Of a DNA stretch of 64,000 bases, positions 1 through 64,000 are shown one piece after another. This stretch comes from an uncultured Planctomycetia bacterium (GTDB lineage: Bacteria > Omnitrophota > Gorgyraeia > 1-14-0-20-64-10). Each line of letters begins with the position of its first letter. Position 1 is the stretch's first letter. The DNA lies in contig CAZQXN010000006.1 in the NCBI GenBank assembly GCA_964597545.1, forward strand, positions 13,695 through 77,694, in the 5' to 3' direction. The notes beneath the pieces are model-generated. The model was not told where the DNA came from, did not search any database, and worked only from the letters and a program-made list of their open reading frames with translations. Both the position numbers and the translations under genes were made by a program.

Positions 1-369
1 GTAGGTGTTGCGATGGTGTTCTTCGGCGGAGCATGGGGCAGCATTCGAATGCTGCTTTCCCGCTTCATCTTCCTGACCAACGGTATTTTTATCCCCCTTG
101 AGGCGCTCCCGGAATACCTGAAGATGTCGGCCTATGCCTTTCCGTTGACGCATGCCTTGATCTTGGCGCGATCGGTTGTCTTTCCGGTGCCGGCAGGAGA
201 GATTGTTCGGGCCGGCGTTGTACTGTGTGTGATGACCCTCTGCCTTTTTGCTTCGGCCTGGGGGGGTCTTGTGGCGCTGCAGCTTAGGGTCCGCCGGGCC
301 GGGGGAGACTTGGGTGAAGACACAAAGGAAACGCTTTTAGCCAGTGAAACCTCCGCAGAAACAGGATAA
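1..369 (+). CDS. ABC-2 type transporter permease, C-terminal fragment (gene begins upstream of the window)
   Basis: Open frame from base 1. Hydrophobic TM-rich C-terminus (IFLTNGIFIPLEALPEYL...AFPLTHA) resembles ABC-2/Wzm-type permease ends. Confidence 0.4.
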   Translation, partial: VGVAMVFFGGAWGSIRMLLSRFIFLTNGIFIPLEALPEYLKMSAYAFPLTHALILARSVVFPVPAGEIVRAGVVLCVMTLCLFASAWGGLVALQLRVRRAGGDLGEDTKETLLASETSAETG

Positions 370-1933
370 AGAGCTTTTTGTTTGCGGCCCGGTCGGCCCG
401 CGGGGCCAGCGGGTCCAGGCGTGCCGGGCCTTTGGAACAAGCATGCTGCCCCTTTTCCGGTCCGGAGAAGAGCTTTGGGTTGAACCGGTAGATCCACCCA
501 CCGTCCGGATAGGGGAGATTGTCAATGCCGTGGTGCGTTTGGGTGGCGGGCAGGTGACCGATCCGGATCCCGAGCGCGTGGTGACACACCGCATCATCCG
601 GCGCCTTCACATCAACGGGCAGCTTGCGTTTTTGACCAAGGGGGACAACCGCCCCATGTTTGATCCCATGATCCTTCCGGGACAGATCACCGGCCGCGTG
701 ACTCAGGCCGGTTCGAAGGTGTTAACCCGCCCTCACTGGCGCTGGCTGGGTGTGGTTATTGCCTGGTTTTCTTACCACAAGGCCCTCATGCATTACGCCT
801 TTTGCCACATCACGTATTGCCGGCCCAACCAAATCCGGCACCACTGGACAGTCAAGGGCTGGATTCCGAAGGTGTCCATCCGAGGCGCTCTCCGGCGCTT
901 CAGGTTTTTTCTCCGGAGCGGGGGAACTGGGCGTCGAAACCGGTTGCCGAATCACAGGAAGGAAAATCTTCGAGGCGGCGGCATCCCGATGCGTGTCCGG
1001 CTGTGCTCCCCGAATGATTTGCAATCTCTGGTACGGGTTTGGAATGAGGCTTTCCCGGATTATCCCACTGATGCGGACCGCCTTCAGGCAAGGTTGTTGG
1101 CTTCCCTCTGGTTTGATCCTTTCGGGTCTTTTGTCGTGTGCCGGAATGGGGAGATATTGGGTTGGGCGGCAACCTCGATGCGCTTGGAGCGGCCGCGATT
1201 CTCCGGTGCGGGGAAGTTGGAGTTTGTGGCGCTGACGAAAAAAGGGTGTCAGATCGGCGCAGCGGAACTGCTCCTGGAGCGGGTATTATTGATGTTCGAA
1301 CGCCGGCGAGTGTCGTCCATTATTTTGGGTCCTATGCCAAATGGGTCCCAAAGGGCAGAGCCGGCGGAGCGCTTGGCTGCCTCGACCAGACGGGCCAACT
1401 TCACCGTGCGTAAGGCATGGGTGGAGATGGTCTGTTCCGGTCAGCAGCGCCGCCCTGACCGAGACGAGTATCTTTCCCCGGGACTCGTCGTCCGGCCCTG
1501 GCGGCCGAGCGATTGGAATGGGTTTGCGGCCAGTTTTGAAGATGACCCAGCTGACCTGGGCCGGATTCGGCGCCACCTCTTATTTAGGGGTCGGGCAGAG
1601 CAGCTGCTGGTTGCGCGGCGCAACCGAAAGCCGGCCGGCTTGTGTCAATGGTTGCCGGATACGGGAGTGGTGGACTATAGCCAGGCGGGGAATCCCTGGG
1701 TGGTGGCTCAGCCGGGTTCCGAACGGGCCTACATGTTTCACATCGATGCAAAGGGTGTTTTCCGGGATGAGGACGCCGCTCGAGCATTGGCGCACCAAGC
1801 TTGCTCAAACGCTTTTGCCTTAGGGTGCAAGGAGGCGGTTTGCTGGACCCCGACCCCCGCTCTCTTTGAGCCCATCGGTTTTACCCAACGAAATACCTTC
1901 GTAGAGATGGAACGTCTGGCCCAAACCCTTTAG
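344..1933 (+). CDS. S24/S26 (signal-peptidase/LexA-like) peptidase domain fused to tandem GNAT acetyltransferase-like domains
   Basis: N-terminus SMLPLFRSGEELWVEP...HRIIRR...TKGDNRPMFDP is S26-like (GDNR motif). C-terminal two-thirds are GNAT-like (VWNEAFPDYP...ILGWAA...) and paralogous to CDS 2969..3994. Confidence 0.5.
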   Translation: MKPPQKQDKELFVCGPVGPRGQRVQACRAFGTSMLPLFRSGEELWVEPVDPPTVRIGEIVNAVVRLGGGQVTDPDPERVVTHRIIRRLHINGQLAFLTKGDNRPMFDPMILPGQITGRVTQAGSKVLTRPHWRWLGVVIAWFSYHKALMHYAFCHITYCRPNQIRHHWTVKGWIPKVSIRGALRRFRFFLRSGGTGRRNRLPNHRKENLRGGGIPMRVRLCSPNDLQSLVRVWNEAFPDYPTDADRLQARLLASLWFDPFGSFVVCRNGEILGWAATSMRLERPRFSGAGKLEFVALTKKGCQIGAAELLLERVLLMFERRRVSSIILGPMPNGSQRAEPAERLAASTRRANFTVRKAWVEMVCSGQQRRPDRDEYLSPGLVVRPWRPSDWNGFAASFEDDPADLGRIRRHLLFRGRAEQLLVARRNRKPAGLCQWLPDTGVVDYSQAGNPWVVAQPGSERAYMFHIDAKGVFRDEDAARALAHQACSNAFALGCKEAVCWTPTPALFEPIGFTQRNTFVEMERLAQTL

Positions 1934-1948
1934 AGAGAGGAGCGCGCC

Positions 1949-2239
1949 ATGTCTCGGCAAGGCTTAAGCAAGGATCTTTGTCCGCGCAGGGCAGAGAACA
2001 TCATCTGGAGAGAGGTCTCCGGCAAGGGGATCTTGATCAACCTGGCCGACGGCGCTTGCTTTGAGGTCAGCCCCATGGGTCTTGCGATCTGGAAGCAGTG
2101 CGATGGCAAGGCTCCGGTGGGCGCAATAGCAGAGCGGATGGGACGTCGGTTTCACGTCAGTCCCAAGCGTGTTATCGAGGATGCTGGAAGTTTCTTAAAG
2201 CAGCTTAAGCGGCAGAAGATGGTTGCTTTCGGAGGGTAG
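1949..2239 (+). CDS. PqqD-family protein (RiPP recognition element-like peptide chaperone)
   Basis: 96 aa with WREVSGKGILINLADGACFEVSPMGLAIWKQCDG....IAERMGRRFHVSPKRVIEDAGSFLKQL, a typical PqqD/RRE pattern. Confidence 0.7.
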   Translation: MSRQGLSKDLCPRRAENIIWREVSGKGILINLADGACFEVSPMGLAIWKQCDGKAPVGAIAERMGRRFHVSPKRVIEDAGSFLKQLKRQKMVAFGG

Positions 2240-2241
2240 GG

Positions 2242-2964
2242 GTGCCGCTTCATTCCGGTTCTGTTCGCGTTTCAGTCATCATGCCGGTTTTTAACGCTAA
2301 GCGCACCATTGATGAAGCCATCCGGTCGGTCTTGGGGCAGGGCGGTGTTGCCTTCGAGCTGCTGGTGGGAGATGACGCCTCCAGAGACTCAAGCTGGAAG
2401 CAGATTCAGGCCTATCAGGGCGAGAAACGGCTGAGGGCCTGGCGGTTTCCTAAGAGACTGGGGGCTGCTCGGGCGAGGAATGCTCTGATTGCCAGAGCTC
2501 GGGGGTTGTACTTGGCGATCTGCGACGCCGACGATTGCATGTTGCCGAGTCATCTGCGCAGACTCTCCAGGGTTTTGGACTGCAGGCCCCAGGTAGGGGT
2601 CGTCCACGGGGATCAGGAGCTCATTGGCCCCGCTGGGCGCCGGCTCGAGCGCAAGCGGGTTGCCAAAGATCCACAAGAAACCTGGGACCTCCTGGAAGAC
2701 ATCGGCTGCCATGCCGGTTCCATGCTGCGCAGGTCGCTCGTCAGGAAGGTGGGGGGGTATCGTCCTTATCGTCTTGCTCACGACTACGACCTTTTTCTCC
2801 GCCTCGCCGAAGTGACCCAGTTTTATGTTACCAAGGGCCGGCCCACCTACTGCCGGCGCAAGCTCCCCGGTTCTTTGAGCGGCGCTCCAGAGGACAAATC
2901 TGCGCTTCTTCGCATCTGGCGGGATGCCATATTCAGGCGGTACGGTGTGCGCCTGAAGTGGTGA
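2242..2964 (+). CDS. Family 2 glycosyltransferase
   Basis: VSVIMPVFNA...ELLVGDDASRD...ICDADDCMLP (DxD) GT2 signature. GTG start with GGAGG 6 nt upstream. Paralogue of 4150..4872. Confidence 0.75.
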   Translation: MPLHSGSVRVSVIMPVFNAKRTIDEAIRSVLGQGGVAFELLVGDDASRDSSWKQIQAYQGEKRLRAWRFPKRLGAARARNALIARARGLYLAICDADDCMLPSHLRRLSRVLDCRPQVGVVHGDQELIGPAGRRLERKRVAKDPQETWDLLEDIGCHAGSMLRRSLVRKVGGYRPYRLAHDYDLFLRLAEVTQFYVTKGRPTYCRRKLPGSLSGAPEDKSALLRIWRDAIFRRYGVRLKW

Positions 2965-2968
2965 GTCT

Positions 2969-3994
2969 GTGCAGCCTGAAGAGAAATCCATGAGCGCAAG
3001 CGCTTTAAAGCGGAAAACCAACAGAGAGATCCAAATCCTCCCCTGGCGTCCCGAATTCGTCGAACCGATGGCTCTGCTCTGGAACCAGGCCTTCCCCCGG
3101 GATCAGGTTTCTCCGGATTATCTGGTACAGCGGTTGTTTGGGTCCAAGTGGTTTAACGCGTCAGGGTGTTGGGCGGCTTGGCGCTCCGAGGAGTGCCTCG
3201 GATGGATTCTTGCGACGCGGCGCAGCGGCAACCGGGCAGGGCATCGCACGAAGGGGTATCTTGAGGTTTTGGCGGTCAATGACGAAGGACTTCGGCAAGA
3301 CGTTGACGGCGCGCTCATCCGAAGTGCCTTTTCTTGGTTTCGCGCCCAAGGGGCATCGGTTGCTTGCCTGGATTCCCTTCCGGTTTCCGGGGAGCAGGCA
3401 GAGCAGTGCACCTCTGCTTTGATTCAGCGGCTGGAGGCGCGTGGATTTCAACGGGCCGGCCTGCTCTGGGATTTGGGACTGACCCCAGAGAGGCAGGCTG
3501 TACGCAAAAAGGAACTGGCCCAAGGCCTTACCCTTCGCCGGTGGCAGCCGGAAGACGACGGACCGCTCACAGAGATGTTTCGACGATCCGGATGGATGCG
3601 GTTCGCGAGGCGGTGGGCCGGCTGCCGGCGGGATCCCACTTACGCGAAGGACCCGCAGCAGATGTGCGTTGCTGCGATGGAGGGCCATCCCGTGGGATTT
3701 TGCCAGAATTTGCTGAGCGATCAAATCAAAGATTACAGCGTGCTGGGCAGATGGGTTGCATCCGCTACAGAGGGAGGCAGCGGTTTTCGCCCGGTTGGAT
3801 ATCTGCTGAATATGGTGGTGGATCCTGCTTTCCGCGGCCGCGGGATAGGGCGGGCGCTGTTTCTTGAACAGTGCAGCCGTTTGTTTGCGTTAGGCGCTAA
3901 GGAAATCCGAGGATGGGCTCCGCGCCCCGCTTTCTACCGGAAGTTCGGCGCCCGTCTGCGCGGTGCCTTTCTGAAGATGGAGGTCCCGCTGTAA
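2969..3994 (+). CDS. Tandem-GNAT N-acetyltransferase family protein
   Basis: Two GNAT-like halves (second ends ...VVDPAFRGRGIGRALF..). N-terminus is paralogous to the GNAT part of 344..1933. Confidence 0.6.
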   Translation: MQPEEKSMSASALKRKTNREIQILPWRPEFVEPMALLWNQAFPRDQVSPDYLVQRLFGSKWFNASGCWAAWRSEECLGWILATRRSGNRAGHRTKGYLEVLAVNDEGLRQDVDGALIRSAFSWFRAQGASVACLDSLPVSGEQAEQCTSALIQRLEARGFQRAGLLWDLGLTPERQAVRKKELAQGLTLRRWQPEDDGPLTEMFRRSGWMRFARRWAGCRRDPTYAKDPQQMCVAAMEGHPVGFCQNLLSDQIKDYSVLGRWVASATEGGSGFRPVGYLLNMVVDPAFRGRGIGRALFLEQCSRLFALGAKEIRGWAPRPAFYRKFGARLRGAFLKMEVPL

Positions 3995-4149
3995 ACGGGT
4001 TACAGCTACTCTGAGCCGAACGTTGTGACCTGGCGGAGATTTCCGAGACGTTTTAGGGTAGGTTTCTGGTAACGTTTTCGGGGTGTTGCGTTCTTTTCTT
4101 TGGTTGGCTTGACCTTTTTCTTCATATTGAGGATACAGTACAAGATCCC

Positions 4150-4872
4150 ATGAGTGGTGTCAAGATCTCTGTCCTGATGGCTGCCCGAAATGCTGAGGCG
4201 ACTCTTGAAAAGGCTGCTCAGTCGGTTCTGGCCCAGCGGGGGGCCTCCTTTGAGCTCTTGATCGGGGACGATGCTTCCACAGACGGCACCTGGGATTGCA
4301 TTCGGCGCATCAGGCGGGATCTCCGGGTGCGGGCGTGGCGTTTTCGGAGGCACCAGGGGGTGAGTGTCACCCGCAACCGGCTGATTGCACGTGCTGCCGG
4401 GCGGTATCTTTCAATCTGCGATGCCGATGATCGCATGCTGCCGGACAACCTCAGGCGGCTTTCGGCTGTTCTGGACCGACGGCCTCAAGTGGGTGTGGCG
4501 TACGGTCGGATCCTCCTTGTGGATGAGCGCAGGAAGGGTCCGCCAAAAACATCCATTTTGTCCACCGGATTTCTGGGTGATTGGGATCTGCTGGGTTTTT
4601 CGATCCCCAACGGCGCAGCAATGCTTCGCAAGAAACTGGTGCAACGGGTGGGCGGCTACAATCCCAAGATCTCATTTGGAGGGGATGGTGACCTGTTACT
4701 GCGGTTGGGGGAGGTGACGCAATTCCGGGACCTGGGGGGTAAGCCGGTTTATCTGTACCGCCGACGCCACGGATCTGTCACGGATCAATCCCGCCAAGCC
4801 CGCAAGCAGGTCGCCCAGGAGACCCTCCGTAGGACGATCCTCAGGCGCTATGGAGTGCGGGTGACCTGGTAG
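4150..4872 (+). CDS. Family 2 glycosyltransferase (paralogue of 2242..2964)
   Basis: ISVLMAARNA...ELLIGDDASTDGT...ICDADDRMLP. About 45% identical to the first GT2 by eye. Confidence 0.75.
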   Translation: MSGVKISVLMAARNAEATLEKAAQSVLAQRGASFELLIGDDASTDGTWDCIRRIRRDLRVRAWRFRRHQGVSVTRNRLIARAAGRYLSICDADDRMLPDNLRRLSAVLDRRPQVGVAYGRILLVDERRKGPPKTSILSTGFLGDWDLLGFSIPNGAAMLRKKLVQRVGGYNPKISFGGDGDLLLRLGEVTQFRDLGGKPVYLYRRRHGSVTDQSRQARKQVAQETLRRTILRRYGVRVTW

Positions 4873-4877
4873 GGAGG

Positions 4878-6626
4878 TTAGGCTCTCAGGCGCTGCTTGG
4901 CCCGCCTGAGGAGCCGGTCAGTATCTTGCCTGCGCCAGGGAGATAAATGTGAAGCGCTCTCCGGGTATCTGCGCCAGAGGTAATGCATCTCGCGCGGTAG
5001 CGCCATCATCCGAGCGTTGCGAGCGATCTTTAGGCCTAAGTCATAATCCTCAGAGGTCATCAGCGTTTCATCATATCCGCCGGCTTTGAGCATCGCCTCT
5101 GTTCGAATGAGCGCTCCTGCGTGCGCAATGACGTTGCGCTCCCACTCCTTGCTTCCATCTACTCGCTCCGCCCGCTCCACCCCCAGCGGAGTGCCGGTTT
5201 CATCCACCCTCAACCGGTTGGCATAGACCCACCCCACACGGCGGCGGGTCTCCAGGAACGCGACCATACGCTTAAGATGCGAGGGGAGCATGATGTCATC
5301 GGCATCGCACACGGCGATGTACTTGCCCCGGGCTTCCCCCAGGATCCGGTTGCGCGCCGCGGCAATCCCCATCTGTCTTGGGTTTTGAAGGAATCGGACG
5401 CGCGGGCTCCAGAGATAGCTGCTGGCGATTTGAGCGGTTCGGTCAGTGGAACCATCATCGACAATCACCAGCTCGAATTGCTTAAACCGCTGTGCCAGAA
5501 CCGACTCAATCGCTTCGGCAATCCAAGGCTGCATGTTGTGCGCGGTCATCATGACGGTCACCAGAGTTTGAGCGGGTGCTGTGGGATCCATTCGCTGGAT
5601 CAGTCCGCGCCGGCGCAGCAGCGCCAGCTGCTTGCCCGCACCATTGCGGAACGCAGCGCCATCGCTTAAACCCCTCCAGAGTTCCAAACCCCGGGGGTCC
5701 GGCCGGAAGATCTCAAGGTCGGACGATCGGACCAGAAGGGTTTCTTGGTCTGAGCGCATCGTAAAGCCCGATCGGATCCACCCGGGGGTTTCTCTTTTGC
5801 GCGGGGCGCTGACACCGATCTGGCGTGAGCGCGCTCTTCGCAGCGGAATCTTCCGGTTTAGCCAGGCCAGGAGTTTTTGATAGTCGGCGGGGGTGTTGTA
5901 AAGGGGTGTGCCCCATTTCTGCACAAAGAACTTCTCAGAGGTTTTGACCAGCCGGCGTCGATGTTCAGACGGTGCCGATCCGCTTCCCTTGTGATGCACA
6001 AACAGAGAATGCACCCGAACCAAGCGGTAGCCGGCAAGCCTGAGCTTGAGAGAATAATCAATGTCCTCTACGCCGAAGAAGTAACCTTCGTCGAAAAGCC
6101 CGACGCGGGCCATGACGACCTTTGGGATGAGCAGGCAGAAGCCGAACAGGTAGGGCATGGTTTCTAAGCGGTTTTTGCCCCACCGCTGAAAGAGCTGATC
6201 GGCCAGCGTTGTTGAGGCTTCATTGGCCGGAAGTCCCTTCGGAGGCCAGTCCCATTTGAAGCAGTGGATGTGTTGCGAGGTGGGTCCGGCCGCCCCCACG
6301 CCCGGCTGTTGAGTAGCCCCCACCAGGCGCTCAAGCCATCCGGGAGGGACCAGGACGTCGCTGTTAAGGAAGCAGACGTATCGCCCCCGGGCTGCAAGGG
6401 CCCCCTGGTTGGCGGCCTTAGCAAAGCCTGCGTTGCCCCTATTTTGAATGACCCGGATCTCAGGAAAGGCCCGCAGGGTTTTCTGAATACCTGGGCTGCG
6501 GCTGTTGTTGATGACGATCAGCTCATAGGGGACCGAGGTGTTGCGGATGACCGATCGCAGGCAGGCCCGGGTCAAGTTTGGGGTGTTGAGGGTAATGACG
6601 ACAATCGAAACCAGTGGAGGGGGCAT
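4878..6626 (-). CDS. Two-domain family 2 glycosyltransferase
   Basis: Two GT2-A modules: VSIVVITLNTPNL...ELIVINNS... and VTVMMTAHNM...ELVIVDDGSTDRT...CDADDIMLP. Confidence 0.7.
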   Translation of the reverse strand: MPPPLVSIVVITLNTPNLTRACLRSVIRNTSVPYELIVINNSRSPGIQKTLRAFPEIRVIQNRGNAGFAKAANQGALAARGRYVCFLNSDVLVPPGWLERLVGATQQPGVGAAGPTSQHIHCFKWDWPPKGLPANEASTTLADQLFQRWGKNRLETMPYLFGFCLLIPKVVMARVGLFDEGYFFGVEDIDYSLKLRLAGYRLVRVHSLFVHHKGSGSAPSEHRRRLVKTSEKFFVQKWGTPLYNTPADYQKLLAWLNRKIPLRRARSRQIGVSAPRKRETPGWIRSGFTMRSDQETLLVRSSDLEIFRPDPRGLELWRGLSDGAAFRNGAGKQLALLRRRGLIQRMDPTAPAQTLVTVMMTAHNMQPWIAEAIESVLAQRFKQFELVIVDDGSTDRTAQIASSYLWSPRVRFLQNPRQMGIAAARNRILGEARGKYIAVCDADDIMLPSHLKRMVAFLETRRRVGWVYANRLRVDETGTPLGVERAERVDGSKEWERNVIAHAGALIRTEAMLKAGGYDETLMTSEDYDLGLKIARNARMMALPREMHYLWRRYPESASHLSPWRRQDTDRLLRRAKQRLRA

Positions 6627-6632
6627 CGCTCG

Positions 6633-7607
6633 TTAAACCAGCCGCTTGAGCAGCGCAGGAATCTGCGCCAGATGTCGGTTGCTGTAGTGCAGATGATAGG
6701 CCCGAACCTGCTGAGCCAGTCGCTCAAAGACACCTAAGCGCTGACGGGCGATTTGGGTCCACGGATCGTTCTGGAACCAAGCAAAGTGGCTGTCCTCCAA
6801 AAGCCAGCGCATGGCAGAAGTCGAACGGACCGCTGACAGCCACAGCGGTCCTTGGGGACGGTATTTGGGGAAGAGCAGGATGCGTGGTTGGCAGGTTTGC
6901 GCGATGCGCTTGGGCCAGATCGATTGCGCCGAAAAGATCAGCCGCTTGGCCGAAGAGGTTTTCAGCAGCGATTGCAGTTCCGGAAACCGCTTGGCCACAG
7001 GCCGGTCCAGCCGGATGCGGCGGGGGAAGGCATGCGCGGCGATGCGGTTGCCCTTTTTGGAGAGAATCGGCATCTCATCCGTCAGGAATGAGAAACCGGC
7101 TTGCAGCCCACACAAGCTCAAAGCTGTCTTTCCGGAGCCGCTGTCCCCGACAATCAAGATGCCATCGTTGCCCTTGGCCACACAGGCGGCATGCAGGAAG
7201 TACATGCTCCGCTGCTTAAGCCACAGGCTTAAGGGTTGCGTGACCAGATAGTGGTATCCGGGATCCGGAAGCCAGGCTTCATCCGGAACGACGGCTGCTT
7301 GGATGCGCCGTTTCTTCAAGTCCTGGATCACGGTAAAGTTGCTGGAAAGCTGACGGGTGATAACGCGTCCGACTGCCGGCTCGCTCAAGATCAGCTCCCG
7401 GTAAGGGGCGAAGTCGGCCGGCACTCCGTCTTGGGCTGCGGAGGCGGGCAGGGCTGAGACGCTCAACCGCACGGCACTTCGACTGCCCCCGTTAGACCGC
7501 TTTCCGGCGCGAAACCACTCCAAGTCCGCCATCAATGTATTGAAAATCATCGGATGGTCGGAAGTGAATTCGATGGGTAAACCGTGTATGTTGAGATGAG
7601 TTTTCAT
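6633..7607 (-). CDS. HPr-kinase/phosphorylase-related kinase (HprK C-terminal-like P-loop protein)
   Basis: LHAACVAKGNDGILIVGDSGSGKTALSL P-loop in an HprK-C-like context. This protein family is often found next to PqqD-family genes. Confidence 0.6.
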   Translation of the reverse strand: MKTHLNIHGLPIEFTSDHPMIFNTLMADLEWFRAGKRSNGGSRSAVRLSVSALPASAAQDGVPADFAPYRELILSEPAVGRVITRQLSSNFTVIQDLKKRRIQAAVVPDEAWLPDPGYHYLVTQPLSLWLKQRSMYFLHAACVAKGNDGILIVGDSGSGKTALSLCGLQAGFSFLTDEMPILSKKGNRIAAHAFPRRIRLDRPVAKRFPELQSLLKTSSAKRLIFSAQSIWPKRIAQTCQPRILLFPKYRPQGPLWLSAVRSTSAMRWLLEDSHFAWFQNDPWTQIARQRLGVFERLAQQVRAYHLHYSNRHLAQIPALLKRLV

Positions 7608-7624
7608 GTTTGGTGGAATGTTAA

Positions 7625-7706
7625 TGCCGAGGCGGGGAGTCGAACCCCGACGGCTTGCGCCATACGCTCCTGAAGCGTACGCGTCTCCCTATTCCGCCAC
7701 CTCGGC
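7625..7706 (-). tRNA. tRNA-Leu (anticodon CAG)
   Basis: Reverse complement is GCCGAGGTGGCGGAATAGG...TACGC-TTCAGGA-GCGTA...GGGGTTCGACTCCCCGCCTCGGCA: cloverleaf with long variable arm, anticodon loop TTCAGGA. CCA is not encoded. Confidence 0.8.
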
Positions 7707-7712
7707 AAGAAT

Positions 7713-8318
7713 CTAGAGAAAAGATTCTGCGATTTTGTACTTCCTGTGAAGGCAGGGAAGGCCAGGTCGATAATATATCGCTTTAAGCAGTTGCTGTGAA
7801 GCCTTTTTCGCATACGTCAACTCCCAAACGCGTGAACCGTACCGGATGCAACCTATAATGCTAAGTTGGATTGCCACCATGTAGTTGATCCACTCAAGGT
7901 ATGATCGACTGCAAGAAGAGAACTTGACGTATAGTCGGATTGCATTTGGATAGATACAATCTTGGAACGTACTGATGTTCCCATCACCATCCAGACATCC
8001 TCGTAAAAAGTCGAAGAAGTAGACATTCGGAATCTTCAATGAACCAAGCTGCTTTGATTTGCAGGGCATTAAACCGATGTTTAGAAGCCAGCGATACAAC
8101 TTTACGTTACCAAATTGTACGTGTGGATATCGCCTCGAAGAAAAGCCGCTGCCCTTCCACCCGATTTTGTTTTCCAGGCCGAGGCAGCGCTTAAATGTTT
8201 CAAGTTGTTCCATGTCCTTAGAGGTCAATTCCAAATGCCGACCGTCATTAGAGAGACAGCCATCGGTGGCGATAAGGCCCACTGCATAGGCCAATTCATG
8301 GGACCACTGAATAGACAT
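7713..8318 (-). CDS. Free-standing LAGLIDADG-family homing endonuclease-like protein
   Basis: Two LAGLIDADG motifs (AYAVGLIATDGCLS and FLRGCLDGDGNIS). Sits in a locally AT-rich stretch next to tRNA-Leu. Start taken at internal ATG (MSIQW...); the upstream extension in the ORF track overlaps the neighbouring gene's promoter region. Confidence 0.65.
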   Translation of the reverse strand: MSIQWSHELAYAVGLIATDGCLSNDGRHLELTSKDMEQLETFKRCLGLENKIGWKGSGFSSRRYPHVQFGNVKLYRWLLNIGLMPCKSKQLGSLKIPNVYFFDFLRGCLDGDGNISTFQDCIYPNAIRLYVKFSSCSRSYLEWINYMVAIQLSIIGCIRYGSRVWELTYAKKASQQLLKAIYYRPGLPCLHRKYKIAESFL

Positions 8319-8381
8319 ATGTCTACTATAGTACGAAGGTGTGATTTTACAAAGGAAAAAAGGTGGTGATAAACTGTCTGC

Positions 8382-9239
8382 ATGCGGCTGACGAAGCTCA
8401 ACGACTTGATTCATGACGGCAGGAACATCAACGGCTCCTGGCGGCTTACCCGCAAGCATACGCTGGAGTACCGGCGGGCCGGCAGCGAGGAAGAGGCGGT
8501 CTTAAAGGGTCCACTACTGGAAACTTCGGCCAACCGCCTCACCTTTCGTGTTGCCGAGCAGCGCTTGGGCAATAACCTGGTTGGCCGCCGCTTAAGTTTG
8601 CGGGGTCGGTGGCAGGCTGATGCCGACAACCGTTTGGCCTTCTTGGTGGAACGGCAAGGGGGCCGACACAACTGGCTAACCCTGCAGGGGGCCTGGCAGG
8701 TTGACCCCGGCCATGAGATCGTTTACCGGTTTCACCGGGAAACTCTCAAGACCAAGCTGCGCCGAGAGGGACTGCTGCGGTTTCGGGGAATCTGGGAACT
8801 CTCCGAGCGCCGCCGCCTCACCTATGTCCTGGATGCCAAGACCGATTCCACCTTTCGCTTCCGGGGAACATTTCAATCCCCATCGGTTTTGGCCAAGCAG
8901 GGGAGGATCCGCTATCAGCTTGGGGTCGAAGTTAAAGGTAAAAGCTCCCGCAAGGCCGTCACCCTTTTCGGCAAATGGAAGCTCTCAAGAAGATTGGGGC
9001 TGACCTTTGAGATTCCGTATCGGGGCAGGCGGGCACGTGGAATTGATTTTGGTGCCACCTTCTCGTTGGGCCCTCAGGGGCGAGTGAAGGCCACACTCAC
9101 CACCCGGCGTGGAAAACCCTTGGGGTTAGAGCTGGTTGTTTCCCGGGAGTTTCTTAAAGGGCGGGGGGAGGCCTTTGCCCGGCTGAGACGTTCCCTTAAG
9201 GAGCTTGCCCTGGAGGGGGGTATCAGAATCCGCTGGTAA
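8382..9239 (+). CDS. Hypothetical protein (Arg-rich, beta-rich repeats)
   Basis: Long ORF with coding-like composition and no recognisable family. Confidence 0.3.
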   Translation: MRLTKLNDLIHDGRNINGSWRLTRKHTLEYRRAGSEEEAVLKGPLLETSANRLTFRVAEQRLGNNLVGRRLSLRGRWQADADNRLAFLVERQGGRHNWLTLQGAWQVDPGHEIVYRFHRETLKTKLRREGLLRFRGIWELSERRRLTYVLDAKTDSTFRFRGTFQSPSVLAKQGRIRYQLGVEVKGKSSRKAVTLFGKWKLSRRLGLTFEIPYRGRRARGIDFGATFSLGPQGRVKATLTTRRGKPLGLELVVSREFLKGRGEAFARLRRSLKELALEGGIRIRW

Positions 9240-9308
9240 CCCCTTGTACACCCCCGGGGTGTAAAAGCCGGTTAGTACCGACGGAGAGGATGTGGTATCT
9301 TAGATGGG

Positions 9309-9761
9309 GTGGAAAGCATTTTGATCGCCAAAAACCCATCTGCCGGAAGAGATTTCCACCTCCTGGAGAGCTGGGAGGCCGGCATTGAGCTGAAGGGCTC
9401 AGAGGTCAAATCGCTCAGGGCCCATCAGGTCAACTTAAGGGACAGCTTTGTCCGGATCGAGGGGGGTCAGGCCTGGCTGTATGGCATGGAGGTCTCTCCC
9501 TACCCGCAGTCCGGACGGTTTGCCCCGGAGCCCAAGCGGCAGCGCCGCCTCCTGCTTCACCGTGCACAGATTGAGCGCTTGGCAGGGCAGGTGGATCGTA
9601 AGGGTTTTGCCCTTATCCCGACCCAATTGTATTTTAAGGGCTCCTTGGCTAAGGTGGAGCTGGCCCTGGCCAAAGGCAAACGCTTCTTTGATAAGCGCGA
9701 AACCATCAAGAAGCGGGAGACCGACCGCGAGATTCAGCGCGCCTTAAAGCGGCGCATATAG
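9309..9761 (+). CDS. smpB: SsrA-binding protein SmpB
   Basis: ...GIELKGSEVKSLRAHQVNLRDSFVRIEGGQAWLYGMEVSPY...LLLHRAQI... is canonical SmpB. The tmRNA gene follows immediately. Confidence 0.85.
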   Translation: MESILIAKNPSAGRDFHLLESWEAGIELKGSEVKSLRAHQVNLRDSFVRIEGGQAWLYGMEVSPYPQSGRFAPEPKRQRRLLLHRAQIERLAGQVDRKGFALIPTQLYFKGSLAKVELALAKGKRFFDKRETIKKRETDREIQRALKRRI

Positions 9762-9767
9762 TTCTTT

Positions 9768-10171
9768 GGGGGCGACTGGTTTCGACTGAAGTGACTGGGT
9801 CGAACGTCGCGTGCCGAGGTGGTCCGGAGGCCTCGTAAAAAACCGGACAAAATGATACGTGCCAAAAATATGGTCAAGGGGATCGCCCCGGTTGTGCCGA
9901 TGAGGCCTGCCGTGGTCCCCATGGCACTGGCTGCGTAAAAAACGCAACCCGTCCTCCAGTCAACGCCTGCTAGATTGGATGGACGTCGCCAGCAGGCTGG
10001 CTTAAGTCCAGTACCTCTGGGGGCTTGGGCGAGGAAACCAACCAGGGGGTAGTCGATGCCTTGATCCTGTCCGTGGGAGCGGGCGTCGGCGAAAACCAAA
10101 TCACGGACTACGCACGTAGTGACTCGATTTTCAGCTGCTTCGGCACGAGAGTTCGAATCTCTCCGCCTCCA
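9768..10171 (+). ncRNA. ssrA: tmRNA (SsrA)
   Basis: 5' GGGGGCGACUGGUUUCGAC... and GCCUCGUAAAAAACCGGACAAAAU resemble the E. coli tmRNA 5' region. Internal tag ORF ends ...MALAA-TAA. 3' tRNA-like T-arm GAGAGTTCGAATCTCTC plus acceptor CGCCTCCA pairing with the 5' end. Confidence 0.8.
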
Positions 10172-10229
10172 TTTCTTTTCCAAGAGTTGTTTCCTGTTTG
10201 GTCATCGTGAATACAGCTGGAGGTCAACC

Positions 10230-10754
10230 ATGAAAATCGTTCCACAGCTTAGAATTTGCCTGGGGTTTGTTTCCTGTGCCGCCTTGATCTGCTTGTTTGT
10301 TCTGGTGTCAGGTTGCGCTCCCCGCTATCAGAAGGCGGGGAAGCTCGGCTATGGCTACCGGGACATCAAACTGCAGGAGGATATGTTCAAAATCTCCTAT
10401 GACGGCAACTCCTACATGAGCAAACGGCAGGCAGAGGATTTTGCCACACTCAGAGCCGCTGAGGTTGCTCTGGATAACGGCTATGCCTACTTCGTTATCC
10501 TGGAGTCGGACATCGAACTGAAGGAAGAGCTTAGGGCTACTGAGGCAGTCAGCCGCACCAAGATTGAGACGGACGATCCCGGAGACGTTGAGATTGAGAC
10601 AAGGGGTAGGCCCAGCGAACTGCAAACAAGGATGTATCCGCAGGTCACACTCTTTATCCAATGCTTTCACCAGAAGCCTCAAAGGGTTTCGGGGCGGACA
10701 TACGAAGCCAGATTCGTCAAGCAGAGCATTCGGTCCACCTACGAGCTTGAGTAG
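10230..10754 (+). CDS. Hypothetical lipoprotein
   Basis: Start moved to the MKIV... ATG, which has GGAGG 8 nt upstream; the longer ORF would overlap the tmRNA. Lipobox LVSGC. Confidence 0.4.
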   Translation: MKIVPQLRICLGFVSCAALICLFVLVSGCAPRYQKAGKLGYGYRDIKLQEDMFKISYDGNSYMSKRQAEDFATLRAAEVALDNGYAYFVILESDIELKEELRATEAVSRTKIETDDPGDVEIETRGRPSELQTRMYPQVTLFIQCFHQKPQRVSGRTYEARFVKQSIRSTYELE

Positions 10755-10803
10755 GGTAAACGTCCCCTATCTTTTCTAGCTTGTTACCTGTCAGGTCTAA
10801 AGC

Positions 10804-11910
10804 GTGAAGAAGATCGTTTCTTTCGCTGCATCGCTGTTTCTTCTTTCTGGGTGCGCTACGGCACGCCCAGTGACTTCTGCGGTGCAGCCCTTGGCACCCT
10901 CGCTTTCCAATTTTGCCTCTGCCCATCGTGTTTCTGTGGAGGGGCAGCGGTATCTTCCTTTGGAGGCGTTGGCCAAACAGCTCAAGGGACACCAGCTTTG
11001 GGATTCAGAAACGCAGATCTGGTCTCTGACCTCTGGTAACCGGGAGCTGCGGGCCGCTCCCAACCTGTCGGTGGTATTGGTGAATGGATCGGCCCATGCC
11101 CTTGAGCACCCTCCGCTGCTGCGTGAGGGGCGTTTCTTGCTTCCGGAGGAAGTATGGGCGCAGTGGTTAGCAGGATGGACCACTGCTCCTCCAGCCCCCA
11201 GGCGCGCACCGCTCAAGCGGCTTAGGACCATTGTTGTGGATGCCGGGCATGGCGGCAAAGATCCCGGGGCAGTCAGCCACGGGGGCTTGTATGAAAAGAC
11301 CGTCACCTTGGACATCGCCCGCCGCCTGCGCGATCTGCTGACTCGGGAGGGTTTTCGGGTGGTGATGACCCGTTACGATGACCGCTTTGTCTCCCTGCGC
11401 CGGCGCAGCGCCATCGCCAACCGGGAAGGGGGAGACCTCTTCATCTCCGTCCACGTCAACGCCTCCCGAAGCCGAAAGGTCTCTGGTTTTGAGGCCTATT
11501 ACCTCTCCGAGGCGACCGATGACAACGCTCGGGCTCTGGCTGCGGCTGAGAATGCTGCTCTGCCGGATGAGGTCGGAGAAGCCGTTCCTTCCGAGACCGA
11601 AGCGATCATCTGGGATCTGCTCTATACCGAGCACCGAGCTGCTTCCACCATACTGGCCGACCGTGTTTGCCAGGGGTTGGTTCGCAAGGGGCTTCCGGTC
11701 AGAAATCGAGGCGTTAAATCGGCTCGTTTTGCTGTGCTCAAGGGAGCGCGGATGCCGGCCGTTCTGGTGGAGGTCGGGTTCATTTCGCATCGAAACGAAG
11801 AGGCCAGACTGCGCAAGCCCGGCTACCGCCGGCAGTTGGCCGAAGGAATTCGTAACGGGATCATAAGATTCCGGGATGACTTGGAGCGGCAGTATGCTGC
11901 AGCGCCCTAA
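10804..11910 (+). CDS. N-acetylmuramoyl-L-alanine amidase (AmiC-like)
   Basis: Lipoprotein signal (LLSGC). IVVDAGHGGKDPGA...DLFISVHVNAS...ARMPAVLVEVGFISH is the Amidase_3 catalytic domain. Confidence 0.8.
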   Translation: MKKIVSFAASLFLLSGCATARPVTSAVQPLAPSLSNFASAHRVSVEGQRYLPLEALAKQLKGHQLWDSETQIWSLTSGNRELRAAPNLSVVLVNGSAHALEHPPLLREGRFLLPEEVWAQWLAGWTTAPPAPRRAPLKRLRTIVVDAGHGGKDPGAVSHGGLYEKTVTLDIARRLRDLLTREGFRVVMTRYDDRFVSLRRRSAIANREGGDLFISVHVNASRSRKVSGFEAYYLSEATDDNARALAAAENAALPDEVGEAVPSETEAIIWDLLYTEHRAASTILADRVCQGLVRKGLPVRNRGVKSARFAVLKGARMPAVLVEVGFISHRNEEARLRKPGYRRQLAEGIRNGIIRFRDDLERQYAAAP

Positions 11911-12697
11911 ATCCATCGGGATCTTCGACTCCGGGATCGGGGGACTCACTGTGGTCCGGGAGGTCATGAAGCTTTTACCCCACGAGTCGGTGGTCTATCT
12001 CGGAGACACCGCTCGTGTCCCTTACGGCAACAAATCCAAAAGGACAGTTCAAAAGTTCTCCACCGAGAACACCCTCTTTCTCCTGGAGCGTGACGTCAAG
12101 CTCATCATCGTTGCCTGCCACACCTCCTCCAGCTTTGCCTTAGATCAGCTTATCCGTAACTTCAAGCAGCCCTTTCTAGGGGTAACCGAGCCGGGTGTCG
12201 AGGCCGCCTTGGAGGCGACCCATTCGGGGCGAATCGGCGTCATCGGCACCAAGGCAACGGTGGGCTCCAGCGCTTACCCCAAGGCCATTGCCCGGCGCTG
12301 CCCAGAGGCCAAGGTCATCCAGCAGGCTTGTCCCCTCTTTGTTCCCTTGGCCGAGGAGGGTTGGCAAGCCGATCCGGTGGCCCTAGAGATCGCCCGGCGC
12401 TATCTCAAGCCCCTTAAATCTGCTCGGGTGGATACGTTGATCTTGGGCTGCACCCATTACCCGCTGCTTAAAGGAGTGATCGCCAAGGTCATGGGGCCCA
12501 AGGTTCGGCTGATTGATTCTGCCCAGCAGGTGGCACGCCGCGCCAAATCGATCTTGGAAGCCCCTGATGCCCAGCCCTCCGGGCGCCGAAGTGCCGGCCC
12601 GATTTATCAGTTCTTTGTGACAGATGAGCCGCGGCACTTCCAGACGCTCTCGCGCCGCTTTCTGGGCAAGCAGGTCGGTCGTGTCTCGAGGGTCTAG
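11894..12697 (+). CDS. murI: Glutamate racemase
   Basis: IGIFDSGIGGLTV...VVYLGDTARVPYG...IIVACHTSS...LGCTHYP. Start chosen at the second Met. Confidence 0.85.
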   Translation: MLQRPKSIGIFDSGIGGLTVVREVMKLLPHESVVYLGDTARVPYGNKSKRTVQKFSTENTLFLLERDVKLIIVACHTSSSFALDQLIRNFKQPFLGVTEPGVEAALEATHSGRIGVIGTKATVGSSAYPKAIARRCPEAKVIQQACPLFVPLAEEGWQADPVALEIARRYLKPLKSARVDTLILGCTHYPLLKGVIAKVMGPKVRLIDSAQQVARRAKSILEAPDAQPSGRRSAGPIYQFFVTDEPRHFQTLSRRFLGKQVGRVSRV

Positions 12698-13367
12698 AAG
12701 GGTTTCCGGGAAAGCGGTTGTGCTGCTTTCCGGGGGACTGGATTCCGCAACCACCCTTTATCTTGCTCGCTCCAAGGGATTTTATTGCACCTGCCTGATT
12801 GTGGATTACGCTCAGCGCCACCGCCGAGAGATTCGGGCAGCCCAGGCAGTGGCTCGAACGGCCGGATGCGCCTCAAAGACCGTCACCCTTAAGCTTCCTT
12901 GGGGCGGTTCTGCCTTGACCGACCGAAGCATGCCGGTGCCCAAAGGCCGGTCTATGGGCCGGATCGGGCAAGGGATACCCAGCACCTATGTTCCGGCCCG
13001 CAACACCATCTTTTTATCTTTGGCCCTTGGGTTTGCTGAGGCCATCGGAGCAGGGCGCATCTTTATCGGCGCCAACTCGGTCGATTTTTCCGGCTATCCA
13101 GATTGCAAACCGAGTTACTATCAAGCCCTTCAGCGGGCGGTTCGCCTGGGAACCCGGGCCGGGACAGTCGGCCAAAACATTCGAATTGAAACCCCCTTGA
13201 TCCGGAAAACCAAAGCTGAGATTATCCGCTTGGGTACCAAACTTAAAGTTCCTTATCGGTTGACCTGGTCCTGTTATTCGGGTGGGAGGCGTCCTTGCGG
13301 CCGATGCGACAGCTGTCTGCTGCGGGCCAGGGGATTCCGACAAGCTGGAATTTCGGATCCGGCATGA
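12624..13367 (+). CDS. queC: 7-cyano-7-deazaguanine synthase QueC
   Basis: KAVVLLSGGLDSAT (PP-loop) ... C-terminal CxxCxxC zinc motif RPCGRCDSCLLR. True start is probably a GTG near 12681; the ORF-track start overlaps murI. Confidence 0.75.
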   Translation: MSRGTSRRSRAAFWASRSVVSRGSRRVSGKAVVLLSGGLDSATTLYLARSKGFYCTCLIVDYAQRHRREIRAAQAVARTAGCASKTVTLKLPWGGSALTDRSMPVPKGRSMGRIGQGIPSTYVPARNTIFLSLALGFAEAIGAGRIFIGANSVDFSGYPDCKPSYYQALQRAVRLGTRAGTVGQNIRIETPLIRKTKAEIIRLGTKLKVPYRLTWSCYSGGRRPCGRCDSCLLRARGFRQAGISDPA

Positions 13368-13404
13368 GTCCTTCGACGTTGCTCAAGACAAGCGGAGTCG
13401 AACC

Positions 13405-14250
13405 ATGAGCGAAACTGCACGCGTGATCGAGGTCTTCCCCTCCATTCAAGGGGAGGGGATCTACGCGGGCAAGCGCCACCTCTTTGTCCGTTTTGGGGAT
13501 TGCAACCTCAATTGCTGTTACTGCGACACCGATTTCAAGGGTCCATCTGTCGCGGTTGATGCTGAAAAGCTTTTGGAGATGGTGCACCGCCACCTGCAAA
13601 GCAACGGTCCGTTCCACGCGGTCAGCCTCACCGGAGGGGAGCCGCTCATCTGGTGGAGATTCCTGCAGGGGTGGCTTCCGAAACTTAAAGCCATTCATCC
13701 CACAACGTATTTGGAAACCAACGGCACCCTGCCGGATGCATTTCAGGGGGTGCTCGCCTGGATAGATATCATTGCCATGGATCTGAAGCTCCCTTCCTCT
13801 ACGGGGGAGAGGCCTTTTTGGACAGAGCATGAGTGTTTCCTGCGAGCAGCCCACTCGGCAAGCAGGTGCCAGGTAGCTCGTAACTCCATAGGAGACAATA
13901 GGTTGCAAGCTGAATCGGTACCTGGTACCGTTTTTGTGAAGCTTACCGTGACTGCCGATACCCGCGATGAGGATCTGAGGCGTGCGTGCGATCTGGTGGC
14001 TGCGGTGGATGCGCGCATCCCGGTGGTGCTGCAGCCGGTCACCCCACCACCCGTCTTTGACCCGAAGGGTCGTTTCTCGAAGAGAAACCCGCCTTTGGCG
14101 GGCAAGCCGGGTGGTGGGGTCACCCCTTGGAGGGCGGTGAGCGGGGTTCCAAGCGATGATCAGATCAGCCGATGGCAGCATCAAGCTGAGGAAAGAGTTG
14201 CTGGGGTGCAGGTGATTCCTCAGCTTCAACGAGCACTGGGGGTGCCATGA
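13405..14250 (+). CDS. queE: 7-carboxy-7-deazaguanine synthase QueE (radical SAM), carrying an in-frame about 26-aa insertion
   Basis: [42 protein letters not shown] (Cx3Cx2C-type QueE) ... ends [11 protein letters not shown] as QueE proteins do. Start taken at the internal Met. Confidence 0.8.
13860..13938. repeat. Intragenic copy of the GGTACC-W-GGTACC palindromic element inside queE
   Basis: GGTGCCAGGTAGC (13865-13877) ... AATCGGTACCTGGTACC (13917-13929) then GTTTTTGTG. Same unit as the post-giant-gene repeats. Confidence 0.5.
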
Positions 14251-14975
14251 ACCGTTTGGATGGACGAAAGCCTAATGAACTGCGCCCGATCTCTGTGGGT
14301 CGGGGCTACCAGAAATTTGCCGAGGGATCCTGCCTGATCGAGCTGGGTCAGACCCGGGTGGTTTGCAGCGCCTCAGTGGAGGAGCGGGTCCCGCCCTTTC
14401 TTTTGGAGAGCGGTTCAGGCTGGGTGACGGCCGAATACGGCATGCTGCCCCGTTCCACTCAGGAGCGGTCCCAGCGGGAAGCGGCCCGGGGCCGCCAGGG
14501 GGGCAGGACCCAGGAGATTCAGCGTTTGATCGGCCGTTCCCTGCGCGCGGTGACCGATCTGGGCAAGCTGGGCCCCCGGACCATTGTGATCGACTGCGAT
14601 GTGATCCAGGCCGATGGCGGCACCCGGACCGCGGCCATCACCGGCGCCTTTGTGGCTCTGGTTGAAGCGCTGGGCTATTTGCGCAGCAAGGGTGTTTTCA
14701 AGAAGCTGCCGGTTCGGGATTTGGTCGCTGCCACCTCAATGGGTTTGCTGGAGAGTCAAGCGCTGTTGGATTTGACCTACGAGGAAGATGCCAAGGTGCG
14801 GGTGGACATGAACTTGATCATGACCGGCCGGGGGGAGTTGGTTGAGATTCAAGGGGCAGGGGAACGGAGCACCTTTACCGAAGACGAGCTTCAAACCCTG
14901 CTGGCGTTAGGCAAGGGGGGCATCGAAGAGCTGATTCAGGTTCAAAGATCCACCTTGAAGGATCTGCTGGGATGA
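14247..14975 (+). CDS. rph: Ribonuclease PH
   Basis: [15 protein letters not shown]...[22 protein letters not shown] is canonical RNase PH. Confidence 0.85.
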
Positions 14976-15054
14976 TTCCACTCGTCATTCCCGCGCATAC
15001 GGGAATCAGGATCCGTCCTCACGGAAGTGAGGATCAAGTCGGGGATGACAAATA

Positions 15055-15669
15055 GTGGTCACCTTTCTCTTAGCCACCGGCAACCGACACAAGGTTCGCG
15101 AGCTCAAGCGCCTCCTTAAAGGGGTGCCGGTTCGCTGGGTGGGGCTGGATCGCTTTCCCGGGATCCGGACAGCGCGCGAGGATGGAACCACCTTTCAGGC
15201 CAATGCCGTCAAGAAGGCGGTTGCCGTCTCCCGGCAGACGATCTTGCCTGTTTTGGCGGAAGACTCGGGATTGGTGGTCCCGGCCCTGAAGGGTCAGCCT
15301 GGGGTGCGCTCAGCTCGGTTTGCAGGCAAGGGAGCAACCGACCAGGCCAACGTAAAAAAGTTGCTCAACCAAATGCACCACCATCTCCCCTCCAGGCGTC
15401 ATGCCAAGTTTGTCTGCTGCATGGTCTTGGCGATGGGAGGCAGGCCGGTCAAAACCTTCCAGGCTTCCACGGCAGGATCCATTGCGCATGCTGCGCGCGG
15501 GGGAACCGGTTTTGGGTATGATCCGGTTTTTATTCCGCGGGGGTATCGAAAGACCTTTGCCGAGCTGGGGGCCGGGACCAAAGATCAGCACAGCCACCGG
15601 GCCAAGGCAGCTGCCCGCTTGAGGGAGTGGCTTAAAAGAGCTCTTCCAAAAGCTCCGGCAGGTTCTTAA
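15055..15669 (+). CDS. rdgB: Non-canonical purine NTP pyrophosphatase (RdgB/HAM1 family)
   Basis: LATGNRHKVRELKRLL...FGYDPVFIP is Ham1 family. Confidence 0.8.
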   Translation: MVTFLLATGNRHKVRELKRLLKGVPVRWVGLDRFPGIRTAREDGTTFQANAVKKAVAVSRQTILPVLAEDSGLVVPALKGQPGVRSARFAGKGATDQANVKKLLNQMHHHLPSRRHAKFVCCMVLAMGGRPVKTFQASTAGSIAHAARGGTGFGYDPVFIPRGYRKTFAELGAGTKDQHSHRAKAAARLREWLKRALPKAPAGS

Positions 15670-18208
15670 GCTGCTTGTTGATCACATCCTTGAGCTGCTG
15701 GGGCCGGTAGCTGCGCTTGGGGTTCTTCCACGTTCCGGTGACCTGAATCTCTCCTGCCAAGAGCTCCGTTCCACGGGCAATCACCTCGCCAAGCTTGCTC
15801 TGATTTTCCTCTAAGAGCTCCGGTTCCAGGGCGGGGATGATGGTCCAGTCAATGGGGCTGTTGGCGCCTTGCAGGAATCCGCCCGATCCGGAGATGGTTA
15901 GAGCCGCTTGCGGCGCTTTCAGCTCCAGGCCGTCGGTTCGAATCTGACCGCCTTGAAGGGCAAAACTTCCACCGGCCTGCTGAAACACCAGCGTACGCAG
16001 ATTGGGCACCTTCAGCAAAGAGGCAAGGGGCCCTAAAAACGGCAGCTCCAGGATCTGGGCTCCATGAATGGAGGTCATCCCTTTGCCGGTAATGCGGGTT
16101 AGGTCTGCCCCGGAACCTGTCCCTTCCCACTCCAGGGAGAGTTTTCCGGCCATCTGTGTCTCCCATTTGAACGTTTGGATGAGCTCGGCCAGTTCTACCT
16201 GGGCCGCGGCGAACTTCCCTTGCCAGGGGTTTTCAGGTTTCCGGGGATTGAGCACTCCGGAAGCTTCCACTGTGCCGCCGGCCAACAGACCCTTGGCCAG
16301 GGGAATGATCACTCGGCCCTCCTCTTGGCCGATTTGAAATGCCGCATCCTTGAATGTAATTCCCCACGCGGTTAGGGCAGGGGAGTTGACCTTGAGATCA
16401 CACTCCCACCTCTTAGGGTTGCGCAGATCCCCCTGCAAAAACCACCGGCCCGATGCTTCCCCCTGAAGCGCTGCCTTCTCGAGCCACCCCGGCGGTTTTG
16501 GCCAGAAGCTTATCAGCTCCTCAATGGGGCCCGCCCACTCTCCGTAGAGGTTGCCGACGGGAGCAGCTTCGGCTTCGGTGTCTGCGGGGCGCTTGATTTC
16601 TCCGAGGAGGCGAAAGAGGTTTTTCGCGGATTTTCCATTTAACCCGTGAATTTCCAGGCGATCCGGGTGAAGGGTCAGCTGTGTTTCCGCGGTGAGCTCA
16701 CCCCACCGGATTTGCGCATCCACCTGAGGCTTATCTGACTGCACCAGGGTCCCCTCCAGTTGGAGGGGGCGGCCGGAGAGCCGACCCTTGAGGTCTGAGA
16801 CCGTGACCAAATCCGGCTGCCACCGCGCTTGGCCGGCACCTGACTCAAATCTGTGATTCTCGGCAATCTGAAAAGCCAAATCTGTGAAGATGACAGTGGC
16901 GACAGAGTGCATGGAGGGTTTGGGTCTTAAGATACCCGAGCCGCTCCAATCGATCGCGGCCTGCCCGCCCGGCTTAGCCTTCTGGGCCCATTGCTCTGCT
17001 TGGGGGAAATAGCCCACAACGGTCCCGACCGGAAGGGCAGTCTTGGCCGAGAGGGAAAAGGTTCTCTGCCCGCTGTTATCCAGGGCCGCGGTAAGGGTGA
17101 CCGGCGCTCCGGAAGGAAGGCTCGCCGAAAGGGTTTGGGACTTGATCTCCTCGGCTGTCAGGCCAATCTTACCCGAGAGTTTCTCGAACCTCCCGATGCG
17201 GGGCAGCGGATCCAGCGTTGTCTCATCCAGGGTTATCAGGGTTGCCAGGCGCTTCCACACTTTGCGGAAAGAGATCGGGAAGGAAAGATCATCTGCTTTG
17301 GCGTCAATCCGGAGGCCTCCGCGAAGATGCAGGGTCTCAGGAGGATCTGCTTGCCATCCGGAGGCAATCGGGTGTTTTAATCCAAGGTCCAAGGTGTCGG
17401 TTGTGACGATGCCTTCGAAGGACAGCTTCTCTTTGGGTTTGCCGGCAACCTTCAGGGTCATCTGAGCGTGCCCCTGAAGAGAGTGGATCTTAGGCCGGAT
17501 CTTCTTGGGGAGGTAGCGCAGCACAAAGGAGAGGGGCACGTCAGATTTCCCCTCCAGCTTTAAGAGCTTTTCCTTCACGCTGTAGCTGCCCGTAAGAGCG
17601 AGGGGCAGCTGCGGCTCATGCTTCAACTGCGCCGAGAGGTCCCAACGGGCCTTTGCCGGAAGCGAGAGGGTAAGCTGGGCGTTCACCTCTTCAAACTGCA
17701 GCGGATCCGGGGCGTTGGCGCCACCAAAGACGAGATCAAAGGTCCCCTTGGAGATCACGATCTTTGGAATCAACAACTGGAATTTGCCGGGCTTATCTGC
17801 TTGGGATTTCTGCTTGCGCCGCAGGGTCTGGATGTTCCAGTTTCCCTTGGGTCCTTGGAGAAAACGCCCCTTGGGACGCACAATGTGGAGCGTTGGGATG
17901 ATGAGCTTGCGCTCCTTCAAGAGGGGCAGCAGGAGGATTCCGCCGGAGAGCCGCTCCACCTCTAAGAAGGAGATCTCCCCAAAGGCGGTCTCTTCGGCAA
18001 TGACCACCTGCTCCAAGAGAAAGCCGTGCCAAGGATGCAGGCGCACTCGCTCGACCGAGACCTTGCGCCCGAGCGCCTCGGAGGCAAGGGTCTGGGTCCA
18101 CTGCCGGGTCTTAACCGGTAGGACCTTGCGGTTGAGGTATTCCAACCCTGCTGCACCGACTGCTGCTGCCAACAGCAGGAAGATTGCGATCTTGACGGAT
18201 TTACGCAT
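15632..18208 (-). CDS. AsmA-family / TamB-like large membrane-anchored protein
   Basis: 858 aa with an N-terminal TM anchor (MRKSVKIAIFLLLAAAVGAAG) and a long beta-rich body typical of AsmA-like proteins. Confidence 0.5.
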   Translation of the reverse strand: MRKSVKIAIFLLLAAAVGAAGLEYLNRKVLPVKTRQWTQTLASEALGRKVSVERVRLHPWHGFLLEQVVIAEETAFGEISFLEVERLSGGILLLPLLKERKLIIPTLHIVRPKGRFLQGPKGNWNIQTLRRKQKSQADKPGKFQLLIPKIVISKGTFDLVFGGANAPDPLQFEEVNAQLTLSLPAKARWDLSAQLKHEPQLPLALTGSYSVKEKLLKLEGKSDVPLSFVLRYLPKKIRPKIHSLQGHAQMTLKVAGKPKEKLSFEGIVTTDTLDLGLKHPIASGWQADPPETLHLRGGLRIDAKADDLSFPISFRKVWKRLATLITLDETTLDPLPRIGRFEKLSGKIGLTAEEIKSQTLSASLPSGAPVTLTAALDNSGQRTFSLSAKTALPVGTVVGYFPQAEQWAQKAKPGGQAAIDWSGSGILRPKPSMHSVATVIFTDLAFQIAENHRFESGAGQARWQPDLVTVSDLKGRLSGRPLQLEGTLVQSDKPQVDAQIRWGELTAETQLTLHPDRLEIHGLNGKSAKNLFRLLGEIKRPADTEAEAAPVGNLYGEWAGPIEELISFWPKPPGWLEKAALQGEASGRWFLQGDLRNPKRWECDLKVNSPALTAWGITFKDAAFQIGQEEGRVIIPLAKGLLAGGTVEASGVLNPRKPENPWQGKFAAAQVELAELIQTFKWETQMAGKLSLEWEGTGSGADLTRITGKGMTSIHGAQILELPFLGPLASLLKVPNLRTLVFQQAGGSFALQGGQIRTDGLELKAPQAALTISGSGGFLQGANSPIDWTIIPALEPELLEENQSKLGEVIARGTELLAGEIQVTGTWKNPKRSYRPQQLKDVINKQLKNLPELLEELF

Positions 18209-18314
18209 GAAATGATTGTACCATTTGGATTGTTAGGTGCGGTACGGCGCTTCCCTTGCTAAAATAAACAGGTCGGTCCTTGCTCATTATCGACTTGATT
18301 TAAGAGCTTGTTTC

Positions 18315-18390
18315 CGGGGCGTAGCTCAGTTTGGTCTAGAGCGCTGCGTTTGGGACGCAGAAGTCGGCAGTTCGAATCTGCCCGCCCCGA
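18315..18390 (+). tRNA. tRNA-Pro (anticodon TGG)
   Basis: CGGGGCGTAGCTCAGTTTGG...CTGCG-TTTGGGA-CGCAG...GGCAGTTCGAATCTGCCCGCCCCGA cloverleaf. Confidence 0.8.
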
Positions 18391-18405
18391 GTATCCATGA
18401 TTTTA

Positions 18406-18478
18406 GCGCCTGTAGCTCAATGGATAGAGCAGAGGGTTTCTAACCCTTTGGCTGGGGGTTCGACTCCTCCCAGGCGCG
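18406..18478 (+). tRNA. tRNA-Arg (anticodon TCT)
   Basis: GCGCCTGTAGCTCAATGGATAGAGC...GAGGG-TTTCTAA-CCCTT...GGGGGTTCGACTCCTCCCAGGCGCG. Confidence 0.8.
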
Positions 18479-18506
18479 GATCATTAACTACGAGAGGAAT
18501 TCAAGC

Positions 18507-19571
18507 GTGCGCGGTAAATCGTTACTCATCATCCTTGTCATTGTGGGGTTGCTGGCCCTAGGTTACAAGGCCAGTATGGGTATACTCAAAGCCCGGTTGG
18601 AGGAGCGCCTGACCGATGCCTGTTCTCGAGCTGTCAAGGTGGAGTCGGTTCGCTTTACCTTTCCGCTCGGGATTCGCGTTGAGGGCTTGACGGTCCCGCG
18701 GATCCGAGGCGAACGAACTGCACCCCTTTCAGCCGACGCCATCCAGGTCAATCTCTTGACCGGCGCATTGCTGCAGGGCAGCCCGGGCGTTGCCTTAGAT
18801 ATTCAGGCACCCAAGCTGCGTATGGATTGGAATCAACAGGTGCGCAAACTGCTTGCGGCCGCAGGCCCCATTTCTTTGGGGCAGGGCACACAGGCCGGGG
18901 CAGTGGCGCTCAAGCGCGTGACAATTCGAGACGGGCAGCTGATCTTCTTAGACCAAACGGTGGTTCCCGAAGTTCCCTGGATCTTTCAGGGCATGGATCT
19001 GAGTGTCACCTCTGGAACCATCAAAGAGCAGCGCCTATTCAGTGCTGCAGGGGAATTAGGCGGTCCCTCAGCTGATATCCTGGGCCGAATCCAGCTTGAG
19101 GGCAGCACTCTACCCCAGGGGCCGGGTGAGATTAAACTTTCCTTGGGTCATCAGAAGATCCGGATTCTTGCCCCCTACATCCGTAAGGTGCTGGGGACAG
19201 CGCCCCATCGCGGTTCTGTGGAGCTGGAAAGCCGCATCACCTTTGACGCGACGAAGGGGCTGATTATCGCCGAAAATGAGTTGACCGCCAACGGTATCCA
19301 TTTTCCGGATGATCAGCCGACCCGCTTAGGTCCTGACGGCAACCGCCTGGCAGAGCTCTTAAGTGATCCGGAGGGGAATATCCACTTAGGCTTTGTTGTC
19401 ACCGGAAAGCGCGGAGAACCGCTCGATTGGTCCGACCTGGTCGCCGGCGCACTGCGCCAGGCCATGCGCCAGGCCTTGGCGCGCGGCATCCGGGATGCCT
19501 TGGTCGATTCTGAGCAGGTCAAGCCCCTGGAGGATTTGATTCAGAAGGGAATCGAATCCCTGGGCCGCTGA
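18507..19571 (+). CDS. Hypothetical membrane-anchored protein (DUF748/AsmA-N-like)
   Basis: N-terminal TM (LLIILVIVGLLALG) followed by a beta-rich periplasmic-type body. No motif recognised. Confidence 0.35.
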   Translation: MRGKSLLIILVIVGLLALGYKASMGILKARLEERLTDACSRAVKVESVRFTFPLGIRVEGLTVPRIRGERTAPLSADAIQVNLLTGALLQGSPGVALDIQAPKLRMDWNQQVRKLLAAAGPISLGQGTQAGAVALKRVTIRDGQLIFLDQTVVPEVPWIFQGMDLSVTSGTIKEQRLFSAAGELGGPSADILGRIQLEGSTLPQGPGEIKLSLGHQKIRILAPYIRKVLGTAPHRGSVELESRITFDATKGLIIAENELTANGIHFPDDQPTRLGPDGNRLAELLSDPEGNIHLGFVVTGKRGEPLDWSDLVAGALRQAMRQALARGIRDALVDSEQVKPLEDLIQKGIESLGR

Positions 19572-19602
19572 TTCGCCAGCCCTTCGCAACACCGATTTCC
19601 AT

Positions 19603-19677
19603 GGTGGCTATGGTGTAATGGCAGCACGAGAGATTGTGGTTCTCTTAGAGCGGGTTCGACTCCCGTTAGCCACCCCA
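19603..19677 (+). tRNA. tRNA-His (anticodon GTG), encoded G-1 and CCA
   Basis: G-GTGGCTA...AGAGA-TTGTGGT-TCTCT...GGGTTCGACTCCCGTTAGCCAC-C-CCA. The extra 5' G pairs with discriminator C, the His-specific feature. Confidence 0.8.
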
Positions 19678-19751
19678 CCTTTTCCTAATAAGAAATGCGT
19701 GATTTCTGCCCAGATAGGCCATAAATATGGTATATTTACATTGTAAATACC

Positions 19752-20039
19752 ATGCGTGAGATCAAGTTCATTTGGGATGAAAGCAAGAACCGACTCAACC
19801 AGAGAAAGCACAAAGTCTCTTTTGAAGAAGCGAAGACTGTCTTTTACGATGAGAGCGCGGTTGAGTTTCCCGACCCAGATCACTCGGAACGGGAAGATAG
19901 GTTTCTGATGCTTGGAATCAGCTATCGATTGCGGGTGTTGATCGTATGCCATTGCTTTAGAGAGCGAAATTCGACAATCAGGATTATTTCAGCCCGGAAA
20001 GCGACCAAGAAGGAAATCAAACGTTATGAAGAGAGGTGA
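19752..20039 (+). CDS. brnT: BrnT-family ribonuclease toxin (type II TA)
   Basis: IKFIWDESKNRLNQRKHKVSFEEAKTVFYDE...IRIISARKATKKEIKRYEE matches BrnT/DUF497. Confidence 0.75.
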   Translation: MREIKFIWDESKNRLNQRKHKVSFEEAKTVFYDESAVEFPDPDHSEREDRFLMLGISYRLRVLIVCHCFRERNSTIRIISARKATKKEIKRYEER

Positions 20040-20042
20040 ACC

Positions 20043-20255
20043 ATGAGAGCTGAATATGATTTGACTAAGCTGAAAGGTCGGCGCAACCCGTACGCCAAGG
20101 CATTGAAGAGGCAGGTGACGATCCGTCTCGGTACGGACGTGATTGCTTATTTCAAGACGTTGGCAAATCAGACCGGCATACCCTATCAGAGCTTGATTAA
20201 CCTCTATTTGCGGGACTGCGCGGAGCGTCATCGCAAATTAGCTTGGGCCGCCTAA
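20043..20255 (+). CDS. brnA: BrnA-family antitoxin
   Basis: YDLTKLKGRRNPYAKALKRQVTIRLGTDVIAYFKTLANQTGIPYQSLINLYLRDCA is typical BrnA, starting 4 nt after brnT. Confidence 0.7.
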   Translation: MRAEYDLTKLKGRRNPYAKALKRQVTIRLGTDVIAYFKTLANQTGIPYQSLINLYLRDCAERHRKLAWAA

Positions 20256-20270
20256 GCACAAAGGGATTCC

Positions 20271-20852
20271 ATGCCCAGCAATAAGGAAGAGGTAATTCGT
20301 GAAGTAATAAGCTTACGCAAAGAAGCTGTAGCTTTCTTCTCAAATGATTCCAAGAAGGAAAGAGAGAAATGGTGTGTCGGCACGTTTCTCAAGAATTTGC
20401 ACATTCTTTTCGATGAGAACGAGTTATTATCAGTACGCGATGAGCCGCCAGATGTTGCTTTCCGAGATGCATCATTTGAAGTGAAGGAGATAGACGAAGA
20501 AGGTCGTAAAAGGCATTCTGAGAAGAAGGAGAAATTGAAGAAAGCGAAAAGCGCTTTGAGTTTGAGGGATCTGATGGAGCCGTACAGATTCAAAGAGATT
20601 TCTCTTTCGAATGCTATCTGCAGAATGGAGGGGGTACTAGCAGAATCTGTTTATGATCCCGGTCTTTGCAGAAGGACGGACGCCTTGTTTTATCTAAACT
20701 TCGATCTTATAGACGAGCATGCCGGCCCAACCCCAGACCAAGATCTTTGGAGAAAATGGCGTTCTGTCTCTATCGTGACGAACAATAATATTTCTCGTGT
20801 TCTTTGGGCTACCGATACCGCCCCGCAGTTTATCAGGAGATCTTTCGTTTAG
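20271..20852 (+). CDS. Hypothetical protein (low-GC island cargo; possibly DUF1780-like)
   Basis: AT-rich codon usage unlike the host genes. Weak resemblance to DUF1780 N-terminus (..FFSN..KEREKW.V..FL.NL...F...E...). Confidence 0.35.
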   Translation: MPSNKEEVIREVISLRKEAVAFFSNDSKKEREKWCVGTFLKNLHILFDENELLSVRDEPPDVAFRDASFEVKEIDEEGRKRHSEKKEKLKKAKSALSLRDLMEPYRFKEISLSNAICRMEGVLAESVYDPGLCRRTDALFYLNFDLIDEHAGPTPDQDLWRKWRSVSIVTNNNISRVLWATDTAPQFIRRSFV

Positions 20853-20988
20853 AATGCTCGTGCCATGGTTTTGTTGCTCTCAAACAGGTTCTAATGTCAG
20901 CCAGCCACCCCACCTTTTTCTCCTAAGGTCCGATAGAGGGACACAAAACGCCGGGTCGTTTGTTGAACCGGGATTTTTAAATTAACGC

Positions 20989-21017
20989 TTGCACACTATA
21001 TGATAATAGCGTATACT
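20989..21017 (+). promoter_or_regulatory. sigma70-like promoter for higBA (TTGCAC-17-TATACT)
   Basis: TTGCAC at 20989-20994, 17-nt spacer, TATACT at 21012-21017. Lies 10 nt upstream of the higB ATG. Confidence 0.45.
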
Positions 21018-21027
21018 TGGGCTTATC

Positions 21028-21318
21028 ATGATAGCGAGTTTCGGGGATGAATCGACAGAAGATATTTTTAACGGCGCAAATACCAAAGCGGCCCGACGAT
21101 TCCCCATCCAGATTTGGAAAGCAGCATCACGGAAGCTGGATATGCTCAATGCCGCTCATGAGCTGCGGGATTTGAGGGTGTCGCCGGGTAACCGGCTGGA
21201 ATCTTTGCGCGGGACCTTAGCCGGAAAACACAGCATTCGGGTTAATGATCAGTTTCGAATAGTGTTTCGCTGGAAAGATGGAAACGCTCATGAAGTGCGA
21301 ATTATCGATTACCATTAG
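21028..21318 (+). CDS. higB: HigB toxin (RelE/ParE superfamily, 'killer protein')
   Basis: MIASFGDESTEDIF.....RLESLRG..AGKHSIRVNDQFRIVFRWKDGNAHEVRIIDYH matches the HigB pattern. Confidence 0.75.
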   Translation: MIASFGDESTEDIFNGANTKAARRFPIQIWKAASRKLDMLNAAHELRDLRVSPGNRLESLRGTLAGKHSIRVNDQFRIVFRWKDGNAHEVRIIDYH

Positions 21319-21332
21319 TTGAGAGGTGAAGC

Positions 21333-21605
21333 ATGATTCCAAAACATCGCAAACCAAGTCACCCCGGGGAAATTCTTCTTGAGGAATTTCTGGTGCCAAT
21401 GGGATTGAGCCAGGTGGAGCTGGCGCGCCGGATGAAAGTGCCAATACAGCGGGTCAACACCCTTGTCAACGGCAAGCGGGACATCTCGGCGGAGACCGCC
21501 ATTCTGTTGAGCCGGGTTCTGAACACCAGCCCCGAATTTTGGATGAATCTCCAAGATGCGCGTGATCTCTTTGAGGCCAGGGAACATCTGGCCCGCGCCG
21601 CTTAG
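21333..21605 (+). CDS. higA: HigA antitoxin (XRE-family HTH)
   Basis: HPGEILLEEFLVPMGLSQVELARRMKVPIQRVNTLVNGKRDISAETAILLSRVL is an HigA HTH. Confidence 0.75.
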   Translation: MIPKHRKPSHPGEILLEEFLVPMGLSQVELARRMKVPIQRVNTLVNGKRDISAETAILLSRVLNTSPEFWMNLQDARDLFEAREHLARAA

Positions 21606-21666
21606 GCAGCTCTCAGGCAGGCTCTAATGTTGTCCAGCCGGCCGCCCCAGCTTTGAATTCAGTATC

Positions 21667-22575
21667 ATGCCCATGAACAGAGAAGGCCACACACGCCGGA
21701 TCCAAAAAGTCCTCTGGAGAGTCCTGGCGCTCAACGCGCTGGTCGCGGCAGCCAAGATTTTCTACGGCCTCTTCAGCCGCTCGGCCAGCATGACGGCGGA
21801 CGGCTTCCATTCTTTATCCGACGGAGCCTCGAACATCATCGGCCTCGTCGGCATCCGTCTGAGCGCGCAGCCGCAGGATACGGATCATCCGTACGGCCAC
21901 AAGAAGTTCGAGACGCTCTTCGCCATGGGGATCGCCGCCATGCTCTTTTTGGTGGCGTTCGGCCTTGTCCAGAAAGGAATCAGCCGCATCATAGAGCCGG
22001 TCATCCCGCGGGTGGATTTTGTCAGCTTCGCGGTGATGCTGATCACCTTGGCGGTCAACGTCTCGGTGATGCTGTATGAGTACCGGCGCGGCAAAGCACT
22101 GCAGAGCGACATCCTGGTCGCCGATTCCCTGCATACGCGCGCCGACATCTTCACCTCCTGTTCGGTCATTGCCGCTCTGATCGGCGTCAAGGCCGGCGTG
22201 CCGGTGATTGACCCCATCATCACGCTGGTCATCGCCGCCTTCATTGTCCATTCCGCCGTCGGGATCGTCCGGCAGGAGGCCGGGATTCTGTGCGACGCGG
22301 TCGCCATAGGAGACACCGGAAAGGTCCGGGGTGCCGCGCTCCGGATCGAGGGGGTCAAGGGGTGCCACAAGATCCGCAGCCGGGGCCGGCCCGACGACGT
22401 GCATCTGGATCTGCATGTGCAGGTGGACGGGAAGATGACGATAGAGGAGTCACACCGGATCAGCCACCGCATCCAGGAGGCGATCGGCGAGGCATTTCCC
22501 CAGGTAACCGATGTGATTGTCCATATGGAGCCGGCCGGGCAATCCAGCGGTTTGAATCCACCCCGCTTGTGTTAG
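21667..22575 (+). CDS. Cation diffusion facilitator family metal efflux transporter
   Basis: HSLSDGASNIIGLVG...DHPYGHKKFE...C-terminal cytoplasmic domain. Six predicted TMs. Confidence 0.8.
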   Translation: MPMNREGHTRRIQKVLWRVLALNALVAAAKIFYGLFSRSASMTADGFHSLSDGASNIIGLVGIRLSAQPQDTDHPYGHKKFETLFAMGIAAMLFLVAFGLVQKGISRIIEPVIPRVDFVSFAVMLITLAVNVSVMLYEYRRGKALQSDILVADSLHTRADIFTSCSVIAALIGVKAGVPVIDPIITLVIAAFIVHSAVGIVRQEAGILCDAVAIGDTGKVRGAALRIEGVKGCHKIRSRGRPDDVHLDLHVQVDGKMTIEESHRISHRIQEAIGEAFPQVTDVIVHMEPAGQSSGLNPPRLC

Positions 22576-22601
22576 TAGGAATTAAAATCTAATAATCTAG
22601 C

Positions 22602-22630
22602 TTGACGCTTAGAGAATAGTTAAGTAAACT
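22602..22630 (+). promoter_or_regulatory. sigma70-like promoter of giant gene A (TTGACG-17-TAAACT)
   Basis: TTGACG 22602-22607, TAAACT 22625-22630. Lies in an AT-rich stretch. A homologous arrangement is found upstream of the other two giant genes. Confidence 0.4.
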
Positions 22631-22720
22631 TTAAATATAACCCAATATTTACGACCCCGCGAGATTTGACCTCGGAACCATGTTCGCCGCCATGCGGCAC
22701 TCCATAGGGGGGGAGTACCC

Positions 22721-25700
22721 ATGAAGAAAGTGAATGTCTCTTTTTTGAAACGAACCCAGCCTCTTTTTTTAACGATCCTCTTGGCCAGCTTTGTTCTGAC
22801 CCAGCCTGCTTTTGCCCTGCGCGCCAGTGGTGTAGATGCTAGGGGGCAAAAAACGGTACGCTCAGGCTTGGAAGAAACGCTTAAACGGGCCGGAGCGGCG
22901 GCCCGGGCCGGGAATCCGGATGCAGCGCTGGAAGCCGGCGCCTCTGCTGTTGGGCAATTGGCCAGCGCAGCCGGACTCCTTCCGGTAGCCCCGAAGCCCC
23001 CTGGTTTCGCCACCGGCCTGGAGGAAGACGCAGTGGCTGATTTGGACCAAGCCATCTCATATCTTCTGCGCGATCCCGAGGACCCGGACTTGGTGAATGT
23101 GAATGATTTGCTGGCCGAGAAAAATCCAACTGATCTGGCGAAAGGGTTCAGGCTGGCCGCGGCTATTCTTGGCAAAATGACGAGACTCCTCGATGAAGAA
23201 ACGATGGAAGTGCTGGAGGCTTTGATTGCCCGAGGCAAGGAGGAGACCGGCCCGGTATTGAGTGCTGCTTCTGTTGCGGGCGAGGCACTTGAGAGCTTGC
23301 CTGGCAGGGCCGAAGAAGCCAGCTTTGATGCACTCGCTGAGAGATATAAAGCCAGCGGTTTAGAGGAACGGCGGGGCATGACTCGCCGGGAAATGCTTAT
23401 TGGCCTGGCGGCAGCTGGAGCCGGGTTGGCGGTGGGTGTGCCCACGGGAATGTTTCTTCCGAGGTCAGACTCGCCATCGGCCGCTTCTTCGGCTGCACCG
23501 GACGCGGCACAGACAACCCCTGCCCTCACTTGGACCGGTGCGCACTACGAAAAGGGCAGATGGTCTTCTATCGCCTTAACCGGGTACCCTCAGGGTGCGG
23601 TTGCGAGTCTCTGGCGTGCGGAAACAGCACCGCAAGGTCAGCCTCGAAGTTGGGTATTGTTGGGCAGTTCTGATCCCGAGACACAACCCCGATTTGGAGA
23701 GAACGGAAGAGTGGAGCTGAGAGCGGTCCCAGAAGAAATCCCTCTGGAGCCGAACCAGACTCGGATCATAGTCGTCCACGATGTTCAAGCGTGGAACCGG
23801 TTGATGGAGGCATCTGGACCGGAGAACAGGTTAGACGAAACAAGGTTGAACCAGCTCTTGGGGGATCAGGAATTTGTTCAAACAACAGGGTTGAATGTGA
23901 CTGAAATTGCACCCCCAGACGTCAAGTATCTTTCCGCCTTCTCGGTGGAAGCCAAGGTAGACGAACTCCACTATGGACCTTTTGGGGTCGTCCTGCGGTT
24001 GGTCGAGATCCAAGGCGGCTCAGCGGTAGGCGTTTGGCGCAAGCAGAATCTTCCGCACGGACCGGAAGTGTGGAGTTACGACCCGTCGGAAGGATATGAG
24101 GTGGTGAAAGATGTTTGGGCTGGCCGGGGTTCGATACGGCTGGGTGCCAATTGGACAAAGCCCCCACTGCATGCTGGAGAATTTCGTATTGTCATTATGC
24201 CGAATCTCGCCACCTGGGACCACTGGGTGAGATCGGCAAACGAGATGGATGACTTTTCTAACAAGCTTTGGATGTCCACTGAAGAGATGGATCGGTTGGC
24301 TTCCGCTAAGCTTTTTGGGCCGACGACAGCGTTTTTCGTGGTTGAGGTGGGAGACCGGGTGCTTCAGGTTGTCTCGGCGCCACCCGCCGGCCTGGAGGAG
24401 CAGGGAGAAAGCCTGACCTGGAGGGCTTGGATGGCCACGGTGGGTGCTTGGGGGCCTACCAGGAGTTTCCTGAGTCGCGAGGTTATGCCGGCCGATCGAG
24501 CTGCCTTGCGTCGCCAAATCAACGGTCTGCTCAACCGCATGGTTCGGCAAGGGTACGTGGACAATATTCGTCCCATCCTTAAGCATGGGATTCCGGCAGC
24601 GGTCAAGAGCTTAATGCCGATGCAGTTCACTGGTGGGACAGGTTTTGGCGGCGAGCACTTTTACAGCAGGGAACTGGACTGGAACAAGCTGGATTTCGTC
24701 ATGGATTTCCTCTTTGAACTCGGGATTGAGTACCCGAATTGGAGCGAGCTGACGTCTGCGGAACTGGTACAACTTGTCGAGGAGGCCACTCACCTCTACG
24801 AACAGGCCATGGATTACCAAGTGGAAGTCGTCCTGCCGGCGGAAGGCGTTCGTTCTGATATTGAAGCTGCCGAGCGCGAAAGGATGCAGGCAAGAGCAGA
24901 AGCATTAAAGACAAGAGGGTCAGAGGTATTGGAGCACATGTTGTCGGCTGACGAAATTGATGAGGCGGCGACGATAGCCAATTATGAGGAAAAGGATCCC
25001 AATCTCGAAATAAAAAGGCTGCACCGCCACGAGGCTCCTCTTCGGGAAGATCTGGAGAGGCTAGAGGAGGAACTGCGCCAAATAAGCGAAGAGATGCAAC
25101 AGGGGTGGCGGATCCAGCATGTGCGGATTGTTCCCGCCGCCGGCCTGGAGGAAGTGGAAATAGTCTCCGAGCCGATAAGGCAATTCACAGGCCACGGCCA
25201 ATGGGTGTATGGCGTGGCCTTCTCCCCTGACAGCCGATATCTCGCTTCGGCAAGCGCGGACGAGACGGTTCGCCTTTGGGAGGTCAACAGCGGCAGCGAA
25301 GTCCGGCGATTCAAAGGCCATACCGACAGGGCGTGTCGCGTGGCCTTCTCCCCTGACAGCCGATACCTCGCCTCGGCAGGCGACGACAGGACGGTTCGCC
25401 TCTGGGATGTCGCCACCGGCAGCGAAGTCTGGCGATTCGAAAGCCAAGAACAAGGAATGCATATTCATAACATGGCCTTCTCCCCTGACAGCCGATACCT
25501 CACCTCGACAGGCAGCGGCAAGACGGTTCGCTTCTGGGATGTCGCCACCGGCAGCGAAATCCGGAAATTCGAGATCGGCTGGGTGTATACCATAGCCTTC
25601 TCCCCTGACAGCCGATACCTCGCCTCGGCAGGCGGCAAGACGATTCGCCTCTGGGATGTCGACGCCGGCAGTGAAGTCTGGCAATTCGAAGGCGACGACC

Positions 25701-28700
25701 TAATGATGGTGCGTGCCGTAGCCTTCTCCCCTGACAGCCGATACCTTGCCTCGGCAGGCGGCGACAGGACGGTTCGCCTCTGGGATGTCGCCACCGGCAG
25801 CGAAGTCCGGCAATTCAAAGGCCATACCAACTGGGTGTATACCGTGGCCTTCTCCCCTGACAGCCGATACCTTGCCTCGGCAGGGGAGGACAGGATGGTT
25901 CGCCTCTGGGATGTCGCCACCGGCAGCGAAATCCGGCGATTCGAAAGCCACGGCAAAGCGGTGCGTGACGTGGTCTTCTCCCCTGATAGCCGATACCTTA
26001 CCTCGACAGGTGATGGCAACACGATTCGCCTCTGGGAGAGCGGCCTCACCACTACCGGCCTGGAGGAAGGTAAGTCGCCTCGGCCCACCACAGCGCCCAG
26101 CTTCCTGGCGGCCACATTGGAGGCATCCATGGAGCTGGCAAGCGATGGGCCTGTGGCTGTAGCTGATTTGACTGCGGGAGTCAACCAAAGACAGGCTCGG
26201 CAGCTAAAAGAGTCGACTGTGGCAGACCACCTGCATCTGCTGTGGCTTGGCGGAGCCCTAGACAGAGGAGGAAGCACCAAGCGGGACGCAAGATATCAAT
26301 TGGCACGCCGTCCATCGTCAGCCCGCCTGCAAGCTGTTCAGCGCTATCTTAACGGGGCGGCAGGAAGTGCAGTGCGCTACAGCACGCCAAGCGAGCGCAA
26401 AGCGCTTGTTGCCCAACTGCGGAACATTGTCTATACGACGGACGTATCGCGGGCAGCCAAAGCGTACACAGCTGAAGGCGCTGGCGCTGTTCAGACTGCC
26501 GATGACCTGGAGCAGATTGCAGAGGCACTCGGCCTATCCCTTGTGATGCTCAAGCCCGACGCAATCAAGAGGCGACAGGATCGCGCCATCCTGGATTTGC
26601 TTTGGGATGCCAGCAGAGTGCAGATTGTATACATAGGCCAACAGGTTGCGTTGGACCAGGAGACCCAAATAGAGCCCTTTTATGAAGAGCACAGGGAGAA
26701 AGTCTTCTTTCAGGTCCTTCTCGACTACATCGGCGGCGGGGAGGTCGTTCCCATGCTGGTGAGGTCTACAGCCGCCGACGAATCTCCGATCGACCACATC
26801 GCCCGCATTATCGGGCCCACCAACGGCGGCTTTGACAGAGTGAACCCAGCGTCCAGCACCCCGCAAGGCATACGGGGCGCATTGATGAGCGCTCGGGACA
26901 TCAGCTCTGACCCCAGCAGATTCCCGACAACCAACAGAATTCATCGCTCATCCGGCACTTATGCAGATGTCGTCCAAGAAGCCGGTCTCGCCTTTGGCGG
27001 CACAGAGGCGCTGGCGCAGATCGTAGCTGCCCGTGTCTTAAAGATACAGCCCCCCGAACTCGCCTCCGGCCAGGAGGAGGGGGAGACGATGTTCGACCCT
27101 AGGTGGGCTGGGCTACTGGAGCAGTATCGCCTTGAGAGCGTTGAGGAGTTAAGGAGCAATTTGCTCCGGGCATTTACCGATCCGAGCTTTGCGTGGCTCA
27201 CCCCTAAGATGCTCTGGCAAGCGTGGCTCTATGATGAGGAGCGAGGCTTTGATGAAGCTGGCGAAGCGGTGCACATATGGTCTTATGAGGATATAGATGG
27301 TGCTCTCGAGGGATATGCACTTGGCCAGCGGGTTGAGGTGTATCCGGTCAGCACCAGCGAGGTGCGGATTGATATTTTATCCCCCTCCTCACATCCAGGT
27401 GCGCGACCAGTGGGCACCTCTAGCACTGCTACCGTGGGAGAGATAGGTCCCAAGCTGCATGCAGCATTCACCAACTCCCATCCGCGAAGTGATAGTCGGC
27501 TCACCCCAGGGTCGTTGCAGGGGATCGCATTTTACGATGACACACGCCCTATGCAGTATGGTACTCACTTTGTGGCGGATATAACCGACAGGACTAGCTT
27601 GAGAGATGTTCTTGAACAGTATCAGTCCGATCAGCCCGTTACACTCAGCGTGACGGGTAAGCATAAGCTGGCGCTTACAATCATATCCGCCTCCGGCCAG
27701 GAGGAGGGGAAGATAGAAAGGGAAATAGAGGAGGTGAGGGAAAGGCTTGCCGTTGTTAATCATCAACTTGCGCTGGCGAGATTTGTCAGGGCTGAGACGT
27801 TTATGGATCCAGAGCCTAGGTTGCCAGAAGAATCTGCAGAGTTGGACGAGCAATGGCACGTTTTGGTTGGCGACCTAAAACGTCTTCGGCAGGAGCAGCG
27901 AGCTCAGGAGATGGGACTCACCAGCCGGACCGGCCAGGAGGAGGGGGTTGCCAAACCTTTAAGCGAATTGCGGCCTTCACGCTACCTGAGGGACGATTGC
28001 CTTGTTGATTCGAATGCTGGAACAAAGGTGTTTCTGGTTTCCAAAAATCAGCGCGGGTCAGAAGACGTGAGTTTGATAAACATAGCTACACGGGACCCCC
28101 TGGCGTTGCCGGTCCTGATGCTGAAAAAATATCACGTCCTCCGCAGAAGGGCCTCCGGCCAGGAGGAGGCGGTGCGGCAAGCCGCACATGCGTACCTGGC
28201 TCAACCCGGGGTTTTGGAGCAGCTGGATGCTGCAGGTGGCAGCGTGCTGCTGAATTCAGCGGCTGCGCGGCGGTTGCATCCGGCAGCAATGGCGGCCACC
28301 TTGACGCGGGCAGGTGCACCTGCCGGCGTTGAAGAGCCCCCCGGCTTGGTCCTTTCAGACAGCAATCTCATCCCCCAGCGCAACCCTGCGTTACGGAATC
28401 TAGCTATGGTACCGCTGGGCTCCAGCTGGCAGGATGTCGAAAACGCCATCCAGCAGGCCAGCCCCTTTGACTTAATCTTGGTTGAAAAGGAAGCTGGACT
28501 ATCCCCGGAGGTGGTTGCCGCGGCTTTAAGCCAAGCCTTTGGGCAAGGGCCCTCGGCCCGAGCAGTGCTGGCAGATCCCCAGCAGATCGAACTCATTTCA
28601 GCCCAGGCCCTCTATGAGGTCTGGACCGACCAGAGCTTGCCCAAGGTGGTGGCCCTGGGGATCTTTCTCCAGATTCAGACTAAGGCCGGAGAGACCTTTA

Positions 28701-28720
28701 ATCTCGCCATCTGGATGTAA
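22721..28720 (+). CDS. Giant secreted modular protein A (1999 aa): Sec signal peptide, Ala-rich N-region, coiled coil, about 8 WD40 repeats, C-terminal modules separated by [AS]GQEEG motifs
   Basis: N-terminal signal peptide (LFLTILLASFVLTQPAFA). WD40 repeats (FSPDSRYLASAG.DRTVRLWDVATGSE). Recurrent GLEE/GQEE punctuation at module boundaries. Confidence 0.7.
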   Translation: MKKVNVSFLKRTQPLFLTILLASFVLTQPAFALRASGVDARGQKTVRSGLEETLKRAGAAARAGNPDAALEAGASAVGQLASAAGLLPVAPKPPGFATGLEEDAVADLDQAISYLLRDPEDPDLVNVNDLLAEKNPTDLAKGFRLAAAILGKMTRLLDEETMEVLEALIARGKEETGPVLSAASVAGEALESLPGRAEEASFDALAERYKASGLEERRGMTRREMLIGLAAAGAGLAVGVPTGMFLPRSDSPSAASSAAPDAAQTTPALTWTGAHYEKGRWSSIALTGYPQGAVASLWRAETAPQGQPRSWVLLGSSDPETQPRFGENGRVELRAVPEEIPLEPNQTRIIVVHDVQAWNRLMEASGPENRLDETRLNQLLGDQEFVQTTGLNVTEIAPPDVKYLSAFSVEAKVDELHYGPFGVVLRLVEIQGGSAVGVWRKQNLPHGPEVWSYDPSEGYEVVKDVWAGRGSIRLGANWTKPPLHAGEFRIVIMPNLATWDHWVRSANEMDDFSNKLWMSTEEMDRLASAKLFGPTTAFFVVEVGDRVLQVVSAPPAGLEEQGESLTWRAWMATVGAWGPTRSFLSREVMPADRAALRRQINGLLNRMVRQGYVDNIRPILKHGIPAAVKSLMPMQFTGGTGFGGEHFYSRELDWNKLDFVMDFLFELGIEYPNWSELTSAELVQLVEEATHLYEQAMDYQVEVVLPAEGVRSDIEAAERERMQARAEALKTRGSEVLEHMLSADEIDEAATIANYEEKDPNLEIKRLHRHEAPLREDLERLEEELRQISEEMQQGWRIQHVRIVPAAGLEEVEIVSEPIRQFTGHGQWVYGVAFSPDSRYLASASADETVRLWEVNSGSEVRRFKGHTDRACRVAFSPDSRYLASAGDDRTVRLWDVATGSEVWRFESQEQGMHIHNMAFSPDSRYLTSTGSGKTVRFWDVATGSEIRKFEIGWVYTIAFSPDSRYLASAGGKTIRLWDVDAGSEVWQFEGDDLMMVRAVAFSPDSRYLASAGGDRTVRLWDVATGSEVRQFKGHTNWVYTVAFSPDSRYLASAGEDRMVRLWDVATGSEIRRFESHGKAVRDVVFSPDSRYLTSTGDGNTIRLWESGLTTTGLEEGKSPRPTTAPSFLAATLEASMELASDGPVAVADLTAGVNQRQARQLKESTVADHLHLLWLGGALDRGGSTKRDARYQLARRPSSARLQAVQRYLNGAAGSAVRYSTPSERKALVAQLRNIVYTTDVSRAAKAYTAEGAGAVQTADDLEQIAEALGLSLVMLKPDAIKRRQDRAILDLLWDASRVQIVYIGQQVALDQETQIEPFYEEHREKVFFQVLLDYIGGGEVVPMLVRSTAADESPIDHIARIIGPTNGGFDRVNPASSTPQGIRGALMSARDISSDPSRFPTTNRIHRSSGTYADVVQEAGLAFGGTEALAQIVAARVLKIQPPELASGQEEGETMFDPRWAGLLEQYRLESVEELRSNLLRAFTDPSFAWLTPKMLWQAWLYDEERGFDEAGEAVHIWSYEDIDGALEGYALGQRVEVYPVSTSEVRIDILSPSSHPGARPVGTSSTATVGEIGPKLHAAFTNSHPRSDSRLTPGSLQGIAFYDDTRPMQYGTHFVADITDRTSLRDVLEQYQSDQPVTLSVTGKHKLALTIISASGQEEGKIEREIEEVRERLAVVNHQLALARFVRAETFMDPEPRLPEESAELDEQWHVLVGDLKRLRQEQRAQEMGLTSRTGQEEGVAKPLSELRPSRYLRDDCLVDSNAGTKVFLVSKNQRGSEDVSLINIATRDPLALPVLMLKKYHVLRRRASGQEEAVRQAAHAYLAQPGVLEQLDAAGGSVLLNSAAARRLHPAAMAATLTRAGAPAGVEEPPGLVLSDSNLIPQRNPALRNLAMVPLGSSWQDVENAIQQASPFDLILVEKEAGLSPEVVAAALSQAFGQGPSARAVLADPQQIELISAQALYEVWTDQSLPKVVALGIFLQIQTKAGETFNLAIWM
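25190..26040. repeat. Seven or more tandem near-identical about 126-bp DNA repeats encoding WD40 blades
   Basis: GCCTTCTCCCCTGACAGCCGATACCT(C/T)GCCTCGGCAGG recurs at 25217, 25343, 25474, 25595, 25721, 25847 and 25973 with over 90% identity. Confidence 0.8.
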
Positions 28721-28814
28721 AATCGGTACCAGGTACCAAACCTAACACCGGTACCGGGTACACTTTTCAACAGCGTACCCGGTACCTAGGTTGATCCCCG
28801 ATCAAGTCGGGGAT
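28721..28814. repeat. GGTACC-W-GGTACC palindromic repeat cluster / hairpins downstream of giant gene A
   Basis: GGTACCAGGTACC (28725-37). GGTACCGGGTAC (28750-61) and GTACCCGGTACC (28775-86) form a perfect 12-bp stem. Then the ATCCCCGA-n5-TCGGGGAT hairpin (28794-28814). Confidence 0.7.
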
Positions 28815-28937
28815 GACACCCCCCTAAAAAACGGTGGCGGGCACCGATTCCTGTGATACAATCATTCCTGAATCATCACCCAACAGGCTGGGTATGCGCA
28901 TTCCACACATCTGCACCTCGTACAAAAAGCATTCTGT

Positions 28938-28980
28938 AGCCCTTCGGCTTCCGTAACGAAGTCAAAGGGCTTTTTTTATT
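28938..28980 (+). terminator. Intrinsic-terminator-like hairpin plus T7 run in the leader of the hdrC-kor-hdrA operon (possible attenuator)
   Basis: AGCCCTT-CGG-CTTCG...CGAAG-TCA-AAGGGCT followed by TTTTTTT (28971-28977). Located 1-2 nt before the hdrC start region. Confidence 0.4.
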
Positions 28981-29401
28981 GGCAGACAGGAGGCACGTGG
29001 AGCCCGCAGCAGTAGGCATCCATAGCGAAACGGTAACAAAGGTCTCCCGGATCAGCGGCGAGAATCCCAGAGCCTGTTATCAATGCGGGAAATGCTCTGC
29101 CGGCTGCCCCTCTGCTGACAGTATGGATCATGTTCCGAGCCAGTTCATCAAGCTCATTCAGCTCGGTTTGGAGGATGATCTTAGAGAATCCAATACCCCA
29201 TGGGTGTGCCTGACCTGTTACATCTGCTCTGTGCGCTGCCCCAAGGGTGTTGACATTGCACGCATCATGGAAGCCGGTCGACTCCTTAAAGGCCGAGAGA
29301 ATGTGGATCATGTTGACATCAGGTCCTTGGGGAACACTCTGGAAGAGGATCTTCCACCCATTGCGGTGGTGAGCTGTTTTAGGAAGCATACGGCAAGCTA
29401 A
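28979..29401 (+). CDS. hdrC: Heterodisulfide reductase subunit C-like (two 4Fe-4S motifs)
   Basis: CYQCGKCSAGCP and CLTCYICSVRCP motifs. TTG start per ORF track; an alternative GTG at 28994 follows AGGAGG. Confidence 0.7.
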   Translation: MADRRHVEPAAVGIHSETVTKVSRISGENPRACYQCGKCSAGCPSADSMDHVPSQFIKLIQLGLEDDLRESNTPWVCLTCYICSVRCPKGVDIARIMEAGRLLKGRENVDHVDIRSLGNTLEEDLPPIAVVSCFRKHTAS

Positions 29402-29407
29402 GGGAGT

Positions 29408-30280
29408 GTGATGAAGGTACCTTACTATCCCGGATGCACCTTGAAATCCAATGCCAAGGCCTTTGAGGCCTCTGCGATCGCCTCCATGCGCAGGTTGGGC
29501 ATCGAGATGGAAGAGCTTCCCCGGTGGAACTGCTGCGGAACGGTCTTCTCTTTAGCCTCCGACGATCTCATGCACCATCTTGCCCCTGCCAGGATCCTGC
29601 TTCGCGTCCAGCAGCAGGGGAGCTCCGATGTCGTGACCCTCTGCTCGATGTGTTACAACACCCTCAAGATGACCAATGTTCGGCTGAAGCAGAATCCCGA
29701 AGAGCTTAAAACTCTCAATACCGTCATGTATAAGGAAGAGGGCACCTATGACGGCAAGGTCTCGGTGCATCACCTCTTGAGTTTCCTGAAAGAAAAGGTG
29801 GGCTTCAAGGGGATCAAGGAGCATCTCCAGGCAGACCTGGGGGGACTTAAAGTTGCTCCTTATTATGGGTGTCTTCTTCTGCGCCCCCGGGAGGCCAGCA
29901 TTGACCCCAACATGGAGAATCCGACCATCATGTCGGAATTTATCCAGGCGATCGGGGCAGTACCAGTGACCTTTCCACACCAAACAGAGTGCTGCGGTGC
30001 GTATTTGACTGTAAACGCCAAGGATCTTGTGGCAGAGCGCGCCCGCGGAATCTTAGAATCTGCCAAGCGCGCAGGTGCTGAGCTGGTGCTCACCTCCTGT
30101 CCGCTTTGTCAGTTCAATCTGGAGAAGAGGCAGGCGGAAATCAAGAAGCAGACCCCTGACTTTGTGGGGCTGCCGGTTCTGTATTTCACTCAACTTTTGG
30201 CAGCTGCGATGGGCTTGGATCAGGAAACGTGTGGTTTTGATGTGGACAGCGTAGTGCTGTCTGAGGCTTTGGTCAGGTAG
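29408..30280 (+). CDS. hdrB: Heterodisulfide reductase subunit B-like (two CCG domains)
   Basis: YYPGCTL...WNCCG...CSMCY and YYGCLLLRP...CCGAYL...SCPLCQFNL. Confidence 0.8.
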   Translation: MMKVPYYPGCTLKSNAKAFEASAIASMRRLGIEMEELPRWNCCGTVFSLASDDLMHHLAPARILLRVQQQGSSDVVTLCSMCYNTLKMTNVRLKQNPEELKTLNTVMYKEEGTYDGKVSVHHLLSFLKEKVGFKGIKEHLQADLGGLKVAPYYGCLLLRPREASIDPNMENPTIMSEFIQAIGAVPVTFPHQTECCGAYLTVNAKDLVAERARGILESAKRAGAELVLTSCPLCQFNLEKRQAEIKKQTPDFVGLPVLYFTQLLAAAMGLDQETCGFDVDSVVLSEALVR

Positions 30281-30290
30281 GGCTTTTCTT

Positions 30291-31460
30291 GTGAAGAAGC
30301 GTCAAAATAGCGACAACCAACCTGTCCTAGAGGGGGTTCATTTCTGGCAGGGGGACCTTGCCTGCGCAGAAGGGGCGATCGCTGCCGGCTGCCGTTTCTT
30401 TGCCGGCTACCCGATTACACCGGCCTCAGAGGTTGCCGAGCGGATGGCGCTGAGGCTGCCGCATCTCGGGGGAGTCTATATCCAGATGGAGGATGAGATC
30501 GCCTCCATGGCGGCCATCTTAGGGGGATCATGGAGCGGGGTCAAATCAATGACCGCCACCTCTGGCCCGGGGCTTTCACTCATGCTGGAAAACTTTGGGC
30601 TCGGGATCATGACAGAAACCCCCTGCGTCATTGTAAACGTCCAGCGGGGTTCCCCCTCCACGGGTTTGCCCACCTCTTTTGCGCAATCAGACATGATGCA
30701 GGCCAGGTGGGGTTCTCATGGCGATTACGAGGTGATTGCCTTGGCCCCGGATTCCGCGCAGGAATGTTTTGACCTGACCCTCCAAGCCTTTAATCTCTCC
30801 GAGAAGTATCGGCTGCCCGTCTTTCTGATGACCGACGGTTTGGTGGGTCACATGACTGAGAAGGTGACTGTGCCTGCCGAGGGGAAGCTCAAGGTGCTGC
30901 CCCGGCGAAAAACCAAAAAGCCTGTTGGCCAATACCGCCCCTTTGAGCCTGAGGCAGACCTGGTTCCCTCCATGGCCAATTTTGGTGAAGGACACCGGCT
31001 TCATGCCACAGGGCTCACGCACGACGAAAGGGGTTATCCGGACATGAGCACCGAGGCTCAGCAGGTGCTGGTGAGACGTTTAAGTGAGAAGATCCGGAAG
31101 AATGTCGATGACATCATCATGCTCGAAGAACAGGACATGAAAGAGGCCGAGGTTGTGGTCCTCTCTTACGGGTTAACCTCTCGGGTGGTTCCCCCTGCGG
31201 TGGAGAAGGCCCGGGCCGAGGGGATTCGTGTGGGGCAGATGAGGCTGCTCACTGTCTGGCCCTTCCCTGAGAAGAAGATTGCCGAGGTCTGCAAGCGGGT
31301 CAAGGCATGGGTGGTGCCGGAGATTAATCTCGGGCAGATGGTCAGAGAGGTGGAGCGGGTGGTGGGCCAGCGCTCCAAGGTGATTTCTCTCACCCACGCC
31401 GGCGGCGATGTCCATGATCCTGACGATATCTATAACGCTATCAAGGAAGGGCTGCAGTGA
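30291..31460 (+). CDS. korA: 2-oxoacid (2-oxoglutarate/pyruvate):ferredoxin oxidoreductase alpha subunit
   Basis: GDLACAEGAIAAGCRFFAGYPITPASEV...SMTATSGPGLSLMLENFGLG... is canonical KorA/PorA. Confidence 0.85.
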   Translation: MKKRQNSDNQPVLEGVHFWQGDLACAEGAIAAGCRFFAGYPITPASEVAERMALRLPHLGGVYIQMEDEIASMAAILGGSWSGVKSMTATSGPGLSLMLENFGLGIMTETPCVIVNVQRGSPSTGLPTSFAQSDMMQARWGSHGDYEVIALAPDSAQECFDLTLQAFNLSEKYRLPVFLMTDGLVGHMTEKVTVPAEGKLKVLPRRKTKKPVGQYRPFEPEADLVPSMANFGEGHRLHATGLTHDERGYPDMSTEAQQVLVRRLSEKIRKNVDDIIMLEEQDMKEAEVVVLSYGLTSRVVPPAVEKARAEGIRVGQMRLLTVWPFPEKKIAEVCKRVKAWVVPEINLGQMVREVERVVGQRSKVISLTHAGGDVHDPDDIYNAIKEGLQ

Positions 31461-32290
31461 ATCAGACACAGATGCCTCAGCACCCCTTAGAGCGCTACCT
31501 GCGGATGGACAGGGTACCGCACATCTGGTGTTCCGGCTGCGGCCTGGGAACCATTGCCACCTGCTTTATGAAGGCCCTGGATGAAACAGGGATAGATCCC
31601 GATAAGGTTGTGGTGGTCTCGGGGATTGGATGCACCGGCAGGATTGCAGGGTATGTGAGATTCGATTCCTTCCACACGACACACGGCAGGGCCATCCCCT
31701 TTGCCACTGGGGTTAAGCTCGCCAATCCGGATCTGCACGTGATTGTCTTCTCCGGCGATGGAGACCTATTTGCCATTGGGGGCAATCACCTGATTCATGC
31801 CGCAAGGCGCAACGTCGATATCACCGTATTCTGTGTGAACAACTTTATCTACGGCATGACAGGGGGCCAGGTGGGGCCCACCACGCCCCTTGGAGCGAAA
31901 AGCTCAACCACACCGTACGGCTGTTTTGAGCCGCCCTTTAATCTGCCCTATGTGGCAGAATCCTGCGGTGCGGTTTACGTGGCGAGGTGGACAGCCCTGC
32001 ATTTAAGGCGCATGACCCATTCCATGGGGGAGGCCATCCAGAAGCGCGGTTTCTCCTTTATTGAGGTTGTTTCACCGTGCCCCACCGTTTACTCCAGGTA
32101 CAACCGCTTGGGCGATGGGCTGAAGATGCTCAATTACTATCGCGACAACAGCCGCATCGACAACACAGCCAACACCAAAGACATTCCCCTGGGGGTGGAT
32201 CGCGAGATTGTGGTTGGCAAGTTTGTGGATATGGAGAAACCCACTTTCTTAGATTATCAGCGAGGACAGCTCACCCACCATGAAAGATAG
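31457..32290 (+). CDS. korB: 2-oxoacid:ferredoxin oxidoreductase beta subunit (TPP-binding)
   Basis: WCSGCGLG...SGIGCTGR...VFSGDGDLFAIGGNHLIHAARRNVDITV...GMTGGQ. Confidence 0.85.
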   Translation: MNQTQMPQHPLERYLRMDRVPHIWCSGCGLGTIATCFMKALDETGIDPDKVVVVSGIGCTGRIAGYVRFDSFHTTHGRAIPFATGVKLANPDLHVIVFSGDGDLFAIGGNHLIHAARRNVDITVFCVNNFIYGMTGGQVGPTTPLGAKSSTTPYGCFEPPFNLPYVAESCGAVYVARWTALHLRRMTHSMGEAIQKRGFSFIEVVSPCPTVYSRYNRLGDGLKMLNYYRDNSRIDNTANTKDIPLGVDREIVVGKFVDMEKPTFLDYQRGQLTHHER

Positions 32291-32858
32291 ATACACCGTC
32301 AGGATTGCCGGTTTCGGCGGACAGGGGGTCGTCTTAAGCGGCCTGATTGTCGGCAAGGCCGCCTCCCTCTACGACGGTAAGAGCGCCGCCTTTACCCAGA
32401 GCTACGGCCCTGAAGCCAGGGGTGGGGCCTGCCGGGCGAACGTGGTGATCGAGAAGGGCAAGGTGCGTTACCCTCTGGTCAAGCAGGCCGATGCCCTGAT
32501 CGCACTTTCCAAAGAGGGGTATGAGTGCTACGGCCATGAGGTCGGTCCTGACGCTCTTGTCTTTGTGGACAGCGATCTGGTGAAGGAAGCCCCCATCGAT
32601 AACAAGCGGGTTTTTGGGATTCCGGCCACCCGCCTTGCTGAATCCATGGGGCAAAAGATTGTCGCCAACATCATCATGCTGGGATTCTTCGCCGGAATCA
32701 CTCAGAGCATCTCCAAGGCCGCGATGCTCAAGAGCATCAAAACCTCCGTAAAGGAGGCCTTTGTGGAGATCAACGGTAAGGCTTTTGAGAAAGGCTACAC
32801 CTATCGTGACGCAACCCCAAGCAAACAAGCAGAACGCATACCAGCCCAAAATATTTAA
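32280..32858 (+). CDS. korC: 2-oxoacid:ferredoxin oxidoreductase gamma subunit
   Basis: RIAGFGGQGVVLSGLIVGKAA...QSYGPEARGGACRANVVI. Confidence 0.8.
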   Translation: MKDRYTVRIAGFGGQGVVLSGLIVGKAASLYDGKSAAFTQSYGPEARGGACRANVVIEKGKVRYPLVKQADALIALSKEGYECYGHEVGPDALVFVDSDLVKEAPIDNKRVFGIPATRLAESMGQKIVANIIMLGFFAGITQSISKAAMLKSIKTSVKEAFVEINGKAFEKGYTYRDATPSKQAERIPAQNI

Positions 32859-33090
32859 GGGCACGGTCTATATCCTCAAGGACCGCTGCAAGGGGTGTCA
32901 ATTCTGCATCGACTACTGCCCCAAGAAGATCCTTAAGGTCTCCGAAGATTTCAATGAAAAGGGTTACCACTATCCCATCGTGATCGACGAATCGGCCTGT
33001 GTCAACTGCAAGGTCTGCGAGGACATCTGTCCGGATTTTGCCATATTCTCTATCGCTCGGCAGGGCAGCGATAATGGGAGTCCCCCTTGA
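32806..33090 (+). CDS. korD: 2-oxoacid:ferredoxin oxidoreductase delta subunit (2x[4Fe-4S] ferredoxin)
   Basis: CKGCQFCIDYCP and CVNCKVCEDICP. Start is uncertain: GTG at 32806 chosen; the frame is open from 32761 and overlaps the korC end. Confidence 0.55.
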   Translation: MTQPQANKQNAYQPKIFKGTVYILKDRCKGCQFCIDYCPKKILKVSEDFNEKGYHYPIVIDESACVNCKVCEDICPDFAIFSIARQGSDNGSPP

Positions 33091-35048
33091 GAAGAATAGG
33101 CGTATTTGTCTGTCACTGCGGCGGCAACATCTCCAACGTCGTTGATGTCGAACGGGTTGCCCAGGAGATCGGTAAGCTCCCCGGGGTGGCGCTGTCGACC
33201 ACCAACCGCTACATGTGTTCGGCGCACGGACAGGATCTAATCCGTGCACAGGTCTCCCAGCACGGGTTAGACGGCTTTATCATTGCTGCCTGCTCGCACA
33301 CCCTTCATGAAGCCACCTTCCGCGGGCTGGCCAAGGAGATCGGTCTCAATCCCTACCAGGCAGAGATCTCCAACATCCGAGAGCAGGATTCCTGGGTTCA
33401 CGATGATGCGGAGTTTGCCACACAGAAGGCAGTTCGGATCATTCAGGGTGTCCTAGAGAAACTCAAGCTCAATGAGAGCCTTGACCCGGTCGAGGTTCCG
33501 GTGACCAAAAAGGTCTTGGTGATCGGTGCGGGGATTGCAGGCATGCAGTCGGCCTTGGACATTGCGCATGCAGGCTACGAGGTCACCTTGGTGGAGCGGC
33601 GCGCCACCATCGGCGGACACATGGCTCAGATCTCTAAGACCTTTCCGACGCTGGATTGCTCTCAATGCATCATGACGCCCCGGATGGTGGATGTTGCGCA
33701 CCATGAAAAGATCACACTCTTGACCAACAGTGAGGTTGAGGAGGTTTCCGGGTATGTAGGCAATTTCAAGGTCAAGATTAAGAAGAAGCCCATCTACGTG
33801 GATACCGAGAAGTGCACCCTGTGCAACGAATGCACAGAGGTTTGTCCGGTCGAGGTGGACAGTGAGCATGAGGCGGGCCTCACGAAGCGCAAGGCCATCT
33901 ACATTCCTTTTCCGCAGGCGGTGCCGGCCACCTATACCTTGGATGAGGACAGCTGTCTCGGGCTGCTTCCTTTGGCCTGCGGTGAATGCACCAAGGTGTG
34001 CGAGCCCGAGGCGATCAACTACGATCTGCATTCCGAATTCGTTGAGGATCAATTCGGCGCCATCATCGCGGCAACCGGCTATGAGCTCTACCCCATCTTG
34101 AATCTTAAAGAGTATGGAGCCGGCGAGATTCCCGATGTCATCGACGGCATGCAGTTTGAGCGGCTCCTCTATCAGGACAGCGCCACAAGCTGCGGGATCC
34201 GCAGGCCCTCCGACGGCAAGGTTGCCCGGGACATCGTCTTTGTCCAATGCGCCGGTTCCCGCGACCCCGAGCAGCACAATGCCTTCTGCTCCAAGGTTTG
34301 CTGCATGTACACCTCCAAACAGGCGCTGCTGTTCCAGAGCGCCGCCCCCGAGGGCAAGTCGTACATCTTCTACATCGACATCCGTTCCGGCGGCAAAGGG
34401 TATGAGGAGTTTGTCCAGCGGGTCACCGAGCAAAATGACGTGACCTATTTGCGGGGCAAGGTCTCCAAGATCTTTCGGGAAGAGGACAAGGTGGTGGTTT
34501 GGGGGGCCGATACCCTGACCGGCAAGAAGGTTCAGATCCGCGCGGATCTGGTGGTTCTGGCAACAACGATGATGCCCTCACCGGGGATCAGGGATCTGGC
34601 CGGAAAACTCAGGCTCAATCTCGATCAATATGGATTCACACAGGAGGCCCACCCGAAGCTAAGGCCTGTTGAGAGCCTCTCCGCTGGGATCTTTATGGCC
34701 GGATGCGCCCAAAGTCCCCGGGACATCCCGGATACGGTTTCCCACGCCTCGGGTGCGGCAAGCAAGGTGATGACGATGATCTCCCGCGATGTCTTAGAGC
34801 GGGAGCCGACCATCGCCACGGTGGATGAGACCCTCTGCAGTGGATGTAAGATCTGCATCTCAGTTTGCCCCTACGGGGCCAGGGTATTCCAGGAAGCAAA
34901 GAATGTTGTGGAGGTCAATGCCGCAACCTGTGAGGCGTGCGGCTCCTGCGTGGTGGCGTGCCCCAGCAGCGCCTCGCAGCAGATCAACTGCAACGATGAT
35001 CAGATAAAGGCGATGGTGCAGACAGCACTCTCGGAGCAAAAGTCATGA
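33087..35048 (+). CDS. hdrA: Heterodisulfide reductase subunit A-like flavoprotein
   Basis: IGVFVCHCGGNIS...VLVIGAGIAGMQSALD...FPTLDCSQCIMTP... plus multiple ferredoxin motifs. HdrA. Confidence 0.85.
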   Translation: MRRIGVFVCHCGGNISNVVDVERVAQEIGKLPGVALSTTNRYMCSAHGQDLIRAQVSQHGLDGFIIAACSHTLHEATFRGLAKEIGLNPYQAEISNIREQDSWVHDDAEFATQKAVRIIQGVLEKLKLNESLDPVEVPVTKKVLVIGAGIAGMQSALDIAHAGYEVTLVERRATIGGHMAQISKTFPTLDCSQCIMTPRMVDVAHHEKITLLTNSEVEEVSGYVGNFKVKIKKKPIYVDTEKCTLCNECTEVCPVEVDSEHEAGLTKRKAIYIPFPQAVPATYTLDEDSCLGLLPLACGECTKVCEPEAINYDLHSEFVEDQFGAIIAATGYELYPILNLKEYGAGEIPDVIDGMQFERLLYQDSATSCGIRRPSDGKVARDIVFVQCAGSRDPEQHNAFCSKVCCMYTSKQALLFQSAAPEGKSYIFYIDIRSGGKGYEEFVQRVTEQNDVTYLRGKVSKIFREEDKVVVWGADTLTGKKVQIRADLVVLATTMMPSPGIRDLAGKLRLNLDQYGFTQEAHPKLRPVESLSAGIFMAGCAQSPRDIPDTVSHASGAASKVMTMISRDVLEREPTIATVDETLCSGCKICISVCPYGARVFQEAKNVVEVNAATCEACGSCVVACPSSASQQINCNDDQIKAMVQTALSEQKS

Positions 35049-35470
35049 CTGCGCCCCAGGCGTTTGAGCCTAAGATCGTCGGTTTCTTGTGCAAATGGTG
35101 CACCTCGGCAGCGGCCGATTTGGCCGGGGTGAGCCGATTAAAGTATCAGCCCAATGCTGTTAACATCCGGGTGATGTGTTCCTCCCGGGTGGATCCGGTG
35201 CATATCATGGAGGCCTTCCGGAATGGGGCCGATGGGGTATTCATTGGGGGCTGCCACCCCGGGGACTGCCATTATGTGACCGGCAACACTCAGACCCAGA
35301 GGCGGATCGCCATCCTCCATAAGATACTTGAGCCCATGGGGATTGAGCCCGAGCGCTTGAGGCTTGAGTGGATTTCTGCTTCGGAGGGGACAAAATTTCA
35401 GAATGCCATGAATGAATTCATCGATACCGTAAGGGCCATGGGCCCGTATAAAGCGTATGCCCAAGTCTAA
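35045..35470 (+). CDS. mvhD: Methyl-viologen-reducing hydrogenase delta subunit MvhD
   Basis: KIVGFLCKWCTSAAADLAGVSR...IRVMCSSRVDP...GADGVFIGGCHPGDCHY. Confidence 0.85.
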   Translation: MTAPQAFEPKIVGFLCKWCTSAAADLAGVSRLKYQPNAVNIRVMCSSRVDPVHIMEAFRNGADGVFIGGCHPGDCHYVTGNTQTQRRIAILHKILEPMGIEPERLRLEWISASEGTKFQNAMNEFIDTVRAMGPYKAYAQV

Positions 35471-36176
35471 GTCTCAAGAGGCGGCTGTGCCTGCCGCGGG
35501 CGTCAGAGATGTGACGGTCTACATCATGGGCAAGCCGTACAGCGTGCCCTCGGACAAGACCATCATGGGCGCGATTCATCATGTGGGCTACCAGCTGATC
35601 CGCGGCGCAGGCTGCCGGGAAGGTTTCTGCGGGGCATGCTCCACCATCTATCGCATGCCCGGCGATTACAAGTTCCACACGGCCCAGGCCTGCACCAAAC
35701 TGGTCGAGGACAAAATGTACCTCGCCCAGATCCCCTTTGTCCCCGCGGATAGGCCCATCTACGATCTGGATGCGCTCAAGCCCGAGGCAGCTACCTTTGA
35801 GAAGATCTTTCCTGAAACCTTCCGGTGCTTGGCGTGCAACACCTGCACCAAGGCCTGCCCGCAGGACATTCAGGTCATGGATTATATTCAGGCGGTGATC
35901 CGCAATGACGTGGCCGCTTGCGCGGATCTCTCCTTTGACTGCATTGCCTGCGGGATGTGCGCGATTCGGTGCCCGGCAGAGATTACCCAGCACCAGGTGG
36001 GTCTTTTGGCCAGGCGGCTCACAGGGAAGTACTTGAGCCCCAAGGGAAAGCATCTCCCCGCTCGCATTGCCGAGGTTGAGCAGGGCCGCTATAAGAGCGA
36101 GATCAAGGAGATGATGGGTACGGAAAAGAGCCGCCTCAAGGAGCAGTACCACAGCCGGGACATCGAGCCCGAATGA
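35457..36176 (+). CDS. Fumarate reductase/succinate dehydrogenase iron-sulfur subunit-like (soluble; 2Fe-2S plus two 4Fe-4S-type motifs)
   Basis: CREGFCGACS...C (plant-type 2Fe-2S). CLACNTCTKACP and CIACGMCAIRCP. No membrane-anchor genes nearby. Confidence 0.7.
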   Translation: MPKSKSQEAAVPAAGVRDVTVYIMGKPYSVPSDKTIMGAIHHVGYQLIRGAGCREGFCGACSTIYRMPGDYKFHTAQACTKLVEDKMYLAQIPFVPADRPIYDLDALKPEAATFEKIFPETFRCLACNTCTKACPQDIQVMDYIQAVIRNDVAACADLSFDCIACGMCAIRCPAEITQHQVGLLARRLTGKYLSPKGKHLPARIAEVEQGRYKSEIKEMMGTEKSRLKEQYHSRDIEPE

Positions 36177-36200
36177 GATTTAAAGAGGAATCCTTCGCCC

Positions 36201-37868
36201 ATGTATCCTGAGTTCATGCAGCAGTCCCTCAAAAAGGTTGAAAAGAGTCGGCCCGAGAGGCTCAAGCTCGCCAAATCCGGCAAGCCGATATTCCCGATCA
36301 TGTCTGCCAAAGAGCGGGAGGCTGTCTTAAGCTCCTCTCACCCTGACTATAAGAAGGAAAGCCGAAGGGTTGTTCGGGTGGGGCCCAATGCAGGGGAGAT
36401 GCTGACCACACCGGTTGCAGACATCCTGGAGGCGCGCCCCAGGATAGATGTGAACGATATTGACTTAAAGAAGGCCGATGCAACAACGGATCTTTTAATC
36501 ATCGGCGGTGGCGGGGCAGGGTGTGCGGCGGCGATTACGGCCCGGCAAGAGGGGGTCAAATCCACGATTGTGACCAAGCTTCGGCTCGGCGATGCCAACT
36601 CGATGATGTCTCAGGGGGGCATTCAGGCAGCCGTCAATCCCAACGATTCCCCCACCCGGCATTATCTCGATGCCATCGGGGGAGGCCACTTTGACAACAA
36701 GCCGGAGTTGGTTGAGGCCCTGGTCAACGATGCCCCCGGAGTGATCCAGTGGCTTGAGGATTTGGGGGTTATGTTTGACAAGGATGAGGCAGGCGAGCTC
36801 AAGACCTTTCCCTTTGGAGGATATTCCCGAAAGCGGATGCTCTCCTGCCGCGACTATACCGGCATGGCGATCATGCGCTGCCTCATGGATGAAATCAAGA
36901 ATTACCCCGATGAGATTGCCATCCAGGAATTCTCCTCTGCTGTGGAGCTCCTATTGGATGAAAAGGGGCGCTGCGCCGGGGCGGTGCTCTACAACATGGA
37001 GACTGAGGAGTACACGACCATCCAGGCTCGAGCCACCCTCATTGCCACCGGCGGTTTCGGCAGGCTCCACATCTCCGGCTTTGACACCACCAATCATTAC
37101 GGGGCCACGTGCGACGGTGTGGTGATCGCCTATCGGGCCGGGGCGAAGCTGTTGTACATGGATTCGGTTCAGTATCACCCCACCGGGGCCGTCTACCCCG
37201 AGCAGATCGCAGGCTTCCTGGTCACCGAGAAGGTCAGGGGCGGCGGCGGGCAGCTCTTAAACCGCGAGGGAGAGATCTTTGTCTATCCCAAGGAGCCGCG
37301 GGATGTTGAAACCGCCGCGATCATCCGGGAGTGCCAAGCAAAGAAGAGGGGCATTCAGGATAACTACGGCCGACATGGAGTATGGCTGGACTCCCCGATC
37401 ATCGATGAGATCCACGGCGCCGGTTTCATTGCCGCAAATTATCCGGCCATGGTCAGGCAGTTTGGGAAGTTCAACATCGATATCGTCCGAGAGCCGATGC
37501 TGGTTTATCCGACCCTGCATTATCAAAACGGCGGCATTGAGATCAACGTCAAGTGCGAGACCAATATCCCAGGTCTTTTTGTCGCCGGCGAAGCCTCCGG
37601 CGGCCTCCATGGCAGGAACCGCCTGATGGGTAATTCCGTGTTGGATTACAACGTCTTCGGCAAGAGGGCAGGGGTCCAGGCCGCCGAGTGCGCCAAGAAG
37701 GCTAAGGTGGGCAAGCTCTCCCTGGAGCACGTCAAGAAATTTGAAGCCCAAATGAAGAAGGCGCGCATTGTGACCGACAGGATCTCCCCGGTGTTGCTTC
37801 CCAACTACACCCCTGAGGTTATCAAGGAGCGGCAGCTCACTTCGCATTACGTGGGAACACTCAGATGA
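36201..37868 (+). CDS. Fumarate reductase/succinate dehydrogenase flavoprotein subunit-like (FAD-binding)
   Basis: DLLIIGGGGAGCAAAI (FAD GxGxxG) ...QGGIQAA...H...R motifs of SdhA/FrdA/TfrA-type flavoproteins. Confidence 0.75.
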   Translation: MYPEFMQQSLKKVEKSRPERLKLAKSGKPIFPIMSAKEREAVLSSSHPDYKKESRRVVRVGPNAGEMLTTPVADILEARPRIDVNDIDLKKADATTDLLIIGGGGAGCAAAITARQEGVKSTIVTKLRLGDANSMMSQGGIQAAVNPNDSPTRHYLDAIGGGHFDNKPELVEALVNDAPGVIQWLEDLGVMFDKDEAGELKTFPFGGYSRKRMLSCRDYTGMAIMRCLMDEIKNYPDEIAIQEFSSAVELLLDEKGRCAGAVLYNMETEEYTTIQARATLIATGGFGRLHISGFDTTNHYGATCDGVVIAYRAGAKLLYMDSVQYHPTGAVYPEQIAGFLVTEKVRGGGGQLLNREGEIFVYPKEPRDVETAAIIRECQAKKRGIQDNYGRHGVWLDSPIIDEIHGAGFIAANYPAMVRQFGKFNIDIVREPMLVYPTLHYQNGGIEINVKCETNIPGLFVAGEASGGLHGRNRLMGNSVLDYNVFGKRAGVQAAECAKKAKVGKLSLEHVKKFEAQMKKARIVTDRISPVLLPNYTPEVIKERQLTSHYVGTLR

Positions 37869-38851
37869 GCAAACCTAAGGTTGCCCTCTATTGGTGTGCC
37901 AGCTGCGGCGGATGCGAGGAGTCTGTTGTCGACTTGGCTGAAGACATCCTGACAGTCACGGATGCCATCGACATCGTATTCTGGCCGGTGGCGATGGACT
38001 TCAAATATTCCGATGTCGAAGCCATGGCCGATGGCGAGCTCACCGCCACACTTGTCAACGGTGCCATCCGAACCGATGAGCAGGAGCGCATCGCCAAGCT
38101 CTTAAGACGCAAATCCCAGCTCATTATCGCCCACGGAAGCTGCGCCCATCTGGGGGGTGTCGTGGGGCTGGCCAACTTCTACAAGCGGGAAGATGTTCTT
38201 GGGCGCGCCTACACCGAGGTTCCAAGTGTCAACAACCCCAAGAAGACGCTGCCTCAGGTGCAAACCAAAGAGTCCGGCAATGAGCTGGAGCTGCCCGGTT
38301 TTCACGGCTCGGTCAAAGCCCTGGATCAAGTGATAGAGGTGGACTATTATCTGCCGGGCTGTCCCACGCCGCCTGCGCTCATCAAGACAGCGGTTATGGC
38401 GATCCTTGAGGGGAAGTTGCCTCCCAAGGGGACGGTCATAGCGGAGCAAAAGTCGCTGTGCGACACCTGCATTCTCAAGGAGAGCAAGCCCGATGAGATT
38501 GCGGTCAAGCGGTTCAAAAGGGTCTATGAGACTGAGTGGGACTCGACCAAGTGTTTTTTGGACCAGGGGATCATCTGCTTGGGGCCTGCAACGCGAGGGG
38601 GCTGCGACTCCAGGTGCATCAAGGCGAACATGCCCTGCCGGGGCTGCTTTGGACCCACCGAGGCGGTCACAGATCAGGGTGCCAAGTTCTTGTCGGCCTT
38701 GGCCTCTTGTATCAGTTCGGACAACGGCGAGGAGTTGAGCGCCATCGTCAATTCCATCCCTGACCCTGCGGGGCTCTTCTACCGCTACAGCTTAGCCTCA
38801 TCGACGCTGAAGGCCGGAGCAGGCAAAAAGAAAGTAGAGGTCAATGAGTAA
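37865..38851 (+). CDS. mvhG: [NiFe] hydrogenase small subunit (F420-non-reducing hydrogenase MvhG-like)
   Basis: KVALYWCASCGGCEES...HGSCAHLGG...PGCPTPP...CRGCFGP. Confidence 0.8.
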   Translation: MSKPKVALYWCASCGGCEESVVDLAEDILTVTDAIDIVFWPVAMDFKYSDVEAMADGELTATLVNGAIRTDEQERIAKLLRRKSQLIIAHGSCAHLGGVVGLANFYKREDVLGRAYTEVPSVNNPKKTLPQVQTKESGNELELPGFHGSVKALDQVIEVDYYLPGCPTPPALIKTAVMAILEGKLPPKGTVIAEQKSLCDTCILKESKPDEIAVKRFKRVYETEWDSTKCFLDQGIICLGPATRGGCDSRCIKANMPCRGCFGPTEAVTDQGAKFLSALASCISSDNGEELSAIVNSIPDPAGLFYRYSLASSTLKAGAGKKKVEVNE

Positions 38852-40307
38852 GCGCATCACGATCGATCCGATTACCCGCCTGGAAGGTCACGGCAAGATC
38901 GACATTCTGCTTAATTCCAAAGGGGATGTGGAGAGGGCTTATTTTCAGGTTCCGGAGTTCAGGGGTTTTGAGAAATTCTCAGAGGGTAGAGCCGCCGAAG
39001 AGATGCCGGCCTTGACTCAGAAGATATGCGGCGTATGTCCTACCGCGCACCACACAGCCTCCTCCAAGGCGCTGGACGATCTCTTCAAGGTGGAGCCCCC
39101 GCCGGCTGCCAAGAAGATCAGAGAGCTGGTCTATAACGCCTTCATGTTTGAGGACCACCTGCTTCATTTCTATGTCTTGGGCGGCCCCGACTTTGTGGTG
39201 GGCCCCGACGCCCCCAAGACTGAGCGCAATATCTTAGGGGTCATCGGCAAGGTGGGGGTGGATATCGGTAAACAGGTCATCGATATCCGCAAACGGGTGC
39301 GGGGCATCATGACCCTTATCAGTGGCAGCCCCCTCTATCCGGTCAACGGCCTTCCCGGCGGGGTCTCAAAATCCCTGACTGAGGAGGACCGCTCCGCGAT
39401 CAAGGAAGTCGTTGACGACACCGTAGATTTTGCCAAGTTCACCTTGAAGATCTTTGAGGACATTGTTCTTAAGAACAAAGAATACGTCAGCCTCGTCACC
39501 GGCGATATCTATAAACATAAGACCTACTACATGGGGCTGGTGGATGAGAAGAACCGCGTCAACTTTTATGACGGCAAGGTCCGGGTTGTAGACCCTGACG
39601 GTCGGGAGTACGTGAAGTTTGAAGGTAAGGATTACTTAAAGCACTTGGAAGAGCGCGTTGAACCCTGGAGCTACTTGAAGCTCCTCTATCTTAAGGGGGT
39701 GGGATGGAAGGGTTTTGCAGACGGCAAGGACAACGGCGTCTATCGTGTCGCCCCCTTGGCCCGCCTCAATGCCTCTGACGGCATGGCGACCCCCTCGGCC
39801 CAGGCAGAATATGAGCGCATGTATGACACCTTAGGGGGAAAGCCGGTTCACAATACCCTCGCCTATCACTGGGCCAGGCTTGTTGAGGTGATGTATGCCG
39901 CTGAAAGGATGGGTGAGCTGGTGAACGACCCTGAGCTGACTGACCCCAAGGTCAGAAATATCCCCACCCAGGCACCCAGTGAAGGGGTGGGGGTGTGTGA
40001 GGCCCCTCGGGGAACCCTCTTCCATCACTATCAGACCGATTCCAACGCCATCATCCAAAAGACCAACTTGCTGGTTGCTACACAGAACAATGCTGCGGCA
40101 ATGTGCCTCTCCATTGAGAAGGCCGCCAAGGGGCTCATCAAACGCGGCAAGGCGGATGACGGTCTTCTCAACATGGTTGAGATGGCCTTTAGGGCCTACG
40201 ATCCCTGCCTTGCCTGCGCCACACATGCCATTGACGGCGGCCCCGCCCTTGAGATTGTCCTTCACAGCGCAGACGGCAAAGCCCACCAATCCATCAAGAA
40301 TTTCTGA
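38844..40307 (+). CDS. mvhA: [NiFe] hydrogenase large subunit (MvhA-like)
   Basis: N-terminal RLEGHG...RICGVCPTAHH and C-terminal DPCLACATHAI nickel-binding motifs. Confidence 0.85.
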   Translation: MSKRITIDPITRLEGHGKIDILLNSKGDVERAYFQVPEFRGFEKFSEGRAAEEMPALTQKICGVCPTAHHTASSKALDDLFKVEPPPAAKKIRELVYNAFMFEDHLLHFYVLGGPDFVVGPDAPKTERNILGVIGKVGVDIGKQVIDIRKRVRGIMTLISGSPLYPVNGLPGGVSKSLTEEDRSAIKEVVDDTVDFAKFTLKIFEDIVLKNKEYVSLVTGDIYKHKTYYMGLVDEKNRVNFYDGKVRVVDPDGREYVKFEGKDYLKHLEERVEPWSYLKLLYLKGVGWKGFADGKDNGVYRVAPLARLNASDGMATPSAQAEYERMYDTLGGKPVHNTLAYHWARLVEVMYAAERMGELVNDPELTDPKVRNIPTQAPSEGVGVCEAPRGTLFHHYQTDSNAIIQKTNLLVATQNNAAAMCLSIEKAAKGLIKRGKADDGLLNMVEMAFRAYDPCLACATHAIDGGPALEIVLHSADGKAHQSIKNF

Positions 40308-40391
40308 GCCGCTAAGTCAGGCGTCATCCTAACCCTCTGGAGGAAAAGGCATTGCCAATTCGTTAGTAGTAATACTATTTAGTTTGACCGC

Positions 40392-40420
40392 TTGTAATTT
40401 TACAAAAAACAAGGTAAACT
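40392..40420 (+). promoter_or_regulatory. sigma70-like promoter of giant gene B (TTGTAA-17-TAAACT)
   Basis: AT-rich. TAAACT 40415-40420 is preceded by G as in gene A. The upstream TTAGTAGTAAT box is shared with A and C. Confidence 0.4.
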
Positions 40421-40448
40421 TATACCCACGACACGGAAAACTCCCCGA

Positions 40449-43400
40449 ATGAAGCACAACATACGCACCCTTCAACCGATAGCCGCACTTCTTGCCTTCA
40501 CGCTGGCCTGTCCGAACTCTGTCTATGCTATGCGACAGGAAGGGCCAGACTCCAAGACGGTTCGATCCGGCCTGGAAGAGGCTCTAAAAGCCGGTCCTGG
40601 CGCCACCCTGGAATACATAGAATACGGCGCCACACGCCTGACGCAAGCCCTCACCCCACCCAGCCCAGCCCCTCTATTCTCCGGCCAGGAGGAGGAGATG
40701 ACGAGCCGAACGGGCATCCACGCCGCTAAGTTCTATTTGTTGCCATTATTAGCGGAAGAGGGTTCAGTTAACACGCTAACCTATCCGGGTGGCACACCCC
40801 TTAATCTTAGACAGCTCCACAGTGATGCTGACACAGCGCTCACTATAGCCTTGATACGTGTCTTTGATGGACTAAGACTTCGTCAGGAAACAGGGGCGGT
40901 CGTAATAAGCATCGATAGAAAGACGAAGGTTGCCCACATAACGCAACTTTCCGCCGGCCAGGAGGAGGTGGAGACTATTTCCGAGCCGCTCAGACAATTC
41001 GCGAGCAACGATGAGGTGCTTGATATAGCCCTCTCCCCCGACGGCCAATTTATCGCTTCTGCAGGCTTGGATGGGACAGTTTGCCTCTGGAATGTCGGCA
41101 GTGGCGAGCCGGCTTGGAAGTACACAGGCCATACCAGCAAGGTGAATGCTGTGGACTTTTCCCCTGACGGTCGATATCTCGCTTCCGCAGGCCCAGACAG
41201 AGTTATCCGCATCCTGGATGCCGAGAATGGACGGGGGGTGCACTGGCTTAGGGGGCATTTCGATGAGGTGCTTGACGTGGACTTCTCCCCAAACAGCCGA
41301 ACCCTTGCCTCAACGAGCATGTTTGGGACGATTTACCTTTGGAGTGTTGAAAGCGGAAAGAAGTTCCGGGAGATTGGGCACCACAACGGTGTAGCGGTGA
41401 ATACCATCGATTTCTCCCCTGACGGGCGACACATTGTCTCAGGTAACATCCATGGAGATGTTGATCTCTGGAGTGTTGCCAGCGGCAGGATAGCTGGACA
41501 ATTCGAAGGGCACCACCTTGATGTACCTGTCGTGCTCTTTTCCTCTGACGGTCGATATCTTGCCACCGGAAGTAGTGACGACAGGACGGTTCGCCTCTGG
41601 GATGCTGAAAGCAGGCAAGAGCTTTGGCAGTCCAAAGCGGGAGAGCTCTTTAACGTAGCATTTTCCCCTGATAACCAACGTCTTGTCTCGACAAGCACCA
41701 ACGGGATGGTTCATCTTTGGGATGTTGCCAGCGGCAAGGAGCTGCGACGGTTTAAGGCGGGTACTCATAACATCTGGATGTTTGATGCGGTCTTCTCCCC
41801 TGACGGCCGGCAGATTATTACAGGGGATTCGGACAGCATGATTCGTGTCTGGCCGAGCGGCATGCACAGTGCCGGCCAGGAGGAATGGGTTGATATTACA
41901 GTTCCCATGTTGCAGCGCTTACATGCCAATAATCTGGTGCGGGTGGATGACCGGACTTTTCGCTTGGCCAGTAAAACTATGGATGGAACCTGGCAAGGCG
42001 CTGATGAAGAGAGCGGAGGCCCTCTGCAGCCCTTAAGCAAGGTAGATCTCCTCTCAGGGCAGGTGCTGCTTGAGGCCGGCCAAGAGGAGGGCAAGGTGGT
42101 TATGCGTACTCTCCGGCGACTTCAGGCTGCCTACGCGAGTCTTGGCAGCGCCACGGACAGCGGATCCCCTCTGCCGGCAGACGCGCAGGAAGCAACAAGG
42201 GCGGCGTACGAGCAGGTCCTGCAAGATGTCTACCGCTTAGCCAGGCCTGGCGTTGACGCGGGAACAATCGATCAGGCGTGGAATGGGTACAAAAGAGTGG
42301 CTGAGACAGTTCGGTCAGACACATTTTCCGGAACGTCTACCGAAGGCCTTGCTCTGTTGACCGGAGAGTTGAAAAACGTTGCCGCATTGCTGCAAGAGTC
42401 CGAAGATACCGCCGGCCAGGAGGAGGGGCAGGGGGATGTGGTGCAGAGTAACCTCTCTGCTCATGAGGCAGGCGAGCTTCTTGCCAAGGCGCTCAGCCCA
42501 ACCCTGTTCCATTTGCTTCGGTTGGGGCGTCAATACCGGGATGTGCAAATGCCTGATAATCAGCCGCTGACGTATACAACCCCAGCTCTCTTTGCGTCCG
42601 CGGTTTTCACAACGCTAGAGAGGATCAAAGCCAACGGCAGATGGACGGTTACCTTCCCAGCCCAAGGCGAGATCGCTGTGGTGACTGCGCATGAGGAGGC
42701 TGTTGGCCAGGAGGAGACGGTCGCGCCCCCTGAGGACTGGGACCGGATAGGAACTATCCGTACCGACTCAGATATTACCAACCTTCTGGCTCAGCGCGGA
42801 TATGGCCTTCTTTCCCCGGACGGAGACCCCTATCAGTATGTATCACATGATAAGCAACAGGTAGACATCGCCCCTTCGCTTTCCGATTCTTCATTAGGAG
42901 ATTCTTTCGGAAAACCCCGAGCTGAGTTTGAAGGGTGGCACGTTTATTCTTCGCTTCTATCAGCGCGGAAAGCTGCACAAAGAATTCGCCACGCCCGCCG
43001 GGAACAATCCTCCGGCCAAGAGGAGGGAACTGTAGCTGAGGCCTTGGTTTCCGAGAGCCGAGATCAGCCTCTTCCTCCGGAGAAAGTCATCGAGGCGATC
43101 TTGGGAGAATTGAATGAGTCGAGAGAAGTTGGGATTCGCTTCATTTGGGATAGCAACTTTGACTTTGGGATTGTTGATGAAACCCAGCCTCTTCATGATT
43201 TTGTGCATCTCAAATTTCTTCCTCGGATAGGACCTTCAGACCCAGTCCCATACGATGAGATCCGTCGGGTTGTTCCGGTCGGTCGATACATTGCGCTTCT
43301 TTCGAAAGCTGCTCAATCTGAGTTGAAAGCTACAGTTGAAGTCGCTAGGTACTCCCCCACAACCGGGCAGCTTGTTCGATTCAGCGGAGATCTTGACCAT

Positions 43401-45326
43401 TTTCACTTCGAGGGCGTCGGAGACACTCTCTTGAGAGTTCAACTTTCGGAGAGTGTCGCTGCAGCCGCAGAAGAAGCGCTTTCAGAGCGTTTTCCAGGAG
43501 ATGCCGTTTATGTTCGATTAAAGGAGGTTAGCCGCCTGGAAGTCCACGGTTTCCTGGAGGAGGACCCTCGCGGGGTGTTGGCACAGCAGTTTGGTCGACC
43601 TCAGTTAGATGCTGCCACTGACGAAGCATGGCGTTTCTTGAATCATCGAGATGATGCAAGCGATGCGCAGCTCAAGAGAGTTACCCTGGATTTTGTGCAC
43701 AGGCTTGAAACACCAGACAACATTGCGTTGTTCCAATTGCCGAGAGCAGATGAAGCAGCCATTCGATATCGTATCCGTAGATTCCAGATAAAATCTCCTT
43801 TTAGCGCAGTTAACCTCGATAAGGTTATCCTAGATGACAAAAGAGCAGTTGTCATTACGCCTGTGTTCAACCTGCCGTCTGCCTCCGGCCAGGAGGAGAG
43901 CCAGCCCGGCGTTGTCTCTGAGGAGTTGATGGGCACCCTCGCACGCGAGGGTTGGAACAAAGTTGCAAAACAGTGGGTAGCCCTCAATCGCGATGACGGC
44001 CTTACTCTCATGGATGCGCTCATTCGCGTTAACCCCGAAGGACAGGTTATCCTTTTAGGAAAGGAATTCTGGCAGCGTAACATCCCAGATACGATTGATG
44101 TCGAACGCGCTAGATCCATTGCGAGCGGATCGATCGGAAGGCAAGCAATCACAAGCGCAGTGGCAGTTGCTCCACAAGGGGTGGTTGTCCTTCAGGTCGA
44201 TCAGATGGGGGCATATGACGGTGTGACATACGAAGCGCTGGTCAGCGAGCGTACCGTCCCCATCACTGCTGAGGTCCGCCGCCTTGCCGGCCTTCCCCCA
44301 GCCGGCCAGGAGGAGGAGGATTTGATCGGGATTATCCGCGATGATCAAGATATCAATGACTTGCTCCAGCGCGGTTTTGGCCTGCTCTCTCCGGAGGGAG
44401 CCCCTTATGAATATTTATCACAGGATATTCGAAGAATAATAATCTTTCCTGTGGTTGGCGGGTCGATAGGAACTCCTTTCGGGAAACCCCGGTCTGAAGT
44501 TATAGGGTGGAGTGTTTATCCTTCGCTCAAAGCAGCGCTTGCAGCTAGTCAAAAAATAGCTCACGCTCGTTGGGGGCAATCTGCCGGCCAGGAGGAGAAT
44601 ATGACGACACGCACGGGCACTGTCGCCACTGTCTCCTATTTACTTGGCTTTGCGCACGATGGTTCTCTTGACACGCTGACTTATCCCGGCGGCAGATCCA
44701 TCAGGCTGGACAGTATCAGCGATGATCCTAATAGAGCGGTTCCCGTAGCTGTGACAAGAGTCTTTAGCGCGCTGGATCTTGATCCGCATAGGGCAATGGT
44801 CGCAATGAACATTGACGAAAGCGCGAAGACGGCTTACATAGTGCCAGAGGGCGGTCAGGAGGAAGCCTCTCTCGCAACTGCATTGGCTCCCTTTGCCAAC
44901 GCCCTAGCGCCAACTCACCCCGGGGTTTTAGTGCTTACTAATTCAGGCCTTGAGGAAAACCCAAGCCTCCTCGGCCTAGCCGCACACCCTGCTTTTGCTC
45001 AACGGATGGCGGTCTTTGCCACCCTCGCTGCCGTACAGCGCCAGCAGCTTCAAGCCGCAGGTGTTCAGGTTCTTGATGAGAACGATTTCTGGGGCCTGGT
45101 GGTAACGCTCCATGGCATGGACGAGGCCGAACGCGTGACTGTTCTTGAACAAGCCGGAACCCTTGCCAATGAACTTAGGAAAGAGCTGCCCCCTTCCGTT
45201 ACGGTTCATTTCCAGCCCATTGGCGCCACAGTCCGCGCCATTCTCTCAGCCTTCCTCCCTGAAGGAGAACTGGATCGGTTTGACGCTGAGGCATTCGGCG
45301 TCCTAGCACAACTGCTCGCTGCGTAA
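40449..45326 (+). CDS. Giant secreted modular protein B (1625 aa): signal peptide, WD40 propeller, duplicated internal modules separated by [AS]GQEE motifs
   Basis: Signal peptide (IAALLAFTLACPNSVYA). WD40 repeats (FSPDGRYLASAG...). Twelve GQEE/GLEE boundaries. Internal paralogous modules (MTSRTG.../MTTRTG...; IGTIRTDSDITNLL.../IGIIRDDQDINDLL...). Confidence 0.7.
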   Translation: MKHNIRTLQPIAALLAFTLACPNSVYAMRQEGPDSKTVRSGLEEALKAGPGATLEYIEYGATRLTQALTPPSPAPLFSGQEEEMTSRTGIHAAKFYLLPLLAEEGSVNTLTYPGGTPLNLRQLHSDADTALTIALIRVFDGLRLRQETGAVVISIDRKTKVAHITQLSAGQEEVETISEPLRQFASNDEVLDIALSPDGQFIASAGLDGTVCLWNVGSGEPAWKYTGHTSKVNAVDFSPDGRYLASAGPDRVIRILDAENGRGVHWLRGHFDEVLDVDFSPNSRTLASTSMFGTIYLWSVESGKKFREIGHHNGVAVNTIDFSPDGRHIVSGNIHGDVDLWSVASGRIAGQFEGHHLDVPVVLFSSDGRYLATGSSDDRTVRLWDAESRQELWQSKAGELFNVAFSPDNQRLVSTSTNGMVHLWDVASGKELRRFKAGTHNIWMFDAVFSPDGRQIITGDSDSMIRVWPSGMHSAGQEEWVDITVPMLQRLHANNLVRVDDRTFRLASKTMDGTWQGADEESGGPLQPLSKVDLLSGQVLLEAGQEEGKVVMRTLRRLQAAYASLGSATDSGSPLPADAQEATRAAYEQVLQDVYRLARPGVDAGTIDQAWNGYKRVAETVRSDTFSGTSTEGLALLTGELKNVAALLQESEDTAGQEEGQGDVVQSNLSAHEAGELLAKALSPTLFHLLRLGRQYRDVQMPDNQPLTYTTPALFASAVFTTLERIKANGRWTVTFPAQGEIAVVTAHEEAVGQEETVAPPEDWDRIGTIRTDSDITNLLAQRGYGLLSPDGDPYQYVSHDKQQVDIAPSLSDSSLGDSFGKPRAEFEGWHVYSSLLSARKAAQRIRHARREQSSGQEEGTVAEALVSESRDQPLPPEKVIEAILGELNESREVGIRFIWDSNFDFGIVDETQPLHDFVHLKFLPRIGPSDPVPYDEIRRVVPVGRYIALLSKAAQSELKATVEVARYSPTTGQLVRFSGDLDHFHFEGVGDTLLRVQLSESVAAAAEEALSERFPGDAVYVRLKEVSRLEVHGFLEEDPRGVLAQQFGRPQLDAATDEAWRFLNHRDDASDAQLKRVTLDFVHRLETPDNIALFQLPRADEAAIRYRIRRFQIKSPFSAVNLDKVILDDKRAVVITPVFNLPSASGQEESQPGVVSEELMGTLAREGWNKVAKQWVALNRDDGLTLMDALIRVNPEGQVILLGKEFWQRNIPDTIDVERARSIASGSIGRQAITSAVAVAPQGVVVLQVDQMGAYDGVTYEALVSERTVPITAEVRRLAGLPPAGQEEEDLIGIIRDDQDINDLLQRGFGLLSPEGAPYEYLSQDIRRIIIFPVVGGSIGTPFGKPRSEVIGWSVYPSLKAALAASQKIAHARWGQSAGQEENMTTRTGTVATVSYLLGFAHDGSLDTLTYPGGRSIRLDSISDDPNRAVPVAVTRVFSALDLDPHRAMVAMNIDESAKTAYIVPEGGQEEASLATALAPFANALAPTHPGVLVLTNSGLEENPSLLGLAAHPAFAQRMAVFATLAAVQRQQLQAAGVQVLDENDFWGLVVTLHGMDEAERVTVLEQAGTLANELRKELPPSVTVHFQPIGATVRAILSAFLPEGELDRFDAEAFGVLAQLLAA

Positions 45327-45343
45327 CCCCCGCTCAAAACCTA

Positions 45344-45423
45344 AAATCGGTACCAGGTACCAAAAGCGAAGATCGGTACCAGGTACCAAGAGCAAAAATC
45401 GGTACCTGGTACCGTTAGTTTTT
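45344..45423. repeat. Three tandem ATCGGTACC-W-GGTACCAA palindromic units (about 26-bp period) forming a perfect 13-bp hairpin plus T-run between convergent genes
   Basis: GGTACCAGGTACC at 45349-61 and 45375-87. GGTACCTGGTACC at 45401-13; the A and T versions are exact reverse complements. Then GTTAGTTTTT. Confidence 0.75.
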
Positions 45424-45933
45424 CCCTGCCTGGAATCCGATCTGTTTGCGAGCCGGCGGCTTATGGGTTTCTTCCATGAGTTTTCTGATGGCGTCAAATA
45501 CTACCTTGAATTGGGTGTCGTATTTTTTCTCCAAAGCGGCCAGACGGCGGGCCAGTTCTTTGTTGCTGGCCAGCATGGAACGGAGCTTCACAAACGTTCG
45601 CATGATGGCAATGTTGACCTGGACAGCTCGCTTGCTGCGGAGCACACTGGAGAGCATAGCTACTCCCTGCTCCGTGAAAGCATAGGGTTTTGCTCGTCGA
45701 ATGCCACCCCAGCTTGAAGTCACAAATTGTGACTTCAAGATTGAAAACTCCTTCTTGTTCAGTTGAAACATGAAATCCTTAGGGAATCGCTCCTTATTGC
45801 GCTTGACGGCCTGTATTAGGATTTTGGGTATCACACCGTACATATCAGCCAGGTCAGGGCTAAGCATTACTTTGTGGCCTCGCAGGAGGTAGATCTGTCT
45901 CTCGATTCGCTCTGATGGGATAAGCTGGCTCAT
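45415..45933 (-). CDS. ORF6N-domain protein (phage-associated DNA-binding family)
   Basis: [54 protein letters not shown]...[28 protein letters not shown] matches the ORF6N domain. A TATAAT -10 lies on the minus strand at 45987-45992. Confidence 0.7.
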
Positions 45934-46013
45934 GGGGTTGCCTCTTTCGTTATGTCCGATACTATTTGTATAAGGGATAATATAGCATTATATGCAAACA
46001 GACAACACCAAAC

Positions 46014-46135
46014 CTAACATCGGTATCGGGTACCAAACCTTATACCAAGGGGTCAGACCCTTTCGTACAGCGTGTACGGGGCAGCCGCGTACGAAAAGGT
46101 CAGACCCTAGAAAGCGGTACCTGGTACCAAGGTTT
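46014..46135. repeat. Degenerate and intact copies of the GGTACC-W-GGTACC element plus GGTCAGACCCT direct repeats upstream of the ORF6N gene
   Basis: AAACCTAACATCGGTATCGGGTACC (46011-34) is near-identical to 28739-28762. GGTCAGACCCT at 46051 and 46098 flanks the CTTTCGTAC/GTACGAAAAG inverted repeat. GGTACCTGGTACC at 46116-28. Confidence 0.6.
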
Positions 46136-46236
46136 TGTGAGATAATGCAGTCGGTTCGGAGAGCAGTATTCCCTGCACCACACCGCAAAAATCGTAACCA
46201 ATACAACGGGTATCGTCTACCTACTTAAGGGGCTGG

Positions 46237-46827
46237 ATGAAGGTCAAGGGGATCATCAAGTACGAGTCTGAGCGGGATCCGGAGTTTTCGCGCTGGATCA
46301 CCGGTGTCATGGGCGCTGAGAATATCCAGCACTGCATTCAGTGCGGCATGTGCAGCGCCGCCTGCCCCCTTGCTCCCTATATGCAGCACACCCCCCGCCA
46401 GTTGATTCAGCTCGCCCGCGAGGGTTTCAAGGAAGAGGTCCTCAAAAGCTCCACCTTCTGGTTCTGCTCAAGCTGCTATGCCTGTGCGGTGGAGTGCCCC
46501 AAAGAGATCAAGGTGACAGAGGTGATGTATGCCTTGAAGCGCCGGGCGATGGAGGAGAAGATCCACCCCAAGCGCGCTTCCATTCCGGTGATGGCAAAGG
46601 AATTTGCCCGGATGGTCTACAAGCGGGGTCGCGTCACCGAGACGGAGTTGATGACCCTGTTGATGCTCAAGACCAACCCCCTCAGGTTCTTTAAGATGTC
46701 TCGGCTCGGCCGCAAGCTCATGAGGACCGGTCGCTTCTCCTTAAAGCGTGAGAAGATCCAAGCCCGCGGGCAACTCAAGAAGATGCTCGATTCCGCCCCC
46801 TCCTGCCGGAAAGAGGAAAAGTCATGA
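46237..46827 (+). CDS. hdrC: Heterodisulfide reductase subunit C
   Basis: CIQCGMCSAACP and CSSCYACAVECP. Confidence 0.8.
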   Translation: MKVKGIIKYESERDPEFSRWITGVMGAENIQHCIQCGMCSAACPLAPYMQHTPRQLIQLAREGFKEEVLKSSTFWFCSSCYACAVECPKEIKVTEVMYALKRRAMEEKIHPKRASIPVMAKEFARMVYKRGRVTETELMTLLMLKTNPLRFFKMSRLGRKLMRTGRFSLKREKIQARGQLKKMLDSAPSCRKEEKS

Positions 46828-47702
46828 AGTACCTCTATTACCCCGGCTGCTCTCTTAAGGGGACCGGCATGGCCTATGAGGAGTCGATTCTGGAGGTCTT
46901 CAAAATCCTTGGGGTGGAGATCGAGGAGATTAAGGATTGGAACTGCTGCGGTGCGACCGCCTACATGTCGGTGGATGATTCCCAGGCATTGATCTTGGCC
47001 AGCCGCAACTTTGCCATGGCTGAGGGCAGGGGGGAGGATGTGGTGGCTCCCTGCAGCGCTTGCTATCTCACCTTAAGCAAGGCAAACCGGAGATTCCAGG
47101 AGTCACCTCAGTGCCGAGAGAAGGTTGAGCATGCGCTGGAGGAGGCAGGCTTAAAGTATCAGGGCAAGCTCAAGATCCGCCATCCGTTAGATATCCTCTT
47201 TCATGACATCACCCCGCAGGCCATCGCTAAGCACGTGAAGAAGCCGCTCAAAGGTTTTAAGGTGGCCCCTTACTACGGCTGCCAGGTGGTGCGTCCTTAT
47301 GCAACCTTTGATGACCAGTTCCATCCGATGACCATGGACAAGATCTTGTCCGCCCTCGGAGCCGAGGTGGTGCCGTACTCCTTAAAGACCAAATGCTGCA
47401 GCGGTTCTCAAGGCGGTGCGATGCCTGAGGTGACCTATGAGCTGGTCCATGCCCTGCTCAGGGAGGCCAGGCGGGTGGGCGCCAATGCCATGGCTACGGT
47501 CTGTCCGCTCTGCCAGTTTAATCTGGAAGGTTTTCAGGATGAGATCCGGGAGCGGATCGAGGATGTCCGGCTGCCGGTGCTGTACCTGCCGCAGTTGATG
47601 GGCTTGGCCTTTGGTCTGGATGAGAAGAAGCTTGGTATTCAGAGGAATTTTAGCTCGATCCAATCGATCCTGGCCGCCCAGAAGGCAGAGGCCAAGGCAT
47701 GA
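46824..47702 (+). CDS. hdrB: Heterodisulfide reductase subunit B
   Basis: YYPGCSLKGT...WNCCGATAYM...CSACY and YYGCQVVRP...CCSGSQG...VCPLCQFNLE. Confidence 0.85.
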   Translation: MKYLYYPGCSLKGTGMAYEESILEVFKILGVEIEEIKDWNCCGATAYMSVDDSQALILASRNFAMAEGRGEDVVAPCSACYLTLSKANRRFQESPQCREKVEHALEEAGLKYQGKLKIRHPLDILFHDITPQAIAKHVKKPLKGFKVAPYYGCQVVRPYATFDDQFHPMTMDKILSALGAEVVPYSLKTKCCSGSQGGAMPEVTYELVHALLREARRVGANAMATVCPLCQFNLEGFQDEIRERIEDVRLPVLYLPQLMGLAFGLDEKKLGIQRNFSSIQSILAAQKAEAKA

Positions 47703-49717
47703 GCGCTGAAGGGGCAGTGCAGGGAACCGGCCAAGAGGATCTTCGGGTCGGCTTCTACGTCTGCCATTGCGGCGTCAATATCGCCTCGATGATTGACGTC
47801 AAGGCCGTGGCCGAGTTTGCTTCCAAGCTGCCGGGTGTGGTCCTCTCGCGAGAGTACAAATACATGTGCTCTGATCCGGGCCAGGAGTTGATCTCCCAGG
47901 ACATCCGAGACAACCGCCTAAACCGCATTGTGGTGGCTGCCTGCTCGCCGCTTCTGCATGAAGAGACCTTCCGCAAGGCGACTGCCAGCGGGGGCTTAAA
48001 CCCCTTCTTTTTTCACATGGTCAACATCCGGGAGCACGACGCCTGGGTCCATGAGGATCGGGCCTCTGCCACCGAGAAGGCAATCGACTTGGTCCGCGCT
48101 GCGATTGCGCGTGTCGCAGCACACAAGGCCCTTGAGAAGAAACAGGTGCCTGTCCACCCGGATGTCTTGGTCTTGGGCGGCGGCATTGCCGGCATCCAGG
48201 CGGCCTTGACGCTGGCCAATGCCGGCAAGAAAGTGACCTTGGTTGAGCGGGAAGCGACGATCGGCGGCCACATGGCGCAGTTTGACAAGACCTTCCCGAC
48301 CCTTGATTGCTCCGCCTGCATCCTGACCCCTAAGATGTCTGCGGTCAGATCCCACCCCAACATCACCCTTTGGACCTATTCCGAGGTGACCCAGGTCGAC
48401 GGTTTTGTGGGCAACTTCACCGTGACCGTCAAGCGCAAGCCCCGCTACATCAAGGAGGATCTTTGCGTGGGCTGCCTGGAGTGTGTGGAGGCGTGCGTCT
48501 ACAAGGTAGGGCGAACCCCGGATGAGTTCAACATGGGGCTCTCCAAGCGCAAGCCGGTTTACATGCCCTTTCCGCAGGCCACCCCTCAGGTGGTGTTGAT
48601 CGATCCTGAGAGCTGCATTCAGCTTAAATCCGGCAAGTGCAAGCAGACCTGTGTCGAGGCTTGCGGGGACCGCAATGCAGTGGATCTCAAGCAGCTCGAG
48701 GAGATCAAGACCGTTGAAGTCGGCACCATCATTGTGGCGACCGGGTTTAAGACCTTTGACCCCAAGCACACCCCCTATTACGGCTATGGGATTTACCCGG
48801 ATGTCTACACCGCCTTGGAGGTGGAGCGGCTGATCAACGCCTCCGGACCCACCGCGGGCGAGGTCGTGCTTAAGGACGGGCGCAAGCCTAAATCCATCGC
48901 CATCATCCACTGCGTGGGCTCCAGAGACAATTTGACCAATAAGTGGTGTTCCCGGGTCTGTTGCATGTACTCGATGAAGCTGGCGCATCTCATCAAGGAG
49001 AGGACCCAGGCCGAGGTGTACAACTTCTACATCGACATCCGCGCACCCGGCAAGGGATATGAAGAGTTCTACGACCGCCTGCTGGGCGAGGGGGTCCACT
49101 TCATCCGAGGCCGAGTGGCTGAGGTGACCGATGCGGTGATGCCAGGAGAGGAGGCCGGTAAGTTGATCGTCCGCGCGGAGGATACCTTGAGCGGTTTTAT
49201 GCGGCGGGTGCCTGCAGACATGGTGGTCTTGGCTACGGGCCTCGAGCCCAGAGACGACGCCCAGGATGTGCGCAGGCTCTTCAACATGACCTGCTCCACT
49301 GAGGGGTGGTTCCTGGAGCGGCATCCCAAGCTTGCCCCTGTGGAGACATTCACTGACGGCATCTTTATTGCCGGCGGCTGCCAGGGCCCCAAGGACATCC
49401 CGGATACCGTGGCCCAGGCCGGCGCTGCCGCTGCTCAAGCTCTGGCTCTTATTGATACCGGGCACGTGGAGTTAGAGCCCAACACCGCCTACATTGCTGA
49501 AGAGGACTGCTCAGGCTGCAAGTCCTGTATACCGCTGTGCCCCTATACGGCGATCTCCTATGTGGAGGAGAAGAAAAAGGCCGAGATTAACGAGGCGCTG
49601 TGCAAGGGCTGCGGAACCTGCGTGGCCTCTTGCCCCTCCGGCTCCATCCGGCAGAACCTGTTTGAGGACGAAGAGATTTATAAAGAGATTGAGGGGGTGC
49701 AGTCCCATGACAAGTGA
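47699..49717 (+). CDS. hdrA: Heterodisulfide reductase subunit A
   Basis: VGFYVCHCGVNIAS...VLVLGGGIAGIQAAL...FPTLDCSACILTP. Collinear and about 60% identical by eye to 33087..35048. Confidence 0.85.
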   Translation: MSAEGAVQGTGQEDLRVGFYVCHCGVNIASMIDVKAVAEFASKLPGVVLSREYKYMCSDPGQELISQDIRDNRLNRIVVAACSPLLHEETFRKATASGGLNPFFFHMVNIREHDAWVHEDRASATEKAIDLVRAAIARVAAHKALEKKQVPVHPDVLVLGGGIAGIQAALTLANAGKKVTLVEREATIGGHMAQFDKTFPTLDCSACILTPKMSAVRSHPNITLWTYSEVTQVDGFVGNFTVTVKRKPRYIKEDLCVGCLECVEACVYKVGRTPDEFNMGLSKRKPVYMPFPQATPQVVLIDPESCIQLKSGKCKQTCVEACGDRNAVDLKQLEEIKTVEVGTIIVATGFKTFDPKHTPYYGYGIYPDVYTALEVERLINASGPTAGEVVLKDGRKPKSIAIIHCVGSRDNLTNKWCSRVCCMYSMKLAHLIKERTQAEVYNFYIDIRAPGKGYEEFYDRLLGEGVHFIRGRVAEVTDAVMPGEEAGKLIVRAEDTLSGFMRRVPADMVVLATGLEPRDDAQDVRRLFNMTCSTEGWFLERHPKLAPVETFTDGIFIAGGCQGPKDIPDTVAQAGAAAAQALALIDTGHVELEPNTAYIAEEDCSGCKSCIPLCPYTAISYVEEKKKAEINEALCKGCGTCVASCPSGSIRQNLFEDEEIYKEIEGVQSHDK

Positions 49718-50192
49718 TTGGGAGCCGCGGATTGTGGCCTTCTTCTGTAACTGGTGCACCTATACCGCTGCGGATTTGGCAGGTGTTTCCCGCATGAAAT
49801 ATGCCTCCAATGTGCGGATCATTCGACTGATGTGCTCAGGCCGGGTGGATCCGCAGTTTGTGCTGGAGGCCTTTGCCAAAGGGGCTGACGGGGTCTTGAT
49901 CGGCGGCTGCCACCCCGGCGACTGCCATTACATCGAGGGCAATCACAAGGCGATGCGGCGGGTGCGCCTGATGAAGCGGTTGCTCAAGGATATGGGAATT
50001 GAGGAGGAGCGTTTCCGCTTGGAGTGGATCTCTGCTTCGGAGGGGGATAAGGTCAAATCGGTTATTAACGAGATGGTCGAGCAGCTTAAAGCATTGGGTC
50101 CCCTGGCGCTGCCCAAGCGTTTTGTCGACTGGGACAAGGAATGCGCTGAGATGGCCGCCGGGTCCGGACAGGAGCAAGCCCACCATGGGTGA
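49707..50192 (+). CDS. mvhD: MvhD (hydrogenase delta subunit)
   Basis: Start moved to the internal Met (MTSDWEPRIVAFFCNWCTYTAADLAG...), which overlaps the hdrA stop (ATGA). The ORF-track N-extension lies in a different frame, inside hdrA. Confidence 0.85.
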   Translation: MTSDWEPRIVAFFCNWCTYTAADLAGVSRMKYASNVRIIRLMCSGRVDPQFVLEAFAKGADGVLIGGCHPGDCHYIEGNHKAMRRVRLMKRLLKDMGIEEERFRLEWISASEGDKVKSVINEMVEQLKALGPLALPKRFVDWDKECAEMAAGSGQEQAHHG

Positions 50193-51171
50193 GAAGCCGA
50201 AGGTTGCCTTTTACTGGTGCGCCTCCTGCGGGGGATGCGAGGAGTCGATCGTAGATCTCGCCGAGGATCTGCTCAGAGTCACAGAGGCGGTTGATATTGT
50301 CTTTTGGCCGGTGGGGCTGGATTTTAAGCGTAAGGATGTGGAGGCGCTGCCGGACGGGGCGATCTTGGCCTGTCTCCTCAATGGCGCCATTCGGACCTCT
50401 GAGCAGGAGGAGATGGCCCGGTTGCTGCGCAGAAAGAGCCAGGTGATGGTTGCCTATGGCGCCTGCGCTCACATGGGGGGTATTCCGGGCCTTGCCAACC
50501 AGTTCAGCCGCGAGCAGCTCTTGAAGTACGTTTACGAAGAGGCCCCTTCGGTTGATAACCCCGACAAGACCCGTCCGATGCCTAAGTTTGAAGAAGCCGG
50601 CCGCACTGCAACCCTGCCTGTTTTCCGAAACATGGTGCGCTCATTGGACCAAGTGGTGGATGTGGAGTATTACCTGCCGGGTTGCCCGCCCACCCCAGGG
50701 CTTCTCAAGGAGGCAGTCTTTACACTGCTCTCCGGCAAGCTCCCTCCAAAGGGAACAGTCCTGGCCCCGGATATTGCCCTGTGTGATACCTGTCCTCGCA
50801 AGGAGTCCAAGCCCACAGATGTTAGCTTCACTGAGCTTAAGCGCCCGCACGTCTCTGAGATCGATCCGGAGGCTTGTTTGCTGGCCCAGGGGTTTGTCTG
50901 CATGGGTCCTGCCACTCGCGGTGGGTGTGAGGCCCTGTGCGTGAACGGCAACATGCCCTGCACCGGTTGTTTCGGCCCGACCTCCCGCGTGCGGGACCAG
51001 GGGGCCAAGATCCTCTCCTCCATCTCCGCCAATATCTCGGCGACCGAAGAAGAAGGGGCAGACAAGATTCTGTCGGGATTGCCGGATCCGGTGGGCACCT
51101 TTTACCGCTATGGGCTGGCCAAGTCTCTAATGAGGCGCAACCTGGCTGCCGGCCAGGAGAAGAAGGGATAA
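50185..51171 (+). CDS. mvhG: [NiFe] hydrogenase small subunit MvhG
   Basis: Start at MGEKPKVAFYWCASCGGCEES (internal Met). Collinear with 37865..38851. Confidence 0.8.
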   Translation: MGEKPKVAFYWCASCGGCEESIVDLAEDLLRVTEAVDIVFWPVGLDFKRKDVEALPDGAILACLLNGAIRTSEQEEMARLLRRKSQVMVAYGACAHMGGIPGLANQFSREQLLKYVYEEAPSVDNPDKTRPMPKFEEAGRTATLPVFRNMVRSLDQVVDVEYYLPGCPPTPGLLKEAVFTLLSGKLPPKGTVLAPDIALCDTCPRKESKPTDVSFTELKRPHVSEIDPEACLLAQGFVCMGPATRGGCEALCVNGNMPCTGCFGPTSRVRDQGAKILSSISANISATEEEGADKILSGLPDPVGTFYRYGLAKSLMRRNLAAGQEKKG

Positions 51172-51179
51172 CCTTAAAG

Positions 51180-52727
51180 ATGGACAAAGAAATCCAGAAG
51201 AACTGGGAGAGGGGCCGGGCCGGCGCAGATGAGAGTTATCTCAAGAAGCGGCGCGTAGTGATTGACCCGATCACCCGCCTGGAGGGGCACGGCAAGGTCG
51301 ACATTCATCTTAACGAGGAAGGGGATGTGGACCGGGCCTATTTCCAGATACCGGAGCTCAGAGGTTTTGAGGTCTTTAGTCTCGGCCGCCCGGCTGAGGA
51401 CATGCCGCAGATTACCAGCCGCATCTGCGGGGTCTGCCCCACCGCCCATCACATGGCTGCCACCAAGGCGCTGGATGATCTGTATCAGGTGGAGCCCACC
51501 CCGGCGGCCAAGAAGATCCGGGAACTTGTCTACAACACCTTCATGCTTGAGGATCACGCCCTCCATGTCTATATCCTGGGTGGGCCGGACTTCATTGTGG
51601 GACCCGATGCGCCGGCCGAGACCCGCAATGTCCTCGGCGTCATTGAGAAGGTGGGTGTGGAGGTGGGCAAGAGGGTCATCGCCACTCGGCGCCGCCTGCG
51701 GGAATTGATCACCCATTTGGGTGGCAAGGTGATCCACCCGGTTCTGGGGCTTCCAGGCGGAGTGGCCAAGGGGTTGACCCAAGAGGAGCTGCCGCACTTT
51801 CAGCAATTGGCCAAGGACGCGGTGGAATTTGCAGAGTTTACCCTGCAGGTTTTCCGGGACCTGGTCTTAAAGAACGACGCCTACGTCAAGCTCATCACCT
51901 CAGATCACTACACGCATAAGACTTACTACATGGGTTTGGTGGATGAGGCAAACAAGGTCAACTTCTATGACGGCAAGATTCGCGTGGTTGATCCGGAGGG
52001 GAAGGTCTTAACCGATTTTGCCCCGCAGCAGTACCTTGACCACGTCGCCGAGCATGTGGAGCCTTGGAGCTATGTCAAATTCTGCTACTTAAAATCCGTC
52101 GGCTGGCAGGGTTTTGCTGAAGGGCCGGAGAGCGGCATCTATGCGGTGGCCCCTCTGGCTCGGCTCAATGCCTCTGACGGTATGGCCACCCCTAAGGCCC
52201 AGAAGGCGTACGAGGAGTTTTATGCGATCTTGGGGGGCAAGCCGGTCCACCACACCCTGGCCAACCATTGGGCCCGGGTGGTGGAGATGGTCTATGCGGC
52301 CGAGCGGATCGAAGAGCTGCTCGACGACCCGGAGATTACCAGCACCGATCTTCGCGTCATCCCCACCAAGACCCCCAAGGTTGGCATGGGGGTGGTGGAG
52401 GCGCCCCGAGGCACCCTGTTCCATCACTTTGAAACCGATGAAAAGGGTTTGCTTACCAAGGTGAACCTCATTGTTGCCACCCAGAACAACGCAGGCCGCA
52501 TCGCCATGAGCGTGGAGAAGGCCGCCAAGGGCTTGATCCGCAAGGGTAAGGTTTCTGACGGCTTGCTGAACATGGTGGAGATGGCATTCCGCGCTTACGA
52601 CCCCTGTCACGCTTGCGCCACCCACTCGCTTCCCGGCCAGATGCCCCTGATTTTGCAGGTGCGTGATGCGTCGGGCCGCGTTGTTGAGGAGGTCAGCCGA
52701 TGCGTGACCCCAAACCCCGCACCTTAA
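51180..52727 (+). CDS. mvhA: [NiFe] hydrogenase large subunit MvhA
   Basis: Start at MDKEIQ... (internal Met). RLEGHG...RICGVCPTAHH ... DPCHACATHS. Confidence 0.85.
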   Translation: MDKEIQKNWERGRAGADESYLKKRRVVIDPITRLEGHGKVDIHLNEEGDVDRAYFQIPELRGFEVFSLGRPAEDMPQITSRICGVCPTAHHMAATKALDDLYQVEPTPAAKKIRELVYNTFMLEDHALHVYILGGPDFIVGPDAPAETRNVLGVIEKVGVEVGKRVIATRRRLRELITHLGGKVIHPVLGLPGGVAKGLTQEELPHFQQLAKDAVEFAEFTLQVFRDLVLKNDAYVKLITSDHYTHKTYYMGLVDEANKVNFYDGKIRVVDPEGKVLTDFAPQQYLDHVAEHVEPWSYVKFCYLKSVGWQGFAEGPESGIYAVAPLARLNASDGMATPKAQKAYEEFYAILGGKPVHHTLANHWARVVEMVYAAERIEELLDDPEITSTDLRVIPTKTPKVGMGVVEAPRGTLFHHFETDEKGLLTKVNLIVATQNNAGRIAMSVEKAAKGLIRKGKVSDGLLNMVEMAFRAYDPCHACATHSLPGQMPLILQVRDASGRVVEEVSRCVTPNPAP

Positions 52728-53194
52728 TCCTCGCTTTCGGCAACGACATTCAGGGTGACGATGCGGTGGGGCTCGTTGCCGCACGGATGTTGAAGCAGGA
52801 GCTTCCCGAGGTGGAGGTGATGGAGGTTCCGGGAGCCGGCATGGATCTCTTAGAGCTGTGCGAGGGTCACACGCACGCCCTTTTGCTGGATGCGGTGGTG
52901 ACCGCACAGCACCCCCCAGGCACTGTTTTGCACTTCAGCCGCGAGGATTTCCAGAAGGTGGTGGCCCCCTCCCTGCATTACGCGGGGCTCCCTGAGATCT
53001 TCGGTATCTCTGAGAAGCTCAAGCTGCCTTTCCCCAAGACCTTTCGCATCTTGGCCATTGAGATTGAAAAGTCCGATGATTTCCGAGAGGGCTTAGGTCC
53101 AGAGATTCAAGCGGCTTTGCCCCGCTATGTGGATGAGGCTCGAGCGATCTTGAAGAGTTGGAACACAGAGGCAGCATGCACGAATACTCATTGA
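52700..53194 (+). CDS. Hydrogenase maturation endopeptidase (HycI/HybD family)
   Basis: LILAFGNDIQGDDAVGLVAARMLKQ...GMDLLEL...LLDAV is the typical large-subunit C-terminal processing protease. Confidence 0.75.
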   Translation: MRDPKPRTLILAFGNDIQGDDAVGLVAARMLKQELPEVEVMEVPGAGMDLLELCEGHTHALLLDAVVTAQHPPGTVLHFSREDFQKVVAPSLHYAGLPEIFGISEKLKLPFPKTFRILAIEIEKSDDFREGLGPEIQAALPRYVDEARAILKSWNTEAACTNTH

Positions 53195-55926
53195 TGCAGG
53201 GGGTGATTGAGGCGATCCTGGCCGACCTCAAGCGGCAGGGGATTGCTGAGGCTGCGCGGATTGAGGAGGTGGCGCTGAGCATCGGGGCTTTAAGCATTCA
53301 CTCCGCAGAATCCTGCGAACAGGCCTTTGAGATTGAAACCCAAGGAACACCGTTGGAAGGGGCGCGCCTGAACCTGACGGTGGTCCCCATCACCCTTCGC
53401 TGTCCCGCCTGTGGGTTTAAGGGCAGCTGCCCCTCAGGCAAATGCGATCCGCACCAATCGGTGCCTTACTTGGAGTGCCCCTCCTGTTCCGGAATGGCTC
53501 ATGTGGAAGGGGGCAGGGGGGTGGAATCGATCCATCTGGTGACCGACGGCGAGACCCCCGAGATCCTCTCCGGCGCGGCCCCCTCTCTTCGTCTGCGCGT
53601 AACGGTGCGCGGTGCGGTACAGGGTGTGGGATTTCGTCCCTTTATCTATCGCCTTGCCACTGAATTGGGTTTAGCCGGTGAGGTGACCAATACCCCCCAG
53701 GGTGTTTTGATCGAGGTCGAAGGTCCTCCGGAGCCGCTCAAGGCCTTTTTGTTAAGGATTGAGCGGGAGAAGCCCCCTCACGCATCGATCCAAAGCCTGG
53801 AATCGACCTATCTGGATCCCGCGGGATTTGCCTCCTTTGAGATTCGACCCAGCAAAACTCAAGGCTTAAAACGCGCGCTGGTGATGCCAGACATCGCCAC
53901 CTGCCCGGAGTGCTTAAAGGAACTCAATGATCCCAAGGACCGGCGCTACCAATACCCCTTTATCAACTGTACCCACTGCGGGCCCCGCTTTTCTCTGATT
54001 ACAAATCTTCCGTACGACCGGCCCAATACCACCATGGCACGCTTTACCTTGTGTGATGCTTGCCAGGTTGAGTACGACGATCCCCAAAGCCGCCGTTTCC
54101 ATGCCCAGCCCAATGCGTGTCCGGAGTGCGGCCCGAGCCTGGCTCTTTGGGACCCCCAGGGAAAAGCGTTGGCCGAGCGCGATGAAGCGCTGCGCTTAAG
54201 CGTCCAGGCCATTCGAGAGGGGAAGATCGTCGCAGTCAAGGGCCTTGGGGGGTTTCATCTGGTTGTGGATGCGGCCAACCAGCAGGCGGTCTTGCGTCTG
54301 CGCGAACGCAAGCACCGGGAAGAAAAACCCTTTGCCTTGATGGTTCCGACCTTGGAGAGCATCCGGGAGCACTGCGATTGCTCAGCCCTCGAGGAGCGCC
54401 TCTTGCGCTCACCCGAGGCACCCATTGTTTTGCTGCGGCGCAAGAATGAAGTTCGTCAAGGGGTGATTGCGGGGTCAGTCGCTCCTGACAACCCTAACCT
54501 CGGGGTGATGCTCCCCTATACGCCGCTGCATCATCTCTTGCTGGCTGAGTTGGGTGCACCCATTGTGGCAACCAGCGGCAACTTGTCAGATGAACCGATC
54601 TGCACCGATGAACAGGAGGCGCTGGAACGCCTGAGCGGCATCGCAGATCTCTTCCTGGTCCACGATCGTCCGATTGCCCGCCATGTTGATGATTCGATTG
54701 TCCGTGTGGTGATGAACCGGGAGCTGGTGCTGCGCCGCGCCCGCGGTTTTGCCCCCCTTCCGGTGACCTTGAAGACTCCTGTTGAGAATTGCATGGCCGT
54801 GGGGGGGCATCTCAAGAACACTGTGGCCGTTGCCTTTGAGAATCAAACGGTGCTCAGTCAGCACATCGGCGATTTGGAGACTGCCGAGGCCTCCAAGGTT
54901 TTTCAGGAGACCTTCGGAGATTTTCAGAAATTTTACGAGGTGGATCCTCGGACAGTTGCTTGCGATGCGCACCCTGACTACCGCTCCACGTGCTTTGCCA
55001 AGGGCTTGGGGCTGCCGACGGTGCAGGTGCAGCACCATGAGGCGCATGTGCGAGCCTGCATGGCTGAGAATGAGTTGGACGGCACAGTGCTCGGCGCTGC
55101 CTGGGATGGAACCGGTTATGGATCAGACAGCACCATCTGGGGCGGCGAGTTCCTGCTGGTGGATGGGTCCTCGTGCCGGCGCGTTGCCCACCTGCGCCCC
55201 TTTGACTTGCCCGGCGGCGAACAGGCGGTTAAGGAGCCCGGGCGCATTGCGCTGGGTTTGCTGGAGGCGTTGGGGGGCGAGAAGCTTGCCGGGTATGATG
55301 CCTTAGCGCCGGTGAAATCCTTTAACGCGCGTGAACGCGAGATTATTTTGCGCATGCTTAAGCAGAAGATCAACACCCCAGTTACCTCAAGCGCCGGTCG
55401 GCTCTTTGATGCGGTTGCTTCCCTGGTGGGCTTGCGTCAGATCTGTCGGTTTGAGGCGCAGGCTGCGATGGAGCTTGAATATGCGGCTGAGGGGGTCCGG
55501 ACCGATCAAGCCTATTTTATGGCAGCGGCGCCCTGTGCGTTGGCGCATGCTAAGTCAGAGCCGCACCTCATGATAGATTGGGAGCCGATGATCTTGGAAC
55601 TCCTCAAGGATCTGTGCGCCGGCACACCGGTCAGCGAAATCTCAGCAAAATTCCACAATGGATTGGCCCAAACCATTGCGGCTGTCGCAGGGCAGGTGGG
55701 TGCAGCGCGGGTGGTCCTTGCCGGCGGCTGTTTTCAGAATCGCATTCTAACCGAACAGGCAGTCAACCGCTTGCAGGCGGCGGGATTTAAACCTTATTGG
55801 CACCAGAGGGTGCCGCCCAATGACGGCGGCATCGCCCTTGGGCAGATTGCTGCGGCAGCCCGCATATTTGAACATGCGCCCAAGAAGGAGGAGGCATGTG
55901 CCTCGGTATCCCCGGTAAAATCCTAG
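53176..55926 (+). CDS. hypF: HypA-HypF fusion: N-terminal HypA (Ni-metallochaperone) domain fused to HypF carbamoyltransferase
   Basis: N-terminus MHEYSLMQGVIEAIL...CPACG...CPSC is HypA (MHE Ni site plus Zn CxxC pairs). This is continuous in frame with the HypF acylphosphatase (VQGVGFRPF), two Zn fingers (CPECL...CTHCGPRF; CDACQ...CPECGP), YrdC and Kae1-like domains. Confidence 0.7.
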   Translation: MHEYSLMQGVIEAILADLKRQGIAEAARIEEVALSIGALSIHSAESCEQAFEIETQGTPLEGARLNLTVVPITLRCPACGFKGSCPSGKCDPHQSVPYLECPSCSGMAHVEGGRGVESIHLVTDGETPEILSGAAPSLRLRVTVRGAVQGVGFRPFIYRLATELGLAGEVTNTPQGVLIEVEGPPEPLKAFLLRIEREKPPHASIQSLESTYLDPAGFASFEIRPSKTQGLKRALVMPDIATCPECLKELNDPKDRRYQYPFINCTHCGPRFSLITNLPYDRPNTTMARFTLCDACQVEYDDPQSRRFHAQPNACPECGPSLALWDPQGKALAERDEALRLSVQAIREGKIVAVKGLGGFHLVVDAANQQAVLRLRERKHREEKPFALMVPTLESIREHCDCSALEERLLRSPEAPIVLLRRKNEVRQGVIAGSVAPDNPNLGVMLPYTPLHHLLLAELGAPIVATSGNLSDEPICTDEQEALERLSGIADLFLVHDRPIARHVDDSIVRVVMNRELVLRRARGFAPLPVTLKTPVENCMAVGGHLKNTVAVAFENQTVLSQHIGDLETAEASKVFQETFGDFQKFYEVDPRTVACDAHPDYRSTCFAKGLGLPTVQVQHHEAHVRACMAENELDGTVLGAAWDGTGYGSDSTIWGGEFLLVDGSSCRRVAHLRPFDLPGGEQAVKEPGRIALGLLEALGGEKLAGYDALAPVKSFNAREREIILRMLKQKINTPVTSSAGRLFDAVASLVGLRQICRFEAQAAMELEYAAEGVRTDQAYFMAAAPCALAHAKSEPHLMIDWEPMILELLKDLCAGTPVSEISAKFHNGLAQTIAAVAGQVGAARVVLAGGCFQNRILTEQAVNRLQAAGFKPYWHQRVPPNDGGIALGQIAAAARIFEHAPKKEEACASVSPVKS

Positions 55927-56150
55927 AGATTGATACCCAAGGCCCCTTGAAACGCCAGGGCAAGGCCAGCTTCGGCGGCATTGTTAAAGAGGTCAATCTC
56001 TCCTATGTTCCCGAGGCCGAGGTGGGCCAATACGTCATCGTGCACGTTGGCTTTGCCATCAGCGTCATCAATGAGGCCGAGGCCCAGGAGACCCTCTCTT
56101 ATCTTAAAGAGATGGGGGAACTGGCTGAGCTCGAGGGCACGTCGGAATGA
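55896..56150 (+). CDS. hypC: Hydrogenase maturation factor HypC
   Basis: [12 protein letters not shown]... canonical N-terminus. Confidence 0.85.
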
Positions 56151-57256
56151 AATTCATCGACGAGTATCGCGATGTTGAATTGGCCCAACAGTATGCCCGG
56201 GCCATTACGCGCCTGACCACAAAGCCCTGGACCCTCATGGAGGTCTGCGGAGGGCAGACGCACGCGATCGTGAAATTCGGAATTGACGAGCTGCTGCCTC
56301 GGCAGATCACCTTGGTCCATGGGCCGGGGTGCCCGGTTTGTGTGACCCCATTGGAGTTGATCGACAAGGGCATTGCCATTGCATCCACTCCTAAGACAAT
56401 CTTCTGCTCCTTCGGGGACATGCTCCGTGTGCCCGGAAGCAAGCAGGACCTCTTTGCGGTTAAGGCTGCCGGGGGTGACATCCGCGTGGTCTACTCTCCC
56501 CTGGATGCGGTGAAAATCGCTCAGCAGAACCCAGAGCGTGAGGTGGTCTTCTTTGCCGTGGGCTTTGAGACCACGGCACCTGCCAACGCCATGGCGGTTT
56601 ACCAAGCCCGTCAGCTTAAACTTGCGAACTTTTCGATCTTAGTCTCCCACGCCTTGGTTCCTCCGGCCATGGAGGCGGTCCTCTCCTCCAAGCAGGCGCG
56701 CGTGCAAGGTTTCTTGGCGGCCGGCCATGTCTGCACCGTGATGGGGTATACCGAGTACGAGCCGATTGCGGAAAAACACCAGGTACCCATTGTGGTTACC
56801 GGTTTTGAGCCGGTCGATATCCTCCAGGGGGTCTTGATGTGCGTTAAGCAGTTGGAGGGGGGCAGAGCAGAGGTTGAGAACCAGTATGCTCGCTCAGTCA
56901 AGCGACAAGGAAACGCACCGGCGCTAAAACTCATCCGAGAGGTTTTCAAAGTTGTGCCCCGCAAGTGGCGCGGAATCGGAGAAATCCCTCAAAGCGGCCT
57001 GGGGCTGACCTCAAGCTACAGCGCTTTTGATGCTGAGCAGCGTTTTGGTGTAGCCGCCGAAAGCGTTGAGGAATCCAGTGAGTGTGTGAGCGGCCTTATC
57101 CTTCAGGGGCTGAGGAAACCTGACTCCTGCCCTGCTTTTGGAACGCGATGCACCCCGGAGCATCCCCTGGGGGCAACGATGGTATCTTCCGAAGGGGCCT
57201 GTGCGGCCTACTACCGATTCCGGTGGGTAAAGCCGCAAGAGGCCCACCGTGCCTGA
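56147..57256 (+). CDS. hypD: Hydrogenase maturation factor HypD
   Basis: ...[11 protein letters not shown]...[10 protein letters not shown]...FETT...GFEP.. motifs. Confidence 0.85.
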
Positions 57257-58304
57257 GACCCATCCCCCCACATTCTCCTGCCCAGCGCCTAAGACCGATC
57301 GCTCCACAGTTCAATTGGCGCACGGCGGCGGCGGTACTTTGATGCGCTCCTTGATCGAAACACTCTTTAAGCCGGCTTTCAGTAACCCAGAGCTAGATCG
57401 TTTGCATGACGGAGCAGTCCTTGAGCTGGGCGGGACCCGTTTTGCTTTTACAACCGATTCCTATGTGGTGCACCCCCTCTTCTTTTCTGGCGGCGATATC
57501 GGCAAGCTGGCGGTCTGCGGCACCCTCAATGACTTGGCGATGTGCGGCGCACGCCCAATAGCTTTGAGTGTAGGCTTCATTTTAGAAGAGGGGCTTCCCA
57601 TGGAGACCCTCAAGCGTGTCGTGGAATCCATGCGGCTCTCAGCAGAGGCGGCCGGGGTCAAGCTGGTCACCGGGGACACCAAGGTGGTGGACAAGGGCAA
57701 GGGGGACGGCCTCTTTATCAACACCGCAGGGATTGGCACCTTGGAGTACAAGGGCACCATCGCACCCGAGAAGATCCAAACCGGCGATGCCATTCTCTTA
57801 AGCGGCGACATCGGCCGCCATGGCATGGCGATCATGGCTGCTCGTGAGGGTTTAAGCTTTGAGGGGGCGATTGAGAGCGACTGTGCGGACCTATCAAGCT
57901 TAATCCAGGAGCTGATCCGCTCTGAAATTGGGATCCACTGTCTGCGGGACCTGACCCGCGGGGGTCTTGCGAGTGCCCTGGTTGAGATTGCCGAGGCTGC
58001 CAAGCGGGATTTGGCCGTTGAAGAACGAGCCATTTCAGTGCGCCAAGAGGTGCAGGGGGCTTGTGAGATCTTGGGACTCGACCCCCTCTATGCTGCCAAT
58101 GAAGGCAGATTCATTGCTTTTGTACCTGAGTCTTGCGCCAAGCAAGCGCTCGCTGTGCTTACGGCACACCCCCTGGGTCAGGGGGCGTCGCAGATTGGCG
58201 CAGTACAAAAGAGCAATCAGGGCCTCGTCACCCTAAAAACCGCCATAGGCGCCAGTCGGCTTGTTGATATGTTAAGCGGCGAGCAGCTCCCGCGAATCTG
58301 CTAA
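57249..58304 (+). CDS. hypE: Hydrogenase maturation factor HypE (carbamoyl dehydratase)
   Basis: AIR-synthase-like fold. LAHGGGG...TDSYVV...GDTKVV...C-terminal PRIC. Confidence 0.85.
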
Positions 58305-58398
58305 CCCGTTATGAACAAAAGAGTTACGGGCCGATCATCCGACCAACAGGATAGGCGATCTCTCCAGATGTTAGTAATAACAGAATCTAGCATACATC

Positions 58399-58428
58399 TT
58401 GATCTTCCAGTTTCCCACCGGGTATACT
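58399..58428 (+). promoter_or_regulatory. sigma70-like promoter of giant gene C (TTGATC-18-TATACT), nearly leaderless
   Basis: -10 TATACT 58423-58428. First in-frame ATG at 58439, so the leader is about 5-10 nt. The upstream TTAGTAATAAC...AATCTAGC box is shared with A and B. Confidence 0.4.
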
Positions 58429-58438
58429 TTACTTATCA

Positions 58439-61400
58439 GTGATGCATATGGTTAAGAGGGGGTTTCTACCCACAACGTTAGCCCTTTTCTTAAGCCTCTC
58501 CCTTGGCTTGTTTGTTGTGAGCGCGACCTTCGGGGAGGCCAAAGAGGAAAGCTGCGCCTTTACGCTGCGCACCCTAGAGACCGCTGAGTTCGCATCCGGC
58601 TTAGAGGAACTGGAGATGCGCCTAACCGAAGATTGGTCTGCAGCCGGTCTGGGGGAGGGCGCAGAGACCGTCCTAGGCATTACCGATACCGTAGCAACTG
58701 TCCAGACACTCCTTCGTGGTGGTACCGTTTTTCTTGGCAGCGTAGGTTTTGAAACAAAAGCAGGCCTGGAGGAATGGACCACCTTGGACTGGAAGAACCC
58801 TGGCTCGATTCGCCATTTTGTTTTAGCAGTTGCAGGCAACAGCCCGAGAACCCCACTGGTCATTCAGGCGATACCTCGCCAATCCGAAAACAAATTTGAT
58901 GTCTTGGTGCATCCAGCGCAGAGCCCTCCACCTGGGTTGCCTGTGCCAGATGCAGCTCAGACGCTCAACCTGGTCTCCCGCCATGATCAGGTCCGTACGG
59001 TTGAGATTCACGGACAGACTCGGCAGGAATTTCCAGCGAATGATTTTTCTCTACTCGAACCTGCTGAGCGCATTGAAATCGCCCGACGACTGAACCGGCT
59101 CTCAGGTGACAGAGGGGTTTGGGTTCGTTTTGTGCTGATTGCGGTTGAGATGGGCAGGCCCGCCCTTAAGGTGATCGCCATGCCTGTTCTGGCCGTTGAC
59201 CCTTCGACCCCTGATGTCGCGCAGGTTGAGTCTGGCCTCGAGGAAACACCCGCTATTCTCAGAAAGGCTCGTGAGGTCATTCAGAAACAAGGGGTACTGT
59301 GGCTTTTTGGCCGTTTCTTAGAGACGAGCGTGGATGACGGAACCCGTGCCCGTTGGGCGCAGCAAGGCATTCACTTCGGGGATAATCGTGCAGGGTACAG
59401 GCAGCTTTTGGGCGTTAACATGCCGGTTGCCGGCCTTGGAACTCCCCATGAGCGCCCCGGACATTTCATTAGGATTGAGAGGTTGGGATATGTACCCGAG
59501 GCAATCGCGGACAGGCAAGACCAGACAGGCGAACGCGATAAGCTCCTCATCACCTATGCCCCTGGCACAAAGGTGGTCCACCGCGCGGAGAAGAGAACAC
59601 GAGAGGTTCCCTCTAAGGCCTTTTGGGGGTTGGCAGGGCGGCTCGGGCGCAAGCAGCAGGAACCCTATGAGACGCAGGTTCAGGAACGGGTAGTTGACAC
59701 GAGCCGGCTTGCCTCCATGGGGGATGTTGCTCGGCCATACGAGGCGCTTACAGGGAGGCTCGATTCCAGTATCGCCTCGCAGAACGCCGTGAGCATCCAA
59801 TACATAGGTTGGACTGCCGGCCCGAGAGGCCAGTATTATTTCATGGTTGTTCTTCCAGAAGAAGACATGGGCGCTGAGCTGGCGGAATGGCTGCGCACCC
59901 ACCCTGAACAGGCACCTGTTCTCATTGAGCAGTTCTATCCTGATTTCTCCGACCTCCGCATTGCTCCTCCGCAGAATGTTGTGGATGTGTATCGGCATAC
60001 TTCTGATGAAGCGCTGAGGTGGTACCAACAGCACCATACCTGGGACGATCCCTTTAATGTATTCCTTGAGACAGTAAGCAGCAACGATGGAGACTTTCGC
60101 GATGAGCGTGGCGTGATAGCCCGGCAGGCCATGGAGCAGTTGTTCCACAAGGAGAGCGTCCCCATTGCTTCGGAGCCAACAGGCACGGGCCTGGAGGAGA
60201 GCGCGTTGCAAGGATTCCTGGTTCCTGCGGCTGTCGGGCCGATGGTGTCGAAGATTATTCCGGTTCCCCAAAGAGGCATCTTGTACGGCATTGAACTGGG
60301 CCATGAAATCCGAGAGGCCGCTTTATTCCCGACCGCCGCACCGGACGAGGCAATCTATAGCCCCACCCGAGGAACGTTGATCTCTCTGGACGCCCATACC
60401 CTGAAGCGCAATAGGGAAGGCCCCAAGGTGGCCCAGGCGCTTGTTTCTGCAGATGGAGAGAATCTCTATGCTGTGGAGGGGTCCACCGGAGTGATGTTGC
60501 GCTTAGATCCGAATACCCTGCAGATGGCGGCCAGAGGCGAACATCCTGCCGAGATGGCTGCCCTTTCTCCGGACGGCAACTCCCTGATCATTGTTGATAA
60601 GCAGACAGGGCAACTGGTTCGATTGGATCTAGAAGATCATCTAAGAGAGGTTGCCCGGAGCGAGGCGGCTGTCGTGCTCGACCCAGATGCTTTTCTGGTG
60701 ACCGATGAGGGGGTATATGCCTTTGATCGGCAGAGGGGCCGGCTTCTTCGTTTTGACCTGAATAACCTCAGTGTTGCGGCGCGGTTTGGTGGGAACTTGA
60801 TTGAGTTTGCAGTGGATCAGGAGTGCAACGCCCTTTTCGCTATTGAAGCGAATGGGTGGGAGCGGCAGATTGTCCGTTTCGACACCGAGGGCGGCGCAGA
60901 GACAGCGCGCACCCCAGAGGGCACTCGGTACGGCACTCCGGTGCTGGGGGCGGACCCCGATGCGCTCTACGCGACCGACATAGACAGAAACGTTGTTGTC
61001 CGGTTTGACGCTGTTGCGTTGACCCGGGAGGCGGCCGGCTTGCCGGAGGAGCTGATGGATGAATATTATCCCTCAACGGTGCCCGGCGTCCTCTTCGGGA
61101 TAAAGCATTCCGCCGCGGAAGGGGAGGGCGTTCCCCTGCTTGCCGATTCGCAGGGGCTTCGGGTGCAGGGGTGGGGACCCACCATCAGCTTGCAATGGCT
61201 GAGAAAGCCCGTTGCGTACGACAACTATTTTTATGCGGCCAATCCAAATTGGGATTTGATGCGCCTGAAGCTCCTCCCTTTTGAAGAGGTTCTGGATTTC
61301 TTTGTTGAGCGGTCCGATTCACTCGGCCTCAATTTTCTTGCTCCTCTCTTGGAACGCGATTTGCGGCAGGCAGCTTCCGATGAGGCGTCATTTCAGGGCC

Positions 61401-63715
61401 GCTACGGAGTTTCGTCCGAAACTGCACTCGGGGAACTTCAGAGGCTGGTTTCGGCACAATTCGAGGAGGGCGACTTTCTGGAGATTGAGCGGCAGGCGGC
61501 AGCGCGGGATATCCTGCTGCGCCTCTCCGATACCGCCGGTTTGGAGGAGGATTGGTTTGAGGTTCATCAATACAGAGACGGCGACAAGACGGCGCTTCTG
61601 GAGGCGTTTGAGAAGCTGAAGGACGCCGCCGTTACATTGGATCAAGAGGAGATAGGACTTATCAAGAGACTCCGCGAAGTCGCCGGTGAGGCTGCAAAAC
61701 GGGTGAAGCGGAAGCAGGACCAAGAATGGCCGGTGGGTTATGTGCCCTCTCCCCTGCAGGATACGGCGCGAGTGTTCAGATTTGCCGAGCTTCAGCCAGG
61801 AGATGAGGTTTTGGATCTGGGCGGTGCAGACGGAAGAGTCGCCTTTCTTGCCGCCTCAGATCTTTTCAGGGCTCACGCTGTCAGTCCTGAGATAAACGAA
61901 TATTTGCTCGATAAAGCCAGAGCCGGCGAGAAGGCTCTGGTGGATGCGCGGTTGATTCCTCAAGGCAGCGTGAAGCTGATGAGAAAGAATTTCATGTTCC
62001 CCAGGTGGAGTGGTTTTAAGCTCATCCACTACTTTTCATTTGGATCCGATATACCTGCCGCAGAGATCTCCGGGAAAGTGCTTGAAGAGCTGGTTGTGGG
62101 CGGGAAGTTTGTTGTGAGGGGCTCCAGGGCAGAGGACCTGCATGCGGGAAAAACCCTTTATGAGGATTTCAGGAGGTTGATGCGCTCAGAGGATTTTGAG
62201 TTTGCGCGGTTGCCGCAATACAGGTCCTGGGTCTTTACCCGCGTTTCAGACAGCGAAAAGCGCGCCGCCGGCCAGGAGGAGGGGGTGGAGCAGCTGGTGG
62301 TGATTGTCCACGCAAGTAAAGCGGCAGGTTTTGATCGCATTGCCAAGATTACCCGCCAAGTCAGGCCGGATATCGAAGTGACACTTCTCGAGGTGCTCAA
62401 CGATGGTAGTTATCGTTTCGATGACCAACCCATGGATTACGATACCTTGGTTGACGAGGTCGACATGCGGCCGAAAACAGCAGGTGTCATGCTGGGTTGG
62501 GACAGCCTTGCCAGCGATTTTGCTCTGCAGCCCGATACCGGGGTAGCGAACCTTCAAATTATCTTCGCAATTGGCCCCAACGCAGATCTTCACCGCAGCC
62601 GGAAGGTCGAGTTGTATCCGGTGATCCACGCCTCACTTGCTACCAAAGACCATACGATTCGGAAGAAGCTCGAGAGGTTTTTGGGCGTTGGCTTGGAGGA
62701 GGAGCAGGCCGATCCGAACCGAGTTCGAGAGGTGATCCGGCGATTAGGGGAGATGTCCGGGAAGATTTCTGTTGCCAAGATTTGGGAACAAACAGAACCG
62801 GAGGAGTTTAAGCTAACGCAGGTTCGTTTTGCTGGTTTTTTCAAGCTTTGGACCATTCATGTGACTGAGGGTCTCGCTGTGTCGAGGAAACCCTCTGGTA
62901 GTTACTCTATGGACCCATCCGGCCAGCGATTTGTCACGGTCGAGGAGGTGCCGGCTGATACTCTGCAAACGTTTGTTGGTGATGAGACGTTGGTTTACCG
63001 TGAAAGCGCTTCCAGTTTGGATGAACCATCAGAGGAAAGCTCTCTGCCTCTTTTGAAGCAGGCTGAAATGGCCTTCTTCAGACGGCTGCTTCAGCGGCAG
63101 TTGTTAGATGCGGTTACTCGCCCCGGAAGAGACCGCCAAGCCCGTCAGACTCTAGAAGCTCTCACCGGCCTGAAGATGGAGGCAGTTGGGAAGTTGCTCA
63201 TAGCTGAAGAAGGAGTGTTCCCTTCAGAATCGACAGATTCTGGCCTGGAGGAAACCACTGTGCGTGAGGTCACCCCGATGGAATTCACCCGCCTCAGCGG
63301 CCAACCCACTCCCCCAGACACCCGCGCGGTCTTGGTGTTCTCCGGCCTGGAGGAGCAGACCCGCGTCCAACTCTTTGCCCAGGCCCCCCTCTTTGCCCCA
63401 TTCGCCCAATGGGCCCAAGACCACTTAGCAGAGCTCCCAGAGGGCCTCTCCCTCTTTGTCCTGCCCCTCCCCGACAACCCATCCCAGCTCCAAGCCCCGG
63501 GCCTGGTCCTTAAAGATGCCCTGCTGAATCTGCCCTTTCCTGCAGACCGCTCCACCCTGCCCATCCTTGAGCGGTACCGCTCCGATCCCCTCCCTGCATT
63601 AGCCCCTGTACTCTACTATGCCTTCACCGGCAAGACCGGCCAGATCAAGGCCTTGATCGGCATGACCTCCTGGATCGACGCCAACGGCAAGCGCATCTTC
63701 GCCTTCTTCGTGTAA
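58439..63715 (+). CDS. Giant secreted modular protein C (1758 aa): signal peptide, YVTN-type beta-propeller repeats, class-I SAM-methyltransferase-like module, GLEE/GQEE-punctuated
   Basis: Signal peptide (LALFLSLSLGLFVVSATFGEA). YVTN-like repeats (LYAVEGSTGVMLRLDPNTL..., LIIVDKQTGQLVRLD...). VLDLGGADGRVAFLAA (MTase motif I-like). Nine GLEE/GQEE boundaries. C-terminus ...IFAFFV. Confidence 0.65.
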   Translation: MMHMVKRGFLPTTLALFLSLSLGLFVVSATFGEAKEESCAFTLRTLETAEFASGLEELEMRLTEDWSAAGLGEGAETVLGITDTVATVQTLLRGGTVFLGSVGFETKAGLEEWTTLDWKNPGSIRHFVLAVAGNSPRTPLVIQAIPRQSENKFDVLVHPAQSPPPGLPVPDAAQTLNLVSRHDQVRTVEIHGQTRQEFPANDFSLLEPAERIEIARRLNRLSGDRGVWVRFVLIAVEMGRPALKVIAMPVLAVDPSTPDVAQVESGLEETPAILRKAREVIQKQGVLWLFGRFLETSVDDGTRARWAQQGIHFGDNRAGYRQLLGVNMPVAGLGTPHERPGHFIRIERLGYVPEAIADRQDQTGERDKLLITYAPGTKVVHRAEKRTREVPSKAFWGLAGRLGRKQQEPYETQVQERVVDTSRLASMGDVARPYEALTGRLDSSIASQNAVSIQYIGWTAGPRGQYYFMVVLPEEDMGAELAEWLRTHPEQAPVLIEQFYPDFSDLRIAPPQNVVDVYRHTSDEALRWYQQHHTWDDPFNVFLETVSSNDGDFRDERGVIARQAMEQLFHKESVPIASEPTGTGLEESALQGFLVPAAVGPMVSKIIPVPQRGILYGIELGHEIREAALFPTAAPDEAIYSPTRGTLISLDAHTLKRNREGPKVAQALVSADGENLYAVEGSTGVMLRLDPNTLQMAARGEHPAEMAALSPDGNSLIIVDKQTGQLVRLDLEDHLREVARSEAAVVLDPDAFLVTDEGVYAFDRQRGRLLRFDLNNLSVAARFGGNLIEFAVDQECNALFAIEANGWERQIVRFDTEGGAETARTPEGTRYGTPVLGADPDALYATDIDRNVVVRFDAVALTREAAGLPEELMDEYYPSTVPGVLFGIKHSAAEGEGVPLLADSQGLRVQGWGPTISLQWLRKPVAYDNYFYAANPNWDLMRLKLLPFEEVLDFFVERSDSLGLNFLAPLLERDLRQAASDEASFQGRYGVSSETALGELQRLVSAQFEEGDFLEIERQAAARDILLRLSDTAGLEEDWFEVHQYRDGDKTALLEAFEKLKDAAVTLDQEEIGLIKRLREVAGEAAKRVKRKQDQEWPVGYVPSPLQDTARVFRFAELQPGDEVLDLGGADGRVAFLAASDLFRAHAVSPEINEYLLDKARAGEKALVDARLIPQGSVKLMRKNFMFPRWSGFKLIHYFSFGSDIPAAEISGKVLEELVVGGKFVVRGSRAEDLHAGKTLYEDFRRLMRSEDFEFARLPQYRSWVFTRVSDSEKRAAGQEEGVEQLVVIVHASKAAGFDRIAKITRQVRPDIEVTLLEVLNDGSYRFDDQPMDYDTLVDEVDMRPKTAGVMLGWDSLASDFALQPDTGVANLQIIFAIGPNADLHRSRKVELYPVIHASLATKDHTIRKKLERFLGVGLEEEQADPNRVREVIRRLGEMSGKISVAKIWEQTEPEEFKLTQVRFAGFFKLWTIHVTEGLAVSRKPSGSYSMDPSGQRFVTVEEVPADTLQTFVGDETLVYRESASSLDEPSEESSLPLLKQAEMAFFRRLLQRQLLDAVTRPGRDRQARQTLEALTGLKMEAVGKLLIAEEGVFPSESTDSGLEETTVREVTPMEFTRLSGQPTPPDTRAVLVFSGLEEQTRVQLFAQAPLFAPFAQWAQDHLAELPEGLSLFVLPLPDNPSQLQAPGLVLKDALLNLPFPADRSTLPILERYRSDPLPALAPVLYYAFTGKTGQIKALIGMTSWIDANGKRIFAFFV

Positions 63716-63775
63716 GATCGGTACTCCAATCGGTACCAGGTACCAAAATCAGAAATCGGTACCTGGTACCAAGCG
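63716..63775. repeat. GGTACC-W-GGTACC palindromic hairpin repeats downstream of giant gene C
   Basis: GATCGGTACTCC partial. AATCGGTACCAGGTACCAA (63732-44) and AATCGGTACCTGGTACCAA (63758-70) are exact reverse complements giving a 13-bp stem. Confidence 0.7.
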
Positions 63776-63798
63776 CTATACGTTATGATGGTGTTGCG

Positions 63799-64000
63799 AT
63801 GAGGATCAAAGAGAGCTTTCTGGCATGGGTTGTGCGGCGTAAGCGCTTTGTGCGTATGGTCACCGTGCTTTTCCTGGTGATTTACTGCATCCCCATGCTT
63901 GCCGGCACGTTGGCGATCGGGCGGATGAAGCGGGAGATGAAGGAGAAGCTTTCCATGACCGCCGAGTCCATCTCCTGGCGCTGGCCCATGGAGTTTGTGG
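63799..64000 (+). CDS. Hypothetical membrane protein, N-terminal fragment (runs off window end)
   Basis: ATG at 63799 opens MRIKESFLAWVVRRKRFVRMVTVLFLVIYCIPMLAGTLAIG... with one TM helix. No stop before the window end. Confidence 0.3.
   Translation, partial: MRIKESFLAWVVRRKRFVRMVTVLFLVIYCIPMLAGTLAIGRMKREMKEKLSMTAESISWRWPMEFV

Follow-up and report, generated by a model that had tools for sequence, protein, structure and literature searches.

The window, the whole 64-kb stretch of DNA analysed here, contains a compact operon with the gene order hdrCBA-mvhD-small subunit-large subunit-protease-hypA::F-hypC-hypD-hypE, in which all boundaries but one are overlaps of 4-31 nt (Table 1). The hydrogenase large subunit carried both the L1 RxCGxC and the L2 DPCxxCxxH motifs, with a 33-aa extension C-terminal to DPCHACATH, and its top NCBIfam match was VhuA, at a score (400 bits) under the archaeal cut-off of 800. 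It shares the L1/L2 motifs, the C-terminal extension and the MvhD and HdrABC neighbours with group 3c (Mvh/Vhu-type, Hdr-linked) [NiFe] hydrogenases, and by motifs and neighbours, rather than by formal HydDB-type classification, the client enzyme would be of this type. The gene that follows had been described in an earlier note on this DNA as a hycI-like protease; it does encode a maturation protease, though not HycI specifically, and the generic or HyaD/HybD-like family scored best. The 19-nt overlap that the note had reported between the protease gene and the start of the fused gene was found again.

Table 1. Genes of the operon and domains of the fused open reading frame, with positions in the window
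Feature	Position	Strand	Basis and remarks
hdrC	46237-46827	+	Pfam of the hdrCBA block: Fer4_8, CCG, Pyr_redox_2 and Fer4
hdrB	46824-47702	+	CCG/HdrB
hdrA	47699-49717	+	HdrA2 model, 850 bits, under its cut-off
mvhD-like	49707-50192	+	FlpD
[NiFe] small subunit	50185-51171	+	Oxidored_q6
[NiFe] large subunit	51180-52727	+	NiFeSe_Hases; RICGVCPTAHH, DPCHACATH
Hydrogenase maturation endopeptidase	52700..53194	+	PF01750; TIGR00072, 83 bits
hypA::hypF fused ORF, 916 aa	53176..55926	+	Single ORF, HypA and all HypF domains
HypA domain, aa 1-125; M1-H2-E3, Zn site C76/C79/C101/C104	53176..53550	+	PF01155
Linker, aa 126-137 (ETPEILSGAAPS)	53551..53586	+	Low pLDDT; ends of stand-alone homologues
HypF acylphosphatase domain, aa 138-225	53587..53850	+	PF00708 at 141-223; TIGR00143 from residue 142
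HypF zinc fingers, two CxxC-x18-CxxC (C243/246/265/268; C293/296/315/318)	53899..54150	+	PF07503 (zf-HYPF), two stretches
HypF YrdC-like domain, aa 344-521	54205..54738	+	PF01300 (Sua5/YrdC), E 3e-49
HypF Kae1-like domain, aa 537-890; HHEAH and PPNDGG motifs	54784..55845	+	PF17788, PF22521
hypC, starts MC	55896..56150	+	PF01455, TIGR00074; 31-nt overlap with hypF end
hypD	56147..57256	+	TIGR00075, 498 bits
hypE, ends PRIC	57249..58304	+	TIGR02124, 458 bits

The earlier note had claimed that HypA and HypF are encoded here in one polypeptide, and indeed a single frame of 916 aa held both full domain sets, with no stop from MHEYSL to its end on translation of 53176-55926 (+). The longest form of the ORF reaches upstream to a TTG at 53158. 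We take the ATG at 53176 as the probable start of hypA::hypF because the MHE start is canonical for HypA and a GAGG lies 5-9 nt upstream.

The Pfam HypA family (PF01155) matched residues 1-116 with 74.2 bits (gathering cut-off 28.9; E 1e-20), and the N-terminal part of about 125 aa thus aligned with HypA in an HMM search as had been proposed. Scores against the NCBIfam HypA equivalogs fell below their cut-offs (TIGR00100, 61.4 vs 88.1 bits; NF001976, 61.9 vs 146 bits); membership of the family holds for the HypA half, without certification as a strict equivalog. The MHEYSL N-terminus and the CxxC...CxxC zinc site noted earlier were both present in the translation, and H2, E3 and all four cysteines of the two pairs (C76-x2-C79 and C101-x2-C104) were invariant in an alignment of 13 sequences (A1). 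An AlphaFold (AF2) model of aa 1-155 of the fusion showed pLDDT values of about 90 across residues 1-126, and the best 14 Foldseek matches in the PDB were all HypA (E down to 8e-8, TM 0.5-0.81), so that the modelled fold agrees with that of solved HypA proteins. The metal ligands of HypA are intact and, judging from the model, so is the fold. Nickel ligation in HypA involves the N-terminal amine together with the MHE motif (PMC7055735). HypA must form the N-terminal half because the free amine of Met1 is a Ni ligand, and HypA followed by HypF is the only order compatible with HypA chemistry.

The remainder of the frame matched the HypF equivalog TIGR00143 with 835.5 bits (cut-off 466.1), aligning aa 142-894 with positions 1-740 of the 741 in the profile. 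All five Pfam models scored over threshold, with HypF_C at aa 537-631 and HypF_C_2 at aa 640-890, and the four domains were in canonical order; the HypF set listed earlier (acylphosphatase, two Zn fingers, YrdC and Kae1-like) is therefore complete. Structures of HypE-HypF have been described (Shomura & Higuchi, 2012, as cited in PMC6022934). The predicted partner for carbamoyl transfer by HypF is encoded in the same operon, as a HypE with PRIC at its C-terminus.

Stand-alone HypA homologues terminate 2-6 residues past the IEL strand. In the AF2 model, pLDDT fell to <50 from residue 128 onward, predicting a disordered linker; the predicted tryptic peptide spanning the junction is GVESIHLVTDGETPEILSGAAPSLR. 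No in-frame ATG, GTG or TTG was found between aa 123 and 143, either in hypA::hypF or in its closest relative (L001, described below). HypF would thus be made only as part of the long protein or by initiation at GTG codons within the HypA region, because there is no start codon where unfused HypFs begin. Such in-frame GTGs occur at aa 116 and aa 122, each with a G-rich, SD-like sequence upstream.

The relative lies on a second, independent contig from another metagenome and shares 86% amino acid identity with the fusion, while about 40% of the codons differ. Gene calling had placed its start at an internal Met, so that its HypA part went unnoticed. That contig starts after the first 68 codons, and the full-length fusion is known from the window alone. 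Over the HypA segment that could be compared (aa 69-125), we counted 10 synonymous and 3 non-synonymous codon differences (dN/dS 0.11), values for the HypF domains were 0.08-0.19, and the linker was the most relaxed segment (dN/dS 0.32); dS between the window and this relative was about 0.3-1.0.

We searched for further cases, and no HypA-HypF fusion was found among the 120 nearest HypF clusters, the 42 nearest HypA clusters, 80 genome loci, 22 metagenome loci, or the best 150 matches to a junction-spanning query among 1.84 billion representatives. Several candidates were rejected as fusions. Matches over residues 1-324 of the query (L013, L019, L027 and L060) turned out to cover neighbouring genes whose frames differ, metagenome matches to residues 145-162 (L086, L097, L100 and L104) were stand-alone HypA proteins with gapped alignments, and two-stretch matches in the representative search were HypF fragments or HypA with a long insertion. 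Neither the fusion nor the RNase PH encoded in the window had an entry in the public gene index. Neither a joining of HypA with HypF nor an interaction between them turned up in a search of published full text. The earlier note had called such a fusion unexpected, a fair judgement given its rarity in these clusters, loci and representatives. So far, the fusion appears confined to one small lineage, consisting of the window organism and its relative of 86% identity, and this lineage is probably related to the Omnitrophota; the JGI samples linked to it are 3300009127 and 3300009373.

The absence of hypB from the window, also claimed before, was borne out by six-frame motif scans of the 64 kb, in which neither an ENVGN motif nor a Walker-A ORF of GTPase or Mrp/MinD type was present, and by Pfam scans of all sizeable ORFs, which found no member of the CobW/HypB family. 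This absence is uninformative, however, because an adjacent hypB is also missing for stand-alone HypA relatives of the same subfamily and for an Omnitrophota hypF cluster (L111), which is arranged as hypF-hypC...hypD with neither hypA nor hypB upstream.

We consider it likely, from the frame and its domain content, that hypA::hypF encodes a real bifunctional maturase as one polypeptide, that the boundary between two neighbouring genes was lost in a tight operon, and that the two halves work classically. In the usual picture of [NiFe]-hydrogenase maturation, Fe(CN)2CO is assembled by HypCDEF and Ni is then inserted by HypA/HypB/SlyD; HypA hands Ni(II) to the large subunit with HypB as its partner. 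In the fusion, halves joined by a flexible linker of about 12 residues would keep these separate jobs. The HypA domain would bind Ni by means of MHE and the free amine at its N-terminus and then deliver it to the large subunit, and the HypF part would use carbamoyl phosphate to place a carbamoyl group on HypE, from which the CN ligands derive. The main effect of the fusion would be to fix co-expression at 1:1, and a kinetic gain from co-localisation of HypA and HypF is possible. Against the bifunctional reading count the shortness of the linker, the NCBIfam scores of the HypA half under their cut-offs and the incomplete HypA part of the relative. With a HypF appendage of roughly 100 kDa, HypA may or may not be able to dock on the large subunit as it reportedly does in the HyhL-HypA crystal complex.

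The origin of the fusion is most likely mundane, since the operon is compact and overlapping and hypA-hypF adjacency is known in other lineages. Before the fusion, a hydrogenase-protease-hypA module would have ended with hypA, and a hypFCDE module that opened with hypF would have followed. The boundary between hypA and hypF would then have been lost, in this lineage specifically and through an exact mutational event that we infer, in an operon of translationally coupled and mostly overlapping neighbour genes. Arrangements of this kind were seen elsewhere: a hydrogenase-protease-hypA order with hypA closing the operon (L005), a protease-hypA-hypF order with a 4-nt overlap in a Nitrospirae MAG (L013), and hypA and hypF separated by a gap in two deltaproteobacterial MAGs (L027 and L060). 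Alternatively, hypB may have been deleted from a hypA-hypB-hypF order, so that the loss of hypB and the joining of its neighbours would have been one and the same event. That order is common (14 of the 80 genome loci), but relatives of this HypA subfamily are without an adjacent hypB in any case, and the linker of 12 residues is too short to bear on the question.

A more ambitious reading is that the tether is adaptive and lets Ni insertion by HypA and the HypF-HypE-HypCD branch act together, within a super-complex, on a shared apo-large subunit; the fusion would then also be a 'Rosetta stone' for contact between HypA and HypF where they are separate proteins. The hydrogenase and all its maturation genes lie in one coupled operon here, and the fusion has been kept under purifying selection in two genomes as diverged as the dS values indicate. 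Such selection is no proof of a selected tether, because it is expected anyway if both halves are essential. The linker is, moreover, the least constrained segment, the fusion is restricted to one small lineage and absent from the clusters, loci and best-matching representatives searched, and the published full text held no fusion or interaction of the two proteins. We therefore regard adaptive coupling as unlikely.

We find it rather improbable that the fusion is only genetic. The two proteins would in that case be parted either through a second translation start, at GTG116 or GTG122, combined with termination or drop-off, or through cleavage of the linker by a protease. The SD-like sequences upstream of both codons and the predicted disorder of the linker are consistent with this, but no stop codon ends a separate HypA, which would be made only within the fused polypeptide. 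Both candidate GTGs fall within the final beta-strands of HypA and would be conserved for that reason anyway, and the linker has no known cleavage motif. It is even more doubtful that the tether is functional in a lineage whose HypA has no dedicated HypB NTPase, such that HypF turnover (of ATP and carbamoyl phosphate) or the recruited HypF-HypE-HypCD would gate Ni release; if true, a single machine, physically coupled, would insert both Fe(CN)2CO and Ni into the nascent large subunit. A frameshift from sequencing or assembly, or a chimeric join, could in principle have faked the fusion, and an indel-prone, homopolymeric G-rich run (GGGGGCAGGGGGG) does lie at 53512-53524, but this artefact is highly improbable and appears largely refuted: no stop or frameshift, of the kind the earlier note had warned of, separates the HypA and HypF parts, the relative from a different organism has the same continuous frame without a single indel from the G-run across the linker to the start of HypF, the run codes for a GGRG motif conserved in all stand-alone HypA homologues, and the HypA frame extends at least 10 residues beyond it just as theirs do.

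On the preferred reading of a bifunctional maturase, hypA::hypF would be a natural and selectively maintained polypeptide in which two branches of maturation are covalently joined with their function presumably kept. It is a ready-made construct for asking whether both branches touch in vivo. There is also a risk for annotation, as gene callers and name transfer would call the fusion 'HypF' and list hypA as missing.

Compared with known systems, the fused HypA shares with HypA/HybF (PF01155) the MHE N-terminus, the two CxxC pairs and the two-domain fold. Reference structures are those from Thermococcus kodakarensis (3A43, 5YXY and 5AUN) and Helicobacter pylori (2KDX and 6G81), and the best likeness in fold was to Thermococcus kodakarensis HypA (Foldseek TM up to 0.81). 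In its subfamily, an insertion of 21 residues with a conserved D-P-H lies between the CxxC pairs; like its stand-alone relative in L005, the fused HypA directly follows the maturation protease. Unlike the HypA/HybF reference entry, it has no adjacent hypB in the window, and whereas an ordinary HypA is a stand-alone protein of about 115-135 aa, its C-terminus continues into HypF. That half resembles ordinary HypF (TIGR00143) in its full four-domain set, in its identity of 60-65% to HypFs of many phyla and in being followed 3' by hypC-hypD-hypE, but a 137-residue N-terminal extension (HypA and linker) precedes it, and it lacks its own start codon. The order hypA-hypF is the same in L013, L027 and L060, where, in contrast, the genes are in different frames or 180-250 nt apart and both the hypA stop and the hypF start are present. 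A parallel case is an ORF (P0091, locus L108) of JGI metagenome 3300035099, followed by hypCDE, in which another upstream maturation gene runs in frame into the N-terminal end of HypF. The added domain resembles a HyaD/HycI-type endopeptidase (GNELRRDDGAG) and is not HypA; as a predicted protein from one contig only, and possibly an artefact, it shows that the HypF N-terminus may tolerate added domains. With its well-understood parts, hypA::hypF is an uncommon domain architecture rather than a new system.

The ORF at 53176-55926 (+ strand) was continuous over 916 codons, its product began MHEYSL, and Pfam detected both the HypA and the HypF sets of domains in it, bearing out the claim of an earlier note that the two are encoded as a single polypeptide. 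The NCBIfam HypF equivalog, TIGR00143, aligned over its full length with residues 142-894, scoring 835 bits (cut-off 466). The HypA equivalogs of NCBIfam reached about 61 bits on residues 1-117, under their cut-offs. The ATG at 53176, with a GAGG box just 5' of it, lies 19 nt within the upstream maturation-protease ORF (52700-53194), an overlap that the note had described correctly. All genes of the surrounding hdr-mvh-hyp cluster are co-directional and overlap by 4-31 nt at every boundary but one, the exception being a gap of 8 nt between the small and large subunits. L1 and L2 motifs are both present in the client large subunit, which also has a C-terminal extension for the protease to remove.

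Genes of the hdr-mvh-hyp cluster and domains of the fused HypA-HypF protein (hypA::F)
Feature	Start in window	Residues	Remarks
hdrC	46237
hdrB	46824
hdrA	47699
mvhD-like	49707
[NiFe] small subunit	50185
[NiFe] large subunit	51180
protease	52700
hypA::F	53176
HypA domain		1-116	Pfam, E 1e-20, 74 bits, gathering score 28.9
acylphosphatase domain		141-223	Pfam; short gap after HypA
two HypF zinc fingers			Pfam; between acylphosphatase and YrdC-like domain
YrdC-like domain		344-521	Pfam
Kae1-like HypF C-terminal region		537-890	Pfam, both models
hypC	55896		product begins MC...
hypD	56147
hypE	57249		product ends ...PRIC

An ORF6N/Rha-like regulator gene (45415-45933, - strand) lies just 5' of this operon, and a 1758-aa ORF with no Pfam or NCBIfam match (58439-63715, + strand) directly 3' of hypE. 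A second, paralogous VhuA/MvhA-like [NiFe] hydrogenase is encoded at 29408-40307 (small subunit 37865-38851; large subunit 38844-40307, with DPCLACATH and a 26-aa extension). Upstream of it are genes for an HdrB-like protein, a three-subunit 2-oxoacid:ferredoxin oxidoreductase, an HdrA2-like protein, a ferredoxin and a TfrA-like fumarate-reductase flavoprotein; this cluster is without a protease or hyp genes of its own. Giant ORFs lie around it at 22721-28720 (+, 1999 aa) and 40449-45326 (+, 1625 aa, WD40-repeat by Pfam). An HprK-related-kinase-like ORF with a GDSGSGKT P-loop (6633-7607, -; score under the cut-off) and a LAGLIDADG-like ORF (7713-8459, -) were also seen.

The assignment of the N-terminal part to HypA was upheld by the Pfam score and by the predicted structure. 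In an AlphaFold2 model of residues 1-155, pLDDT was around 90 up to residue 126 and under 50 from residue 128 onwards; the best 14 Foldseek matches of this model in the PDB were all HypA structures, led by Thermococcus kodakarensis HypA (TM up to 0.81), and HypA was the only family matched in a PDB sequence search. The HypA part was aligned with twelve of its nearest homologues, all stand-alone proteins of 123-135 aa (35-54% identity), and H2, E3 and the zinc cysteines C76, C79, C101 and C104 were invariant throughout. These homologues end 2-6 residues past the strand that reads IHLV in the window protein, which places the end of the HypA domain near residue 125, the linker at residues 126-137 (ETPEILSGAAPS) and the first residue of HypF at L138.

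This HypA (53176-53550) belongs to a distinct subfamily that starts MHEYSLMQ, ends ...GGRGVExIEL and has an insertion of about 21 residues between the CxxC pairs. The insertion contains a conserved Asp-Pro-His, whose His might serve as His98 of T. kodakarensis HypA does in the HypAB nickel site. On two metagenome contigs (L101 and L104, about 10000-11700), a stand-alone HypA of the subfamily lies directly 5' of a QueE-like radical-SAM gene and queC; in the window, queC and a radical-SAM gene occur together at 12624-14250, 40 kb from hypA::F. An alphaproteobacterial MAG (L019, 2830-3096) has a short HypA-like ORF (MHEASLMK...) between protease and hypF, without the CxxC zinc domain.

The nearest relative in a collection of 5.8 billion protein clusters, P0001, is 86% identical and is encoded on a JGI metagenome contig of 2.6 kb, L001. 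Because the contig is cut, P0001 was called (116-2530) from an internal Met matching M107 of the window protein, within HypA, so that the protein database gives no sign of the fusion; the record is an annotation trap. When L001 is translated in this frame from base 1, the product is VIPITLRCPACGFKGSCPSDKCDPHQSVPYLECPRCSGMAHVE, the HypA zinc site continuing directly into HypF. The two DNAs differ at 327 of the 842 codons compared, and are colinear with zero indels over the G-rich run, the linker and the HypF start, which answers the note's concern about a frameshift or stop at the junction. By the Nei-Gojobori method, dN/dS between them was 0.11 in the HypA segment (aa 69-125); the HypF domains gave 0.08-0.19, and the linker 0.32. 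The same fused frame is therefore present in two diverged genomes, with purifying selection as strong on the HypA part as on HypF. At the position where unfused HypFs start, both genomes lack an in-frame ATG, GTG or TTG; the sole candidate HypF starts are GTG codons within the last HypA strands. RNase PH of the window shares 70-74% identity with proteins of Candidatus Omnitrophica. A protein encoded on two JGI contigs is closer still, at 95%; both contigs are syntenic with window 4-19 kb, and one derives from the sample that also gave L001.

The fusion is uncommon, and apparently undescribed in the literature. PF01155 was absent from all of the 120 best HypF clusters, and the HypA-like clusters matched by residues 1-140 were all 135 aa or shorter (42/42), with the proviso that clustering at 50% identity can conceal a fusion behind an unfused representative, which happened with P0001. 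We searched 1.84 billion representatives with residues 1-225, which span the junction, so that a fused relative should match both the HypA and the acylphosphatase part; each of the best 150 matched one of these parts alone, and only one protein reached E 1e-30. No hypF ORF with an in-frame HypA was found in 80 loci from species-representative genomes, nor any fused HypA in 22 metagenome loci, where all related HypAs were stand-alone.

The absence of hypB from the window was also confirmed: the 64 kb contained no ENVGN motif, no Walker-A ORF of the GTPase or Mrp/MinD kind and no CobW-family Pfam match. The motif scan is able to detect hypB, since it did so in 39 of the 107 loci to which it was applied. 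However, hyp genes commonly lie apart from one another, and hypB is likewise not adjacent in relatives of this HypA subfamily, so the absence is no evidence for a HypB-free pathway.

Diagnostic residues are kept in both halves, and HypC, HypD and HypE are encoded next; we infer that hypA::F would be bifunctional, its halves working as separate HypA and HypF do. The Ni(II) ligands of HypA are the N-terminal amine, His2 and Glu3, and one residue inserted ahead of His2 disturbs the site (review PMC7055735). With the N-terminal amine as a ligand, no position but the N-terminal one is open to HypA. As parts of one chain, HypA and HypF must be made in equimolar amounts, and their co-localisation might also aid maturation; our literature search found no published contact between them.

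The finding is real, its parts are two textbook proteins, and the evolutionary explanation is simple: the hypA stop and hypF start were probably lost at a tight gene junction. Directly 5' of hypF, the 80 genome loci had hypB in 21 cases, hypC in 12, the protease in 4 and hypA in 3. As an alternative origin, hypB might once have lain between hypA and hypF and been deleted. Loss of the stop and start is what the arrangements at other loci and a fusion at L108, a metagenome contig, together point to. A stand-alone relative of the window HypA (L005) is the last gene of a group-3 hydrogenase operon, directly after the protease, which it overlaps by 23 nt, similar to the 19 nt here. Unlike the window, a Nitrospirae MAG (L013) has protease, hypA and hypF as separate genes with a 4-nt overlap, and two deltaproteobacterial MAGs have hypA and hypF separated by a gap; in an Omnitrophota MAG, hypF-hypC...hypD is preceded by no hypA and no hypB. 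At L108 (6105-8921; JGI 3300035099), a 938-aa ORF, P0091, joins a protease-like domain in frame to a complete HypF, and hypC-hypD-hypE come next. Its N-terminal ~160 aa resemble a hydrogenase maturation endopeptidase (LVVGYGNELRRDDGAG; BLASTP E 1e-5 to the window protease). The N-terminus of HypF thus appears to tolerate extensions, P0091 being a second kind of N-terminal HypF fusion in which the added domain is protease-like, whereas that of the window protein is HypA.
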